Position numbers and translations under genes: made by a program. Shown here in pieces: positions 1-64,000 of a DNA stretch of 64,000 nucleotides. Source of the DNA: Bugula neritina (taxonomy: Eukaryota; Animalia; Bryozoa). Every line of letters starts with the position of its first letter. The first letter of the stretch is position 1. A model generated the notes under the pieces. That model saw only the letters and a program-made list of their open reading frames with translations. It was not told the origin of the DNA and did not search any database. The stretch spans positions 19,017,700 through 19,081,699 of the forward strand of contig OZ037768.1 in the NCBI GenBank assembly GCA_964035545.1, in the 5' to 3' direction.

Positions 1-808
1 GAATTCTCTACCCTTCTGCATGGTTATTAGTTCACAGTCAAAAGTTTTATAAAACAACTTGTGCTTTGTATTTCTTCTATTGCAAATTGGCTCACTGTTC
101 AGGAGTGTAAACCTTTCTTTCTCACCAGTGCCGTCAATGGAATGTGTTTCTTCTTGATTAACCATCAGGAGTAAGCTTTTCAAAAAGCTAACAAATTGTA
201 AGCAAGATCTATGCTCATCACCTTATCACTACTATGCCATGTTAGCAATAGGTTATAAGGCTTTGCCTTCTACAGCTCTAATGTTTTGTTCAGTTTCTCT
301 CTCATGCTTAAAGTACTGTGTTCTGATACACTTATGGGTGTTTTATATTGTAATATAAATTACGGTTGTCTTAAATTTATAAACAATTTTCTCTGATGAT
401 GACCTTGGTAATCTTTGAAATATTAGTAAGGATCTACCAGTTTTTCATCATACTTCATTAGTTTTAGAATGAAGTATTTTAATAAGCAGGAAGTTTGTAT
501 TTTACTTTTTGGTCTGTCTAAATTATCACACTTTATTGTTTTTGCTATAAATTGTATGTTTGATCAAATAGAACATCTGAAACAAATGCACTCAATTTTT
601 TTCTCGTAACAGCTAAATTTTACATGAGTTTTAGACTGTAGCAAGTCTATGATGCAAGATTTCATGATCATAATATCTTCGTGTTGATCACGTTTGAAAC
701 TGCTTCAGGATAAGCTGTGCTGATTTATACATGTATCAGTTTTCTTGGAAAAGATATTGCAAAACTGCTAGTCAACAAAACTTTGGTTAGTAGTGGAGCT
801 TGACCAGA

Positions 809-1140
809 TTACTTGGAGGCGGTGTATTTATTTACAGCCTTTGTGTCCTCAGACACGGCATGTTTAGCTAACTCTCCTGGCAGAATCAGTCTCACAGCAG
901 ACTGTACCTCGCGACTGGTTATGGTGGATCGCTTGTTGTAGTGCGATAATCGTGACGCTTCATCAGCAATCTTTTCGAAGATATCATTGAAGTGTCCGGG
1001 TGCACTAGCTTCAACACCTTGTAAATATATGTGCTGTAACTTTCTTTTCTTTTCCGCTTGTTTTTCTTGTCTCCAGACGTTGGAGCTGCTTTAGCCTTTC
1101 CTGCTCTCTTGGCGCTTTTGAAGATAACTTTAGGAGGCAT
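809..1140 (-). pseudogene. H2B: Histone H2B pseudogene (internal ~40-nt deletion causing a frameshift)
   Basis: N-terminal frame reads [23 protein letters not shown]. The conserved GISSKAMxIMNSFV segment is missing, and the rest of H2B continues in another frame ([59 protein letters not shown]) to TAA at 811-809. No histone 3' stem-loop seen downstream. Confidence 0.92.
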
Positions 1141-2353
1141 GCTGTTCAGTTAGTGATGATAATGTTGAATGCTTGTTCTCGATGTAATGACTGCAACAGT
1201 AGTTTGATGCTCAAATGTTATAGTGCTCCATAGTGACATTACAATGTTAGTTAGCAAATAGTTGCTCTGGAAAGGAGAGTCCTATGTAACAAACTTTAAT
1301 TTCAAATCTTGATCTCTGGAAAGTATGGCAACCGAAAGATATTAAAAAGTCATATCAAGTTGGTTCGAAAAGCCTCGGCATGATACCAAACAATGATACC
1401 ACTGCTCATTTGCTAAGTTGAATATAGGAGGCAAAAAGCAATACATTAAAAGTAGGAAAACACCAAAATAATGTTTAAAAAAAACTTAGTCATTCAAGAA
1501 TTGCACTTGAACTAGCAAAGCCTATTTTTTTATGAATAAGTTCGCTGTGCTTCTTATGGCTCTACTAAGGCTTAAAACCACTAATCTAGCAAATGTCTTA
1601 TTTAAGGCCAGAACTATATGTGAGACAAGAGGTAATAACTCCTTGTAGTGAAATTCAATTAAATAAATGTGGACTCATTGACTAATTAAGGTGCTTCAAC
1701 GTTGTAAAAGATAATATAGATCGATATAATATAATATGGTGCATTATTTTATTTGTGAAACACATAATCAGTACATTCTAGATTGTACTCTAGAGCCAGC
1801 CATTCGTATTATTCTATTATGCATAATATAATGCTATTATATTGCTATTTGAGGAAGAAAAATATGTCTGAAATTTGACAATATAACTGTACCATGTACT
1901 TTATTAATAAAGCACAAGCTTTACATTGACCTCTGTGTATATTCTGTATTTTAAGAAGGTTTATCAGCACTGAAGCAATTATAACTGAGTTTAAACAATT
2001 GCCATTGCAGATTGAATATGCAACACAGAGGACATCTTTCTATGAGTAAATGAGTCAATTATACTTCAGTGGAATACTAAAAAAAATGGAAGGATTAGGA
2101 ATACAACTGTAAATAATTCTATAACATAACTATATACAACTCTAAAGTCTGTACTCTACATATGTATATGAACTGCCGAAGAATGTTATAGTTATAGATA
2201 TAAATTAGCAATTAGTTCCATCACAATGTTATCATCATGGTACAAAAGTAATAAGGCAAGTGTCATTCTATATAATATAATCTCAAACTGCTCAGTAGCC
2301 TATAAAACACATAACCCTAATACAAATGAAATTGAATCCCTTTCCTAAATAAC

Positions 2354-2503
2354 CTATAAGGAAGAGTTATCCTCTCTCTTGGAGCCATTAAAGCCAGGAA
2401 ACAGGTAAAGTTTTCTCATGTGAGTGAGAGTATCCCAAGCCACAACTAGCTGGCCACTGTCCAAGTCTCTGTTTACACACAGCTTTCTGACTTTAGTCTG
2501 TAC
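2354..2503 (-). CDS. Last exon of ROCO-caspase gene (caspase p10 C-terminus)
   Basis: tgtttag|VQTKVRKLCVNRDLDSGQLVVAWDTLTHMRKLYLFPGFNGSKREDNSSL*; matches the caspase terminal (S/T)TLxKxLYF motif. Confidence 0.85.
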   Translation of the reverse strand, partial: VQTKVRKLCVNRDLDSGQLVVAWDTLTHMRKLYLFPGFNGSKREDNSSL

Positions 2504-5500
2504 CTAAACACAATTATATGTAACTGTATATTCCAGGTATCTAAATTCTAGATGGATAAACACAGAAATTTAGAAACAAAACTACTATTTGAGTTTGTAC
2601 TAGCATTTCTTATCTTCTGTCATTTAGATTATGCGTAGTATGTATGATTGTAACTATAGAGTAGTGCTTTCACTGAGGACCTAAACATAGTCTGTAATGT
2701 GCAAAGCTAAAAGTGTTGGAATGTTTTGAGCAAAATCTACACTATTGTTGGCTTGGGAAAGTTCCAATAGAAATTATAATGCTCCGAAAAAGATTTGAAA
2801 TTGAACTGTAAAATTTTAGCTGTATAACCTAGCATATAATTCTTAAACTTACTTGTTTAAATATAGTGAGGGGATCGTGGTGACAGGCATGCTTATACAG
2901 TGAAGACACGAGAGCTCTAATCATTAGAGATCCGTATACAGGATGTCTCTTTGATATGAATGCTGTAACAGTCAACATATGAATGCTATATAATAGTCAA
3001 CATATGAATGCTATATAATAGTAAACATATGAATGCAATATAATAGTCAACATATGAATGCTATATAATAGTAACTATATGAATGCAATATAACAGTCAA
3101 CATATGAATGCTATATAATAGTCAACATGTGAATGTTATATAATAGTCAACGTATGAATGCTGTAACAGTCAACACTTGAAGGTTAAAACATATATGGAA
3201 GCTTTCTCATTACAATCAAACAATTTAGAATAAGTGTTAATCAAAACTAAACTGGCCATTAGCTTTTCGTCTTTTATTTGCGTTAAAGTTATACTTCACT
3301 ACTACATTAAGACAACACTCATTATTCGTTAGTGTGATCAGAATTAGACCTTAGCACTGTCATAGCTATAACAGCCATAAAATCTAGCTTAGTGTAGTGA
3401 AAAAAAGTTAAATTGGCAGCTATCTCTCTAGCAGTTACCATAACATTCTTTTATGGCATATCATTAGCTGTATATTAAATATTGTGTTGAAAAATTAGTT
3501 CGCCATTTGTCTTGTTAGCTCAAGTCCTTCTGCTATATTCAATATTTTAATAGCCGTAACTGTAAATTTTAATATATCCAACAGTTCATCAGTACATATT
3601 TTGTCATTTTTCCTGGCGTAGCTCTTATGCATACCTTTCTCTACGTAGTTTGTAAAGTCGCACAGTTTTGCTTTACATCTGTAGCAACTACAGCAGGTAA
3701 AGTTATTTATTTTTTCAACATGCATAGCCTGTGTTTCAACATTTAAAGCCACTGAATAATTATTCTTATTAAGCAGATACACTTATGTTACAAAGATTAG
3801 CTGCAAACAGTATTAATTGTTTAATGCTACGGTCACTGAGCTATAGATAGTCATCTCCAGGTGATCTAAGCCAAGGATATGTGCAAAAATATATCATAAA
3901 ATTATTTTCATTGACTAAGAAACAAATAAAGTAAGAGTGTATGCAAAACTGCAAGAGAGGAAGGCCACAACAAGCTATACTCACACTCTATGCTAGATTT
4001 CACTACTATTAAATCGTCATAGTTCAGTCTATTCATAGACTTAGCATCTTCAACCCCTGGCACTCTAGCGGGTTGTGATGACACTACTACAGCGTCTTCA
4101 TTCTGAGCTTGTCCAAGGTCAGATGCTGGGTCTATACCTTTATCACCAACATCTACCCTGGCTGTCATACGAAGTTGCATTTCAAAATGGTTACATTTTA
4201 CTAGATTGGAGAGAATGCATTTGTTGCAACTTTTAGTACAGTGGATAGTCGATTTAAACTGCTCTGCACAAAAAACCATCTTATACAAAACTGATTATTT
4301 ATCTCACACTTGCAAAACTATCTTACGTTAGCTTTGCTGTTTGATATATATAAGACAACATGTTCAATAAATTATCAATCAAAGATCGTCTTCATTTAAA
4401 ATTAATTAATATTTTAGCTCAATTAATCATTTTAAAATTCTTAGCAAAACACTTTCATCTAGAAAACTTCTTACCACCACTACAAGCTTCTAGTATGACT
4501 ATTTTTGGTTTGCCGCACATTCCAGGAAAGTTCAAGAATGTCAACAGGTCATACACGTCTGTGAGACTGAGCATCTGCAGGTCTGTACCATAAAGGTAGT
4601 TATTCATGCTTCCATGAGTCATGATGACTAATACATGACACCCCAGGTCTTCGTGCTCTTTCAGCTGTACTTCATCTTTGATGGTGGATAGAATAGCCTA
4701 GAAAATTATGTGGTGGATTACTATAAAATAAACTATAAAGTAGTTTCCCTTAGAGAGACACTTTGATTTTAGAGAGAGCAACATTCCAGCAGTGCCAAAT
4801 TTCGTATTTGTTAGTTTTCGTTTAGTCCAACTTAAAAAAGAATTTGCTATTTAACCCAAGTATTTGTTGACACTAAACTGTACATCTATCTATCAACTAT
4901 GAAGTGCGCCAATGGCATTACTGCATCATACATACTTCTGCCTTCAAGTCTGTGTGTGTTACAACCTCAAATTTTAGGCCTCGCAACACAGCAGACATAT
5001 TCTCAACATCCACATCTGAACCTTTCCTACACAAATCTGGTCTCTTATCAAAGTTCTTGTTGTTTATTATCAAAGCTCTTCCTCTTTTACGTGTCATACT
5101 GAACACCTGGATCATCAGATGTAGACAAAATGGTAGTTAAATATTTTGAAGAAACCTTTTTCCATTAGCAAAAATAAACATAATAGAAAACTTGTAAAGC
5201 ATTTGAGTCATTTGTTCATTTATTTTCTCATCACTAGCCACGTATCAGTAGCAACCAAACAAGAACCAAATTATGGACTTACCAAAAACATAACTCAAAT
5301 TACCAACAAGATTGTTATTAAAAAAATCAAGGACCACAAATGAATTTGTGAAACAATTAACACTTGCGTTGTACCAATTGTGCAAGAATGACACACAGTA
5401 GAATATGACATTTCTTTCAAACTAACATGGACAATGGAAACTTACTGCTGTTTAAAGTCTAACCCAAACACTTGTTAAGGAGATAATTGCTAGTTTGTAT

Positions 5501-8500
5501 ATGAATATAGTATATTATATTTAATGCCCTGCTACACCATGTAGGGAATACTAAAATGAAATTACCAACAAGCAAACTAATACCTTGTCAGTATTGGAGA
5601 AAAGCTTCCTTATTTTAGGACTTGTAGTTTTTTCCAGTTTGAGCCTGATCAGCTTTAGATGTTCTCCTTTCTCTCCACCAGGGTACAGATATTCATCGTC
5701 ATCAGAGAGGTCACTCAAGCTGTCATCTGCATTAACCTCATCAGCCGCTGCTGAAAAACACATTTTAAAACATTAGTCAAACCTCTGAGCATACAATACA
5801 TATTATAAAGGTCATCCTTGAATCCAAAAAAGCTACCGGCACTTACTTTTTGTTTGATCTAAAGTGATAGCTTAGAATAAAACAAAAACAAAAGAAATTA
5901 CAACAAATGCACAATGTGTCAATGCAAAGTTATGTTACAGTTACTCTTTTAAAGAAAAAGCATCAGAAAGTATATGATCATACTTGAAGTAGTGAGCATC
6001 AGCTGTTCCTTCCTCGCTGTCATTCCAGCAACAGATTTCTCTAAATTGTCCGCCTCACTCTCTGATAACACGTCACCTATTAAAATACAATTTAGATAAC
6101 ATGACTTCACCGGACGCATAAACACAGCTTTAAAAAAGTACTTATGCAACGAAATAGTATCTGCATTATTACATTGCCAATTTCAACAGTAAAATTATGA
6201 AATACTAAATTGCACGTACAAGGATAAAGAAGGGCACTAGGAATCTCATCATCGTCACATAGAGTTGTCGAGGATCCCTTGTAAAACTTGACTGGTGGTG
6301 GAGAATGTTTCAACGAGCGAAGGCACCACGGAGGGTTTACTATCTTGCGAGGATGGGGCTTGCCTAGCATCAAGCAATGAGCACAGTGAATTGAGGTGAT
6401 TGGGCGACTTGCAGTCCAAGTTTCTAAAACATGTCTGATGATATTGTTGGTTGCCGAGATGAGCCTTTTCCACATCTGGGAGATGATGGCTGTATCGGAA
6501 GATACAAAAATCAACACTTTTCTTGACTTGTAGTCATGCACTAATTGTGTATAGATTCCATCCTGGTATACATTGGCTCCATTTCTTTTCACTTTAATAG
6601 CAGCTATGTCATCAGGAAACAGTTCTAGCAGGCCAACAGTCATCTGAAGGTAGACATACTGTGGCAATGCTAGACTACTAAACATAATGACAGTCTGTAA
6701 AAGCAGTCTCTTTGGTGGAAGATAAGAAATATTAAAATAATCCGTAGCAAACTGTGGCAAAATGTACAGCAATTGATTAGCTTGATTACGTAATGGGCCA
6801 TGCAGCAACCGAAAAGTTTGAAGCAAGCAAGAAGCAATTTCCACGTTTTGGGCACCCGTGAATGAGGTTTCTTTCTCAATCAAATACACAAGCAAACTTC
6901 GTGGCATAACTCCTGTGCTTGTGTAGTGTTTCACAATATCTTCAAATTCTTGTTTATCAAGGAACGTGTCATAATCAAACCGACAGGGCACGAAGTCATC
7001 ACACCGATTCCGCCAAATACTAGAATCATGATGGTACAATATGGTTAGCAGCTTGGTCACTTCAGAAATCTTATGAAATATGCAAGGTCTAAGAACCTCT
7101 ATATCTTTGTACCACAGAATCTTGCCACAATCATGCATGTATGTGAGGATTATGTCCAGCTGACTTGGTTTAATTTGAAGGTTTTGCATCCGCAACAGAG
7201 CCAGGACAGACCAAAATGACTTGCAAGCAGTAGGTAGAGATAAAATCGTTTCATTAACTTCTTCCCAAACCATTGGCAGAGGTTTAAAAAAATGCTGACT
7301 TCTTCGAAGGAGAGACTTCTTAATTAGATCGAACACTTCGTATTCGTCATCTTTTCCTACTTCATAAATGTCAGCTTTAAGGAAGACCTCATCAGCTGAT
7401 GTTATGAAATGTTGAATTTGACAAAATTGACCGCCAATGTTTTTCTCTTCTTTGACAATCTCAGCACAAATCTGATTGGTGAGCTCTAAAAAACTTGACC
7501 GTAGCTGTTGGAACTTGACACTTTGAAACTTATCTTTATGAGTAAAAATAAGTTTAGGTGCGCCAAGAGTTGGGTTGGCGAGATAAAGATGAGACATGTA
7601 GTCAAACGCCAACCTTCTTACAGCATCTCTACTTGTTGATTTTTTAGCAAGCTCATCAAACTGGGCCATATTGACTACAATCACCGGTATGCAATTCTGT
7701 TTCAGTGTCAACTGATATGTTATGTGATACACTTCCTGGCCTCCCATATCAATGACTCGCAGTACGGTTCCCTCCACCACGACCTCTTCAACATTAAATA
7801 CTTTTGTCGTCTCATCTACGGCAGCTGCTGGACTTCGGTTGGTCAAAACTCTTTTTCTGCCAGCGTTTTGCAGAGTTTTGATTAAACTCGTCTTTCCAGC
7901 CATTGTGTTACCCAGTACAGCTATTGTAGCAAACGGAAGATTCTTACCAGAACCTTTAGCTAAGTCGATGTAATACTGGATAACAGCAGCTACCCCTCTT
8001 TGGCACACTTCCGAAGGAGGGGATGTAATAGCATCACAGCAATGCAAATTCAGTGTCTGAAGTTGAGTTAGCTGCAATATATCAGGATCTAGCGATTTTA
8101 GGGATTTGTTATAAGATAAATCTAATGACTGCAGACTACTCAATGTGTATAGAAAAGATGGTAGCCTGACGAGGTCGTTCCCATATATCTCTAAACTCTG
8201 CAGTTCCTGTAAGCTCCGCATACTGTCAAACAAAAACACTTAGTTATATCAGCTACCAAGTACCTTTAAAATGTGATGAGTTCAAACAAAAGTACCCATG
8301 TACGCCCTATGTATTGCGGTAACTATAAGCATCATCTGTGGGGCGCTTAGCAATAACTACTCGTAGGAAACCAAGAATTTGTAAGTTACAGGACTTTGTT
8401 TAAAAGTTTATTGCACGATTTTTATAACACATCCGGAAAGCAATAAAACGTTTTAGTACCAACCACAGCAGTAAAAAATTTAGGCTATATAGTTTCATAT

Positions 8501-11500
8501 GTTAATTTAATCAGATACTATGAAGTTACTCCACTAAACACGAACTCATAAAGATATGTCCATCTCATCCATAGATAGCCAAAACAAGTGTTTTGAAGTA
8601 TGAAAACTTTGAATTAGTATACTGTCATATTCTGATACTTAAGCGTTGCAAAGTTTCTGATTTTTTTCTTCTGACATATAAGAAGATAACTCTAAACTAC
8701 ATAATAGAGCAGCTTATGGGAAAATAAATTTTTATCAGCAATGCACAAAGTATACACATAATGCACACAAGGAAGTATTAACTGTAATGCATATGACGTA
8801 ATAGTTGCATACCTCTTTGGTAAAGCACCAAGACTACAGTTATTGATGTACAGCTTCTCCAATGATAGTAAAGATGTGAACATATCATCTAGTTGATTAG
8901 CGTTAAGCTGGTTATTTCCTGAGATATTTAACACTTGGAGATCTTGCAACAGAAGGACACTGAAAGCAGTAAATATTGTGATCATACTCTAAAATACTCA
9001 TGATAAGTCTATTTCCCGGCACACGGTATTATTACAATTGAGTATCACCGAAAGTCATTAAATATTCTAATTTCATAGTTTGATTTACTAGTATTACTAT
9101 CAGATTGTTTAATTGTGTGTATACCTTCTTGGCAGATTGCGGAGTCCGCAGTAACTAATGTTCAACTCCTTCAAGAAGTGCAAAGATGTGAACATATCAT
9201 CAGGTAGAATGTTATTCAGGTTGATTCCTTCCATATTTAGCACTTGAAGATTTTTTAGTCCAGATATGCTATAGAATAATAAGAAAGCTCTAAACAAATG
9301 GACACGAAAGGCTTCATTCTATAAGTCTAACCAACAATTATGTTATTAACAGAGGAGACAACAACCATCAGAGTGGGGAATCAAACTAGAATCTAGATTG
9401 TGGCAACAAATGATCAAACTACAACAAATATGTATTAGATTAAAAGCCTTGCATATCTCTTTGGTGAAAAATTAATATCATTCTACTAAACTGTGACCAT
9501 AGAATTGTGAAAGTCAAGATTTAATGCAGTTTCAGAAAATTTTGAGAAACCCAAATATAACTGTTTTAGTTGTGACAATAAATCTGTAAAACTAGAAATT
9601 TTATAAAAGCAGATAAATTTCCCCATAAAAAACCACAGTAGTATGTAGAATTATATTCTAATATCAAGTTTGGCAGACTTTATATTTTGATATAATTTAA
9701 CAAATTGCAAAAAAAGATTTTTTTTTTTCCAAAGTTCGGTATGTTCAAGGAATTTAAAGCAAATCATTCATGTGGAGCAGATACTAGTTTAATAGATTTT
9801 ATGCTCTGGCATATTAAATACAGTATTTATATTATTACAACATACAATGTAAGCTATAATTATATGAAAATACGCTGCTCAGCTGGCATGCAGGAAAATG
9901 TTTTTAACTGTGGTTCTTCCATTTGCTTTATGGTGAAATGAATAAAAGACGGCTATAACTGTTGAGATAACAATGATATATTTTACAACCTAGAGATAAA
10001 AACCTGTCTTGTTTTATCATCAACTTATCGCTACCCACAATGCATTGTATCAATGCTTTTCCTGTACTTTGTCCATCATGGCTTATACACATATAATAAA
10101 CAAATAAACGTTAATCAAATGACAACAGCCTACCTCAACAATAAATTCTGATAAAATATATTTCAGACTGTCAATCTGATTTTCTATAGATTCTGGAAAT
10201 AAAAAATAGAAAAAGCTTGCCTGCTCACCTACATAGCAGTAGGCTATGCATTGTCTTGGAAACTCATTTCATAAGTTGAAATAACTTATACATACCTATT
10301 GGGTAGAGCACTAAGTCCGCAGTAACTAATATTCAAAGCTCTCAATGACTGCAAAGATGTGAATACAGCATCTAGTAGCTTAACAGAGAGTCTATTTCCG
10401 GACAGGTTCAGTACTTGAAGGTTTCTTAGCTTAGATATGCTAAAATATAATAACTGAAGTAGACAATAGCTTGAAATAAAAAGTGATTGGGTCAAAAGGT
10501 CAGATGCTTAGAGAGGTCAGGAGTTCAGAGAATTACTAGCATAAAAAACTTGAAAATAATACGTGGAACTTTGCTAAAGTATAACAAAATAATTTCATAT
10601 TCCTTTTTTACTATACACTGATATCTAAGCATCAGGATTTAAACGTAATATTTTAAAGTACCAATTATTGTCATTTCTGCCATTTTCCTTATTCTAATAG
10701 ATTTTGTTTCTAAGTTTAAATATTAATCTGCTTATTGGCAGTTAATTATTTTTCATTCTCTAACCACAAAATTTTAAATAAATATTTCCAAATATACTAC
10801 AACCCAAGTAAGTTTTAAAGTAAAACTATCACGAACTGAGTATGTTTATCAAAATAATTTCATAGTCTATAATTCAATAATTGGAGAAGCTAAAACCCTT
10901 TGCACAAACAACATTCATACTACATGTGGTTAAAATCACAAAAAAATGCATCCATACTTGTGCAGTGAAATATAAACCTCAACACAATTCTTACTGACTA
11001 GACACTCATTGAAACTTACAGTTTTGGGTTGTTTCTAAATAAACTCTGATTTATAAATTATGCTAAAAGACTATAACTATAGTACCTGTACAAGTCCAGA
11101 TCTCCCCACATAAACACTAGCCATAGGTTCTTGAGATTAGGGAACAGAGTGTGAATGTTAGGAGGGATGTTCTGCCACAGTATAACATGTGTAACTGTGT
11201 GATGTTTACTTCTATTTCTGATCTCTTCTATAGTATAGTCTCTTGTAGGCATAACATTGTTTGTCCAGTTTTGGTCATAGGCATGTATATTGGAAGTGTT
11301 GAACCATATTCTATATCCTGTCCGGATATACATCACACCACGTTCTGTGATACTAAATCTAGCAAACTGCAAACACACAAAATATTCATTAATCTACCCA
11401 AAGCATCTTAAGACTAATACTCAATATAAAACTTTGTAATAGAAGATAAACTAGAGAAAAGATATACAAGATAGTATACCAAAAACAGAAAACACACAGA

Positions 11501-11643
11501 CAAAACTGTGAGAACAAAAAGTGAAGGAGCAAAAAGTGCCAATGTATACATAATACAGGTGAAAGTTTTTGGCTAGCATGTTGGTGGCTAATTAGCCCAA
11601 CATGAACATAATATATTATCATACACAACTTACTTTCAGCCAT
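2354..11643 (-). CDS. Multi-exon LRR-Roc-COR (ROCO) GTPase with C-terminal caspase (peptidase C14) domain, ~1250 aa
   Basis: Hand-spliced GT-AG exons with compatible phases: 11634-11643 (tentative start), ~11086-11346, 10296-10439, 9125-9268, 8813-8959, 6220-8222, 5984-6076, 5584-5750, 4936-5106, 4475-4697, 3985-4161, 2853-2962, 2354-2503 (TAG). Frame is open from 11086 to the stop. The 5' end is uncertain. Confidence 0.85.
2853..2962 (-). CDS. Caspase p10 exon of ROCO-caspase gene
   Basis: SFISKRHPVYGSLMIRALVSSLYKHACHHDPLTIFKQ corresponds to the caspase SWR...GSWFI motif; bounded by ag and gtaagt. Confidence 0.85.
2954..3174. repeat. Minisatellite, 9 units of 23-25 bp (atatgaatgctatataatagtcaac) spanning a splice acceptor
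   Basis: Tandem units read directly; first and last units are the 23-bp variant atgaatgctgtaacagtcaac. Confidence 0.95.
3985..4161 (-). CDS. Caspase inter-subunit linker / p10 start exon
   Basis: ARVDVGDKGIDPASDLGQAQNEDAVV...RLNYDDLIVVKSSIE; DLIVVKSS aligns with caspase DFLxAYST; phase 1-1. Confidence 0.8.
4475..4697 (-). CDS. Caspase p20 catalytic exon (His and Cys)
   Basis: CHVLVIMTHGSMNNYLYGTD...NFPGMCGKPKIVILEACSG; absent from the ORF track, translated by hand. Confidence 0.92.
4936..5106 (-). CDS. Caspase p20 N-terminal exon
   Basis: VFSMTRKRGRALIINNKNFDKRPDLCRKGSDVDVENMSAVLRGLKFEV, the classic caspase G-ALIINNxxF...RxGSxxD motif. Confidence 0.92.
6220..8222 (-). CDS. Large exon encoding last LRRs, Roc GTPase and COR domain
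   Basis: LRRs, then PPSEVCQRGVAAVIQY; P-loop GNTMAGKTSL; G3 DMGGQEVY; G4 THKD; COR-type YMHDCGKILWY; C-terminal CAHC motif. Confidence 0.93.
8813..10439 (-). CDS. Three paralogous LRR exons (8813-8959, 9125-9268, 10296-10439), two LRRs each
   Basis: 147/144/144 nt, all phase 2-2; consensus SIxxLxNLQVLNxSGNxL...DxxFTSLxxLxxLNISYCGLxxLPxR. Confidence 0.9.
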
Positions 11644-11821
11644 CTTAAGAAAACTGCTGCTCATACATATGATTACTTTTCAGCTTTCATCATACCTGTA
11701 ACAATGATTAGACAGCAACTATAAATCATAGAAAATTAAATTTGTGACAGCAAACAGTAGATTATTACAATTCTACAACAAACAAATTTCGTTTCTGTTG
11801 AGCAACATCATTATCCTATAA

Positions 11822-12057
11822 CAGGGGTGGGCAACTGGAGCCCCAAGGGCCATTTGTGGTCCTTTGTCCATTTTTCAGTGGCCCTTTTAATGCTTGAGAT
11901 AATTAAAAACTGTCATATGTATTCTGATTAGCACAGCATAGGTTTGGCAACTAATTACTTTATTATAATAAAATTTATTATGTGTACAATCATGTGCCCC
12001 TTTGTTTTGGCTAACTTCTGAACTTGGCCCTCGAGCAAAAGAAGTTGCCCACCCCTG
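11822..12057. mobile_element. hAT-type (Charlie-like) non-autonomous element / MITE
   Basis: Perfect 15-bp TIR caggggtgggcaact / agttgcccacccctg; degenerate 8-bp TSD tcctataa / ttctagaa. Confidence 0.85.
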
Positions 12058-12149
12058 TTCTAGAATATCAAAGAAAAATTAGACAATAAAGGCAATTATG
12101 CAAATGCAGAACAAAATCGTCAATGAATATTCAAATATCATAATTGTGT

Positions 12150-12500
12150 ATTTCCAAGCAAAAATCGAAGCATGTCAGCAAAGTCACAAACAAGGAAACT
12201 CTTCAACGCAGGTCTACCATCAATGGCTGATACACTGATAGAAAAGGGACTTCCGTGGCTGGGCCACGTACATAAAACGAATAAAGAACGCCTACCCAGG
12301 CAGCTACTGTATTTTCAACTCTGTGGAGGCAAAAGGAATCATGGTAGACTATGACTGTAATTCAAAGATGATGCTAAGCGCAACATGAAGTAGAGAGAGA
12401 GAGACAAACACAGAAAGATGGCAAGCAGCAAACAGAGTGGTGTGGAGAGCTGCCGTCAAGCCTTAAGCATAGAACAGTCAGTCAAATCGACCGACTGCAG
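12150..12500 (+). mobile_element. Degenerate 3' fragment of a non-LTR retrotransposon (RTE-like LINE ORF2 C-terminus)
   Basis: LPSMADTLIEKGLPWLGHVHK...ERLPRQLLY...GKRNHGR then stops, FKD, and WRAAV; typical RT C-terminal WLGHV/RLP/GR motifs. Confidence 0.75.
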
Positions 12501-14592
12501 AGAGAAAGAGAGATAATAGAACCCAGGGAGCAGTAAACTAGCAGCGATATCACCAAAAATAGACAACCCACATCTAATCAACAATCTGCCAGTGACAGAC
12601 CAAGAAGAGAGAAGAAAACTTCTGCTCACCTTTTTCATTACTATTAGTCTCTCACAGAAGCTTACACCTACTATGCTTACAACCCATGCACAATACTCCT
12701 TATACTAAACACATATGAAGAAGCTTTTAACTCTCAAGATTCTACAACGGATAGAAAGCTACCACGACATAGAAATATCTGCATTCAATAATAATATATG
12801 AACATTCAAGACCTGTAATACGTGTAGAGCGTGAAGAAACCACAGAAAAATGGGTGTATATCGTAAAACAAGGAATACAAGCTGATCAAACACAATGTAA
12901 AACTAGATAAGAGGCGCAAGGTTACTCACATCTATACGCACGCTTTTACAAAAAGCTATAATTGAAAACCGGTATCTACAAGAACTACATGTTAAAGGGG
13001 CGTATTTCAACACTCTAATCAACAACCACTTGACTATGAGAAATCTAATGCAGGTACAAACATAATTCACACATCATCTCAACAAATTACCATATAGCTT
13101 AAAACATATTAGTTGGAACTAGCATACCACATTTACCAACTATGTATCCTAAATCCATTGAATATACTGCTGGTGATGTTGACCCCTGTATGTACAACAT
13201 GGATTCTGATAAAAATCCTCATTTCATTCTGAGCAGACGATAGTATTGGCAGCAACAACCAACAGCTTATCACTAATCCAATCAAACGCCACATGAAATA
13301 TTGGTTTCTGAGTATAGACTTCAAATGTCTAGAGAATGGAGATTACTAAATGATTCAAGAATGGTATGCCGAGTCCATCTTGAGATGCTATCAAATAACT
13401 GCTGGTTTTCTGTATTATTTTCTGTTTCAGCCATTAAAACAATATTCAAATATAAAACTGATTTCTTTTATTACCATTAAATAACCCTTCATAATAAATG
13501 GTGAAATCACAGCAAAAGCTTTCTAACTCAATACTATGTTGTTGTACAACCTAATTGTGGAAATGAAATTTTTCTGTAGGCTGACTATATAGGCCATAAT
13601 GAAAGTTACAAAGCAAACTTGCAACTTGCAGAAGTTTACTTACATGAGCAATCCTAACCACAAAAACTCAACAGACAGTACGCATCAACTAGGTGTTTAC
13701 AAAAGTGGTGACAAATATATAATGGAAAAAAAGGGGGAGGAGCACCAACAGTGAAGAAGGACTAATAGTCAATGATGCATAAGCAGCCTAGGTATTCTAT
13801 TTTTTAAACTTGGCTATCCTTTGTTACAAACCCTAGAAATATGCGGCACTTGAGCGTAATTCAAAAATACCTAAAAAAAGGCCAAGCGGCAAATAATTAA
13901 GAATCTGCACGAACAACATGCAGATTGACATTATTGGCTCAAGCTGATTCTCCAGATGCTTAAAATCTGACTGAACATGTAATTGATCCAATTTTAAGCC
14001 ATGCTGATCAAAGATTGATACAAATTTATAAGGTTAACCTCAAAGTTTTTTGATGCAAGAGATCTTGTGCCACAATGGAGTCAAGGCTGGGTGTGGCCCA
14101 AAAGATTAGGTTTAAGTTTTGTGGCTTAGATAGTTAAAGATCACATTTGTAGGCAGTCACATAAAAACAAAACTCTGACTGAATGCTCATGATGAGTATT
14201 GAGTCAGTACTTTATAGCACTACTAGTTAGTGATAAAGACGAGACAACCTGATTCGCCTTGCCTAGGAAGGCTGATCCTGACAAGCCATATTCATATTGA
14301 TATTCATATTAATCTATAAACTGATTTTTCAGTGACCATAAATGTAACACTAACTACAGTGACATCTTGCATGATTCACAGTTGTTTTAAGGAGTTATTT
14401 GTTTAAAATCAGCAACTATACAACATGATTGGTATTGCATAACTAATAAGTCATAGCTAAGGATATAACATTTTCAAAGCCAGGTGTTGGGCTTGATGCT
14501 AGAGACGTATTCGCAAGGCTAAGCTAAAGCTTACGCCACTTAACTTTATTGCGTTAGTAATAGTTGGATCACTAAACTTGATGGGGTACTGG

Positions 14593-14897
14593 TGTGGTGG
14601 CTCGTGGAGCTACCAGCAACACAATACGCAAGGTTGCGTATTGACCTGGAACAATGTATTAGCCAATTAGCTAAGCTGTTTTATAAGTAATAGTAGCCGC
14701 TTCGCGCTACTAGCTCAGTTGAGGATAGTGCTGTAAACTAAATAGACGTGCGTATCATTACTGTTGTACATTGGATTTTTATTATGTATTCTTGTATTAA
14801 ATATAACGATATCTACTCGACTTAACTGGTGAAGTTTCTCTAGTGTGAAATAGACTCTCTTGGTGGCACATCAACCCTAAATCTGAAAAATATAACA
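14593..14897 (+). repeat. 5' LTR of Gypsy element 1
   Basis: Direct repeat of 21733-22037; single mismatch 14647 T vs 21787 C. Confidence 0.97.
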
Positions 14898-14898
14898 G

Positions 14899-14916
14899 TG
14901 GTGGCAGCGGTGGGAT
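14899..14916 (+). promoter_or_regulatory. Primer binding site (tRNA-Leu type) of element 1
   Basis: TGGTGGCAGCGGTGGGAT 1 nt after the LTR, complementary to the tRNA-Leu 3' end ATCCCACCGCTGCCA+CCA. Confidence 0.85.
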
Positions 14917-14930
14917 AGTGTATATCAAAG

Positions 14931-15797
14931 ATGGAGACTGAAAATGCTAGAATGCAACCACCCCCAGTAGAAGGTGAGCGTAGAAATGCTGTTAATCCTG
15001 TGAATCGTGAAGGAGAAGAAGCTTATAGACATTGCTTGAAAGCTCCCACCTTTACTGGGTCGGAAGATGTCGAACAATTTATACAAGAATTTAGAGAGGT
15101 AATGGAAGTTGCTCAATGGCCGCATAGAGTGGCCCTTATCAAATTGCGGAGGGCAGTGACGGAGCAAGCCAAGCCGTACGGAGTGGGAACGGACGTAGAC
15201 GGCATACTGGCTGCGCTGCGGGCCCGTTTTGGCACCTCCGTCATAGACGCTAGGACCAAGCTGGAGAGATTGTGCCGCACCCCGCGGACCTCGCTGCAAG
15301 AACATGCCGCGACGGTGAAGAAGCTGGCACAGATTGCATATAGCGATCTGCCAGCACAACACCAAGAGCGTTACACCTATGACGCCTTTGTCCAGTCCCT
15401 AAACGACCTGGGCCTAGACCATCACCTAAGAGCTAAAGGGATAACCAGAATAGAGGATGCCCTGAAGGCTGGAGAAGCTTACCTGTTGGCTACCCAAATG
15501 CATCGAGCACAGCGGAACCCACCAGTAGTTGGAGTCAGCGCTGCTCGGGCTACGACAGGCTCCGAAGCCCTCCCGCTGGAAGCCGAAGTGGACCGTATGG
15601 TAGAGATGCTGGGACAATTGGTAACCATTCTGGCCGGTGCTGGCCCCGGTCAGGCCTTGCGGATGCCCCCAACACCTGTGGGGCAAGGCTGGAGTAGCGC
15701 TGATCAGGACCAGGGACAGAAAGGACGACCCCAACACCAGGGGGCGTTAAACTGTCACGGCCCGCGGACACTCTCCCTCCCCGCGAGCCGCAACTAA
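14931..15797 (+). CDS. gag: Gag of Gypsy element 1 (no CCHC knuckle)
   Basis: 288 aa ORF after the PBS; capsid-type APTFTGSEDVEQFIQEF...W motif. Confidence 0.9.
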   Translation: METENARMQPPPVEGERRNAVNPVNREGEEAYRHCLKAPTFTGSEDVEQFIQEFREVMEVAQWPHRVALIKLRRAVTEQAKPYGVGTDVDGILAALRARFGTSVIDARTKLERLCRTPRTSLQEHAATVKKLAQIAYSDLPAQHQERYTYDAFVQSLNDLGLDHHLRAKGITRIEDALKAGEAYLLATQMHRAQRNPPVVGVSAARATTGSEALPLEAEVDRMVEMLGQLVTILAGAGPGQALRMPPTPVGQGWSSADQDQGQKGRPQHQGALNCHGPRTLSLPASRN

Positions 15798-16101
15798 AGG
15801 AGTATGGTGGAACACGCCGTCGTCTGTCCGTACGGACACGGCGGAACATTCTACCCGAGTGGCAGGTACCACGCAGGACTAGTAGGCCCGCACAACGGCC
15901 CAGTACCTTTTCCCTGCCACTCGCTAACCGGTTTCACCGGTTACCTCGGGAGGAGGAGCCCGCCACTGAAATGGAGCCAGAAGGCCCAGTGGAGAGGCCC
16001 AAACCCCGCCGGCACCAACCTCGCCGCCGGAAGCCCCGTAAACCACGGGTGAAACCCCCGCCGTCCTGTCAAACCAGGACAGCACATGCGGGGGGGGGGG
16101 G

Positions 16102-19100
16102 GTGAAAGTACAACCACATGGAGAGAGCTATTTCCTACCTGGAAAGGTGGCCGGCAACGCCGTCACTTTCCTGCTCGACTCCGGTTGTACTACCAACCTT
16201 CTCAGCCGTAGAGTCTTTGAGGCACTGCCCCGCCGGGACAGGGATAGAGTACGACCGTATACTGGAGAACATGGCACCTTGGCAGACGGGTCATGTATCC
16301 CCTTTTATGGTATTATCGAGCTCCCTGGGCGTGTCCGAGATCAGGCTGTACAGGAGACCTTTATCATAGGTCAACTGGAGGAAGATGCTATCCTCGGCAT
16401 GCCCTTCTTGAAGCAACACCAGTGCCGAATAGATTTTAGTAAGTCGGTGGTGCTGATGGGCGGGCGAGAACTCGCCTGTGTGGATAAGTTTGGGCGTCCT
16501 CTGGTGGGCGGTGTTCAGGTAGTTCGGAACTGCACCGTACCCGGACGCTCCAGAGCTACTATCCACTGCCGAGTGAACAGCAACCGGATAGCCAGGCTCG
16601 GGGTCGTTGAAAGCGCGCACGAAAAGATCCAACTCGCCAGTAGTTTAAACCGACTAACTGAGCGAGGGGAGGTCTTAGTGCAGTGCGTCAACCCCTTTAC
16701 CGAGCCCATTGAGCTCCCAGCTGGGTCAATGCTGGGTCGGTTCCATTCCGTCCAGGAAGAGGACGTGGGCCCGTCGCTGGGTGACGCGACGGAGGCACCC
16801 CCTCGACACCCTATTCAGGGACGAGGGGCAGTCCCGACACATCTCCGGGAGTTATACGAAACAGCCAGTGGCGGCTGCGCGAGTAACAGAGAACGCCAAG
16901 CTATGGCCAAGTTACTACGCGACTACGGTGATGTGTTCAGCAGCGGGGAGAATGACGTGGGACTGACTGGAATTGTCAGACACGAAATACCGCTGACTGC
17001 AGGGACAGTCCCTGTCCGGCAGCCCACGCGCAGGCTGGGGCCGGAGAAAGAGAAGGAGGTTAGCCGACAAGTACGGGATCTTCTGGACCGGGGACTGATA
17101 GAGCCCGCCCATAGTGCGTGGAGCTCGCCAGTCGTACTGGTCCGGAAGAAAGACGGCAGTTGGCGGTTCTGTGTGGACTACCGCAAACTCAATAGCGTAA
17201 CCATACAGGACGCCTACCCTCTACCTCGTATTGACGAGTCATTGGACGCCCTAGCCGGCAGCAAGTACTTCAGTACGTTAGACTTGCTAAGCGGCTATTG
17301 GCAGGTTCCTCTGAGTCCCGACGCCCAGGAGAAAGCGGCGTTTATCACACGGGACGATTTGTGGAAGTGGAAGGTGCTGCCCTTCGGGTTAACCTCCGCC
17401 CCAGCCACCTTCCAGAGGCTGATGGAACAAGTCCTTAGCGGACTCCATTGGAAGACACTGCTGGTCTACCTCGATGATGTCATCGTAATCTCTCCAGACT
17501 TCGAGACACATGTCAGTCGTCTGCAGGAGGTTTTCGAGAGACTCCGAGGTGCCGGTCTTAAGCTCAAACCTTCCAAGTGCGCTCTATTGCAGCCGGAGGT
17601 CAAGTACCTGGGGCACGTTGTCGGTCGAAACGGCGTGGCAACGGATCCCGAAAAGGTACGGGCAGTAGAAGACTGGGTCACCCCCCAAGACTTGACCGGA
17701 CTCCGGGCTTTCTTGGGGCTGGTAGGGTATTACAGGCAATACATACCAGACTTTGCGGGCATAGCCCAGCCGTTAAACCGGCTTACCGCAAAGGGAGTGA
17801 CGTGGCAGTGGACTCCAGTCGAACAAGAAGCGTTCGACCGCCTCAAGGGCTGCCTCCTAACGGCGCCCATCTTGGCCTACCCAGACCCCACTCTGGAGTA
17901 CATCCTAGACACAGACGCCAGTGACCAGAATGTTGGCGCTGTGCTGTCGCAAGTGCAGGAAGGCCGAGAAGTAGTAGTAGCCTACTACAGCAAGTCTCTC
18001 TCCCCCGCTGAACGAAATTACTGCACTACCCGCAAGGAGCTGCTGGCAGTAATCAAGTCAGTGAAGCACTTCAGACCATACCTATATGGCAGGAAGTTCC
18101 GGCTGCGTACGGATCATGCCTCGCTGATCTGGTTGTGCAGGAGAGCAGAGCCCTCCAGTCAGGTCGCCCGGTGGCTCGAAATCCTAGCTGAATTCTCGTA
18201 CCGGATCGAACACCGACCGGGCAAGAGACACAGCAATGCAGATGGGTTGAGTCGCCGACCTGACGGAGGTTGCAAACAGTGTCTCAACATCGAGAGGAGG
18301 GATGGAGGTCCCCCACGATGCGAGTTGGAGACGCTGGCTCATCACGGAGCACCGTTTGACTGGGATCAAGGTCAACTCAGGCAAAGAGTTGATGAGTCCC
18401 CGGAGGATGTACAAAACCTCCGCGCCAACCCTGTACTGGCCGGTAATGTTCGAGAGCTGAAGAAGCTCCAAGAAGAGCTGCCGGGAGTCGTGGCAGACAT
18501 CTACCGGGCCAAAAGGGAAGGGCGACGACCCAGCGAGGAACGCATACGACAGGGATGCGCCGAGTTCCGGCTATACTGTCAGCGTTGGGACTCGCTGCGG
18601 ATCGGGCAGGATGGGTTGCTAACCATCTCTCTAGCTGCCAGCGGCAGACACCCGGAAAGGAAGAGGGTAGTCTGCCCCACAGCCATCCGCCGTGAGTTGA
18701 TTTGGGATACTCACAAGCAGGCCCACGCAGGGGTCAAGCGAGTGATATCCAAATTACGACTCCGGTGGTATTGGCCGCAGATGGAGCGTGACGTCCGGCT
18801 CAGAGTCAAACAGTGTGAGATCTGCCAGGCCAGTAAGCATAGCCGCCCCCCTGGTGAAGCAGGACGGCGGAGGCTATATGCTGGTAGGCCCTGGCAAGTG
18901 GTCGCTGTAGACCTGGTCGGACCCATGCCCCTGACCCCCAGAGGCAATAATTGGATCCTAGTACTAACCGACCACTTTACTAGGTGGGCGGATGCTCTGG
19001 CTATCCCAGATGCATCAGCCCCAACAGTGGCCAGGGCACTAGACCAACATGTATTCTGTTATTTTGGGCTTCCCGAACAGATACACTCTGATCAAGGCGC

Positions 19101-20376
19101 TCAATTCCAGTCTCAACTGATGAGCGACCTTTGCCACCTCTGGGGAGTAAATCAGAGCAGGACCACCCCCTACCACCCTCAAGGTAACGGGGTGGTGGAG
19201 CGCAACAACCGGATGCTAGGTGATGCGCTCCGGAGTCTCCTCCTTGGACGAGGTCAAGAGGAATGGGATACGATTTTGCCGCAAGTCATGCGTGCATACC
19301 GTAGCACCCCACACACCAGTACTGGTGAGACCCCAAACCTCTTGATGCTCGGGAGAGAGACTCGTGTCCCTGACCATCTCACCTATCACGTTCCAGAGCA
19401 GGATAACTCAGTCCATGAGTATGCCAGTGAACTAGTGGAACGGATGAAGGCCGCACACGAGATACTGCGTCAACAACAGTGGAAGGTGCGGCACGAAGAT
19501 TCCGATGAACCACCCCTCTATCAAAGAGGAGATAAGGTGTGGATGGTCAATTACCGTAGGCGCCGCGGACAGGCTGATAAGCTGAAGCCTAAGTTCGTAG
19601 GCCCCTACGTGGTCGTCGAGGCTATGCCCAATCATACGTACAAGATTGAGCGCTCAGGACAGGTGTCTATCCAGAATGAGTCTCGCTTGAAACCGTATTG
19701 GGCTAGCCCTGACGGAGTGGGAGAAGCCCCCCCGTTGTTAGAGCCCAGGAGGCAGACAACGACGCGCGGGCGACGGCGGCATGGACCTGAATACGAAGTG
19801 GTCATACCGCGGGAGGAAAACTTGGTGAGAGAGGAGCGGCAGCTTTTGTCAACAGAAGCGTGTCCGCCACCGCCAAGTCTTATTCCATCACTTCCAGAAA
19901 CCGAGCCGGTTCCGGAAGTGCAAACCCCCACGGAGGGAGGGGCTCCATCCGGAGAACAAGAAGAGGTGACCACTAACGGTGAAGTAGAGACGCCATTAGA
20001 GGCCCCTACTAACGAACCGGCAAGCGTGTCACCCCCCCTAGAAAGGGGACAGCGTACGAGGAAGCCCCCACCGTATTTGAAAGACTTCATATGTGACTGC
20101 ATTAGAAGCGGCGCACATGAAAGTCTAGGGGAAAACCGTACGATAAAATGTTGGAGTTGTGAACCCCACGCAAATATCAACTTTTGCGAGGGCGGAATAG
20201 TGGGAGGAATTAATGCGCGTAAAGCAAATAGTTCCGACCTCGTGCCTCAGAAACGATGCTCAGCCTTTTCTTATGCTGACATCGCCAAAGGCAGACGTAT
20301 CTCGCAACCAGCTCCAACCTTACCAAGAACGTTGAGTATGGACATTAATACCGAGTTCCCAGGTAAGCCAGTATAA
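16102..20376 (+). CDS. pol: Pol polyprotein of element 1 (protease, RT, RNase H, integrase)
   Basis: LLDSGC, WRFCVDYRKLN, YLDD, TDAS, HHCC, DDE integrase, GPY. Confidence 0.97.
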   Translation: MKVQPHGESYFLPGKVAGNAVTFLLDSGCTTNLLSRRVFEALPRRDRDRVRPYTGEHGTLADGSCIPFYGIIELPGRVRDQAVQETFIIGQLEEDAILGMPFLKQHQCRIDFSKSVVLMGGRELACVDKFGRPLVGGVQVVRNCTVPGRSRATIHCRVNSNRIARLGVVESAHEKIQLASSLNRLTERGEVLVQCVNPFTEPIELPAGSMLGRFHSVQEEDVGPSLGDATEAPPRHPIQGRGAVPTHLRELYETASGGCASNRERQAMAKLLRDYGDVFSSGENDVGLTGIVRHEIPLTAGTVPVRQPTRRLGPEKEKEVSRQVRDLLDRGLIEPAHSAWSSPVVLVRKKDGSWRFCVDYRKLNSVTIQDAYPLPRIDESLDALAGSKYFSTLDLLSGYWQVPLSPDAQEKAAFITRDDLWKWKVLPFGLTSAPATFQRLMEQVLSGLHWKTLLVYLDDVIVISPDFETHVSRLQEVFERLRGAGLKLKPSKCALLQPEVKYLGHVVGRNGVATDPEKVRAVEDWVTPQDLTGLRAFLGLVGYYRQYIPDFAGIAQPLNRLTAKGVTWQWTPVEQEAFDRLKGCLLTAPILAYPDPTLEYILDTDASDQNVGAVLSQVQEGREVVVAYYSKSLSPAERNYCTTRKELLAVIKSVKHFRPYLYGRKFRLRTDHASLIWLCRRAEPSSQVARWLEILAEFSYRIEHRPGKRHSNADGLSRRPDGGCKQCLNIERRDGGPPRCELETLAHHGAPFDWDQGQLRQRVDESPEDVQNLRANPVLAGNVRELKKLQEELPGVVADIYRAKREGRRPSEERIRQGCAEFRLYCQRWDSLRIGQDGLLTISLAASGRHPERKRVVCPTAIRRELIWDTHKQAHAGVKRVISKLRLRWYWPQMERDVRLRVKQCEICQASKHSRPPGEAGRRRLYAGRPWQVVAVDLVGPMPLTPRGNNWILVLTDHFTRWADALAIPDASAPTVARALDQHVFCYFGLPEQIHSDQGAQFQSQLMSDLCHLWGVNQSRTTPYHPQGNGVVERNNRMLGDALRSLLLGRGQEEWDTILPQVMRAYRSTPHTSTGETPNLLMLGRETRVPDHLTYHVPEQDNSVHEYASELVERMKAAHEILRQQQWKVRHEDSDEPPLYQRGDKVWMVNYRRRRGQADKLKPKFVGPYVVVEAMPNHTYKIERSGQVSIQNESRLKPYWASPDGVGEAPPLLEPRRQTTTRGRRRHGPEYEVVIPREENLVREERQLLSTEACPPPPSLIPSLPETEPVPEVQTPTEGGAPSGEQEEVTTNGEVETPLEAPTNEPASVSPPLERGQRTRKPPPYLKDFICDCIRSGAHESLGENRTIKCWSCEPHANINFCEGGIVGGINARKANSSDLVPQKRCSAFSYADIAKGRRISQPAPTLPRTLSMDINTEFPGKPV

Positions 20377-20393
20377 GTCTTGTATTCCTATTC

Positions 20394-21467
20394 ATGGAAA
20401 CGGGCTCGATGCCAGTAGATTCTGAACTAATTCAGCAGATTGAATCAGAATTACTGGGAACCACGTTTCATGTGAATGACGATGAAGACACTGTAATGGC
20501 CGATGGTCTGTTAGACCTGGAGCTAGACACTGTTCTTGGTCAGTCCACACATGATTCATCAGTTCCTCGAGTGCATTCCAAAAGCAGTGACTCTCAGGCT
20601 AGCAACGGTCGACAGTCACTAGAATTAGGTTGTAAAGATCCACCGCGATCTAACACTAATTCTACTTTTGTAGACACACTCGCGCCCGTCTCTCCGGGCA
20701 TGCCTTCTCTAGAGATGGCGTGGGACTCAGAGCCGGCCCCAACAACTTCTACCACCAGGAAACTGCCACCCCAGTTGGAAGCAACCTCCAACTGGATTAC
20801 CCCTGCCACAGAGAGAGAGATCAGGACCCATCAAGGAGGTGAGGGTAATCGTGAATGCAACCTCTGCCAACAGCGATTCACGACCCACCGCAGACTAAAA
20901 GTACACTTGCCGCAACACTACATCACCACTTTCTGCCCTTGCGGAGAATATAGCTACAATCGTGATTACCTGTTGCGGCACCAACGTACTATGCAGTGTT
21001 ATCAAGGGCATGTCTATGAAGTAGACGAATCATCCTATCCTGCTTTTCTCAACGCCATCAAACCACTCATCACTGACTCAGCTCGGCTATCTCGCCTGGA
21101 GCAAGGCTTCCCTTCCCCGCGACCCATCATCTCTGGAGCCGCAGATAAACCTACACAGTCTGCTAACTCTCCACCTCACAGTCCTATACGCATGCCGCAT
21201 ACCTTTCCTCGTGTCGTACTACAGAGAGTAGACACAAATGCGTATACACTCCCTCCTCCTCTTCCATCCTCAGAGCGGAAACGACACAGGCAACCAACTT
21301 CCTCTCGTTCGTCCCCCTGGGCCCGTAACCTACGTGAGGTAGAAGCTAGGGCGCATGACTTGGAGCAAGAAGTGTACAGGCTGGCCCCACGAGTACAGGC
21401 AGCCTCCAGTGAACTCAAATATTTACAGGAGTCTATTAAGCGCATGAAACGTGCGGCCCGCAGTTAA
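20394..21467 (+). CDS. ORF3 of element 1: zinc-finger and coiled-coil protein (not env)
   Basis: 357 aa intact ORF between pol and PPT; CNLC-x12-H-x3-H and CPC-x12-H-x5-C; C-terminal heptad region; no signal peptide or TM segment. Confidence 0.85.
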   Translation: METGSMPVDSELIQQIESELLGTTFHVNDDEDTVMADGLLDLELDTVLGQSTHDSSVPRVHSKSSDSQASNGRQSLELGCKDPPRSNTNSTFVDTLAPVSPGMPSLEMAWDSEPAPTTSTTRKLPPQLEATSNWITPATEREIRTHQGGEGNRECNLCQQRFTTHRRLKVHLPQHYITTFCPCGEYSYNRDYLLRHQRTMQCYQGHVYEVDESSYPAFLNAIKPLITDSARLSRLEQGFPSPRPIISGAADKPTQSANSPPHSPIRMPHTFPRVVLQRVDTNAYTLPPPLPSSERKRHRQPTSSRSSPWARNLREVEARAHDLEQEVYRLAPRVQAASSELKYLQESIKRMKRAARS

Positions 21468-21721
21468 CTCGAGTCTACCTACCACTCCCTACTACTCATT
21501 CCCCTACCTCTCTGTGGCATTCCCTACCGTAATGGTGGCACGTACTCTATATGTAGATAGGACCTTCTCTTGCTTATTACTTAGTGCACGATATATATAC
21601 CTGTATATTTTTTACCAGTTGTTGTTTTTTTTTATATACTTTTACGCTGTTCTCTTATCCCCCAACGAAGTATACGTTTTTTTATGTAAATCTTATTTTA
21701 TCAGAAAGTGGGCTTTCTGCT

Positions 21722-21732
21722 GGAGGGGGCAG
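21722..21732 (+). other. Polypurine tract of element 1
   Basis: ggagggggcag immediately before the 3' LTR. Confidence 0.85.
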
Positions 21733-22037
21733 TGTGGTGGCTCGTGGAGCTACCAGCAACACAATACGCAAGGTTGCGTATTGACCCGGAACAATGTATT
21801 AGCCAATTAGCTAAGCTGTTTTATAAGTAATAGTAGCCGCTTCGCGCTACTAGCTCAGTTGAGGATAGTGCTGTAAACTAAATAGACGTGCGTATCATTA
21901 CTGTTGTACATTGGATTTTTATTATGTATTCTTGTATTAAATATAACGATATCTACTCGACTTAACTGGTGAAGTTTCTCTAGTGTGAAATAGACTCTCT
22001 TGGTGGCACATCAACCCTAAATCTGAAAAATATAACA
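21733..22037 (+). repeat. 3' LTR of Gypsy element 1
   Basis: Direct repeat of 14593-14897, followed by TSD ctgg. Confidence 0.97.
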
Positions 22038-22275
22038 CTGGTACTAGTTTTGAATTTGCAGACCGAGCTTCATTATGGTAATTAATCAATACTTACCAAC
22101 TAAATCCGGGACTCAGCTTTACTTCAAGTTTAAACTTCAGAGTACAAATACTAATAGCTATTATTATTACAACTATGAGTATTACTATTAGTATTAGTCA
22201 ATTCGTTCATTGAGTTTCAGTTTGACTTGGAATGAAACTCAAATCGAATGTATTTACAGTTACTGTTAGTGTTAC

Positions 22276-23269
22276 TGAAGTAAATTTGTGTCTGACACCA
22301 GGTGTCACTATTGACGGTAAGTAATCTCACTTAACAATGAGGGTCGGAATAGAATTCCCTTGTGCGGAAAACTAATTAAACTATCTAATACTGTTTGTTG
22401 CCAAATTATTTGCTAATGTGATTTTAATATTTTCCAGTGACTATTGATTTCTGGTGTTCGGTAACAGTGCTGAAGTGTGATAGGGACACGGCTATGGTTC
22501 GCCGATTTATATCACAGCAACTGTAGTCAGAGACAGTGACAGAAATCTGATTCCTGATGTTCGAATCGCAGAGACTCGACAGGAATTCCGCAACGCAAGA
22601 GAGTCACTACAGTGGAAAAATGATTTCTGGTGTTCGGTAACAGTGCTGGAGCGTGACAGGGACACGGCTATGGTTCGCCGATTTATATCACAGCAGCTGT
22701 AGTCAGAGACAGTGACAGAAATCAGATTCCTGGGATTTGAATCACCGAGATTCAACAGGAATTGCAGCGCAAGTAATCACCATTGACAAACCTATAGAAA
22801 CTAACCACCACTATTGCCAACTCAATAGCAACCTAATCAAAGAGCAGAGTATTTCGCAAAGAATAAAGTTTATTATATTATTTATAAGAGTCAATTATAA
22901 ACATTACAACAGGCAACAGTCGACTGACTGCTACTAAAAATTACAACTCTATTTATATCCATATTACGGACGTCTTGGAGCACAAAACGGACGTCTTGGG
23001 GTGCAACCAATTATTTACATACAAAAATTTTATAAAACTCAACAAATTTAATATAAAATTAGCATTACAACTTGTATCAACCAATCACAATATATCAAAA
23101 TTAGTTGACCTAGCTTTGAGTTAGTTAAATTATTGCCAGAATGATTTAACTTGCAGGTCCGATAAAAATCACCTTGACCTAGTTTCTATATTCACAATAT
23201 TGTTATTGAGGGCCGTCAACTTGACGCAACGTGTACTGCTCGATGGCTCTAATAATATTTTTTACTACA
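22276..23269 (-). repeat. 3' LTR of Gypsy element 2
   Basis: Direct repeat of 28569-29562. Confidence 0.97.
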
Positions 23270-26200
23270 CCATCCCCTCCGGAGATAGAATTCCGTCCCG
23301 GAATTGGACCCTTCTTAAGTCTTTTAATTGGGTTGGCAGCTTCTACTAATGCAGGAAATTCTTCATGGTAGTTACTGAACCAGTCAGCGTGTAGAATGGT
23401 TTGGGTCTCTGACTTCTTTGGCACAACTCTGTTAGACTTCGGCCAGGAGTGTACTCGATCTAGGTGGTAGTCTCCAAACCGAACAGGTTTGCGTCTTTGG
23501 CGGTTTGATCTAAAGCCAGGATCAGCTGAGTGGATTTCTTCACCATATGTTTCTAACTCCTCTATAGCTGCAGACTCGCCTTCTTGGGGATGGTCATCGT
23601 CTTTCCGGTTTACATCAACACTTTCCTCCTTGGTCAATTCCTTCATACTGGAGGTAGATGGTAATCCGTCGGTTTCTGGTTCTACATCAGTTCTATTATG
23701 TACGTCAACATCGGGTTCTGCATCTGGTAAGGCTCCGGGAGGTCTCACTACGGCTGGGTCTTCTGATAATTGGGGTGTGACAGGCAGGATCTCTACATCG
23801 TCTTCTTCCTCTGTAATGAAGCCATTGGTGACCGAGTCTTGAGATGGTATAGTGGGCAGTGGTGTTTCTGCGACAGTAGGTGGCCTTGTATCCGCTGGAA
23901 CAGGTGGGGTGGCTGCTAGTGCTCTATCCTTTTGTCTGGAGTCAGTTGATTCTACATATGCTTTGATACGCCCTTCATGTTGAACACTGTATTTGCCATC
24001 CTTTACCATACGATAAGTCTGGAACGGCAACACTTTAGTGATGGTGTAGGGCCCCACATATTTAGGACGGAGCTTAGCACCTCGTCCCTGTCCTTGGTAG
24101 TATGATTTTAACCAGACTTTATCGCCTTCCTTGTATGGACTGTCTTCCTCTTCAGGTTGAGGCATCTCCATCTGTTGTTGTCTCAACCGCTCATGGACTT
24201 GTTGTAGCCTCTCTTTGAGTTTATCCACAAACTCTTCCACTGGTAACTCCTGTGGGTCTTCTTGCTGGAACAAAAGATCTGCAGGCAATTTCACCTCCCT
24301 GCCTAGCATCAGAAAATTTGGGGTCTCGCCGGTGATTCGGTGTGGTGTAGCTCGAATTGTCCGCAGGATTTGTGGAACTAGCAAATCCCACTCCTTGTGA
24401 AGAGATTCGGCTAGAAGGGCACGCAGGGAATTTCCTAGGGTTCTGTTTAGCCGCTCGACCACGGAATTTCCTTGTGGGTGATACGGTGATGATCGTGTCT
24501 TATCACAGCCCCACAACAAACAGCACTCCTGAAAGATTTGGGATGTAAATTGCTTTCCTTGATCAGAGTGGATGCATTCTGGGACTCCAAAGTAGCTGAA
24601 GACCCGCTCATCAAGCACCCGGGCGACAGTTGTGGCTGTCCCATCTTTTATTGGGATAGCGTCATACCACCGGGTGAAATGGTCTGCTAGTACCAGTATC
24701 TGTGTGTTTCCTTGGTTTGTTTCAGGAAATGGTCCACAGAGGTCAATTGCAAGGATCTGCCAGGGGCGTCCGGCATGAAGATGATTCTGGGGGTTGGAGG
24801 ATCGATGAGGGACAGGCTTAGCTTGCTGACACTGTTGACAACCCTGAACTTGTCGTCTAATTTCGGCTGACATTCCAGGCCAATACCACTTTTCTTGTAC
24901 ACCAAGTAACGTTTTGTTGACTCCTAAATGTGCCTGTTTATGGATGGATTCTACTACTTCACTTCTCAATGCACGAGGTAAAACAGTCACCATGTGACCC
25001 TCCCGGCGGTGCCTCATTTTTATCATCAGGCGCCCTCCAAGAAGGCTGAGCTCTTCCCACCAGCGAAGTAGTGCTTTAGTCTCTCCGCCCACTCGGTCCA
25101 CGTTAGGCTTCACTCCTTTCTGAAATGCGCGATAAACTGGACCAATGACTGCATCTGTTTCTTGGGCTTGACGAATGGTGTCCATTTCAACATTCATCTG
25201 TGGCACAGCTTTAACTGCAACATGAGTAACCTCCGCAGCAACTTCCACTCTCTGGTCATTCACCGCGTTGGGTACTACACTCATGGGAACGTGGGTCATT
25301 GGGGGCTTCAACCATTCTGACCACTCTTGTGGCTCAGTCTTCTTTGGATGGAAAATATGGAATTGTGCAGCCTGTACAGTCGTTATTCCTTGCACTATGT
25401 CCGTCTGGGTAGCAGTGGAGTGGAATCTTGGTTCTTTGTTTGGTAAAGCAGTCTGGGAAAGGTTGATCTTCTTCTCAGGTGATGGAAACATTCGGTCACA
25501 CTGTTTACATTCTTTGCATATCTGCCGGCTCAGTCCATCAGCATTGTTATGTTTTCGCCCTTTCCTATGCTGTATCCTGAAGTTGTATTCAGATAGCGTT
25601 TCCAACCATCTTGCCAATTGTCCTGTCGGGGCAGGGTTTTGAAGCAGCCAAACAAGTGAAGCATGATCAGTCCTTACAAGGAACTGACGGCCATAGAGTT
25701 GAGGCCGAAAATGGCGGACCGCTTTAATTATTGCCAGTAACTCCTGTCTGGTGACACAATAGTTGCTCTCTTCGCTGGAATACATCTTAGAGTAGTAGCT
25801 TACCACCCTCTCCTCGCCACCATGGATTTGGGACAGGACAGCCCCGGTACCGACTTGACTAGCATCTGTATCAAGTATGAATTCTCTAGCATAATCAGGG
25901 TATGCAAGAATAGGGGCAGTAACTAGATGAGCCTTGAGTTTGTTGAAAGCCAATTCGCACTCCTTATCCCATTGAAATCTGGAATCTTTTGAACATAACT
26001 GGCTGAGGGAACGAGATACCTCGGAATACCTAGGGATAAACCGTCGATAGTACCCACATGTACCCAGGAATGCCCTGACATCTGTCTTATGCTGGGGTCG
26101 AGGCCACTCCTGTACTCTCTGTACCTTTGAATCATCTGTTGAAATACCATTCTGACTGACAACGTGGCCTAGATACTGGACTTGTTCGGCAAATAAGGTG

Positions 26201-27648
26201 CACTTCTGAGGCTTTAATTTAAGTCCAGCAGCTGTTAGACGCTGGAAAACTTCAGCAAGCCTTTCAAGATGGCTATTCATATCTTTGGAAAAGACTATGA
26301 TGTCGTCTAGATATATTAGGACTGTTTGCCAATGTAACCCTCTCAGGACAGTCTCCATCAATCGTTCAAATGTAGAGGGCGCTGAGGTTAACCCAAAAGG
26401 CAGGACTTGCCACTCCCACAAGCCGGACCTAGTAGAGAATGCCGCTTTTTCCTTTGCTGATTCTTCCAGTTCTACCTGCCAATAGCCACTAGTTAGATCT
26501 AGAGTGCTGAAATATTTGCTGCCTCCCAGCGCATCTAAACTGTCATCTATACGTGGGAGGGGGTAAGCATCCTTGTGTGTACTGTCATTAAGTTTGCGAT
26601 AGTCAACACAGAAGCGCCAGGTACCATCCTTCTTCTGTACTAATACAACTGGTGAACTCCATGCACCATACCCTTCACGGATTAGTCCTTGGGCCTTCAA
26701 TTCTTCCACCTGTCTTTCAATTTCTTCTTCTTGGACAGGGCCATGACGATAAGGTCTCTGTTTGAGGGGTCGAGTCCCCGACACTAGAGGGATTTCATGT
26801 TTTACTAGGTCTGTGCGACCTATGTCGTATTTGTGGGCACTAAAAACTCCCCGGTGTCGCCTCAACATCTGTGTAGCTGCTTGTTTTTCTAATGGGGGCA
26901 GATGCTGGCACCACTTCTTCACTTCTTGTTCAAATGCATCTGGGGTAGCACCTTCGGATTGCGGAGATTCAATGGACTCTACAGTACAGCATCTGGTGAG
27001 CACTTTTCCAGGTGGAATGGTGACTGGCTCCGTTGTATGGTTAAGCATCCTCACATAGATCTTTGGTTGCTGCTGAGGATGGTATAGTGCACTGGCGATT
27101 ACCACCCCATCAGTGTAAGTTTTTGACTCCAAGAAAGCATGTTGACGATTCCATGGCCGAACTATGCGGGCCTCCACAAGACTCTCTGCACGGGGCGGCA
27201 GAACTGTAACATATTTAGCCTGTACGTTGGCGTGGAAAGGCTGCCGTCGTTCATCACAACAGCTTATGGTTTGTTCTCCCATCCGGAACAAGCAATTCGA
27301 GAAATCTATGTAACAGTGAAATTGTTCGAAGAAATTGAGACCCAGTAGTATTTGGTTGTCTAGATTGGCTACTAGGAACTGATGAGTGCAGATAGTAGAA
27401 CCCAGTTTAAAGGTGAGGCATGTGGTACCTTCCAGTTTGACACTTTTTCCATCTGCGAGTGTGCAGTGCCCTGTTGTAGGAATGAGAGGCGTATAACAGT
27501 GGTCGGCAATTTGACGTATTACTGATGTAGGTAGGATTGACTGTGTGCACCCACTGTCAAGTAACATAACCTCATCCTGGGTTCCAATCTTGACTGGAAC
27601 ATAGTAGGCGGTTCTCTGCTTCGTTAACCGGACATGTGTTCGACCCAT
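23203..27648 (-). CDS. pol: Pol polyprotein of element 2
   Basis: LLDSGC, WRFCVDYRKLN, YLDD, TDAS, HHCC, DDE, GPY; 1481 aa uninterrupted, stop lies inside the 3' LTR. Confidence 0.97.
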   Translation of the reverse strand: MGRTHVRLTKQRTAYYVPVKIGTQDEVMLLDSGCTQSILPTSVIRQIADHCYTPLIPTTGHCTLADGKSVKLEGTTCLTFKLGSTICTHQFLVANLDNQILLGLNFFEQFHCYIDFSNCLFRMGEQTISCCDERRQPFHANVQAKYVTVLPPRAESLVEARIVRPWNRQHAFLESKTYTDGVVIASALYHPQQQPKIYVRMLNHTTEPVTIPPGKVLTRCCTVESIESPQSEGATPDAFEQEVKKWCQHLPPLEKQAATQMLRRHRGVFSAHKYDIGRTDLVKHEIPLVSGTRPLKQRPYRHGPVQEEEIERQVEELKAQGLIREGYGAWSSPVVLVQKKDGTWRFCVDYRKLNDSTHKDAYPLPRIDDSLDALGGSKYFSTLDLTSGYWQVELEESAKEKAAFSTRSGLWEWQVLPFGLTSAPSTFERLMETVLRGLHWQTVLIYLDDIIVFSKDMNSHLERLAEVFQRLTAAGLKLKPQKCTLFAEQVQYLGHVVSQNGISTDDSKVQRVQEWPRPQHKTDVRAFLGTCGYYRRFIPRYSEVSRSLSQLCSKDSRFQWDKECELAFNKLKAHLVTAPILAYPDYAREFILDTDASQVGTGAVLSQIHGGEERVVSYYSKMYSSEESNYCVTRQELLAIIKAVRHFRPQLYGRQFLVRTDHASLVWLLQNPAPTGQLARWLETLSEYNFRIQHRKGRKHNNADGLSRQICKECKQCDRMFPSPEKKINLSQTALPNKEPRFHSTATQTDIVQGITTVQAAQFHIFHPKKTEPQEWSEWLKPPMTHVPMSVVPNAVNDQRVEVAAEVTHVAVKAVPQMNVEMDTIRQAQETDAVIGPVYRAFQKGVKPNVDRVGGETKALLRWWEELSLLGGRLMIKMRHRREGHMVTVLPRALRSEVVESIHKQAHLGVNKTLLGVQEKWYWPGMSAEIRRQVQGCQQCQQAKPVPHRSSNPQNHLHAGRPWQILAIDLCGPFPETNQGNTQILVLADHFTRWYDAIPIKDGTATTVARVLDERVFSYFGVPECIHSDQGKQFTSQIFQECCLLWGCDKTRSSPYHPQGNSVVERLNRTLGNSLRALLAESLHKEWDLLVPQILRTIRATPHRITGETPNFLMLGREVKLPADLLFQQEDPQELPVEEFVDKLKERLQQVHERLRQQQMEMPQPEEEDSPYKEGDKVWLKSYYQGQGRGAKLRPKYVGPYTITKVLPFQTYRMVKDGKYSVQHEGRIKAYVESTDSRQKDRALAATPPVPADTRPPTVAETPLPTIPSQDSVTNGFITEEEDDVEILPVTPQLSEDPAVVRPPGALPDAEPDVDVHNRTDVEPETDGLPSTSSMKELTKEESVDVNRKDDDHPQEGESAAIEELETYGEEIHSADPGFRSNRQRRKPVRFGDYHLDRVHSWPKSNRVVPKKSETQTILHADWFSNYHEEFPALVEAANPIKRLKKGPIPGRNSISGGDGVVKNIIRAIEQYTLRQVDGPQ

Positions 27649-27677
27649 AGGATTCAGTTCGACAGTGACTGGGTCAT

Positions 27678-28514
27678 TTAGTGTCGAACTAAATCGTTTC
27701 CCTGTCTAGATTGGGGACATCTCCTTGCATAGTGCCCTTTCTCTCCACAAGCATAGCAGGTAACTGGCGTTGGCGCAGTTCTAGGGGGTCGGCTTTGTAC
27801 CGAGGCAGTTGACAAGGTCAATTTCTCCAGCATGGCTCCTTGAGTTTCCACGAGTTTCTGCATCATCTTATTTTGCTGTGCCATGTATTGGTCCAGCCGA
27901 GCTTCTAACTCAACCATACTGTCGTTCTTCACTTGACGCACTGTGGTTGTGTTTGTTTGTAGTTGGGAAAACTGGTGGATGATGTCTATGGTGGCTTCCA
28001 CAGTCTCTGGTGTGCGATGATTTAGTTCCCAGCGTAATGTTTGATACTCATCCGGTAATGCATTTATTAGCTCTTTAATAGTGCGCTTCATTCTACCGTC
28101 CTCACCTAGTTCTGGGATGGCCATCTGAATTATTCTTTTTAGATAGTTGGCAAATTCGTGTATATTTTCTTTAGGGTTCCAGCTGACCTGCTTCAGTAGC
28201 TGACTGGCTCCTTGCTCTGTGAGTTGATACCTGGTTCGGAGTTGACCAGCACGATGTTTATAAGTGCCCTCTGGTAATCCGCGCTTTGCTGCACCAGTTA
28301 CAGCCATATCAAAACGTAGCTCAGTTTCTGCATCCTCCCACTTATTAAGTACTCGGACTTGTTCGAACCTACGTAAGAACTCGTCCACATCAGTAGTGCC
28401 ATCAAATGACGGGGGTGGTAGGCGAGTATGTTGCCGTTGATTAAGTATAGTAGCAGCCTCCTTTGCCATGTCTCGAATTCCTGCAGCGGCTTCACGAAGA
28501 GCTTCTTCTGCCAT
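27678..28514 (-). CDS. gag: Gag of element 2 with CCHC zinc knuckle
   Basis: PPSFDGTTDVDEFLRRFE motif; CYACGEKGHYARRC. Confidence 0.95.
   Translation of the reverse strand: MAEEALREAAAGIRDMAKEAATILNQRQHTRLPPPSFDGTTDVDEFLRRFEQVRVLNKWEDAETELRFDMAVTGAAKRGLPEGTYKHRAGQLRTRYQLTEQGASQLLKQVSWNPKENIHEFANYLKRIIQMAIPELGEDGRMKRTIKELINALPDEYQTLRWELNHRTPETVEATIDIIHQFSQLQTNTTTVRQVKNDSMVELEARLDQYMAQQNKMMQKLVETQGAMLEKLTLSTASVQSRPPRTAPTPVTCYACGEKGHYARRCPQSRQGNDLVRH
27696..27702 (-). promoter_or_regulatory. -1 ribosomal frameshift heptamer G GGA AAC (gag-pol) of element 2
   Basis: The -1 frame from this site is open (RFSSTLNDPVTVELNP) straight into pol MGRTH. Confidence 0.85.
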
Positions 28515-28549
28515 CTTTATAGTGGGTTGTCTAGTATTGCTCTAGAAAT

Positions 28550-28567
28550 ATCCCACTGCTGCCACCA
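28550..28567 (-). promoter_or_regulatory. Primer binding site (tRNA-Leu type) of element 2
   Basis: TGGTGGCAGCAGTGGGAT 1 nt after the 5' LTR; 17/18 identical to the element 1 PBS. Confidence 0.85.
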
Positions 28568-28568
28568 G

Positions 28569-29562
28569 TGAAGTAAATTTGTGTCTGACACCAGGTGTCA
28601 CTATTGACGGTAAGTAATCTCACTTAACAATGAGGGTCGGAATAGAATTCCCTTGTGCGGAAAACTAATTAAACTATCTAATACTGTTTGTTGCCAAATT
28701 ATTTGCTAATGTGATTTTAATATTTTCCAGTGACTATTGATTTCTGGTGTTCGGTAACAGTGCTGAAGTGTGATAGGGACACGGCTATGGTTCGCCGATT
28801 TATATCACAGCAACTGTAGTCAGAGACAGTGACAGAAATCTGATTCCTGATGTTCGAATCGCAGAGACTCGACAGGAATTCCGCAACGCAAGAGAGTCAC
28901 TACAGTGGAAAAATGATTTCTGGTGTTCGGTAACAGTGCTGGAGCGTGACAGGGACACGGCTATGGTTCGCCGATTTATATCACAGCAGCTGTAGTCAGA
29001 GACAGTGACAGAAATCAGATTCCTGGGATTTGAATCACCGAGATTCAACAGGAATTGCAGCGCAAGTAATCACCATTGACAAACCTATAGAAACTAACCA
29101 CCACTATTGCCAACTCAATAGCAACCTAATCAAAGAGCAGAGTATTTCGCAAAGAATAAAGTTTATTATATTATTTATAAGAGTCAATTATAAACATTAC
29201 AACAGGCAACAGTCGACTGACTGCTACTAAAAATTACAACTCTATTTATATCCATATTACGGACGTCTTGGAGCACAAAACGGACGTCTTGGGGTGCAAC
29301 CAATTATTTACATACAAAAATTTTATAAAACTCAACAAATTTAATATAAAATTAGCATTACAACTTGTATCAACCAATCACAATATATCAAAATTAGTTG
29401 ACCTAGCTTTGAGTTAGTTAAATTATTGCCAGAATGATTTAACTTGCAGGTCCGATAAAAATCACCTTGACCTAGTTTCTATATTCACAATATTGTTATT
29501 GAGGGCCGTCAACTTGACGCAACGTGTACTGCTCGATGGCTCTAATAATATTTTTTACTACA
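28569..29562 (-). repeat. 5' LTR of Gypsy element 2
   Basis: Starts TGTAGT and ends CTTCA on the minus strand; flanked by TSD ttac. Confidence 0.97.
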
Positions 29563-29902
29563 TTACTATTATTATTTTAAAAGAGAAATTGAAGCTCTCC
29601 AACATCAATATATTATCTTAATATCCATAACATATTTGTAGTTCTTAAATATCATTATATTAAAAATCAAAACATCTACATCTAAACTAGTGCATACAAA
29701 ACGAGCTGCGCTATATTATACAAGATTAAGGAAATGGTGAATATCATATCTGAGGTTATTTTGGTTTTGCAATACATATGGGCGGTGCTGCATTTGGTAC
29801 TTGGTAGCTTGTGTTTATAATAATATATTATTTTTTGTTCGAGTCTAGAGTTAACAACGCCTACTTTGAAGATCATAAGTGCTAGAACCATGCACTTCCT
29901 AA

Positions 29903-31077
29903 TAGCTTATTCACACGATCAACGAGTTGGACGAATAGCGGACCAAAATGGCACGACGAATACAAATTTTGTTAGTTTTGAATCACGTGATCGGATAATT
30001 GCGTCAATTGCGCCAAACTAGCGTTCTTTGATTGGTCTGGCAGCAGAAAAGTTTGTTCGTTTTGAATCACGTGATCGACTTTTCACAGTTTCGTTGGAAC
30101 CTGACCCAGCTAGATTTCAGCTGACGAATTTTATCTGATCGCACATCATTGGCTTATTTAAACAAGCAAAAAGCGCGGGCATAATGCACATGGCAAACAT
30201 TGCGGCATTGTAACTAAACTAAATAATCAATATTTTAGTAATATTAATAATAATAATTGCTAATTAATTAAAATGAGCAAATTTGTAGGAAGCATATTAT
30301 TTTGCTAGTCAGCAGCATTTTAAAATTACTTCAAGCAGTTTTCATGACGGAAGTACGTTTTTTTCATAGAAATCATCATAGCTTGACCAGCTGCACTGCA
30401 TCAGTATGATCTTTGTGATCCTGAATACAAAGATGCACGTAGGCAACTGAGTTGATGTGCACAATGAGTAGCAGTGACTTGAAAAAAAAATTAAAATGTA
30501 GTTAAATTGAAACTGATGCAACTGAATCATTTCACCTAAAGTAGACACTACCAACTTCTATTATATTTCATAATTGTTCCAGCTAAAACGTCTTAGCTAA
30601 TGCTATAGTTCTTTCATAGAGAAACTACTATAAAACAGGTCATTTTAATTTCTTATTTAGCAACAATAAAATTATAAGTAGAATAATTAATGAAAGGCTA
30701 TGAAAAAATAAATAATCAGTTTGAGTTTGATATAAAAACGCGAACATGGTGATGGTATTGCAGTTTCACGTGTCATTTTTATTTCCTTCTAACAGTCCAA
30801 CTTTTGTTAAACATAAATCTACTAAAGTTTTAGCTTTTGTTTAGCTAGTAAATTTTAAATTTGTCATCATTTGAATGTTTCATAGTTGATAATAATTATT
30901 TTATTAACGCAAAATTTTTACCTATTTATCGTTAAATTTAACTAGTAACAACTTTACTAGTGAAAGCACTGTTGCTAAGCAACTATACACTACTATTGCG
31001 ACAAAGAGGTGCGATGTTTGTTAGTTGGGCATTCGTCGGACCCAACGAACAAAAAAACGTCGTGTGTGAATAAGCTA
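29903..31077. mobile_element. Non-autonomous PIF/Harbinger-like DNA element (~1.2 kb)
   Basis: 14-bp TIR tagcttattcacac / gtgtgaataagcta with TAA on both flanks; internal direct repeat ttttgaatcacgtgatcg. Confidence 0.75.
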
Positions 31078-31114
31078 TAAAACAAAACTCGCCGAAAGCA
31101 GTGGTGAACTTTAA

Positions 31115-31411
31115 CCCTTTGGCTCGAAGCAATGAAGTGGAGAATATTCCATTTCAGCGGCTTGAAGCAGCACCAAGTTAGTGGTCACTAAGTGCATTGA
31201 TTGGGGAAGGAAACTCCAAGCCAATGTCTTAAATTCGTAAATCAAGTCTTATTGTTCACGCTTGTTTGATAAATTGACAAGCTGGTGAAAAGGTCAGATT
31301 CCACAGCAGCTGGAGAAACAACTTATTTTCTACTTTGTTTCTCTATAAGACTCATAGAATAACCAATACAATGATACTATAATTTTATTTTGTTGTCAAA
31401 GGGTAAAAGGG
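31115..31411. mobile_element. Possible piggyBac-like MITE
   Basis: TTAA-CCCTTT ... AAAGGG-TTAA termini; TIR match is short. Confidence 0.5.
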
Positions 31412-32674
31412 TTAAAGCGCATGAATATGTCAAGCTGGTTTGCTGTGCAAGCATACAATAAATCAGGCTATAATAAATACTTGGTCCACTTTAAGAACCT
31501 AGATCTCACATCATCCTAGTACTTGAGTATTTTAGCCTAAACAAAGCACTAGTATATACTAACATCAATAGACTTGGCTCTGAAAAACATCATCTTCATA
31601 GTGTATGAGTAAGTGGGTAAGTACAATTGTGGCAGAAACTAGTAGCATATGTTCACAAATGAAAAAATATTAAATCTCAGCTAAAACCTTGCAAGACTAC
31701 AGCGATCTAGGTGGGAAAGAATTGAAGCCCTTTTGTTAATCCACTGCTGAATAACATTTCAATAGCGACATTCAACAATCAATCACAAAATAACCTAGAA
31801 ATTAGCATATTTGATGCACTCCTATACTTAAGCATATTTGGAAAAATGTCAATAGAACTAAAATTGTAGTACAAAAACTGATTAAGGTGCAACATGCTAT
31901 TCATCACTTGTAAATGCAAAAAAAATAAATATTCGAAACTTCAAGTTGGAACTTGCCCATATTGCAAAAGCATACAATTATAAGTTATATCAATTCGATG
32001 ATTTTTACAAGTTGCCACAAAAGCTTGAAGTAAGAGAGAAAAAGGTCACACAAATAGAGAAACAAAAAGGAGTGGATCTTTAGAAGAATTTTATTTACAA
32101 ACTTGCAGTAGCACTGCCTGAAATTTTAGAAAAAACAATACATACATTCACAACGATGATTATTAGGATGCTTATTACGCCATAAATCTAAAGGTTCTAC
32201 TTAAAAGGTGTATTGCAACTTGTGTCTCCCCTAGTTTTATGTACTCGGCATATTTTATATATTTCTCTTTGGCACAATTTTCTGTATGAAGGCCTGTGAT
32301 TACCAAAACTACAAACTAATATATTATATACACCTTAAAAACATGGAGACTAAGAAATTAATTCAACAGAGTTTGTAATGTGGCCTTCGCTATGCAGAGT
32401 AACCAACCAGTGTACACACCAGTTCTACAAACCAGTGTAAAATCTTTATAAAAAGAATAAGAACGGAATGGTTAATAATTACAAACTAAAAAACGCTACA
32501 AACAGCTTGAGTTTCACATAGTAAGACATATGAATGATGTGTGGTAAGCAAATCGACGAGTGACCTAACGAAAAATATGTTCTGCACAAATTGACTTAAG
32601 AAGTTGTCAGGTCATCGGATGTACAAAGGTGAGACAACTGCTGACAGGTGCCCAGAGGAGCTGTTTGCTGCCAA

Positions 32675-35600
32675 TCAGGGTGCCATAGACGAAGAGCTAG
32701 GTGACTGAGCCTCCACAGGAGTTCTACAAAACACATAGCTACATGTGTGCATACTTTACAAGTGAAAAGGGTCTGCTCTAACCAGCTGAGCCAGTTGAAT
32801 TTTAATGAAAACATAACATGGCGTTAGCAGTTGTAGAAATACTAGTTCTAGAAAGTTGCAGCCTTCAAACATGCAAACTACTTACATACATATTGATAGG
32901 ATTATTCTAGACTAGCAACTAAAATTGAATTGTGTATATTTACCAATACATTTGGGTTACATACTATCGGGAACAGGGTGCCAAGTACAAAGCATAGTAA
33001 GCCAATAAGAATTAAAAACTTAAGAGTTAGCTAAATTTGGGGAAAAATTGAAAATTCTTCACTTTACGTAGGATACGGTTACATATAAACAATATCACAT
33101 AGGAGAATGAGAGGTTTTTTAATTTTCTTAGAATGTTAGTATGTGATTTCCAACCCATCTAACAACAGCCTGAAAAATAACTGGAAATAAATGATAATAC
33201 TAGGGTAACCAAAACATGTTCAAGGGGAATGAGGAGTATATAATGAGAGGGGGATGAGGAGTATATAGTGAGAGGGGGATGATGAATCAGAAACAACACA
33301 CCCACCCTTTCCGGCTGTCCTTCATAGCATTTGACTTCAAGTAGTCCATATTAGACAGCATAATCACATCTGGCCTCAGCTCCTTCCTGTACTGCAGACA
33401 TTGCCTTATGAAATTCTACAAAGAGAACACAGGCTACATTCAAAGCAATTTAGAGTCACATAGTACGTTTTGAGTTGAGGCCATCTCCACAAGCCTAAGC
33501 ACAACTCATTATTGCTATGCTGGTCAGAGTGAAGGCTAGCCCTGGGTGCCTACTGAGCCTTGTAGCCATTTATTGATTAGTAAGATAGTGTCTCTCAGAA
33601 AAGTATTAAACATGTTGTCAGATATATGAAAGGAAATTAAAGCTGGGTAGAATATTATAAGCAGATCTGAAGGGGTATGGAAAGGTAAGCGCACCCTCTC
33701 AGTAGATTAAATAAGTTTTTTTCAGATTACTGGCATTCAATAAACCAGTTTCCAAGAATTCAAAATTCCCTTTTCAATAGAGGAGTTGTGCCCTTTTTAA
33801 AGAGGAATAGAGATGAGAAGGCGTATATAAGCTTCAGCTAAACAGAGAGTGCTAAGCACACTTATTGATCAGCAATAGCTGAAAGAGTCATGTTTATATG
33901 AGAACAAGTGTAACAGATATCCGTGACAAACGCTTAGCCAATAGCAGCAATGGCAACAAGCAAGAGAAGGTAACTTTATCAAAGGTAGAATAATTGGGCT
34001 AGAAATTGTCTTACCTTGGCTTCATTACAGACTGGAGGTTTAGGGGGGAAATCCACTTGACGAGCATTGAGTATAGTGTTCTCCTCCAGAATGGCTGCCT
34101 GACTAAGGTTGTGTCCAAAAGGCTTCTTGCCATAAAGACACTGGTAGAAGATAACTCCCACACTCCAAACATCCACTTTACTGGATATTTTAGGGGGCTG
34201 TTTACCAACTACAAAGCACTCTGGGGGGAGGTACCTACAATAATACACATTTGAGAGCTGAGTCTATGTAGATAGAAGGAATAGCAGCTAAATATATTGA
34301 CGGCAAGAACTAGCAAACAAATGAAAAACTTCCATTCCAGTGCTCCCTCCCTCCATATCTACAGGATCCAGTTCTTACAAAATCCTACAAGTCACGAGAA
34401 GGGCTCGGATACCTGCTTAGTGGTTTATGTATGTGTGCATAGGGATGAAATGGCCGAATTTAACTGAGTTAAATATGGTACTCTACTATGTCACGAATTG
34501 AGGTTTCAGGACCCGTAACTGAGTGAGATATGGACGGAGCAATGTACTAAGCATATGGTTTGTTCTATTAGTTGCTGGACGGTCTTAATTTAATACTTTG
34601 ACCTTTTAAATGCCGAGTAAGCTAACCAATGGCAGGTCTCGTCACTCACCAATAAGTGCCGGCACCTTGAGATGTGAGGTCCATACCGGAGTCGGGACAG
34701 TACGTGTCCCCTTCCATTATTTTACTAAGACCAAAGTCTGTGATCTTCACTTCGCCACACTGTTGCCCCCTCATCAGCAAAATGTTCCCTGAAATAGTCA
34801 AACTTTGTCAGAATTCTTGAAGCCCAATCCAAGTGTGAGCATACGACTATTAGTTTGATTTAAAAAGTATGGAACTCGTGTGTGGAGTCAAATGGGAAAT
34901 ATTTTATCACATCATTACTTCCAGCAGCCGCAATTTTGAAAAAGTTTGTACTAATAAAAAAGAGCAGATAACTACAAAATGTTTTCCAATGTGCTGTTTT
35001 AACCCAACAACCCCTGGAATGTTGAATAAAAAAATGCTAGAAAACATAATATTTATTACTCCAGTTGGGGTTTTTTACATCTGCCATTAATAATAAAAGT
35101 ATCAACTGAATAACGTCCATACTTGCTATAACTTTGCTTTACTTCACTTTGCTAATAAAAATGGTACATAAAACAGAAAGTTCACCTGGCTTCAAATCGT
35201 AATGTATTATTGGAGGGCTGATAGAGTTGAGGTGGCGCAAGGCACTAACAATCTGCTGCACAATCGAACGAGCCTCCCTTTCAGGGATAACTTTGTTCTG
35301 CTTCAAGTAAAAGTCCAAGTCATTCCCGTCACAGTATTCCAATACAGTGCAGAATCTACATACAAACACAGTGCAGAATCTACATACAAATACAGTGCAG
35401 AATCTACATACAGATACAGTGCAGAATCTACATACAAATACAGTGCAGAATCTACATACAAATACAGTGCAGAATCTACATACAAATACAGTGCAGAATC
35501 TGCAGATGAATCGTGCAGAGGGATGCGGACAAATTTCACGGATAGAGACAGGTCACCTTGTTCCCATGCCCAAGGATTCAAGACCAAGCTAAATAGTAGT

Positions 35601-38600
35601 TTGAGTAATTTCTAATCAGCAGGCTTTTATTGAAAGAATATACCAAGATGCAAGTTCTACTAGGATACAGGATAGCATAAGAATGCGAGACCAACAGTTC
35701 CAATTATTAATTGCAAGAAAGGAAACAAATACTGGGGGTTTGAGATACCAATGCCTATGGAAAGGTTATTAGCAAAAAACTCATATATATGAGCATATAA
35801 ATGTTGATATAGAGCAATCACAAATGTAAAATATTTAAATTTACAACAAAACATTATTTGGTGTATATAATCAACAGTATTGTCTGAATCTGTTAGATTA
35901 AACTTTGTTATATATGACTACAATAGAGCTGGCAATCCAATTATGAAGGTCATCCCAGCTCCATTTGATATGAATATAACTTCTATAAACTGCATACTTA
36001 CGAGTTGGTATCAATTTCAAAGACGTCAAACAACCGAACTATCCTGTCATGGTCCAAGGTTTTATGAATATTGTATTCTCGCAGGGCATGCCTACAACCA
36101 ATACACTTACATTACAGCAACACCATGTAAAACTGCACATACTAAAGCAGTAGCAGCTATATCAATGTACTCAAACAGTGACAAGGTGCTTACTTGATAT
36201 AGTTTGCCTTCTTCTCATCGTGCCAATCTTTATTGAGCTGATGAATCTTGCATGCAACATATCTTTGTTCCTTCATATCAAAGGCCTTTAAGAAAAGAAA
36301 CACACATTACCAATAACTTGTATATTTAAGCAGGTTTCTACGGTGACAGCTCTTTTATGTTTGATATGATGTATGGATTATAACTGCACTTACTTTGTGA
36401 ACTTCACTGAAACCTCCTTTACCCAATAAATTGAGGAGTAAATATCTATCATTCAGCGTCGGGTTATCTTTAAACCTAGAAGAAAAAAATAGCAATTCTA
36501 TTATATCCTATGTTACACTATAGTGGTTTTATTCTCTGGAGCACTGAGATTGGCTAATACACAGCGAATGACATCAGTTTATTATCAACATGTTCCAACT
36601 TGCCTGCTGCCATCTTCATTCTGTATTCGTTTCATCTCCCGTATATGGAGGTTACGCTCTCGCTCAAGCTTTTCCAACTCCACAGCTACTTCCGTGTCTT
36701 CCTTCTTCAAAGATATCTGCCGCAACTTGAGAATTTCCTCTTGCATATAATAGTCCATCATTGGAAATCTGGAGAATAATCAGCAAAAAGAAATAAAATG
36801 TAGCTACAACGTATATAATCCATAAGGACTATTGCAGTTAAAGATAATAGAGATGGAAATAGACTGTTTTAAAAAATCTGTTGTATGAATAGGACTGCGA
36901 CACGCCAATCTGAGCTAGTGATGGTGGTGAATACTAGCAAACTGGCAAGTGATGTGGCCACTTGGACAGTAAATCGTCACATATTTCAACTACAACCCAT
37001 CAGAAGACGAGACAAAGGTCTGGCCGGTTACTGAACACACAACAGAACTCACACTTTATCACCAGGTTTGACAAAGTCTGTATTTTTAGGTGGTTTTTTC
37101 TTAGAGAGTAATTTTTTCTGTTTCTCAATATCTTCCTTGCCCAAGTTAATAACCTCTTGGCGTCTGAAATATAGAAACATAAGAATAGTATATATGGCTA
37201 GATTTACTCATACTGTGTATATATAGATAGTAAGTAATGTATACACATATATTATGTAGGGTATATATAAATAATAAGCTGTGTATATACGGATAGTATG
37301 TAGTATATATTATATATAGACAATATTATGCGTATACAGATAGTATGTAGTGTATATGTAGATAACGTTTAGTGTATATACCTTATATAAACAGTATACA
37401 GTGTATATATAGACAGTATACAGTGTATATATAAACAGTATACAGTGTATATATAGACAGTATACAGTGTATATATAGACAGTATACAGCGTATATATAG
37501 ACAGTATACAGCGTATATATAGACAGTATACAGCGTATATATAGACAGTATACAGTATGCTGTCTATATATAGCAGAGTGTGGCTGGAGTTGAGCTAGCA
37601 GTGAGTTCAAGCCAACACAGTAAGTCAATCAGAAAGATCCCAGACCCGACCCCACCACACCATAGAAGCATGACACAGATCTCACTCTATTACCAGAATC
37701 ACGTCTAACCAGCACTATACTTACTTCAGGAGCTCCTGAAAGGCGTATCCATCCACCCAATTCTCCACAAATGTAGCACCTTGTCTCACAGTCTGGAAAT
37801 GGCCAAGCCTTAGCCTGTTTTCCACATTTTTCTGTCTTATACTCACTTTTTCTATTTTACTCTGAAATAAAGAACCACAGGCATTACGTTGCCATGCAGC
37901 CATTTATTGCATATGAATAGCAACTTGATACTACAAAACCCAACAGACAAACTACCGTCTAAGAACACCAAACTAACCTTCTCTTTAAGTAGAGTCTTGT
38001 TCAGCTCTAAACACCGGTTTAAGACAACTTTCTGTTTTTCTATATGAGTTTGAAGTGTAGAGATTTGCTTGTCCAGTTCATCATTTCTCTTAGTTAGATC
38101 CTGTATTTCCTCATCCTATAAATTCACTAAACTGGCTGAGAGACTGGTAAAAGGGTGAAGAGTTCTCGACACTTGATATTGAATCAAAAACTGATGTTAG
38201 AGGTTTTGACCTACTCAACTCTAACCAACAGCAATATAGAGTGAATTTTCAACTCAAAAAAGTGTCAAGCATTTAAAAGCTGCACTGAGACTCTATCCTC
38301 TTCAGCTTACAGCGCATATATTAAAGTACAATGTCATTAATTATACTAGTAGAGTATAGCATAATTTATATAATATATACTACTAAGCACATAAAATATA
38401 TAATACTAAATAATTTTATAGTCCATACTGTACTGGAGAATGTGATGCTCTATTTTATTATTACAATCTATGTATAATACATAATCCATACTACTATACT
38501 CTTGAAATATAAGCAAACCGACATGACATTATGCACCCAATAGGAGAGATGATATTACAACTGATGCCACATTAAATCAATCAATAAATGAACTTTCACA

Positions 38601-41600
38601 ATGCATACCTTTTTCTCACATTCTGTATCGTGGACGGAGGCTGACTGATAATTATTGGGTGCGATATCTGGATGAAGTCTCTACAATAATATTAATATAC
38701 CAAGATAATGCAATAGGTAGAGATAACTACAGTCTGGTTTACTGTAATATCATAGACTGTATACAAGGGCTGTCAAACTCATTAGGACTTTTTTATCGAT
38801 TTACATTGTAACTAGGTTAAGGATAATTTTTTATAAGAACACAAGCAGAGTGTATAGCATACAGATCTGCTCACATTACAGTGAACAGATAAATCTCAAT
38901 GAAGTGCAATATATAAACCAATGAAGTGTTGGTACAGCACAACATATAAACTGTAGTCACACAGAACAATTCCCATAACACAACCAACCGTAGGATTGAG
39001 AAGAGAATTCGACTCTCCATTAGCACTGAATATTGCATTGGAAGTCCCGTGACCGGCAGCACTTAGGGACACGAGAGACATGGCAGCAGAGTTGCGAGGG
39101 GGTGGAGACCCGCTGCCAGTTTGCTGCAAGCAATAAACATGAGAATAACATTACCTCAACAGATAACATAAAACTATTGAAGTGAAGAGATTTCATCATT
39201 AATACAATCACTGCATTTTCAAGCTTTGCATTATTCAAATGGATTTTTCATTTTATGTTTGGAAACAGTTACACGGAAGGAAGTCACAACCATAAATTCA
39301 TCCAATCGCATAAAGTCATGGAAAAGCAATGAATTTCCTTTTATCCAATGTTAAAGTATTATAACATTATATACATTATTTATTTCTATGGCAAACTATT
39401 ATTTAAAAGATAACATTTCTCAAACAGCCAACAAATAACGTAAAATCACTAAGTGCATGAATGTATTCATTGTATCTTATTCATCAATAACAAATTTCAT
39501 TCAATATACAAAAATACATTATTTAATATAGTTTCTATAACTTCAGCTGTTATTAAAAATAAGATGAAATTAAATTTATTATTTAAAATATACAACATCT
39601 AAATACTACTAGTATTAATATTAGCTCTATAAGGTTTGATAGAATCTTTATAAGCATATTGATTTAGGTTCTGGCATGTTATGTGAGGATGGATGCAACT
39701 GCTATGACTAGTTACAAAGTAAACACTGTTAGTTTATCTCATGATTGATCACCAATAATCTTGAAAAACAGCCAGCAGGCAAAATATTATGTAGTTATAA
39801 TGATGTTTACAAGAATTACCCTGAAACTTTTAGAGGATTTAGTTATTGGCATTTAATACTACTAACTGCTACTACTACTAACTACTACTACTGCTGCTAC
39901 TACTAATAACTGCTACTAGTACTAACTACTACTACTGCTACTACTACTACTACTGCTGCTACTACTACTACTGCTACTAACTAGCACTACTAACTACTAA
40001 CACTACTACTAATACTACTACTTATTGCAGGAACCAATAATTATTAAGCCATCATTGTTCACTAATGGCCAATATCTAAATCTGGTGATAACCTTTAGAC
40101 TTGTCAGCAAAGTGCTCAACACATTTAACAGCTCACTAACTACAATGCTTATCAAAGGAATAAACAACAACACTGGCTGGAGATACTGCTGCATCCCTGC
40201 GCACAGATAGGTAGAGTTACTCTATATTTAGAACCATTATGAAAACTGCAACAGCTGTTACCACAACATTAGTTACCACTCTTTTAATACATAGATTTAA
40301 GCAACCTATTTAAAGCACACTTTAAAATTCATAATGTTTCCATTTAATCTTTGTTTCCTCAAGCTTTCTCCCAGCCTGGTTTTATTTTTTTCAGTTTTAT
40401 TACTGATGCAAAATTAGAAGTGCAACATTGCAGCACTAAGCATAATATTTCTAGCTGAGGCAGTTATAAATTAGTTTGGTACAAGGTAAAGTTACACGAG
40501 CAGAAGTTGTCTGACCTTGTAAACTCCAGAGGCTGCAGGAGAGGCTGCCTTTTCTCTGGCCCCTTTACTAGAGTCTAACTTTCCTCTTCGAGGACTGGTG
40601 CCAGTCTACAAGAATACTGTAATTAGCATGTCATATACAGACAAGTATACAAGTGTATAAGCTAACATGTAACACAACAGTACACACTACACAACAGTAC
40701 ACACTACACAGCAGTACACACTACACAGCAGTACACACTACACAACAGTACACACTACACAACAGTACACACTACACAACAGTACGGAATATGTAGCAGT
40801 ACGGAATATGTAGCAGCACAGCAAGTGGAAAGAATCCAACTACCAAATACCTTGAAGTACTCTGGCAACTTTTTACTAGGATGATCTTGCTTGTTGGTCT
40901 TTGCTACAAGAGATTACAGGTTGTTGTTACCATGCTGATATTATAAAAAGGCCAAAATACAATCTGGCAAAGTCAACTTGCCGGAGTTCCAGCAAAAAAC
41001 CTTGATATACCAACAACATATGGTTTTTGTATCTTTTGAATACCATAAAATTGTAAAATCATCTGACAAAGTCAACTTGCCTAAGGTATAGCTCTAAAAT
41101 GTTGATATGCTAACATAAGAGCAGCTGCAGGTCCTTTAGAGTTGTTTACACATGGACATTTGTACCACAACTCACCTGGCATAACTTGATTGTCTGAATC
41201 AGCTGCAACTGTTGCTCCTTTACGCTTTCTGGGCTTCTTCTCTGAATTGACAGCCGTTTTCTAAAATTTAGTGAAAATGTGTCCCCTTGTAAATAAAAAC
41301 AATTGCTTAAATCTATTCTAGTTTCGTGGTTAGTAACTTGGATTGTTTCAGGCTTAGAATGAGTAGAATTGTAAATACTAAAACTGCTGCCGGTTTTCGA
41401 AGTTTACATGCGGTAGAATGGCTATAAAATAATTGCATAGAAATGCCAAGATATAGCAATGCATTTGTCAGAATAAAATAGCCAGCACTAATATACAGAT
41501 TGTAACATCATACGTAGCAGCTATGTGCATAAAATAGTAACTGAAGAATTGAAAACTACAAAATATAAAGAGTAACCATTAGACCCTCTTCAACGTGTAT

Positions 41601-43414
41601 AGGGAATAGGAACTTCAAAATTAAGAGAAAAACATTTCTATTAAATGGAGAACCATATGAATAAGAGCTGGTTATCCCCTTTAAGTTGCTTGTGTAGACC
41701 AAAAACAATATTGTGACATTGACAGTAGATCTGACTACAACCATGAACTCACTTTTTCTACTCTTGCCCTACTGCTCTCACTCATTTTTATTGTGATGAA
41801 AATTTTAAATTATTTGCCACTGAGATTTTTTCCCTCTTGCATAATTTACTGAGTACAAAAATTGATTTTAATTAAATAGCATAGACTACTTTTAACTAAT
41901 TTCTGTGGCAGAGTCAATTTGTTTTTACAACAAAATTTGAGTAATGACCTAGCCTATGCATTTTGTCATGTGCATGACTGCCCCAATTTTAGTGCAGAAA
42001 AAAAATCACATTGTTCAATTGGTAATAAGTTACCAATAAAACAAATATTAAAGGATATGGAGAGCAAATAATTTTTAAGTACTGTAACTATGAGAAAATA
42101 ACTTCCTTACAAGTAATTCTTAGTCTGAAATTCATAAAAAGTTTATACCGATATTTTCAGAATGAATATTATTATTAGAGAGCATGCAAATTAAGCTGAA
42201 TCATCTGCTTTTAACTACGTGGAAGTAGCCATGCACCTACCATTGCCGTTGGTCCAATGAATGGAACATTAGCAGTAGTAACAATAGAAGTCGAACTAGT
42301 AGTGGAGGTGATTGTAGCAGGTTCAGAAACAGCCGACTAGAAACAAAGAATGACTCAACATTCACCAACAATAATATTATAAATCTGCAAGGCTTTTGGG
42401 TCATTCGACTTTGTTCAACGCAGGCTGAACTTTCTTTCTTTGCTCATTTTATAAAAAATACTCCCACTTCCACCCTAATATATCGCACATGTGTTTATGG
42501 TCAAAGAGTGATAAAATTTTAACAACTAAGACTATATAATTTGACAGTTTTCTAAATTTTGCTTCATTTTCTAACTATTTAGCTAACCAAAAAGCACAGG
42601 CAACTCTGATTATTATTAGCACCAAAGTTGGTCAAAGTATTTATTTTTCAAAAAATCACTACTACGTATATATTTTCAGGAGTTTTATTTTAAAGGCTAG
42701 AAATGGCAAAAATTATAGTTTTTCTAGATGAGATAGAAACTATATCAAAATTTTAATCTGTTGGTCATAATATAATATAATCCAAACATCTTTCAGGTGA
42801 AGTTTGACGACATTCTGCAAATACTAGGATTTCAAGGGAAACCAGAAATAATTGTTGGTAATAACAAACTTACACTCACTGTTTGCCAATGAAAATTTAC
42901 TTTTCTGCCAATGGTTTACTTTGACTACACAGTTTTTGCGCTGAATATAGTTTTTAATATACTATTTTGTTCACGTGGAACTGATTTGTGTTTTGCTGAT
43001 GCATCATATCATATCAACTATACATACCATTGCATCTCGGGATCCTTCACCAGAGCTGGTACTTCCTCTACTATTGACATTTGCAGGCAGCGAAGTACCG
43101 CTGCTACCCAACTGTTCACTCTGTGACGTAATCACATGACTAGAGTTTAGAGAACCACTGTTTACTGCGCGCCCTGCTGAAACCGTTGAACTAGGTGGAG
43201 GAAGCATCTCCTGTACAATATATTGACAGACGCATTAAACATGTACATCAAGACTAACAACAAAGTGAGACTTACTTGACTGGCGAAACTTTTAAAATTG
43301 AAACTTTCAATAGATTGCTGAACTAACTTTAGGTGCAGCAGACTTTTTTTGCATCAAAAATCTTGCTTCAAATAATTCCTTTTTACGAGGATCCAGCTGT
43401 GGAAGGTGCTCCAT
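32675..43414 (-). CDS. TLK: Tousled-like serine/threonine kinase (multi-exon)
   Basis: Start [19 protein letters not shown] (43414); [23 protein letters not shown] (~37724-37862); [10 protein letters not shown] (36394-36475); [12 protein letters not shown]; [10 protein letters not shown] (36002-36091); [19 protein letters not shown]...HYDLKPG; KITDFGLSK (34629-34788); YLPPECF (34015-34234). Last exon uncertain. Confidence 0.96.
34338..34544 (-). mobile_element. Tc1/mariner(pogo)-like MITE in a TLK intron
   Basis: TIR cagtgctccctc; reverse-complement homolog of 53144-53352 along its whole length. Confidence 0.8.
35341..35499. repeat. 24-bp minisatellite (6.6 units) duplicating a TLK splice acceptor
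   Basis: Unit aatacagtgcagaatctacataca. Confidence 0.95.
37385..37558. repeat. 22-bp intronic minisatellite (tatatatagacagtatacagtg), ~8 units
   Basis: Tandem units read directly. Confidence 0.9.
39856..40021. repeat. Imperfect (CTA)n microsatellite
   Basis: Run of ctactacta/ctgcta units. Confidence 0.9.
40670..40786. repeat. 16-17-bp minisatellite (acagtacacactacaca)
   Basis: About 6-7 tandem units. Confidence 0.9.
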
Positions 43415-46400
43415 TGATTAACTTGCAGCTGAAGGTTTTAAGATATGGTGAGAGAACTCCTGAATAAAGATGTAATATACCACAACCATGAAAATAATTC
43501 TACATTTATAAGACTTCATAACGACTGGACTAGCAGATTGCATCTCAAACTCTGGGATAAGTCTGTGAAAGTTCAGCTTTATTATTAACCGAAACTCAAG
43601 GATTAAATGTTGAGGTGCAAGATTAGAATGTACTGGTTTAATTAAAATACTAAAATAATTGTACAGCTAGCACCAATAGGTGAATGATTCCTACAACCAG
43701 TAAAACATGCAAAAGTGAGCAAAATTTGATGCCAGCACACTAGCTGATAAACACACTAGTGTGTTGGAGTTTCATCAGATTTCACTGTTAGGCAATAAGC
43801 TACTGGGAATACAAAACTCCAAGCTACATATCTATGATGAGAAGTTGAAGATGTACCAAGCTACATAGAAGAATACCTGTAGAAAAATAGTTTACTCTCT
43901 GATTACAATTTCCACATGATTGACAGTATAATAGGCTGATGCTCAAAGAGCTCTTCTTACAGCACCTGCAAAACAAATTTAAATGCAATTTTGAACATTT
44001 AAACTTCGGTAATTAACCTTTTCAGGCATTATATTGGGAGATATGGTGTGTTATCATCTCAGTGGCAACAAAACTAGAAATCATTTAAGAAGTATCAGTA
44101 TGACTATGAGCATCGATTTTAATTTAGTAAGAATAAGTTCTGTGGTGACATTCCAACAGTATGAATATGAGCAACGGTGAGTGTCAGTGAGTGTAACTGC
44201 AAAATGTCTGATACTAACACTAACACTGAATGTAACTGTCACACACCCTGTAAACTGAATGCGAGTGCTGGGTCAGGTCAGTATAAGCATGAACACCAGT
44301 ATTAGGTTCAACTGCTGACATTAGACTAGGGGCAAGTGCTATTATAATTCTTACGAACAGTTAATATAATTAATATAGTTAAATTCAATCGGTTAGTTAA
44401 ACTTAAAGTTAATGTCATACTTTTTGTTTTAACTTTTATAATTATATTTATACTAATGCTTGATCTTGCAGCTACATTTTGAGTTGGCGCAACGTCAACT
44501 GAATTCCAAAACAGATACTGATGCTCATACTAAAAATAATAATCAAACTTAAAAATTCTATTTCAGAATTACCATACTCATACTGATAGTCATACTAATA
44601 CTCGTAGTCATACCGCCTACTGGTAGTGATATTGCCATTGGACTTAGTATTCATTATGATTATCATAGTCATTCACATTCACATTGTGATTGTGATATTA
44701 ATTGTAAATTCTTGTTAAATTTAGTCTTACTGCTATTCATATTCAAAAGACAAAAAGCAAGTCATATTCTACTCATACTGCAACACTAACAGACAACAGC
44801 AACTTAGAGTGGTACAATCACAATGATATTGATGGTGATAAAAATTAAAATATCAAGTTCAATATAAACATGATCATGATGTTGATATTGTAATTCAAAT
44901 TGATTGTGATACTCATACTCGCACTGATGCTAAATTTGATAAAACAACCATTATGAGATGACCCAATGACTATGAGTACCAGCATAATCGCCACGATACT
45001 CATAGTCATACTGATACTGTCACTGATTTGATAGTGATACTCATATGGCATATCTGATTACCTAATCCATACTGATACTGATAGTGACACTCACACTGAT
45101 ACTCATAGTCATACTGATACAATAACAATAGTCGGACTTGGACCGAGATTCAAAGTTCTCAATTAGTGTTATTTTTAATCATATGCATTACCTTATACTC
45201 TAGATAAGAAATATAGTTCTTAGGTCAGCATTTGCCCACATTCAACAAACAGCTGCACGGAAAACCAGTGAAAGAGTTTCACACAAAATGTCAATGAAAA
45301 GTTGGTGGCTGTGATGCAAATTTTAGGAAATTGTCTCGCATACACGTACTTTGCGGGACCTGTTTTCGCGCGTGCAATCTCAACAAATTATACATAATTC
45401 CCATCATGATAACGGGGATATCACTTGGCACTACTGATTCCACTGAGCTCCAGTATAGAATCTAAAACTATCACTTTTGCAGAACCTTTTCCGGATAAAC
45501 ACAATTACAGACGCTCCACAATGACAATCGCAATCACAATGTGAATGATTTTACTTTACAGTGTAATTTTAAGGACTGTATGAATTCAGGACTGCCCATA
45601 ATATAAATTTAGCACAGAAAAGAAAATTTGCTGATATTTGCTTATTTAATTAGATAAATCTAAGACTGAAATTGAGAATCCCCAGGGTAAGGTTCCGTGA
45701 TACTGATACTCATACTGATAGTGATACTGATAAATCATTAAATGTTGAGACTTACTCTTACTCTTAGCCATTTGATTATCAATTATAAAATCAATAGCAT
45801 TATCATTGCATTTATTTCATGATTTAAAATGATTGATTAAATTTGATCATAAATGAATAATATTATTATTAATATTACTAATTTACTGTAATTAGTTATT
45901 TGAATAACAAATAATTTTAAATCAATAAGTTAGTGAATAAGTGAGTTACATTTAATTTTAAAATTAATGGGTTACTAATACTAATAGTAGTAGTGTAACT
46001 GTAATACTAATAGTAATTGTAATAGTAATACTAATAATTAATAAATGTCAATCACTAATTTAATTCAACAAGTAAAGTCAATAAAATTAGTCAAGGATAG
46101 TAGTATATTTGCATGAATCAAAGACTGAAAGAGTCTCGAAATAAGTAGCTGTAATTTAAATATCTAAACACAGCAAATTCAACTTGCTGTGCTATTGAAA
46201 CATATGGTGTTTTTGTCTAATTTTATTTTGGCTTATATGGTAGTCATTTGTTTTTTTGAAGCTAAATGTTTGTACATTCTACGTATACAACATTTCTAGT
46301 TGTAAATAAAAACTCAATTATATTACTTGCAAGTATTGTCTTTAATAACACTGGCGGTTTTCAACTGTTTATTGTCCGGCAAAAACTATAAAATTCAAAC

Positions 46401-46688
46401 TACTAAACTAACAAAAATTCAGTAAGATATTGCTCATTATTGTATTTTTTTAACTTAACTAACTTCTTTACTCTGCCACACCTTAATATGCCCTTCAAAT
46501 AAGTATAACTGTTATTTCATATTAACTGGAACTAAATCAGTAAAACTTGACAACTGATGACCATCATAAAATAAACACCAAGTTTCGATTTTACTAAATC
46601 AAACACTTTATTGGCAATATATACTCCAGAATATTTTTCAAAGTGTTTTGGGATGTGTCAATTTTCCTGACAAGGTTTGAATTAACTT

Positions 46689-48105
46689 TTAGAAATTTGG
46701 GTATGCAGTTGCTATTGCTCCGTTGTAGCTCGCATAGGTCTGTACAATCAATCTCCTGCCATTCAATGTGAATTCACATTTCTGGTTTCGTCTAGTCAAA
46801 AAGCAAACTGTATAGACTGCCATCTCGAATTCTGGGCTTGTGCCGATAAACATTGAGCTTCCAAATTTCGAGTAGCTTCCCCATTTAAACTTAACCTCAT
46901 ATAAATTGTTCTACAAATGAAATTAATCTTACAGTTGAGTTGTATGCTCTATGAAGTCGTTCAATAATTTATTAGCTATAATGATAAATAATTAAAAATG
47001 GTATTGAAGCTATATTTTATTTTTGTTATTTCTTACCTCTACTTCTGTGTCTAAATATCCTTGGTAGTTTATAAGTAAAGCTGCTTCTCTTTGGTATGCT
47101 GCCACCCAGTTATGGAGACCGCTTATCTCTCCTTTTTCTTGACTTAATTCTCCAACAAAAATATGCTCAAAACCTGATGAGCCGGTAATACCTTTGCCCC
47201 TCGAGTATTCCATAAACCATATTCTTTGTATTTCTTGCATCAACTCCCTGCTTGTTGAGACATAACCTAAACAGTAACAAGTTCTTAAGCTTCTATACAT
47301 ATGACGTTTTGCAGTATTAAATTGCTAAAGCTTTATTTTCCGTTACCTTTTTCTGTAAGGAATCTTCTGACTTCCTGCCACACTGTTGTTCCCATAATAG
47401 AATTAATAAATGTGCTCTGCTCGCTCTGCTCTGCTATGCTGGACTTGTCATGAACATGGGTCAATGGTTCATAATTGTCTAAGAGTGCTATGAACTTTTT
47501 GTATGTTGATTTTTTACTCAGGTTTGGAACAGAAGAAAATAACCTGCAAAAATTGAAGTATTTATTAAATAACGCTGCCTATAACCTATAGGTGTGCAGG
47601 CATGATGCCTTTTTCATCACGCATGCAAACCCAACTTTACTAAAAACATTTGGATAAAACATAGAAAATAAAGCAAAATTAAAAAACAACCTTGCCTATT
47701 CAGTTGTACTTGTTAATATTTTATCAGTTTCATGCAAGAAACTAGATACATCAGCGGCTAAACGGTGAAAATAGCTAAAAACTAGAGATATATAGTGTGT
47801 ATTAAATTAAGTAAATTGGCCCAAGTTTAATGAGCTCAAATTTCAAACATTCTGTTAAAGACCTTGATGGAAATTATATTGCGTCATGGATCTGTTCTAA
47901 GTTATTCTTATATATACCTGGAGTAGGCTCGGTCAGTGTCACTATAGCCATTCGTTCTGCTCTGAAGATTCAGTACCAATTCTCTGCCAATTACAAATCG
48001 GTTCGAGTCAGCATTCCACAATGTCTGCATTACTCGGGACAACTCCGCTTCGGTTACAGCTGAGTTTACTCCCGCGAAGCAAGTCAACAAAATAAGAAGC
48101 AACAT
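46689..48105 (-). CDS. ENDOU: EndoU/XendoU-family uridylate-specific endoribonuclease with signal peptide (4 exons)
   Basis: Exons ~47918-48105, 47347-47543, 47037-47266, 46689-46910; LWNADSN, SSGFEHIFVGE, GLHNW, KFGSSMFIGTSPEFEMAVYTVCF, IATAYP; N-terminus MLLLILLTCFAGVNSA. Confidence 0.93.
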
Positions 48106-48418
48106 GATTATAATTAAGAGTGTGCACTCACCAATAACCTATTTAGAAATGTTTTACTTTGTTATCAGAGTGCTACCAATGCTGATAACGTCTAAATCTA
48201 ACAGCTGTTGTGTCATGTCACAAGACGTACATCCTCTTTGAATGAAATATAGTAGTTATGATGAAATATTCTCTAAATTTTAACTTGGTAAATGCTAATA
48301 ATCTATTATGATTTTTTGACGCTGATCAAAAAATCAAGCAGAAGAACAATTTTTTAATAAAACATTTTATTTTTGGTTGGATTTTCAGAATAGGGACTTG
48401 CGAGGCTGAAGTGCTAGT

Positions 48419-51400
48419 ATGGGTGATGAAATCAAAGGGTTTTTGTATGCATGGCTTGGCAAGCGTAAACTAACTCCTGTATATGAGATTGAGCCAGCCG
48501 GATCAAAGCAGAGACTAAGGTTCATGTGTAAGGTAATAATGAAATGTAATGCATTATTTATCAGTTGTTTGGCTTCAAGTGTGCCAAAACCACCAGATGT
48601 TGTCGTGAAAACAGCCGCCTGTAGTATTGACGAACTGTAAAACTGTAAATTTGAACTGGTTAAGTTTTATGTAGTTTTGCATTAAAGCAATAGTGTCGAT
48701 CTTAGCAAATTCCTCAACAAGGAAAAGGCTTACTAGAAGCATTTTTATAATTCTTTTGTAATATGAGATGATATTTTAATATGTTATAAGTTAATTGTAA
48801 TGATTCATTTAAATGGTTTTTTTCTCTATAAGAAAGCTTCTAGTAAAAATTTATGTTTTTTTTTCAAAAATGTCATTTGTAGATTTTCAATTGAGCTTAA
48901 TTATCAATCAGACAATCCATTATCCAACTAATTCTTTTGTGTAATTTCTTTCAGTTACCTCAATGAACAAATAGTACGCATCCTGTGTTGTAGGGTGCCA
49001 CTTTTATCTTGAATCTGCATTAGGATTTGTCAATTTCTGTTTATATATATAATTTAGCTATCAGTGGAAGGTCTTAATTATGTTGGTATGGGCAACTCTA
49101 CGAATAAAAAGGACGCACAGTCGAATGCAGCTCGGGACTTTTGCCAGTTCTTAGTTCGAAAGGGGGATATGATAGCAGAGGATGTTCCAGCTATGGGACA
49201 GACACAGGTTATTTTTTTACATACTGTAATTTTATGCTTGGATATTCGACTAGATATCGACTATCGAGTTTGTTTTATATGCTATGCTGAAAAATTTCTT
49301 TACGTATCATTTGAGATGCTTTTTGGACTAAGTTTTGCTCAATCTTATAGTATATAATTTTATTCTTTGAGGTAGAAGTATTGAATGATGATTTTATATA
49401 TTATATAAACTTACCATCTCAAAAAATAAATTTAAATTAAATATAAATAAATTGAAAATAAAATTTAAAGCCTGCAAGATTCAAATTTTAGACAATGATA
49501 GAAAACAACTCCCTACCAGTTTCCCTTCCGCCCGGCACATCTCCGGGACCCGGAGCCTCACATTCACTGCCTTCAGGTATTGTACCGCCACACATGATGC
49601 TGGGTAAAGGTGCCGGTGGGTCTCAGGACCAGCCAGTTGGCAGAGCGCCAATGAAAGAATACATGGATCGAGTCACTGATAAAAGGAAATGGGAAGATGT
49701 ACGTAATTGAATGTTATCTTTGCATAGTCGTAAGAGTAGGTAGTTTTTGCTTGTGATTGGCCTTATTGTAGCAAGGTGTGTGTCTGTGGAAATGTATACA
49801 TGTTGCATCTGTAGGCAGAGGATGCTGACATGAATGCTGACATACACGGTGGATGGACTGTAGAGAATGCAAAGGGCAGGCTTCATCAGTACATACAGAC
49901 ATTCAGAATTAAAACTGATTATCAGTACAAAATGATTGGTCCAGAACATAACAGGTGTGCTGGTGTTATTGGTCATGGTTATTTTTAGTTCTGCCTGACT
50001 TATGCTTCACGAGCATGACAGCATTTATTTGTGGTCTTCTAGATTAGAAATATGTTTTGGAAAATAAAAGCAAAGTAGGTGTTCTGGTGCTGGCTGTAGA
50101 TCTGTTTTCTATTATTTAGCAAGCCCAATAATGTTTAACCAGCATTGTTGAAACCTTCACACTATATATTCCCCAATACTAGTAACTTTATGCCATTATT
50201 CTGCCTTTTCTTGTTGCTACAGGTAATTTCATTTAGTTACTGTATCAAGGTTAATTTTCTGATTACTTGCATATTTTTTTAGATTATGTCAGCTGACCAC
50301 AAATATTTTCTTTAATGCGTTATTTTTCAACATTAAAAAAGGCAAATATGTAGGTGTGTTATTCACATATTTATTTGCCGAGCAGTTGGTCTTGAGAAAG
50401 GGCAAGGAGTAAAGAATTGATGACCCGCGCAGCAGTGTATGATATAAACTAGCTGATTCAATGATGTCTCCATGACATCTGAGATTCACACATGAGATGT
50501 TGAGTAAACATCTACTCTGCTTCTCATGGCTTCTTTGGAAACCAGCAGCTATATTTTATATCTTACACTGCAACCCAGTCTTACCTTACTTCTATTTTGG
50601 TGACAGGATATCTTTACTCCTTGCCCTTGGTGATTCCATGCTCTTGGGGACAGCGTCTTATAGTCATTGGTAGACAAGTAAGTTAAACTCATATAAAACA
50701 TTTTTGCATTGTCAAGTTTCTAGGAAATTTTAAATGGAGCATGATTTGTAAATTTAGTGACCATTCATTTTAATGTGAACCTTTTAGTCGTTGAGAGATT
50801 TGTTTTTGGCTCGAGTTTCTGTTCCTGATTCACCAGTTCAGCTACCAATATTTTTAGTTTACATCTGATTTTATAAGTATTGTTTGGGTATGGTGTGACT
50901 TTTGATAATGATGCTTTGTTTTAGGAGCTTCATAGCTGCGATGACTTTCTTTGACAAAAAACTGAACAGAAGTGAGTGATTATAACCTGATAATACCACC
51001 TAGTAGCATGTTTTTGTTTCTTTTAATAATTCACTACGTTTTGATTCTTCACATTGATTTAAATGTATTTGGTCAACAGCAACATGTCAATGAAACCCCA
51101 AGCTGCTGGAATTTGTTTGGTTAGTTTGAGGGGCAAGCCATTTGATGATGCTGATGGAAATTGTTGTGGCAACAAGCTATTGCTAATTTCAACACTAGTT
51201 ATCTTTTTAATTAACTTATAACTAAAGAGCATCCATTTGACTATGAGCGTAGTGATAAAGAAGACTTGAATTGTAAGCAATTTACTGAAAGTAAACTATT
51301 ACTAGGAGGTTTCATCAACACGTTATGTCTGTCTCAAATGATTGCCAAAAATTTCAAGTTTTATGTCATGTTATTTTGATAAAAATGGTTTTTGTTCATT

Positions 51401-54400
51401 GTTAGAAGTCAAATTTTTTTATCAATTTAAATATCCACCAAAATACAAAACTAATCAAGTCTAATTTTCTATGGTGTATCTAAACAACCACGCTGATCTT
51501 ACAGATATATCTGCAAATGAGTCAGGTTCCAACAAGCTACAAGCCTCCAAGAACTGTGCCCTCTCATTGGTCAGACAGCTTTATCATCTCAAAATCATAG
51601 AAGCTTTCACTGGCCAGAAAAAGAAAAAAGCTGGAGATGAGGTTATATTTCTAAATGATTCATCAAGAATTTTCTTTCTTGTTTGAGATAAACCCAGTAA
51701 AATAGGAAAGCTACAATACATCTGCTATTACTTTACTTTGCTTATAATAATATATCTCGTGCTTCTAACATAGAGGAAAGCACATACAACTCCTGGTTTA
51801 CTGTTCTAATCATGCGAAGTTTACATGCAGTTCCTCTACTCCCTTTCCTTGACTTCAAATGTGAAAACCCACAGTAGCCTATATTAAACACTCTTTCTAA
51901 TGCTGTAACTAAATGTAAGTTGATTTCATGCTCTCTAGGTACCAACTTATAACATTGGTGTAGATCCTGATATTCTGACGCAGATAAACAGCTACCTGCA
52001 AGCCAACAACATCACCCCAGCCACATCAGTGAGTGATCATATATTTACATAACCTTACTCAGTTTAAACTTGACAATAAATTAAAACTGTTCTGTTTGTT
52101 CTCTATCACATTCTCTGTTTAATTCATCTTATTGCTGGTGAAGTTTAGACATGCTTCCATCTTTACTACTGAGAAATGTATACCAGTTAAGCTTATTTCC
52201 ATAACTAACAGATGGGCTGAACTTCTTAGGGAGGTTTTTCAAACTAGTAGGCATGTACAGAAAAAAAAACTTGTTAATTTTTCATTTTGCACTCTTAAAT
52301 CTAAATAATAAGCTAGAATTTTTTTATGAAATGTAATATTTTTAGTTAGAAGGTTTTACTGCTATTAACACAGAGCTTTGCTTTAGAATGCTGATGGTTC
52401 AGCCTGTTCACTCTTGCCTCCAGCTGAAAAGTCTATTAAATCTGAGGAAGTTAAGCCGGATAAGTTTGGGGTGGTGTCTTGGGCGCCTCCTCAACCAAAC
52501 TGGAACCCCTGGTCCTCCTGCAACATAGATGACGGGCCTCTGGCACTGGTAAGCCACGCAATGTTCATTCTAAAACATTTATGCCCCTTTAAAGTTTTGT
52601 TTGGTTTGATATATTAGTTTGTTTCTCTGGTTGTTTGAACTTGGCAGTGGCAGCTGTGAGTAGGATTTGCTTGTACTACAAGAGCAACCTCCACATTAGT
52701 AAAGTCGTTTTTTTTTTCATTTTCAAGAAGATGTAGTAGAATGTTCCTTTCTGTGACGCTGAAGTCTATATATTACCTTCTCTTTCCTGATGTTACAGAG
52801 TACTCTGGAGCAAGTTAGTTTTGATCTCAAAAATGATTTGAACTATAAAATGGAAACTGAAGACTGGAAGAAGGTACATCTCACAAATTATAAACATTTC
52901 TATACAAACTGTTACGGCTAATCAATCATGAGCCCATAACTCTAAACCAGCATCAGTATTGCCTGCAGTAACCTAGCAACTCACTAACAAAGCCCACCAG
53001 TGTTCTCACCACATGCTTAATATGATTCAGTAATATTCGGTGATTTTAAAAATTTCTGGTCAAAAAAGTCTTTTTATTGAGCAAATGATTTGCAAGTTTT
53101 AAAGATAACATCATAATTGTCTAACTGCTATATAAACGATGCACAGTGCTCCCTCCGTATCTCACTAATCTATGGGTCCCGAAACCTCAACTTGTGACAT
53201 AGTAGAATATTATATTTAACTCATGGATATCTTAAATTCGGTCACTTTGTCCCTATACACACATATAAAGCTACAAAATGGGGGTTCAAGCCTTTCTGGT
53301 GACCTATGGAACTTCGTGAGAACTGGAATCGTGAGATACAGAGGGAGCACTGTATTGTAAGTAGTAAGTAGTACAAACCATTTATTTAGTGTTCATGTTA
53401 AATCACAGCACTTGTCTTGTACCTGCAGATGCTGGAACAGAGACAAGAGCTGCCCGTGTTCTCCTTCAAAGAAGCATTATGTAATACCATAGCAACTAAC
53501 AGGGTGACTGTAGTTCGCGGAGCCACAGGCTGTGGGAAGACAACTCAGATACCTCAGTTTGTTCTCGACCAGTATATAGAGTCAGGGGCCGGTGCCCAGT
53601 GCAGTATAATAGTCACCCAGGTAACATATATTGCTGCTATATTACTGTTTAATATCACTGTCCATTAATCGTTATTTTACGTTTATGTTTATAGAATAGT
53701 TTTTCTTCAACAAAAACTTTGAAATAAAATAACTTCTTTGGTTTTGTTTTTGCAATACCTTGTGTATTACCTAAAGTAATTTTCCAATCATTTTATTCTA
53801 ATTGTAAAAGTGGTATTGAATATGAGGTAGGGTATAAGAATAACTCTTGGTATTGTTGTGATATCACACTGTCCTTCAGCCTAGACGGATCAGTGCTATA
53901 TCGATAGCTGAGCGAGTCGCTGAGGAGCGGTGTGAACCTCTGGGCATTAGCTGCGGATACAGCGTGAGATTCGAGTCTGCATTTCCTAGGGAATATGGTG
54001 GAATACTCTATTGTACAGTTGGTAGGTATAGTTGATGTTTAACACAAGAGGTAGTGTTCTAGTGAGTAAGACTACGTTATGCTATGTTAATGAGCTTTTC
54101 TCTGAATGCTAGGTACGTTGCTAAGGAAACTAGACAATGGAATGCGCGGAGTTTCGCACATCTTCTGCGACGAGATTCATGAAAGAGATTTGAATGTAAG
54201 CTAAGTTCTTAGCATGGAAAATTGTTTTGAAATGTTGTGACATAAAATGTCAATAAAGCAACTGAGTATTTTTTATTTTAATTAGAATTTGTTATTTGCA
54301 GACTGATTTTATAGACTGTGTTTTATAGACTGACTTTATGATGGTTGTGTTGCGGGACATGATTCAGACGTACCCTGATCTAAGAGTGGTTCTCATGTCT

Positions 54401-57400
54401 GCCACTGTCGATATCTCTCTCTTCAAAGAGTACTTTGGTGAATGTGAAGTAGTAGAACTACAGGGCCGCACGTTTCCTGTTCAAGGTATTGTCTATGAAC
54501 TGGGATAATAGCAGGTGCCAGCTATTTTAGTTAGTGCTGTGCAAAAGCAGAAGTGTTCCCTCTCTAATCTGTAATAGTTGGTGTCTTGGAAATATTGTAT
54601 CAGTGTAAGTGTTGCATGTAAGTCTGTATTACTATAAGTATTTCTTGCTATACTAGCTCTTCTTGTTTTAGTTTATTGACTATTATTTGCCACGGTTGTC
54701 TGATCTCTGTAACACTTTTAGTAACTTAGAAGCTGGCTTATTTGAAAATTTTTGCTAAAACTTGTTTTAAGACTCGAACATACCCAGCAGAGTGAAGTAT
54801 GCAAACCTCGCTGTAAGCATATCAGCAGATTGCTTCTAGCATCTAGTCTTATTGTAATATTTTCTCTGCAGAATATTATTTGGAAGACGTCGTAGAGATG
54901 CTTCATTTTGTACCTCCACTCGCCGAGAAAAAGAAAAGAAAAGATAGAGATGAAAGTATGCCTGAGGAAGATGTGGAGAAAGAGGTTTGTTTTGTATTTC
55001 AATATTTAACTGAATGTACGATTTCGTGAGCTCAATTCTCTCTCACTAGCCTTCAATTCGTTTATCTTTATATATAAACGGCATAGTCTTTACTAATAGA
55101 TGTACAGCAAAAGGAAGTTACCAAATATTTGGCAGTTTTTACTGCATAATATTTTCTTTAAATGGGTTTATATGGACTAGTATAATAGCCAGTTGTAAAT
55201 GAAACGATAATCAGTATTCTTTTTTATTTATCTTTTAAAGCATTTCTTCGATTTCATAAACTAAGTTTCGTTATAAACTATATTCTTTTGTATATTTACG
55301 AATCTCAAGTCACAACTTCACAGTGATGTAGTATTTCCCTGTACACAGGAGAATTGCCTGCTCAATGTATCTACACAATATTCACCACAAACTCGGGAGT
55401 CCCTGGCGCAGATGTCTGAAAAAGAAATCTCTTTTCCTCTCATTGAAGTGCTGATCAAATATATTCTCACCCTGGAGACCCCTGGGGCCATTCTTATCTT
55501 TCTTGATGGCTGGAACATTATCTTCAAACTGATGAAGCATCTGGAAGCACATCCAGAGTTTGGTGAGATTTCTTGATATGTTTTTTAGTAAAGCTCACCT
55601 GATGTGTCATTGTTTGGTGGAGCTGAGGCAGATTTGTTGTCTTCGGGACATGTTTCTTAGCTCAGATATTAAAAGACCCATCATTTATTTTTAATTTATG
55701 TTTTTTTTCTTTAGATCATTTTCATGCAGCATATTGTGGTACTTGGGCCGTAATTGCCTTCAAATCATGTTTTGTAGCACCCCAATAGCATAAGTAATAT
55801 AAGACAAACCATTTAGTTATTTTATGTTTCTTTTTCACAATATAGTCATGTAGCATATTCTGTTACTTTGGTCTTTATTGCTTAATTGTTTTTACAAAGT
55901 TTCAGCCACATATTCTCTCTTCCCATCTTGGGAGTAAATAAACATTTTTCAGTATTTACTTTGAAGACCACGTAAATGTTTTAATAAAACCAACAAATTT
56001 GCTTTCTGAACAAGTTTTCAATTAGTGTGACAGATACATATTCCTTTTACATACATGTAAACAATTTCAATTTTGTGCATTTATTTTGACATGGAGCAGG
56101 GTCAGACCAATTTAGAATACTGCCTCTACATAGTCAGATTCCTAGAGAAGATCAACATCGGGTGTTTGTCCCCTCCCCTCAAGGCGTTACAAAAATTATC
56201 TTATCAACCAACATAGCCGAGTCTAGTATCACCATCAACGACGTTGTATATGTCATAGACAGCTGCAAGTGAGTTGACTATAGAAATATCCACACGGAAT
56301 TTGTAGTGTAAAAATTGTGTCATTAACTATCGTGTATGAGTCATTTTACTTTATTTAGTACCTGCAAATTAGGATCAACAATTATAATTGGTTAAATTCA
56401 TAAAAATACAGCAAATTGTAGTATTTTTTATACTGATTGCAAATATGTATAAGAAAAAAAGGCTGAGAGGGAGCCCTCAGTGCATTAAATTATACTGGTT
56501 ATTAACATGTGGGTCTGGGCAATTGTTTCTCAAAACTATTTTGCTTAAATTATGGCTGTTGAAGGAAAATATTGGGATCGTTTGTATTTCATTTGAAAGA
56601 TTGAAAGCTGTAATATTTATATTTAATGATTTAGCTTTATTTGGTGACAAATTATTAATTTTAGGCAAAAACATATACATTAGCATCTATAATTTTATAA
56701 AGTAGGCTAAATGGTAAAATGGCACATTTGTAAATTTATACATTGTGTAGCAGGATTTTTAAATTTATCACAAAAAGTAATGATAATTAACCCTAAGAAA
56801 GTATTTACATTGTTTAGAGTAAAGATGAAGCTGTTTACATCTCATAACAACATGACCAACTACGCTACAGTGTGGGCTTCAAAATCTAACTTGGCCCAGC
56901 GAAGAGGCAGGGCAGGTAGAGTGAGGCATGGTTTCTGCTTCCACCTATGTACTAAGACTAGATTTGACAGGTATGTATAAATCTGTTGTCTTGTAAAAAT
57001 GAAATTACTAAAATATTTGTTTGTAAAAATAGTTTCACTGTAGTAGATTATACAAAAGAGGCCATAAATATGGTATTTTGGTTAGAATTATCTAAAGCAA
57101 TTTTTCTTTTAATTAAAAAGATTTTTTTTGGGCTTTCGGTCGTATTCAAATATATGATTATTAAAGAGGTGCTTGGGGTGTATACATCTGGAAACAGAAT
57201 TATTTTTTATCTTTACAAACAAAATCTTTTTTAATAATTATTTACATTTATTTTATAAGATTTTCCAGCGATTAAAAATGTTATATCAGAGTTGTATCGA
57301 AAGGTTATTATGCTGTTAATTATGGTCTCATTTCTCAGACTCGATGAACATTCTACCCCTGAGATATTCCGAACACCTCTGCACGAGTTAGCCTTGAGTA

Positions 57401-60400
57401 TCAAGTCTTTGAAACTAGGTGGGATTGGGCCATTCCTTGCTAAAGCTGTAGAACCACCCCCAATTGATGCAGTCATTGAAGCTGAGGCTGTGTTAAGAGG
57501 TTGAGTTTTTTATTCATTTAATACTTAATAGACTATTTAGCTTAAGGGTGTTATAAATTTTTAATTTCATTATAACAGTAAACTGTCTTTCCAGCATGTT
57601 TTGTAGTCTAATGCATTGGAAATATTTGTTTTATAATATTAAAATGAGCCAAGAGTCAAAACCTTAAATAACTTCATGAAAATAGCAAAACGATTTCCCC
57701 TCTGTTTCACTTTAGGAAAGATGAAGCTGTTGTATGCAACTTTGTTTTGCTTTGTTTTCACTAAACTTAGTTTATTGCTATAATAGTTTAAAAGGAGGTA
57801 ACTTTATACTGACCATTAAAGCTGTTATATTGTCGTATTTTTTGAGTTTTGATATTCTGTAATATTATAGCATCTAAAATCTCTGCTAAGAAGATTGGAA
57901 TAAACTGAAATAATTTGCTGTTCTGTAAGCTCTACCTACTCTTGTTATTTAGAAATGAAGGCTCTGGATGCAGATGACAATCTCACACCTCTCGGTAAAC
58001 TCTTGTCTAAAATGCCCATTGAGCCTCGGCTTGGAAAAATGATAATTTATGGATGCATTTTATAGTAAGTGTATTATTAGAACTATAAAATTTGGTGTGA
58101 CTTTGGTTAATGTTGCTAGAGCAGTTACAAAGCATTGTCAGTTGGTAACCAAAACACACTGAAGGTAAAACTTTACTTCTATAAATTCAGCCTTCTGTAT
58201 TTATTTCCACCAATTTTGCATCAACTCTATTGTGAATAAACTACATGAAATATATATCGATATGCTTATTGAAGCGAACACTAAATCTCCAATTCAAACT
58301 CTTTAGTCATATTCAGTGTGCCATAGCTTAGAAGAGTCAAGTTGTAAGTTTGGTGCCCTGGAAATGACTCAGAATATTGACCTGAAAATGTAGTGCTAGT
58401 TTTAATAAAAATTCTGAATATTCCTCATGCAGTTTCATTTGTGATAAAAAAATTTGTCTAATTGAATATTTTAAATACATATTTATATTAATACAAAACT
58501 AAAGTTTGATTTTTCCATTTCACATATTAGACAAGATATAATTTTGATTGGCTATTATTGGATGAATATATATTCATCCAATAATAGCCATCCTTATTGA
58601 TGGAAATTCGAAAAAATAGATAGTTTTAGTTATGTTATTGCTACTGTAACAGTCACTTAAGTCACAGTAGTAAATCTGTGTATTACTGTATTATGTTGAT
58701 ATGCTTCAGCAATTGTTTATTTTACTGTATAACTATGATAATCAAGTTTTTATATCTTTTAGCATCTTGATCAGTAACTTGCCCTATGCTCTATCATATC
58801 TACTTAGTATAATTTGCTTTTAAGTTTAATTAACAATGTAGACATGTATTTAATATCTCTAAATTTGTGTTTGGAGTTATTTTCCCTGTTTCTTGTTGGA
58901 ATAATATTTGTATTTGGTGTTCTAGCGTGGGCGACGCTATGTGCACGGTTGCAGCTAGCACTACTTTTGGCGAAATGTGGCAAATGAATACAGAATATGG
59001 GAGAGGGAGGTTGGGCAGAGTTCACATCAACTTTGCCGGTACCAGATGTAGTGACCATGTAGCATACCTCAATGCTTTCAGTGCCTGGGAGCAAGCTAAG
59101 TTAGTACTAGGTTATGGTTCTGTGTTAGGGCCTGGCCACACACTCGTGAGAATCACACGAAATCGTCTATTTGACACGAAAACACAATCGTACGAGAAAA
59201 TTTGAGGGAATTCAAACGAAATCTTCTTCGTTGGGTGTACACAACGAAGATGATGGACGAAAAATCACAATCAATGATAAACATCATTTGATTGGTCAAT
59301 AGAATTTTAGCAACAGTGATTATTTCATTTCTACCACGTTTCTTTGTTTGGCTATTTTCTGCTGTTTGTATCTCGTGCAAGACTCATTCACGGACTATTT
59401 ATTGACATAACGGTCAATAATGAGAGGACAACTCACGAAAATCGTCACACGAGTTTCGTGTGACGAGCGTGAGGCCAGGCCTTTATTTTTCTAAAGTGCT
59501 CGGCGATGACTCGGTTGGTGTAAAAAATTAGGTGATACACAGTTGATGCAGTCAACTTTATCTCATCAAGACTAGAGTGAGCTGGTTCGTTGACTAGACA
59601 TGTATAAGACAAGTAGACAGTTGACTGTAGAAGTATGTAATGAAGTTAGTGACTTCCTTCTCACATCAGGAGTCATGGAGAGGACAGCGAACTGAGGTTC
59701 TGTGATGACAAGATGCTGTCTCAACCCATTCTAAGGATGACATGTGAGGCCAAAAACCAACTGAGAGTGATTTTGGTCAACTACGGGTTTCCCGAAGAAG
59801 CCCTCATGCCACTCAACTACAGCTACCATGGGCCTGATGCTAAGCTTGATGTGGTAATATTTTGTTTGAGTCTAGTCAATTGACTGGCAGTTTTAACATT
59901 CCATTTATTTCAGATATGAAAATTATTTGGATTCCCGCATAAAATGCTGTATTTTTTAAACTAACACCTTTTATATTTCAAAATTCAAGCAATTGTTCTA
60001 AACAATGCAGTGGCCTTGTATATTTACTGATTTACTAGTACAGGGCAGGAAAATTACAGTTGAGGTTTCTCTCAACACTTTACTATTGTAATGTTGGAAC
60101 CTGGTCATCTGGTGCAGTATCTATAGCGGTATATGTAACAGTATCTGTAACAGTATCTGTAACCCTATCTGATACATTGCGTAGGTGACTGGACTTCTAG
60201 GTATGGGACTATACCCTAACGTCTGCTATCATAAAGAGAAGAGAAAGGTTGTAACTACAGAAGGGAAAGCTGCTCTCGTACACAAATCATCAGTCAACTG
60301 CAGTAACATGCCTGTCAAGTTTCCATCACCATTCTTTGTTTTTGGAGAAAAGGTAAATTATAATATAAATTACATCTGCAGCTATAAGTTTTAGCCTTAG

Positions 60401-61568
60401 ATCACTTTTATTAATATTCTAGTGTTTCAAATCAGTCTTGTTATGAAAGTTAAAATGAAAATAAGATTTTGACTAACATTATGTTTTATATAAGTGCACT
60501 TATGGCTATAGGCATGTCGCTCCTTATAGTTATAATGTTAAGATTCTGTATCTAGATAAGGACCAGAGCAGTTTCCTGTAAGCAGATGACCATGATATCC
60601 CCATTGCCCCTCATCTTGTTTGCCTGCCGTTACATCAAAACAGTACCTAGCGATGACTCCCAAGCTGAGAACAAAGCTACTGTTGAATTGGATGGCTGGT
60701 GAGTAATTACTATTGTGATGGTAATATCAAACCCCATATATTATTTTATGCACTAGTGAATTGGTTTACTATTTCTAGTGTTGACCTTTATGTCTTACAG
60801 GATTCCATTGAATGCCCCTGTAGAGACATTAGCTGCCATAGCTGCACTGCGTCCCTCGATGGAAAGTCTTATTGGCAGGATATGTGAAGACCCGGAAACC
60901 GCCCAGGAGCCCTCTGAATCTGACCAGAACCTTCTTGCCATTGTGCGGGGTTTGTGTAAACCTGGTGCTGCTTCTGTAGGAGTGGAGAATGAACAGGATG
61001 CAGGGGCTGCTGGGTAAGTGCTCTCTACATAATCCTCACCTTACTCAGTTTCTGTGGGATTGCGTTTGTTTGTTTGTTTGTTTGTTTGTTTAGTTGCACA
61101 GTGTTGTTTTGTTGTAGTCAGCCCCCTAGATTAATGGGCATGATGAGGCCACCGAAGATGCCTCGGTTCTCGTATGGTGGAGGTAGAGGAGGATTTGGCA
61201 GCCCTCCCCAGTTTGGTAAGAGGGTAATTCTGTATAGAAATTTTAACATTGCTTTAATTTTCTTGTTTTTCGCAGTTGATAATTTATCAAACCATACGCT
61301 GCATACACTGCACTGTACTTTAACTTTGTTAGGTGCTGGAGAAGGTGGAGGTGTTGCCAGAGGTGGATACAGAGGGGATGGGGGATATAGAGGAAGAGGC
61401 GGATACAGAGGAGATGGTGGATACAGAGGGGATGGTGGATTTAGAGGGAGAGGTGGATATAGTGGAAGAGGTGGATATAGAGGGGGAGGAGGATACAGGG
61501 GTGGTGGTGGTTATGGGGGTAGAGGTGGATATGGAGGAAGAGGGGGATTCAGAGGTGGCTACTATTGA
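48419..61568 (+). CDS. DHX9: ATP-dependent RNA helicase A / maleless (two dsRBDs, DEIH helicase, HA2, OB fold, RGG tail), ~26 exons
   Basis: [15 protein letters not shown]; [17 protein letters not shown]; GGWTVENAK; [10 protein letters not shown] (~53519); DEIHERD (~54170); MSAT; [10 protein letters not shown]; [10 protein letters not shown]; C-terminal RGG repeats to TGA at 61568. Confidence 0.97.
50398..50628. mobile_element. Palindromic MITE-like inverted repeat in a DHX9 intron
   Basis: Perfect 18-bp IR aagggcaaggagtaaaga / tctttactccttgccctt plus an inner imperfect IR (gcagtgtatgatataaa...tagctg / cagcta...tttatatcttacactgc). Confidence 0.65.
53144..53352 (+). mobile_element. Tc1/mariner(pogo)-like MITE in a DHX9 intron
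   Basis: 22-bp TIR cagtgctccctc-n-gtatctcac with 1 mismatch, TA on the right flank; second copy at 34338-34544. Confidence 0.85.
59128..59482. mobile_element. PIF/Harbinger-like MITE in a DHX9 intron
   Basis: Imperfect TIR ggcctggccacacactcgt / acgagcgtgaggccaggcc, TTA TSD on both sides. Confidence 0.8.
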
Positions 61569-64000
61569 CAATTAATATTGTTGATTTCTTGTAAATAAAG
61601 TAATATAACTTGTAAAATAAAAGTATGAGAAATATACAAAACAAATTTATATTACATTAGTGGTTGCAATTCATCAGAAGGATGCTTTAGATATGATAAA
61701 ATATGATTCAATAGTATATTAGAAAGTGCAGTGTTATTTTTAATTTATGCTTCTTTCAATTTCATTAGCTGTGTGCATGCATGCATTTGTGTGTAATGGT
61801 GAAGTACAACCACATTGTGATCTTGAGGTTATAACAAATATAACATTATATTGCTACTGTGACAAGAGAGGATAACTAACAAGTATGCACTATGCAGGCA
61901 CATTTAGAAAAGCCAGCAAATCAAAGCCAACAGAACATCGTGAGCTTTCTAGTTTGAAGTAACACTCTGTATTAGTAGACTGGGAGGAGCATTTAGCAGG
62001 CCTGGGGCAGCCATGTTCTGGCTGACAAAGATATCCTACAGCGGCTGTCTGTAGGCAAAGTTTTACCACATCTCAGTAATGAGTGGTTTATAGTTTCACC
62101 ATCATTGCTACAGTTTGTGCTATTTACATAATGCAAGGTTCTGTTACAAAATCACTCTAATTTAGACTTTGTGTGTTTGGACTGATCCAAAGTTTTATCA
62201 TTTAAACTGTTCTTAGCCTCTTATTTCATTCTAGTTGTTGGATAGCTTAATTCACAATGCAATATATCTTGAATAATATTAAATAATATATTATAATGCC
62301 ATCAAAAAAGTTATTCAAGGAACATTTTGTATTTAAAACAATACTGGAATGCACATGATTCGAAAGTAGAAATATACACATGTCTTTACAAAATATCAAC
62401 AACAAAAAATTTGACGTGCTACTATTTTAGAATAGTGCAACTATTTATGAAAAATTAATTGCTTATGTTTAAAAAATATACAAGTAGGTATAAATGGAAT
62501 ACAATGACCACCTTGTTCAAAGTTATAGCAGGGCAATGAAGGGTGGAAGGTAGATGAAATGCCTGGTGTCTAAAAGTAATAATTTTATTTTTTCTGTTGA
62601 TATTAATTCAATTCACAGTTAGTCTTTGTTTCAAGTTATTTGGTTGACCTACCGATCGGGTGCACTTATATAATAAGCTTTTTCATTCCATCAGTATTGA
62701 CTCTTGTTTTTAGGCAGCTGAATTAGCACCAGTTTGTAGCAATTGTTCTTCTTAATTTTCGTGTAAACTGAAACAATAGAAGAAAGAAGTCGGACTCTTT
62801 GAAACAAATCTATCAGAAAGATTTGCTAAAGCTTCAAGTCATATATGTATATATTCACTGAGCCACTGATATGCTGCCTGCTAAACCACAGGCAGCTCTT
62901 TGATAATGAAATGCAGTTTGATTTGATAGCTGAGCTATTAATTGTAAAATAATACCTCAACAAAGCTTGTAACAAAATTCAAAGTTTATATAAAAAACAA
63001 ATTGATAGAAAAGATGTTGGCTAGCAGCAGCGTGCACGATTTCAAACAAAGAAACGGTCTCCTTTGGAACGCAACGCTGGGTGAGTACAGTTCAACCAAG
63101 GACTTGTAACCTACCACACGCAGATTAGTCAGCTTCTTTTACCTGCTCATAAGTTGACATCTCCTTTCAGTGATTCTATTCTGTCTTCTGAATAAATGCC
63201 GTAATGAATACTGTTGCTGGACGCCTAGTCTTTAAAATAGGTAAAGCTGAATCAAAGTTGTCTGCTCAACAAATACGTTGCAGCTTTTTTAATAATTGTT
63301 CCATGTGCCAATTTTACATTTTTACTTTATAAATAACCTAATTGGCGTTTTAGTCTGAGTCTAAAAATCTAAAAGTAGGTAATACTCTTAGTGCAAAAGT
63401 ATAATGTGGCATATTTATATGCCGCTGTACCAATTCTATAAATGATTTTATATGTACTTGAGATTTTAGTCTGTCTTGAAGTAATGGCCTACTCTTAGTG
63501 TAAAAGTATATTGTGCCATTTTTGTAAACTGATGTTTTTACTCGGTGTACCATGTACTCTAATATGTTATCCAGAATTTTGGGGTACTACTATAGTTATA
63601 TTATTAGGAAGTGTATATGCTAAGCTCTATTGCATCTGTATATTTTTTGAAGGAGATATACATAAAACACTATTTAAAAGGTTATACCCATCGAAGGCTA
63701 TTTGAACTAGCCATTCAAACTTATTGGATTGTATTAGAGCATGTATTGTATTGTTTGCTATAATCATTCAATGTGTTGAATTGTAATTATCTAAAGTAAA
63801 TAGCAACGCTGCAGCTCAGTTTCCTAACTAATTCCAAGTTTGTAACTCTATAACTACTACAAGTGTTTCCTAGAACTGCAGCTGTGTACACTTCACAATG
63901 TGACTAGGTGCAGTATAACTGAAAAATTGAGAAAAGTCTGCGTTCTAGATTAGAAATGTAGCAAACAAAGTTATGTTCTAAGAAAAATTTCAACCTGCAC

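Follow-up and report, generated by a model that had tools for sequence, protein, structure and literature searches.

Gene structure at the locus

The window, i.e. the whole stretch of 64,000 nucleotides of Bugula neritina DNA analysed here, contains a gene of 13 exons on the minus strand (11643-2354). All exons are AG/GT-bounded (GT-AG introns) and phase-compatible, and the joined frame consists of 1265 codons without an internal stop. The predicted product has the domain order LRR-Roc-COR-caspase. Pfam domain searches were run exon by exon on the spliced model, while the joined frame was used for the frame check. By exon, Pfam identifies LRRs, Roc and two Peptidase_C14 pieces. The features are, in the order of transcription:

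11634-11643, minus strand: first coding mini-exon, Met-Ala-Glu, with a phase-1 donor; predicted from paralog L034, in which a phase-1 donor likewise follows the same three codons, close to the 5' side of the N-cap exon
11086-11344, minus strand: N-terminal cap exon in front of the LRR array; acceptor placed by phase, 54% (L034) and 37% (L035) identity to paralogs, no Pfam match
10296-10439, minus strand: LRR exon 1, 144 nt, phase 2-2, two repeats; Pfam and frame model
9125-9268, minus strand: LRR exon 2, 144 nt, phase 2-2; Pfam, RNA and frame model
8813-8959, minus strand: LRR exon 3, 147 nt, phase 2-2; Pfam, RNA and frame model
6220-8222, minus strand: large exon with three LRRs, Roc GTPase, COR-A and COR-B; Pfam Roc, AlphaFold, Foldseek and RNA
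5984-6076, minus strand: linker exon 1; RNA joints
5584-5750, minus strand: acidic linker exon 2; RNA joints, conserved in type-A paralogs
4936-5106, minus strand: caspase p20 exon 1 (S1 Arg1016); Pfam Peptidase_C14 (E 4.6e-11) and RNA
4475-4697, minus strand: caspase p20 exon 2 (His1074, Cys1118, Glu1116 replacing the usual Gln); Pfam (E 8.3e-10), PDB and RNA
3985-4161, minus strand: Asp-rich intersubunit linker and first p10 strand; RNA, sequence comparison and frame model
2954-3162, no strand: intronic 25-bp tandem repeat, 8.4 copies, the last unit extending into the p10 acceptor
2853-2962, minus strand: caspase p10 exon 1 (S1 Arg1185); 46-54% to Watersipora p10 (E to 2e-11), caspase-1 alignment E 0.03
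2354-2503, minus strand: caspase p10 exon 2 with the stop codon; 72 genomic matches, matches Watersipora C-termini

The sequence-only reading had proposed that a 710-aa ORF covering LRR, Roc and COR does not end the gene, and the exon model confirms this. The ORF consists of the 2003-nt exon 8222-6220 plus a read-on into the intron, with a GT donor at 6219. Seven phase-compatible, stop-free exons follow on the 3' side (6076-5984 to 2503-2354), and five further exons lie upstream of the large one. The caspase p20 and p10 motifs quoted in that reading are all present in the 1265-aa frame. A candidate 24-nt microexon at 5870-5847 was dropped, since RNA contigs skip it.

Transcript evidence

To check the exon joints we aligned the contigs of four runs (X1, X3, X4, X15) to positions 3300-9299. 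In RNA contigs of three studies (X1, X3, X4) we see the joints 9125/8959, 8813/8222, 6220/6076, 5984/5750, 5584/5106, 4936/4697 and 4475/4161, not all of them in every run. These cover the gene from LRR exon 2 through p20 to the intersubunit linker exon, and include the 6220/6076/5750/5106 junctions on which the proposed fusion depended. One contig of 1292 nt (X3 record 18) joins COR (from 7167) through both linker exons to the first p20 exon. A single spliced transcript links the LRRs to p20, and with the joints and the bridging contig the single-chain LRR-Roc-COR-caspase fusion holds. A Roco transcript ending at 6107 was looked for, and the contigs instead splice on into the caspase, although rare isoforms may escape contigs.

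The contigs of X15 run through introns and none of the predicted joints is found among them; this run therefore behaves as DNA and serves as a DNA control. For 10296/9268 and 3985/2962 the RNA support consists of short overhangs, and that at 3985/2962 is 8 bases long and matches the adjacent repeat as well. The RNA joints stop short of the two most 5' introns and of the last intron, which lie outside 3300-9299.

The long RNA contigs diverge from the window by about 2-7%, while the nearest paralog has 67% protein identity to the window gene, which indicates that the contigs represent another allele of the same gene. Between the alleles the LRR exons diverge by about 6-7% and the Roc-COR exon by about 3-4%, and at the start of LRR exon 3 (8954-8959, minus strand) the RNA allele differs in most of the six bases.

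The Roc-COR core

The Roc domain is found by Pfam (PF08477) above the cut-off. Its G1, G3 and G4 motifs are intact, with the P-loop at aa 339-347, DxxG at aa 393 and T-H-K-D at aa 462, and are at least 90% conserved across 75 homologs. COR follows directly after Roc, with a weak Pfam match for COR-A (E 0.056). The AlphaFold model of the large exon has a pLDDT of 91.5, and its top Foldseek matches are LRRK1, the C. tepidum Roco and LRRK2, aligned over about 680 columns with E to 1e-23. According to the model, the large exon is predicted to have a Roco fold with intact GTPase motifs. A NACHT or NB-ARC switch was not found in the protein by Pfam on the exons or by fold; the switch domain is Roc. 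The protein may work like an NLR but belongs outside the NLR class.

The caspase module

The p20 subunit contains the catalytic dyad His1074 and Cys1118. Both S1 arginines (Arg1016 and Arg1185) are present, while the pentapeptide is EACSG, with the S1 Gln replaced by Glu1116, i.e. two of the three S1 residues are kept. Due to this replacement the Asp specificity and the activity of the caspase are only putative. The S1 Gln position varies across the family, being Glu in the clade of the window gene, His in a type-B copy and Gln in the Watersipora kin. None of the 14 pentapeptides read at loci of paralogs and homologs has lost the catalytic Cys.

The best PDB matches of the p20 catalytic exon are caspase-8 and CED-3. 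Pfam does not pick up the two p10 exons, which are too short for it; both match the p10 of Watersipora proteins. The first aligns weakly to the Ser-Trp-Arg-His motif of the caspase-1 p10 (E 0.03), and the last one, compared alone with solved structures, has no caspase match. The Watersipora caspase domain, used as a stand-in for that of the window, folds like animal caspases with a Z of about 20, ahead of MALT1 and metacaspases. The caspase is of the animal p20/p10 type, and judged by sequence comparison the predicted p10 subunit follows the intersubunit linker, as in C14A caspases. By hand alignment, a Trp in the exon 2354-2503 presumably stands at the dimer-strand position, which is Phe in caspase-9 and Val in caspase-3; this would fit a monomeric zymogen.

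No death-fold match, i.e. no CARD or DED prodomain, was found in the ten exons scanned. The linker exons are acidic and, at 31 and 56 codons, too short for a CARD or DED.

The gene belongs to an expanded family

The paralog count that the sequence-only reading had called for is at least 76 Roc-COR exons of this kind in the 216 Mb genome, and the related Watersipora has the same fusion. Pairing by eye from the coordinates, we find a same-strand caspase His-Cys exon downstream of all 76 Roc-COR exons, for 71 of them within 5 kb and for the rest within 16 kb. Many of the paralogs form tandem clusters on C1 and C6. For about 60 more caspase His-Cys exons, clustered on C1, C2, C4, C7 and C9, there is no partner among the listed Roc-COR exons; they may come from unscored Roco genes or from caspases of another family. 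In the same genome an exon-by-exon search, which can miss split domains, gives one weak match for NACHT and no match for NB-ARC.

The DNA of the paralogs was read at 30 short loci, and full gene models cover few of the paralogs. The number of LRR exons varies between paralogs, being three in the window gene and four in L034. Paralog L035 is without the p10 S1 Arg. In L034 (13529-14489) the intersubunit-linker exon is duplicated between p20 and p10.

The LRRs diversify and the caspases are exchanged

For the 12 concave-face LRR codons of 25 close paralogs we obtain a dN of 0.57 and a dN/dS of 1.13, with a locally high dS (0.51), while the dN/dS of Roc and COR among the same paralogs is 0.21-0.24. 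These are rough pooled estimates over non-independent pairs and not a site-model test. The numbers support a fast-varying LRR concave face and with it a receptor-like pattern of evolution.

Two caspase types are found among the paralogs, with 86% and 36% identity to the window gene in the first p20 exon. In the C1 cluster the identity of the Roc-COR exons is 85.3% between the caspase types and 85.2% within type A. On the Roc-COR tree the caspase type shifts four times, at least two of them on well-supported branches. The window gene itself has a type-A caspase on a Roc-COR that is just 66% like that of either type. Two caspase types on near-identical Roc-COR cores point to effector swapping among paralogs, and the simplest reading of the sequences is that the effector modules were exchanged by recombination.

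Comparison with known systems

Two full-length fusions are present in the Watersipora subatra RefSeq set (XP_067947674.1 and XP_067948342.1), and the same domain order is found on two ENA contigs. In another Watersipora paralog (L031, 26246-36428) we found the first caspase exon and none further in the next 10 kb, i.e. this gene may be truncated. Databases label the Watersipora kin "MFHAS1 homolog". MFHAS1, LRRK1/2 and DAPK1 have the Roc-COR core in common with the bryozoan gene, but they are without a caspase, have a low copy number, and carry a kinase or no effector.

The same domain order is found in bacterial AP-GTPase-caspase systems. Bacterial LRR-AP-GTPase(Roc)-COR-effector proteins are predicted counter-invader conflict systems, in which at least 24 effectors, a caspase among them, are listed for the C-terminal slot, the LRRs are fast-evolving, and several paralogs occur per genome (PMC8195603). 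In contrast to these, the bryozoan gene is spliced, falls among animal Rocos by its Roc-COR, and carries a caspase of the p20/p10 type seen in animals.

In Branchiostoma about 12 models have the full LRR-Roc-COR-caspase order, e.g. XP_002614028.1. Their architecture is identical to that of the bryozoan gene, but they form a separate Roco clade and have the canonical QACRG. Among the amphioxus LRR-Roc-COR proteins (P0169, P0207, P0245-P0267) the same slot holds a caspase, an OTU, a GT4 glycosyltransferase or a death domain, and these forms are mixed in the tree; this variable C-terminal slot resembles the bacterial variable-effector systems. Amphioxus "LRRs-caspase" hybrids were put forward in 2008 as shortcuts from recognition to apoptosis (PMC2575513). 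That paper makes no mention of Roc-COR, and its hybrids are only putatively identical with the Branchiostoma models found here. A 916-aa ENA protein (P0268) has LRRs and a caspase and no Roc match.

Bryozoan, amphioxus and bacterial proteins form separate clades in the Roc-COR tree, which was made by a quick method, has long branches and leaves out P0130. All 12 bacterial rows lie on one side of a 100% branch, and the bryozoan clade lies among the animal Rocos. A recent transfer from bacteria is rejected, since the bryozoan Roc-COR lies apart from the bacterial clade in this quick, long-branched tree. The separate clades, together with the mixing of caspase and non-caspase forms in amphioxus, favour independent fusions or repeated swapping.

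A caspase with a ROC prodomain is named briefly for Owenia fusiformis (PMC11463336). Like the bryozoan gene it is lophotrochozoan and Roc-containing, but it is a single gene, LRR and COR are unmentioned, and its kinship with the bryozoan family, likened by description, is putative. The Owenia Roco that we found in databases (CAH1789022.1) is without a caspase. Brown-algal LRR-ROCOs are an expanded family of candidate immune receptors with diversifying concave sites (PMC11378527). They share with the bryozoan family the expansion, the LRRs on repeated same-phase exons and the diversification of the concave sites; however, they have one repeat per exon versus two in the bryozoan gene, and no caspase, although a few have another peptidase.

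In the literature searched, which was without subscription papers, we found no description of the bryozoan Roco-caspase family and no paper with a functional test of any Roco-caspase. The sequence-only reading knew of no characterised animal protein of this architecture. This stands for function, but the architecture itself is already known in bacteria (PMC8195603), in Owenia (PMC11463336) and in amphioxus and Watersipora models, from computation alone. The bryozoan expansion and any mechanism appear to be undescribed.

Proposed function and alternatives

By analogy, we consider it fairly probable that the gene encodes an NLR-like, adaptor-free death or immune receptor for patterns or danger, i.e. 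a cytosolic LRR-Roc-COR-caspase. This reading is favoured because of the intact frame and motifs, the RNA joints and the bridging contig, the Roco fold and the caspase linkage in all 76 paralogs. The diversification of the LRR concave face, the variable number of LRR exons, the swapping of caspases and the near-absence of NACHT and NB-ARC also argue for it, as does a similar design having been proposed as a bacterial counter-invader (PMC8195603) and as a brown-algal immune receptor (PMC11378527). Counted against it are the S1 Glu, the polarity of the C. tepidum Roco, see below, and a dN/dS obtained from 12 codons.

Initiator caspases are activated by induced proximity. In the proposed mechanism, the binding of a ligand at the LRRs would shift the Roc nucleotide cycle and the monomer-dimer balance of COR, and the COR shift would bring two tethered caspase domains together. 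The paired caspases would then cleave themselves at the Asp residues of the linker, leading to cell death or inflammatory proteolysis, a job done elsewhere by an NLR, an adaptor and an initiator caspase. The ligand sensing and the dimerisation-driven activation of the caspase are both inferred. The scheme, in which a sensor and a nucleotide switch control a caspase activated by proximity, is the same as in the NLR inflammasome and the APAF-1 apoptosome, as an analogy only. In contrast to these, the bryozoan protein has a GTPase and not a STAND ATPase, no CARD, DED or PYD, and the caspase in the same chain, and it is probably a dimer and not a wheel.

In the solved C. tepidum Roco, GTP goes with the monomer, and GDP or an empty nucleotide site with the dimer (PMC5714945). 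By analogy, the dimer-competent state of the bryozoan protein would perhaps be GDP-bound or nucleotide-free rather than GTP-bound, and activation may come with hydrolysis or with loss of the nucleotide. A simple order of GTP binding, dimerisation and death is therefore doubtful.

A rather unlikely alternative is that the caspase is active and Roco-gated, but with a non-microbial role in colony allorecognition, polypide regression (the brown-body cycle), metamorphosis or LRRK2-like sensing of membrane or organelle damage. Bryozoan zooids regress and regrow, and colonies meet their neighbours, which counts in favour of such roles. The diversification of the LRRs fits self/non-self recognition too, and the gene is expressed in three unrelated studies. 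However, a tandem expansion beyond 76 copies in which LRR faces vary and effectors are swapped is rare for developmental genes. We also regard it as unlikely that the window copy is a weakly active caspase or one of altered specificity, acting as a scaffold, a decoy, a c-FLIP-like heterodimer partner of family members or a bait for pathogen effectors. The variation at the S1 Gln position described above, between Glu, His and Gln, and the loss of the p10 S1 Arg in L035 count in favour of such a role; against it, the window copy has His1074, Cys1118 and both S1 arginines, and the Cys is found in 14 out of 14 pentapeptides. That Roco and caspase are separate genes, or that the main transcript stops in the intron at 6107, is very improbable, as the COR-to-p20 spliced contigs of three studies, the two full-length Watersipora RefSeq fusions and the 76/76 paralog linkage outweigh the several Watersipora models that end without a caspase, the loss of rare isoforms from contigs and the end of the RNA evidence before the p10 junctions.

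If the adaptor-free receptor reading is true as proposed, the gene would encode an animal death receptor that needs no adaptor, and its family would be the main set of intracellular sensors in a phylum with little-studied immunity. Its protease activity would also be a simple readout for a question raised by LRRK2, i.e. which nucleotide or oligomer state of Roc-COR switches on a C-terminal effector. More tentatively, and on balance doubtfully, bryozoans may have largely replaced NLR/apoptosome signalling by about 100 single-chain Roco-caspase receptors, whose LRR faces diversify, whose caspases differ in specificity and are exchanged through recombination, and in which caspase dimerisation is under the direct control of the Roco nucleotide cycle. 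If so, animals would have a third way of activating initiator caspases, at which amphioxus would have arrived in parallel.

Neighbouring sequence in the window

At 810-1140 on the minus strand, 1.2 kb downstream of the gene, a histone H2B-like ORF has a weak Pfam Histone match and then leaves the histone frame; it is probably a pseudogene. Upstream of the gene lie two Gypsy-like retrotransposons in opposite orientation (14931-21467, plus strand, and 23203-28514, minus strand), with gag-like and long pol ORFs. The first of them has a third ORF of 357 aa, for which there is no Pfam match. A Gly/Arg-rich ORF with RGG repeats at 61074-61568 (minus strand) is probably the terminal exon of a gene for an RNA-binding protein.
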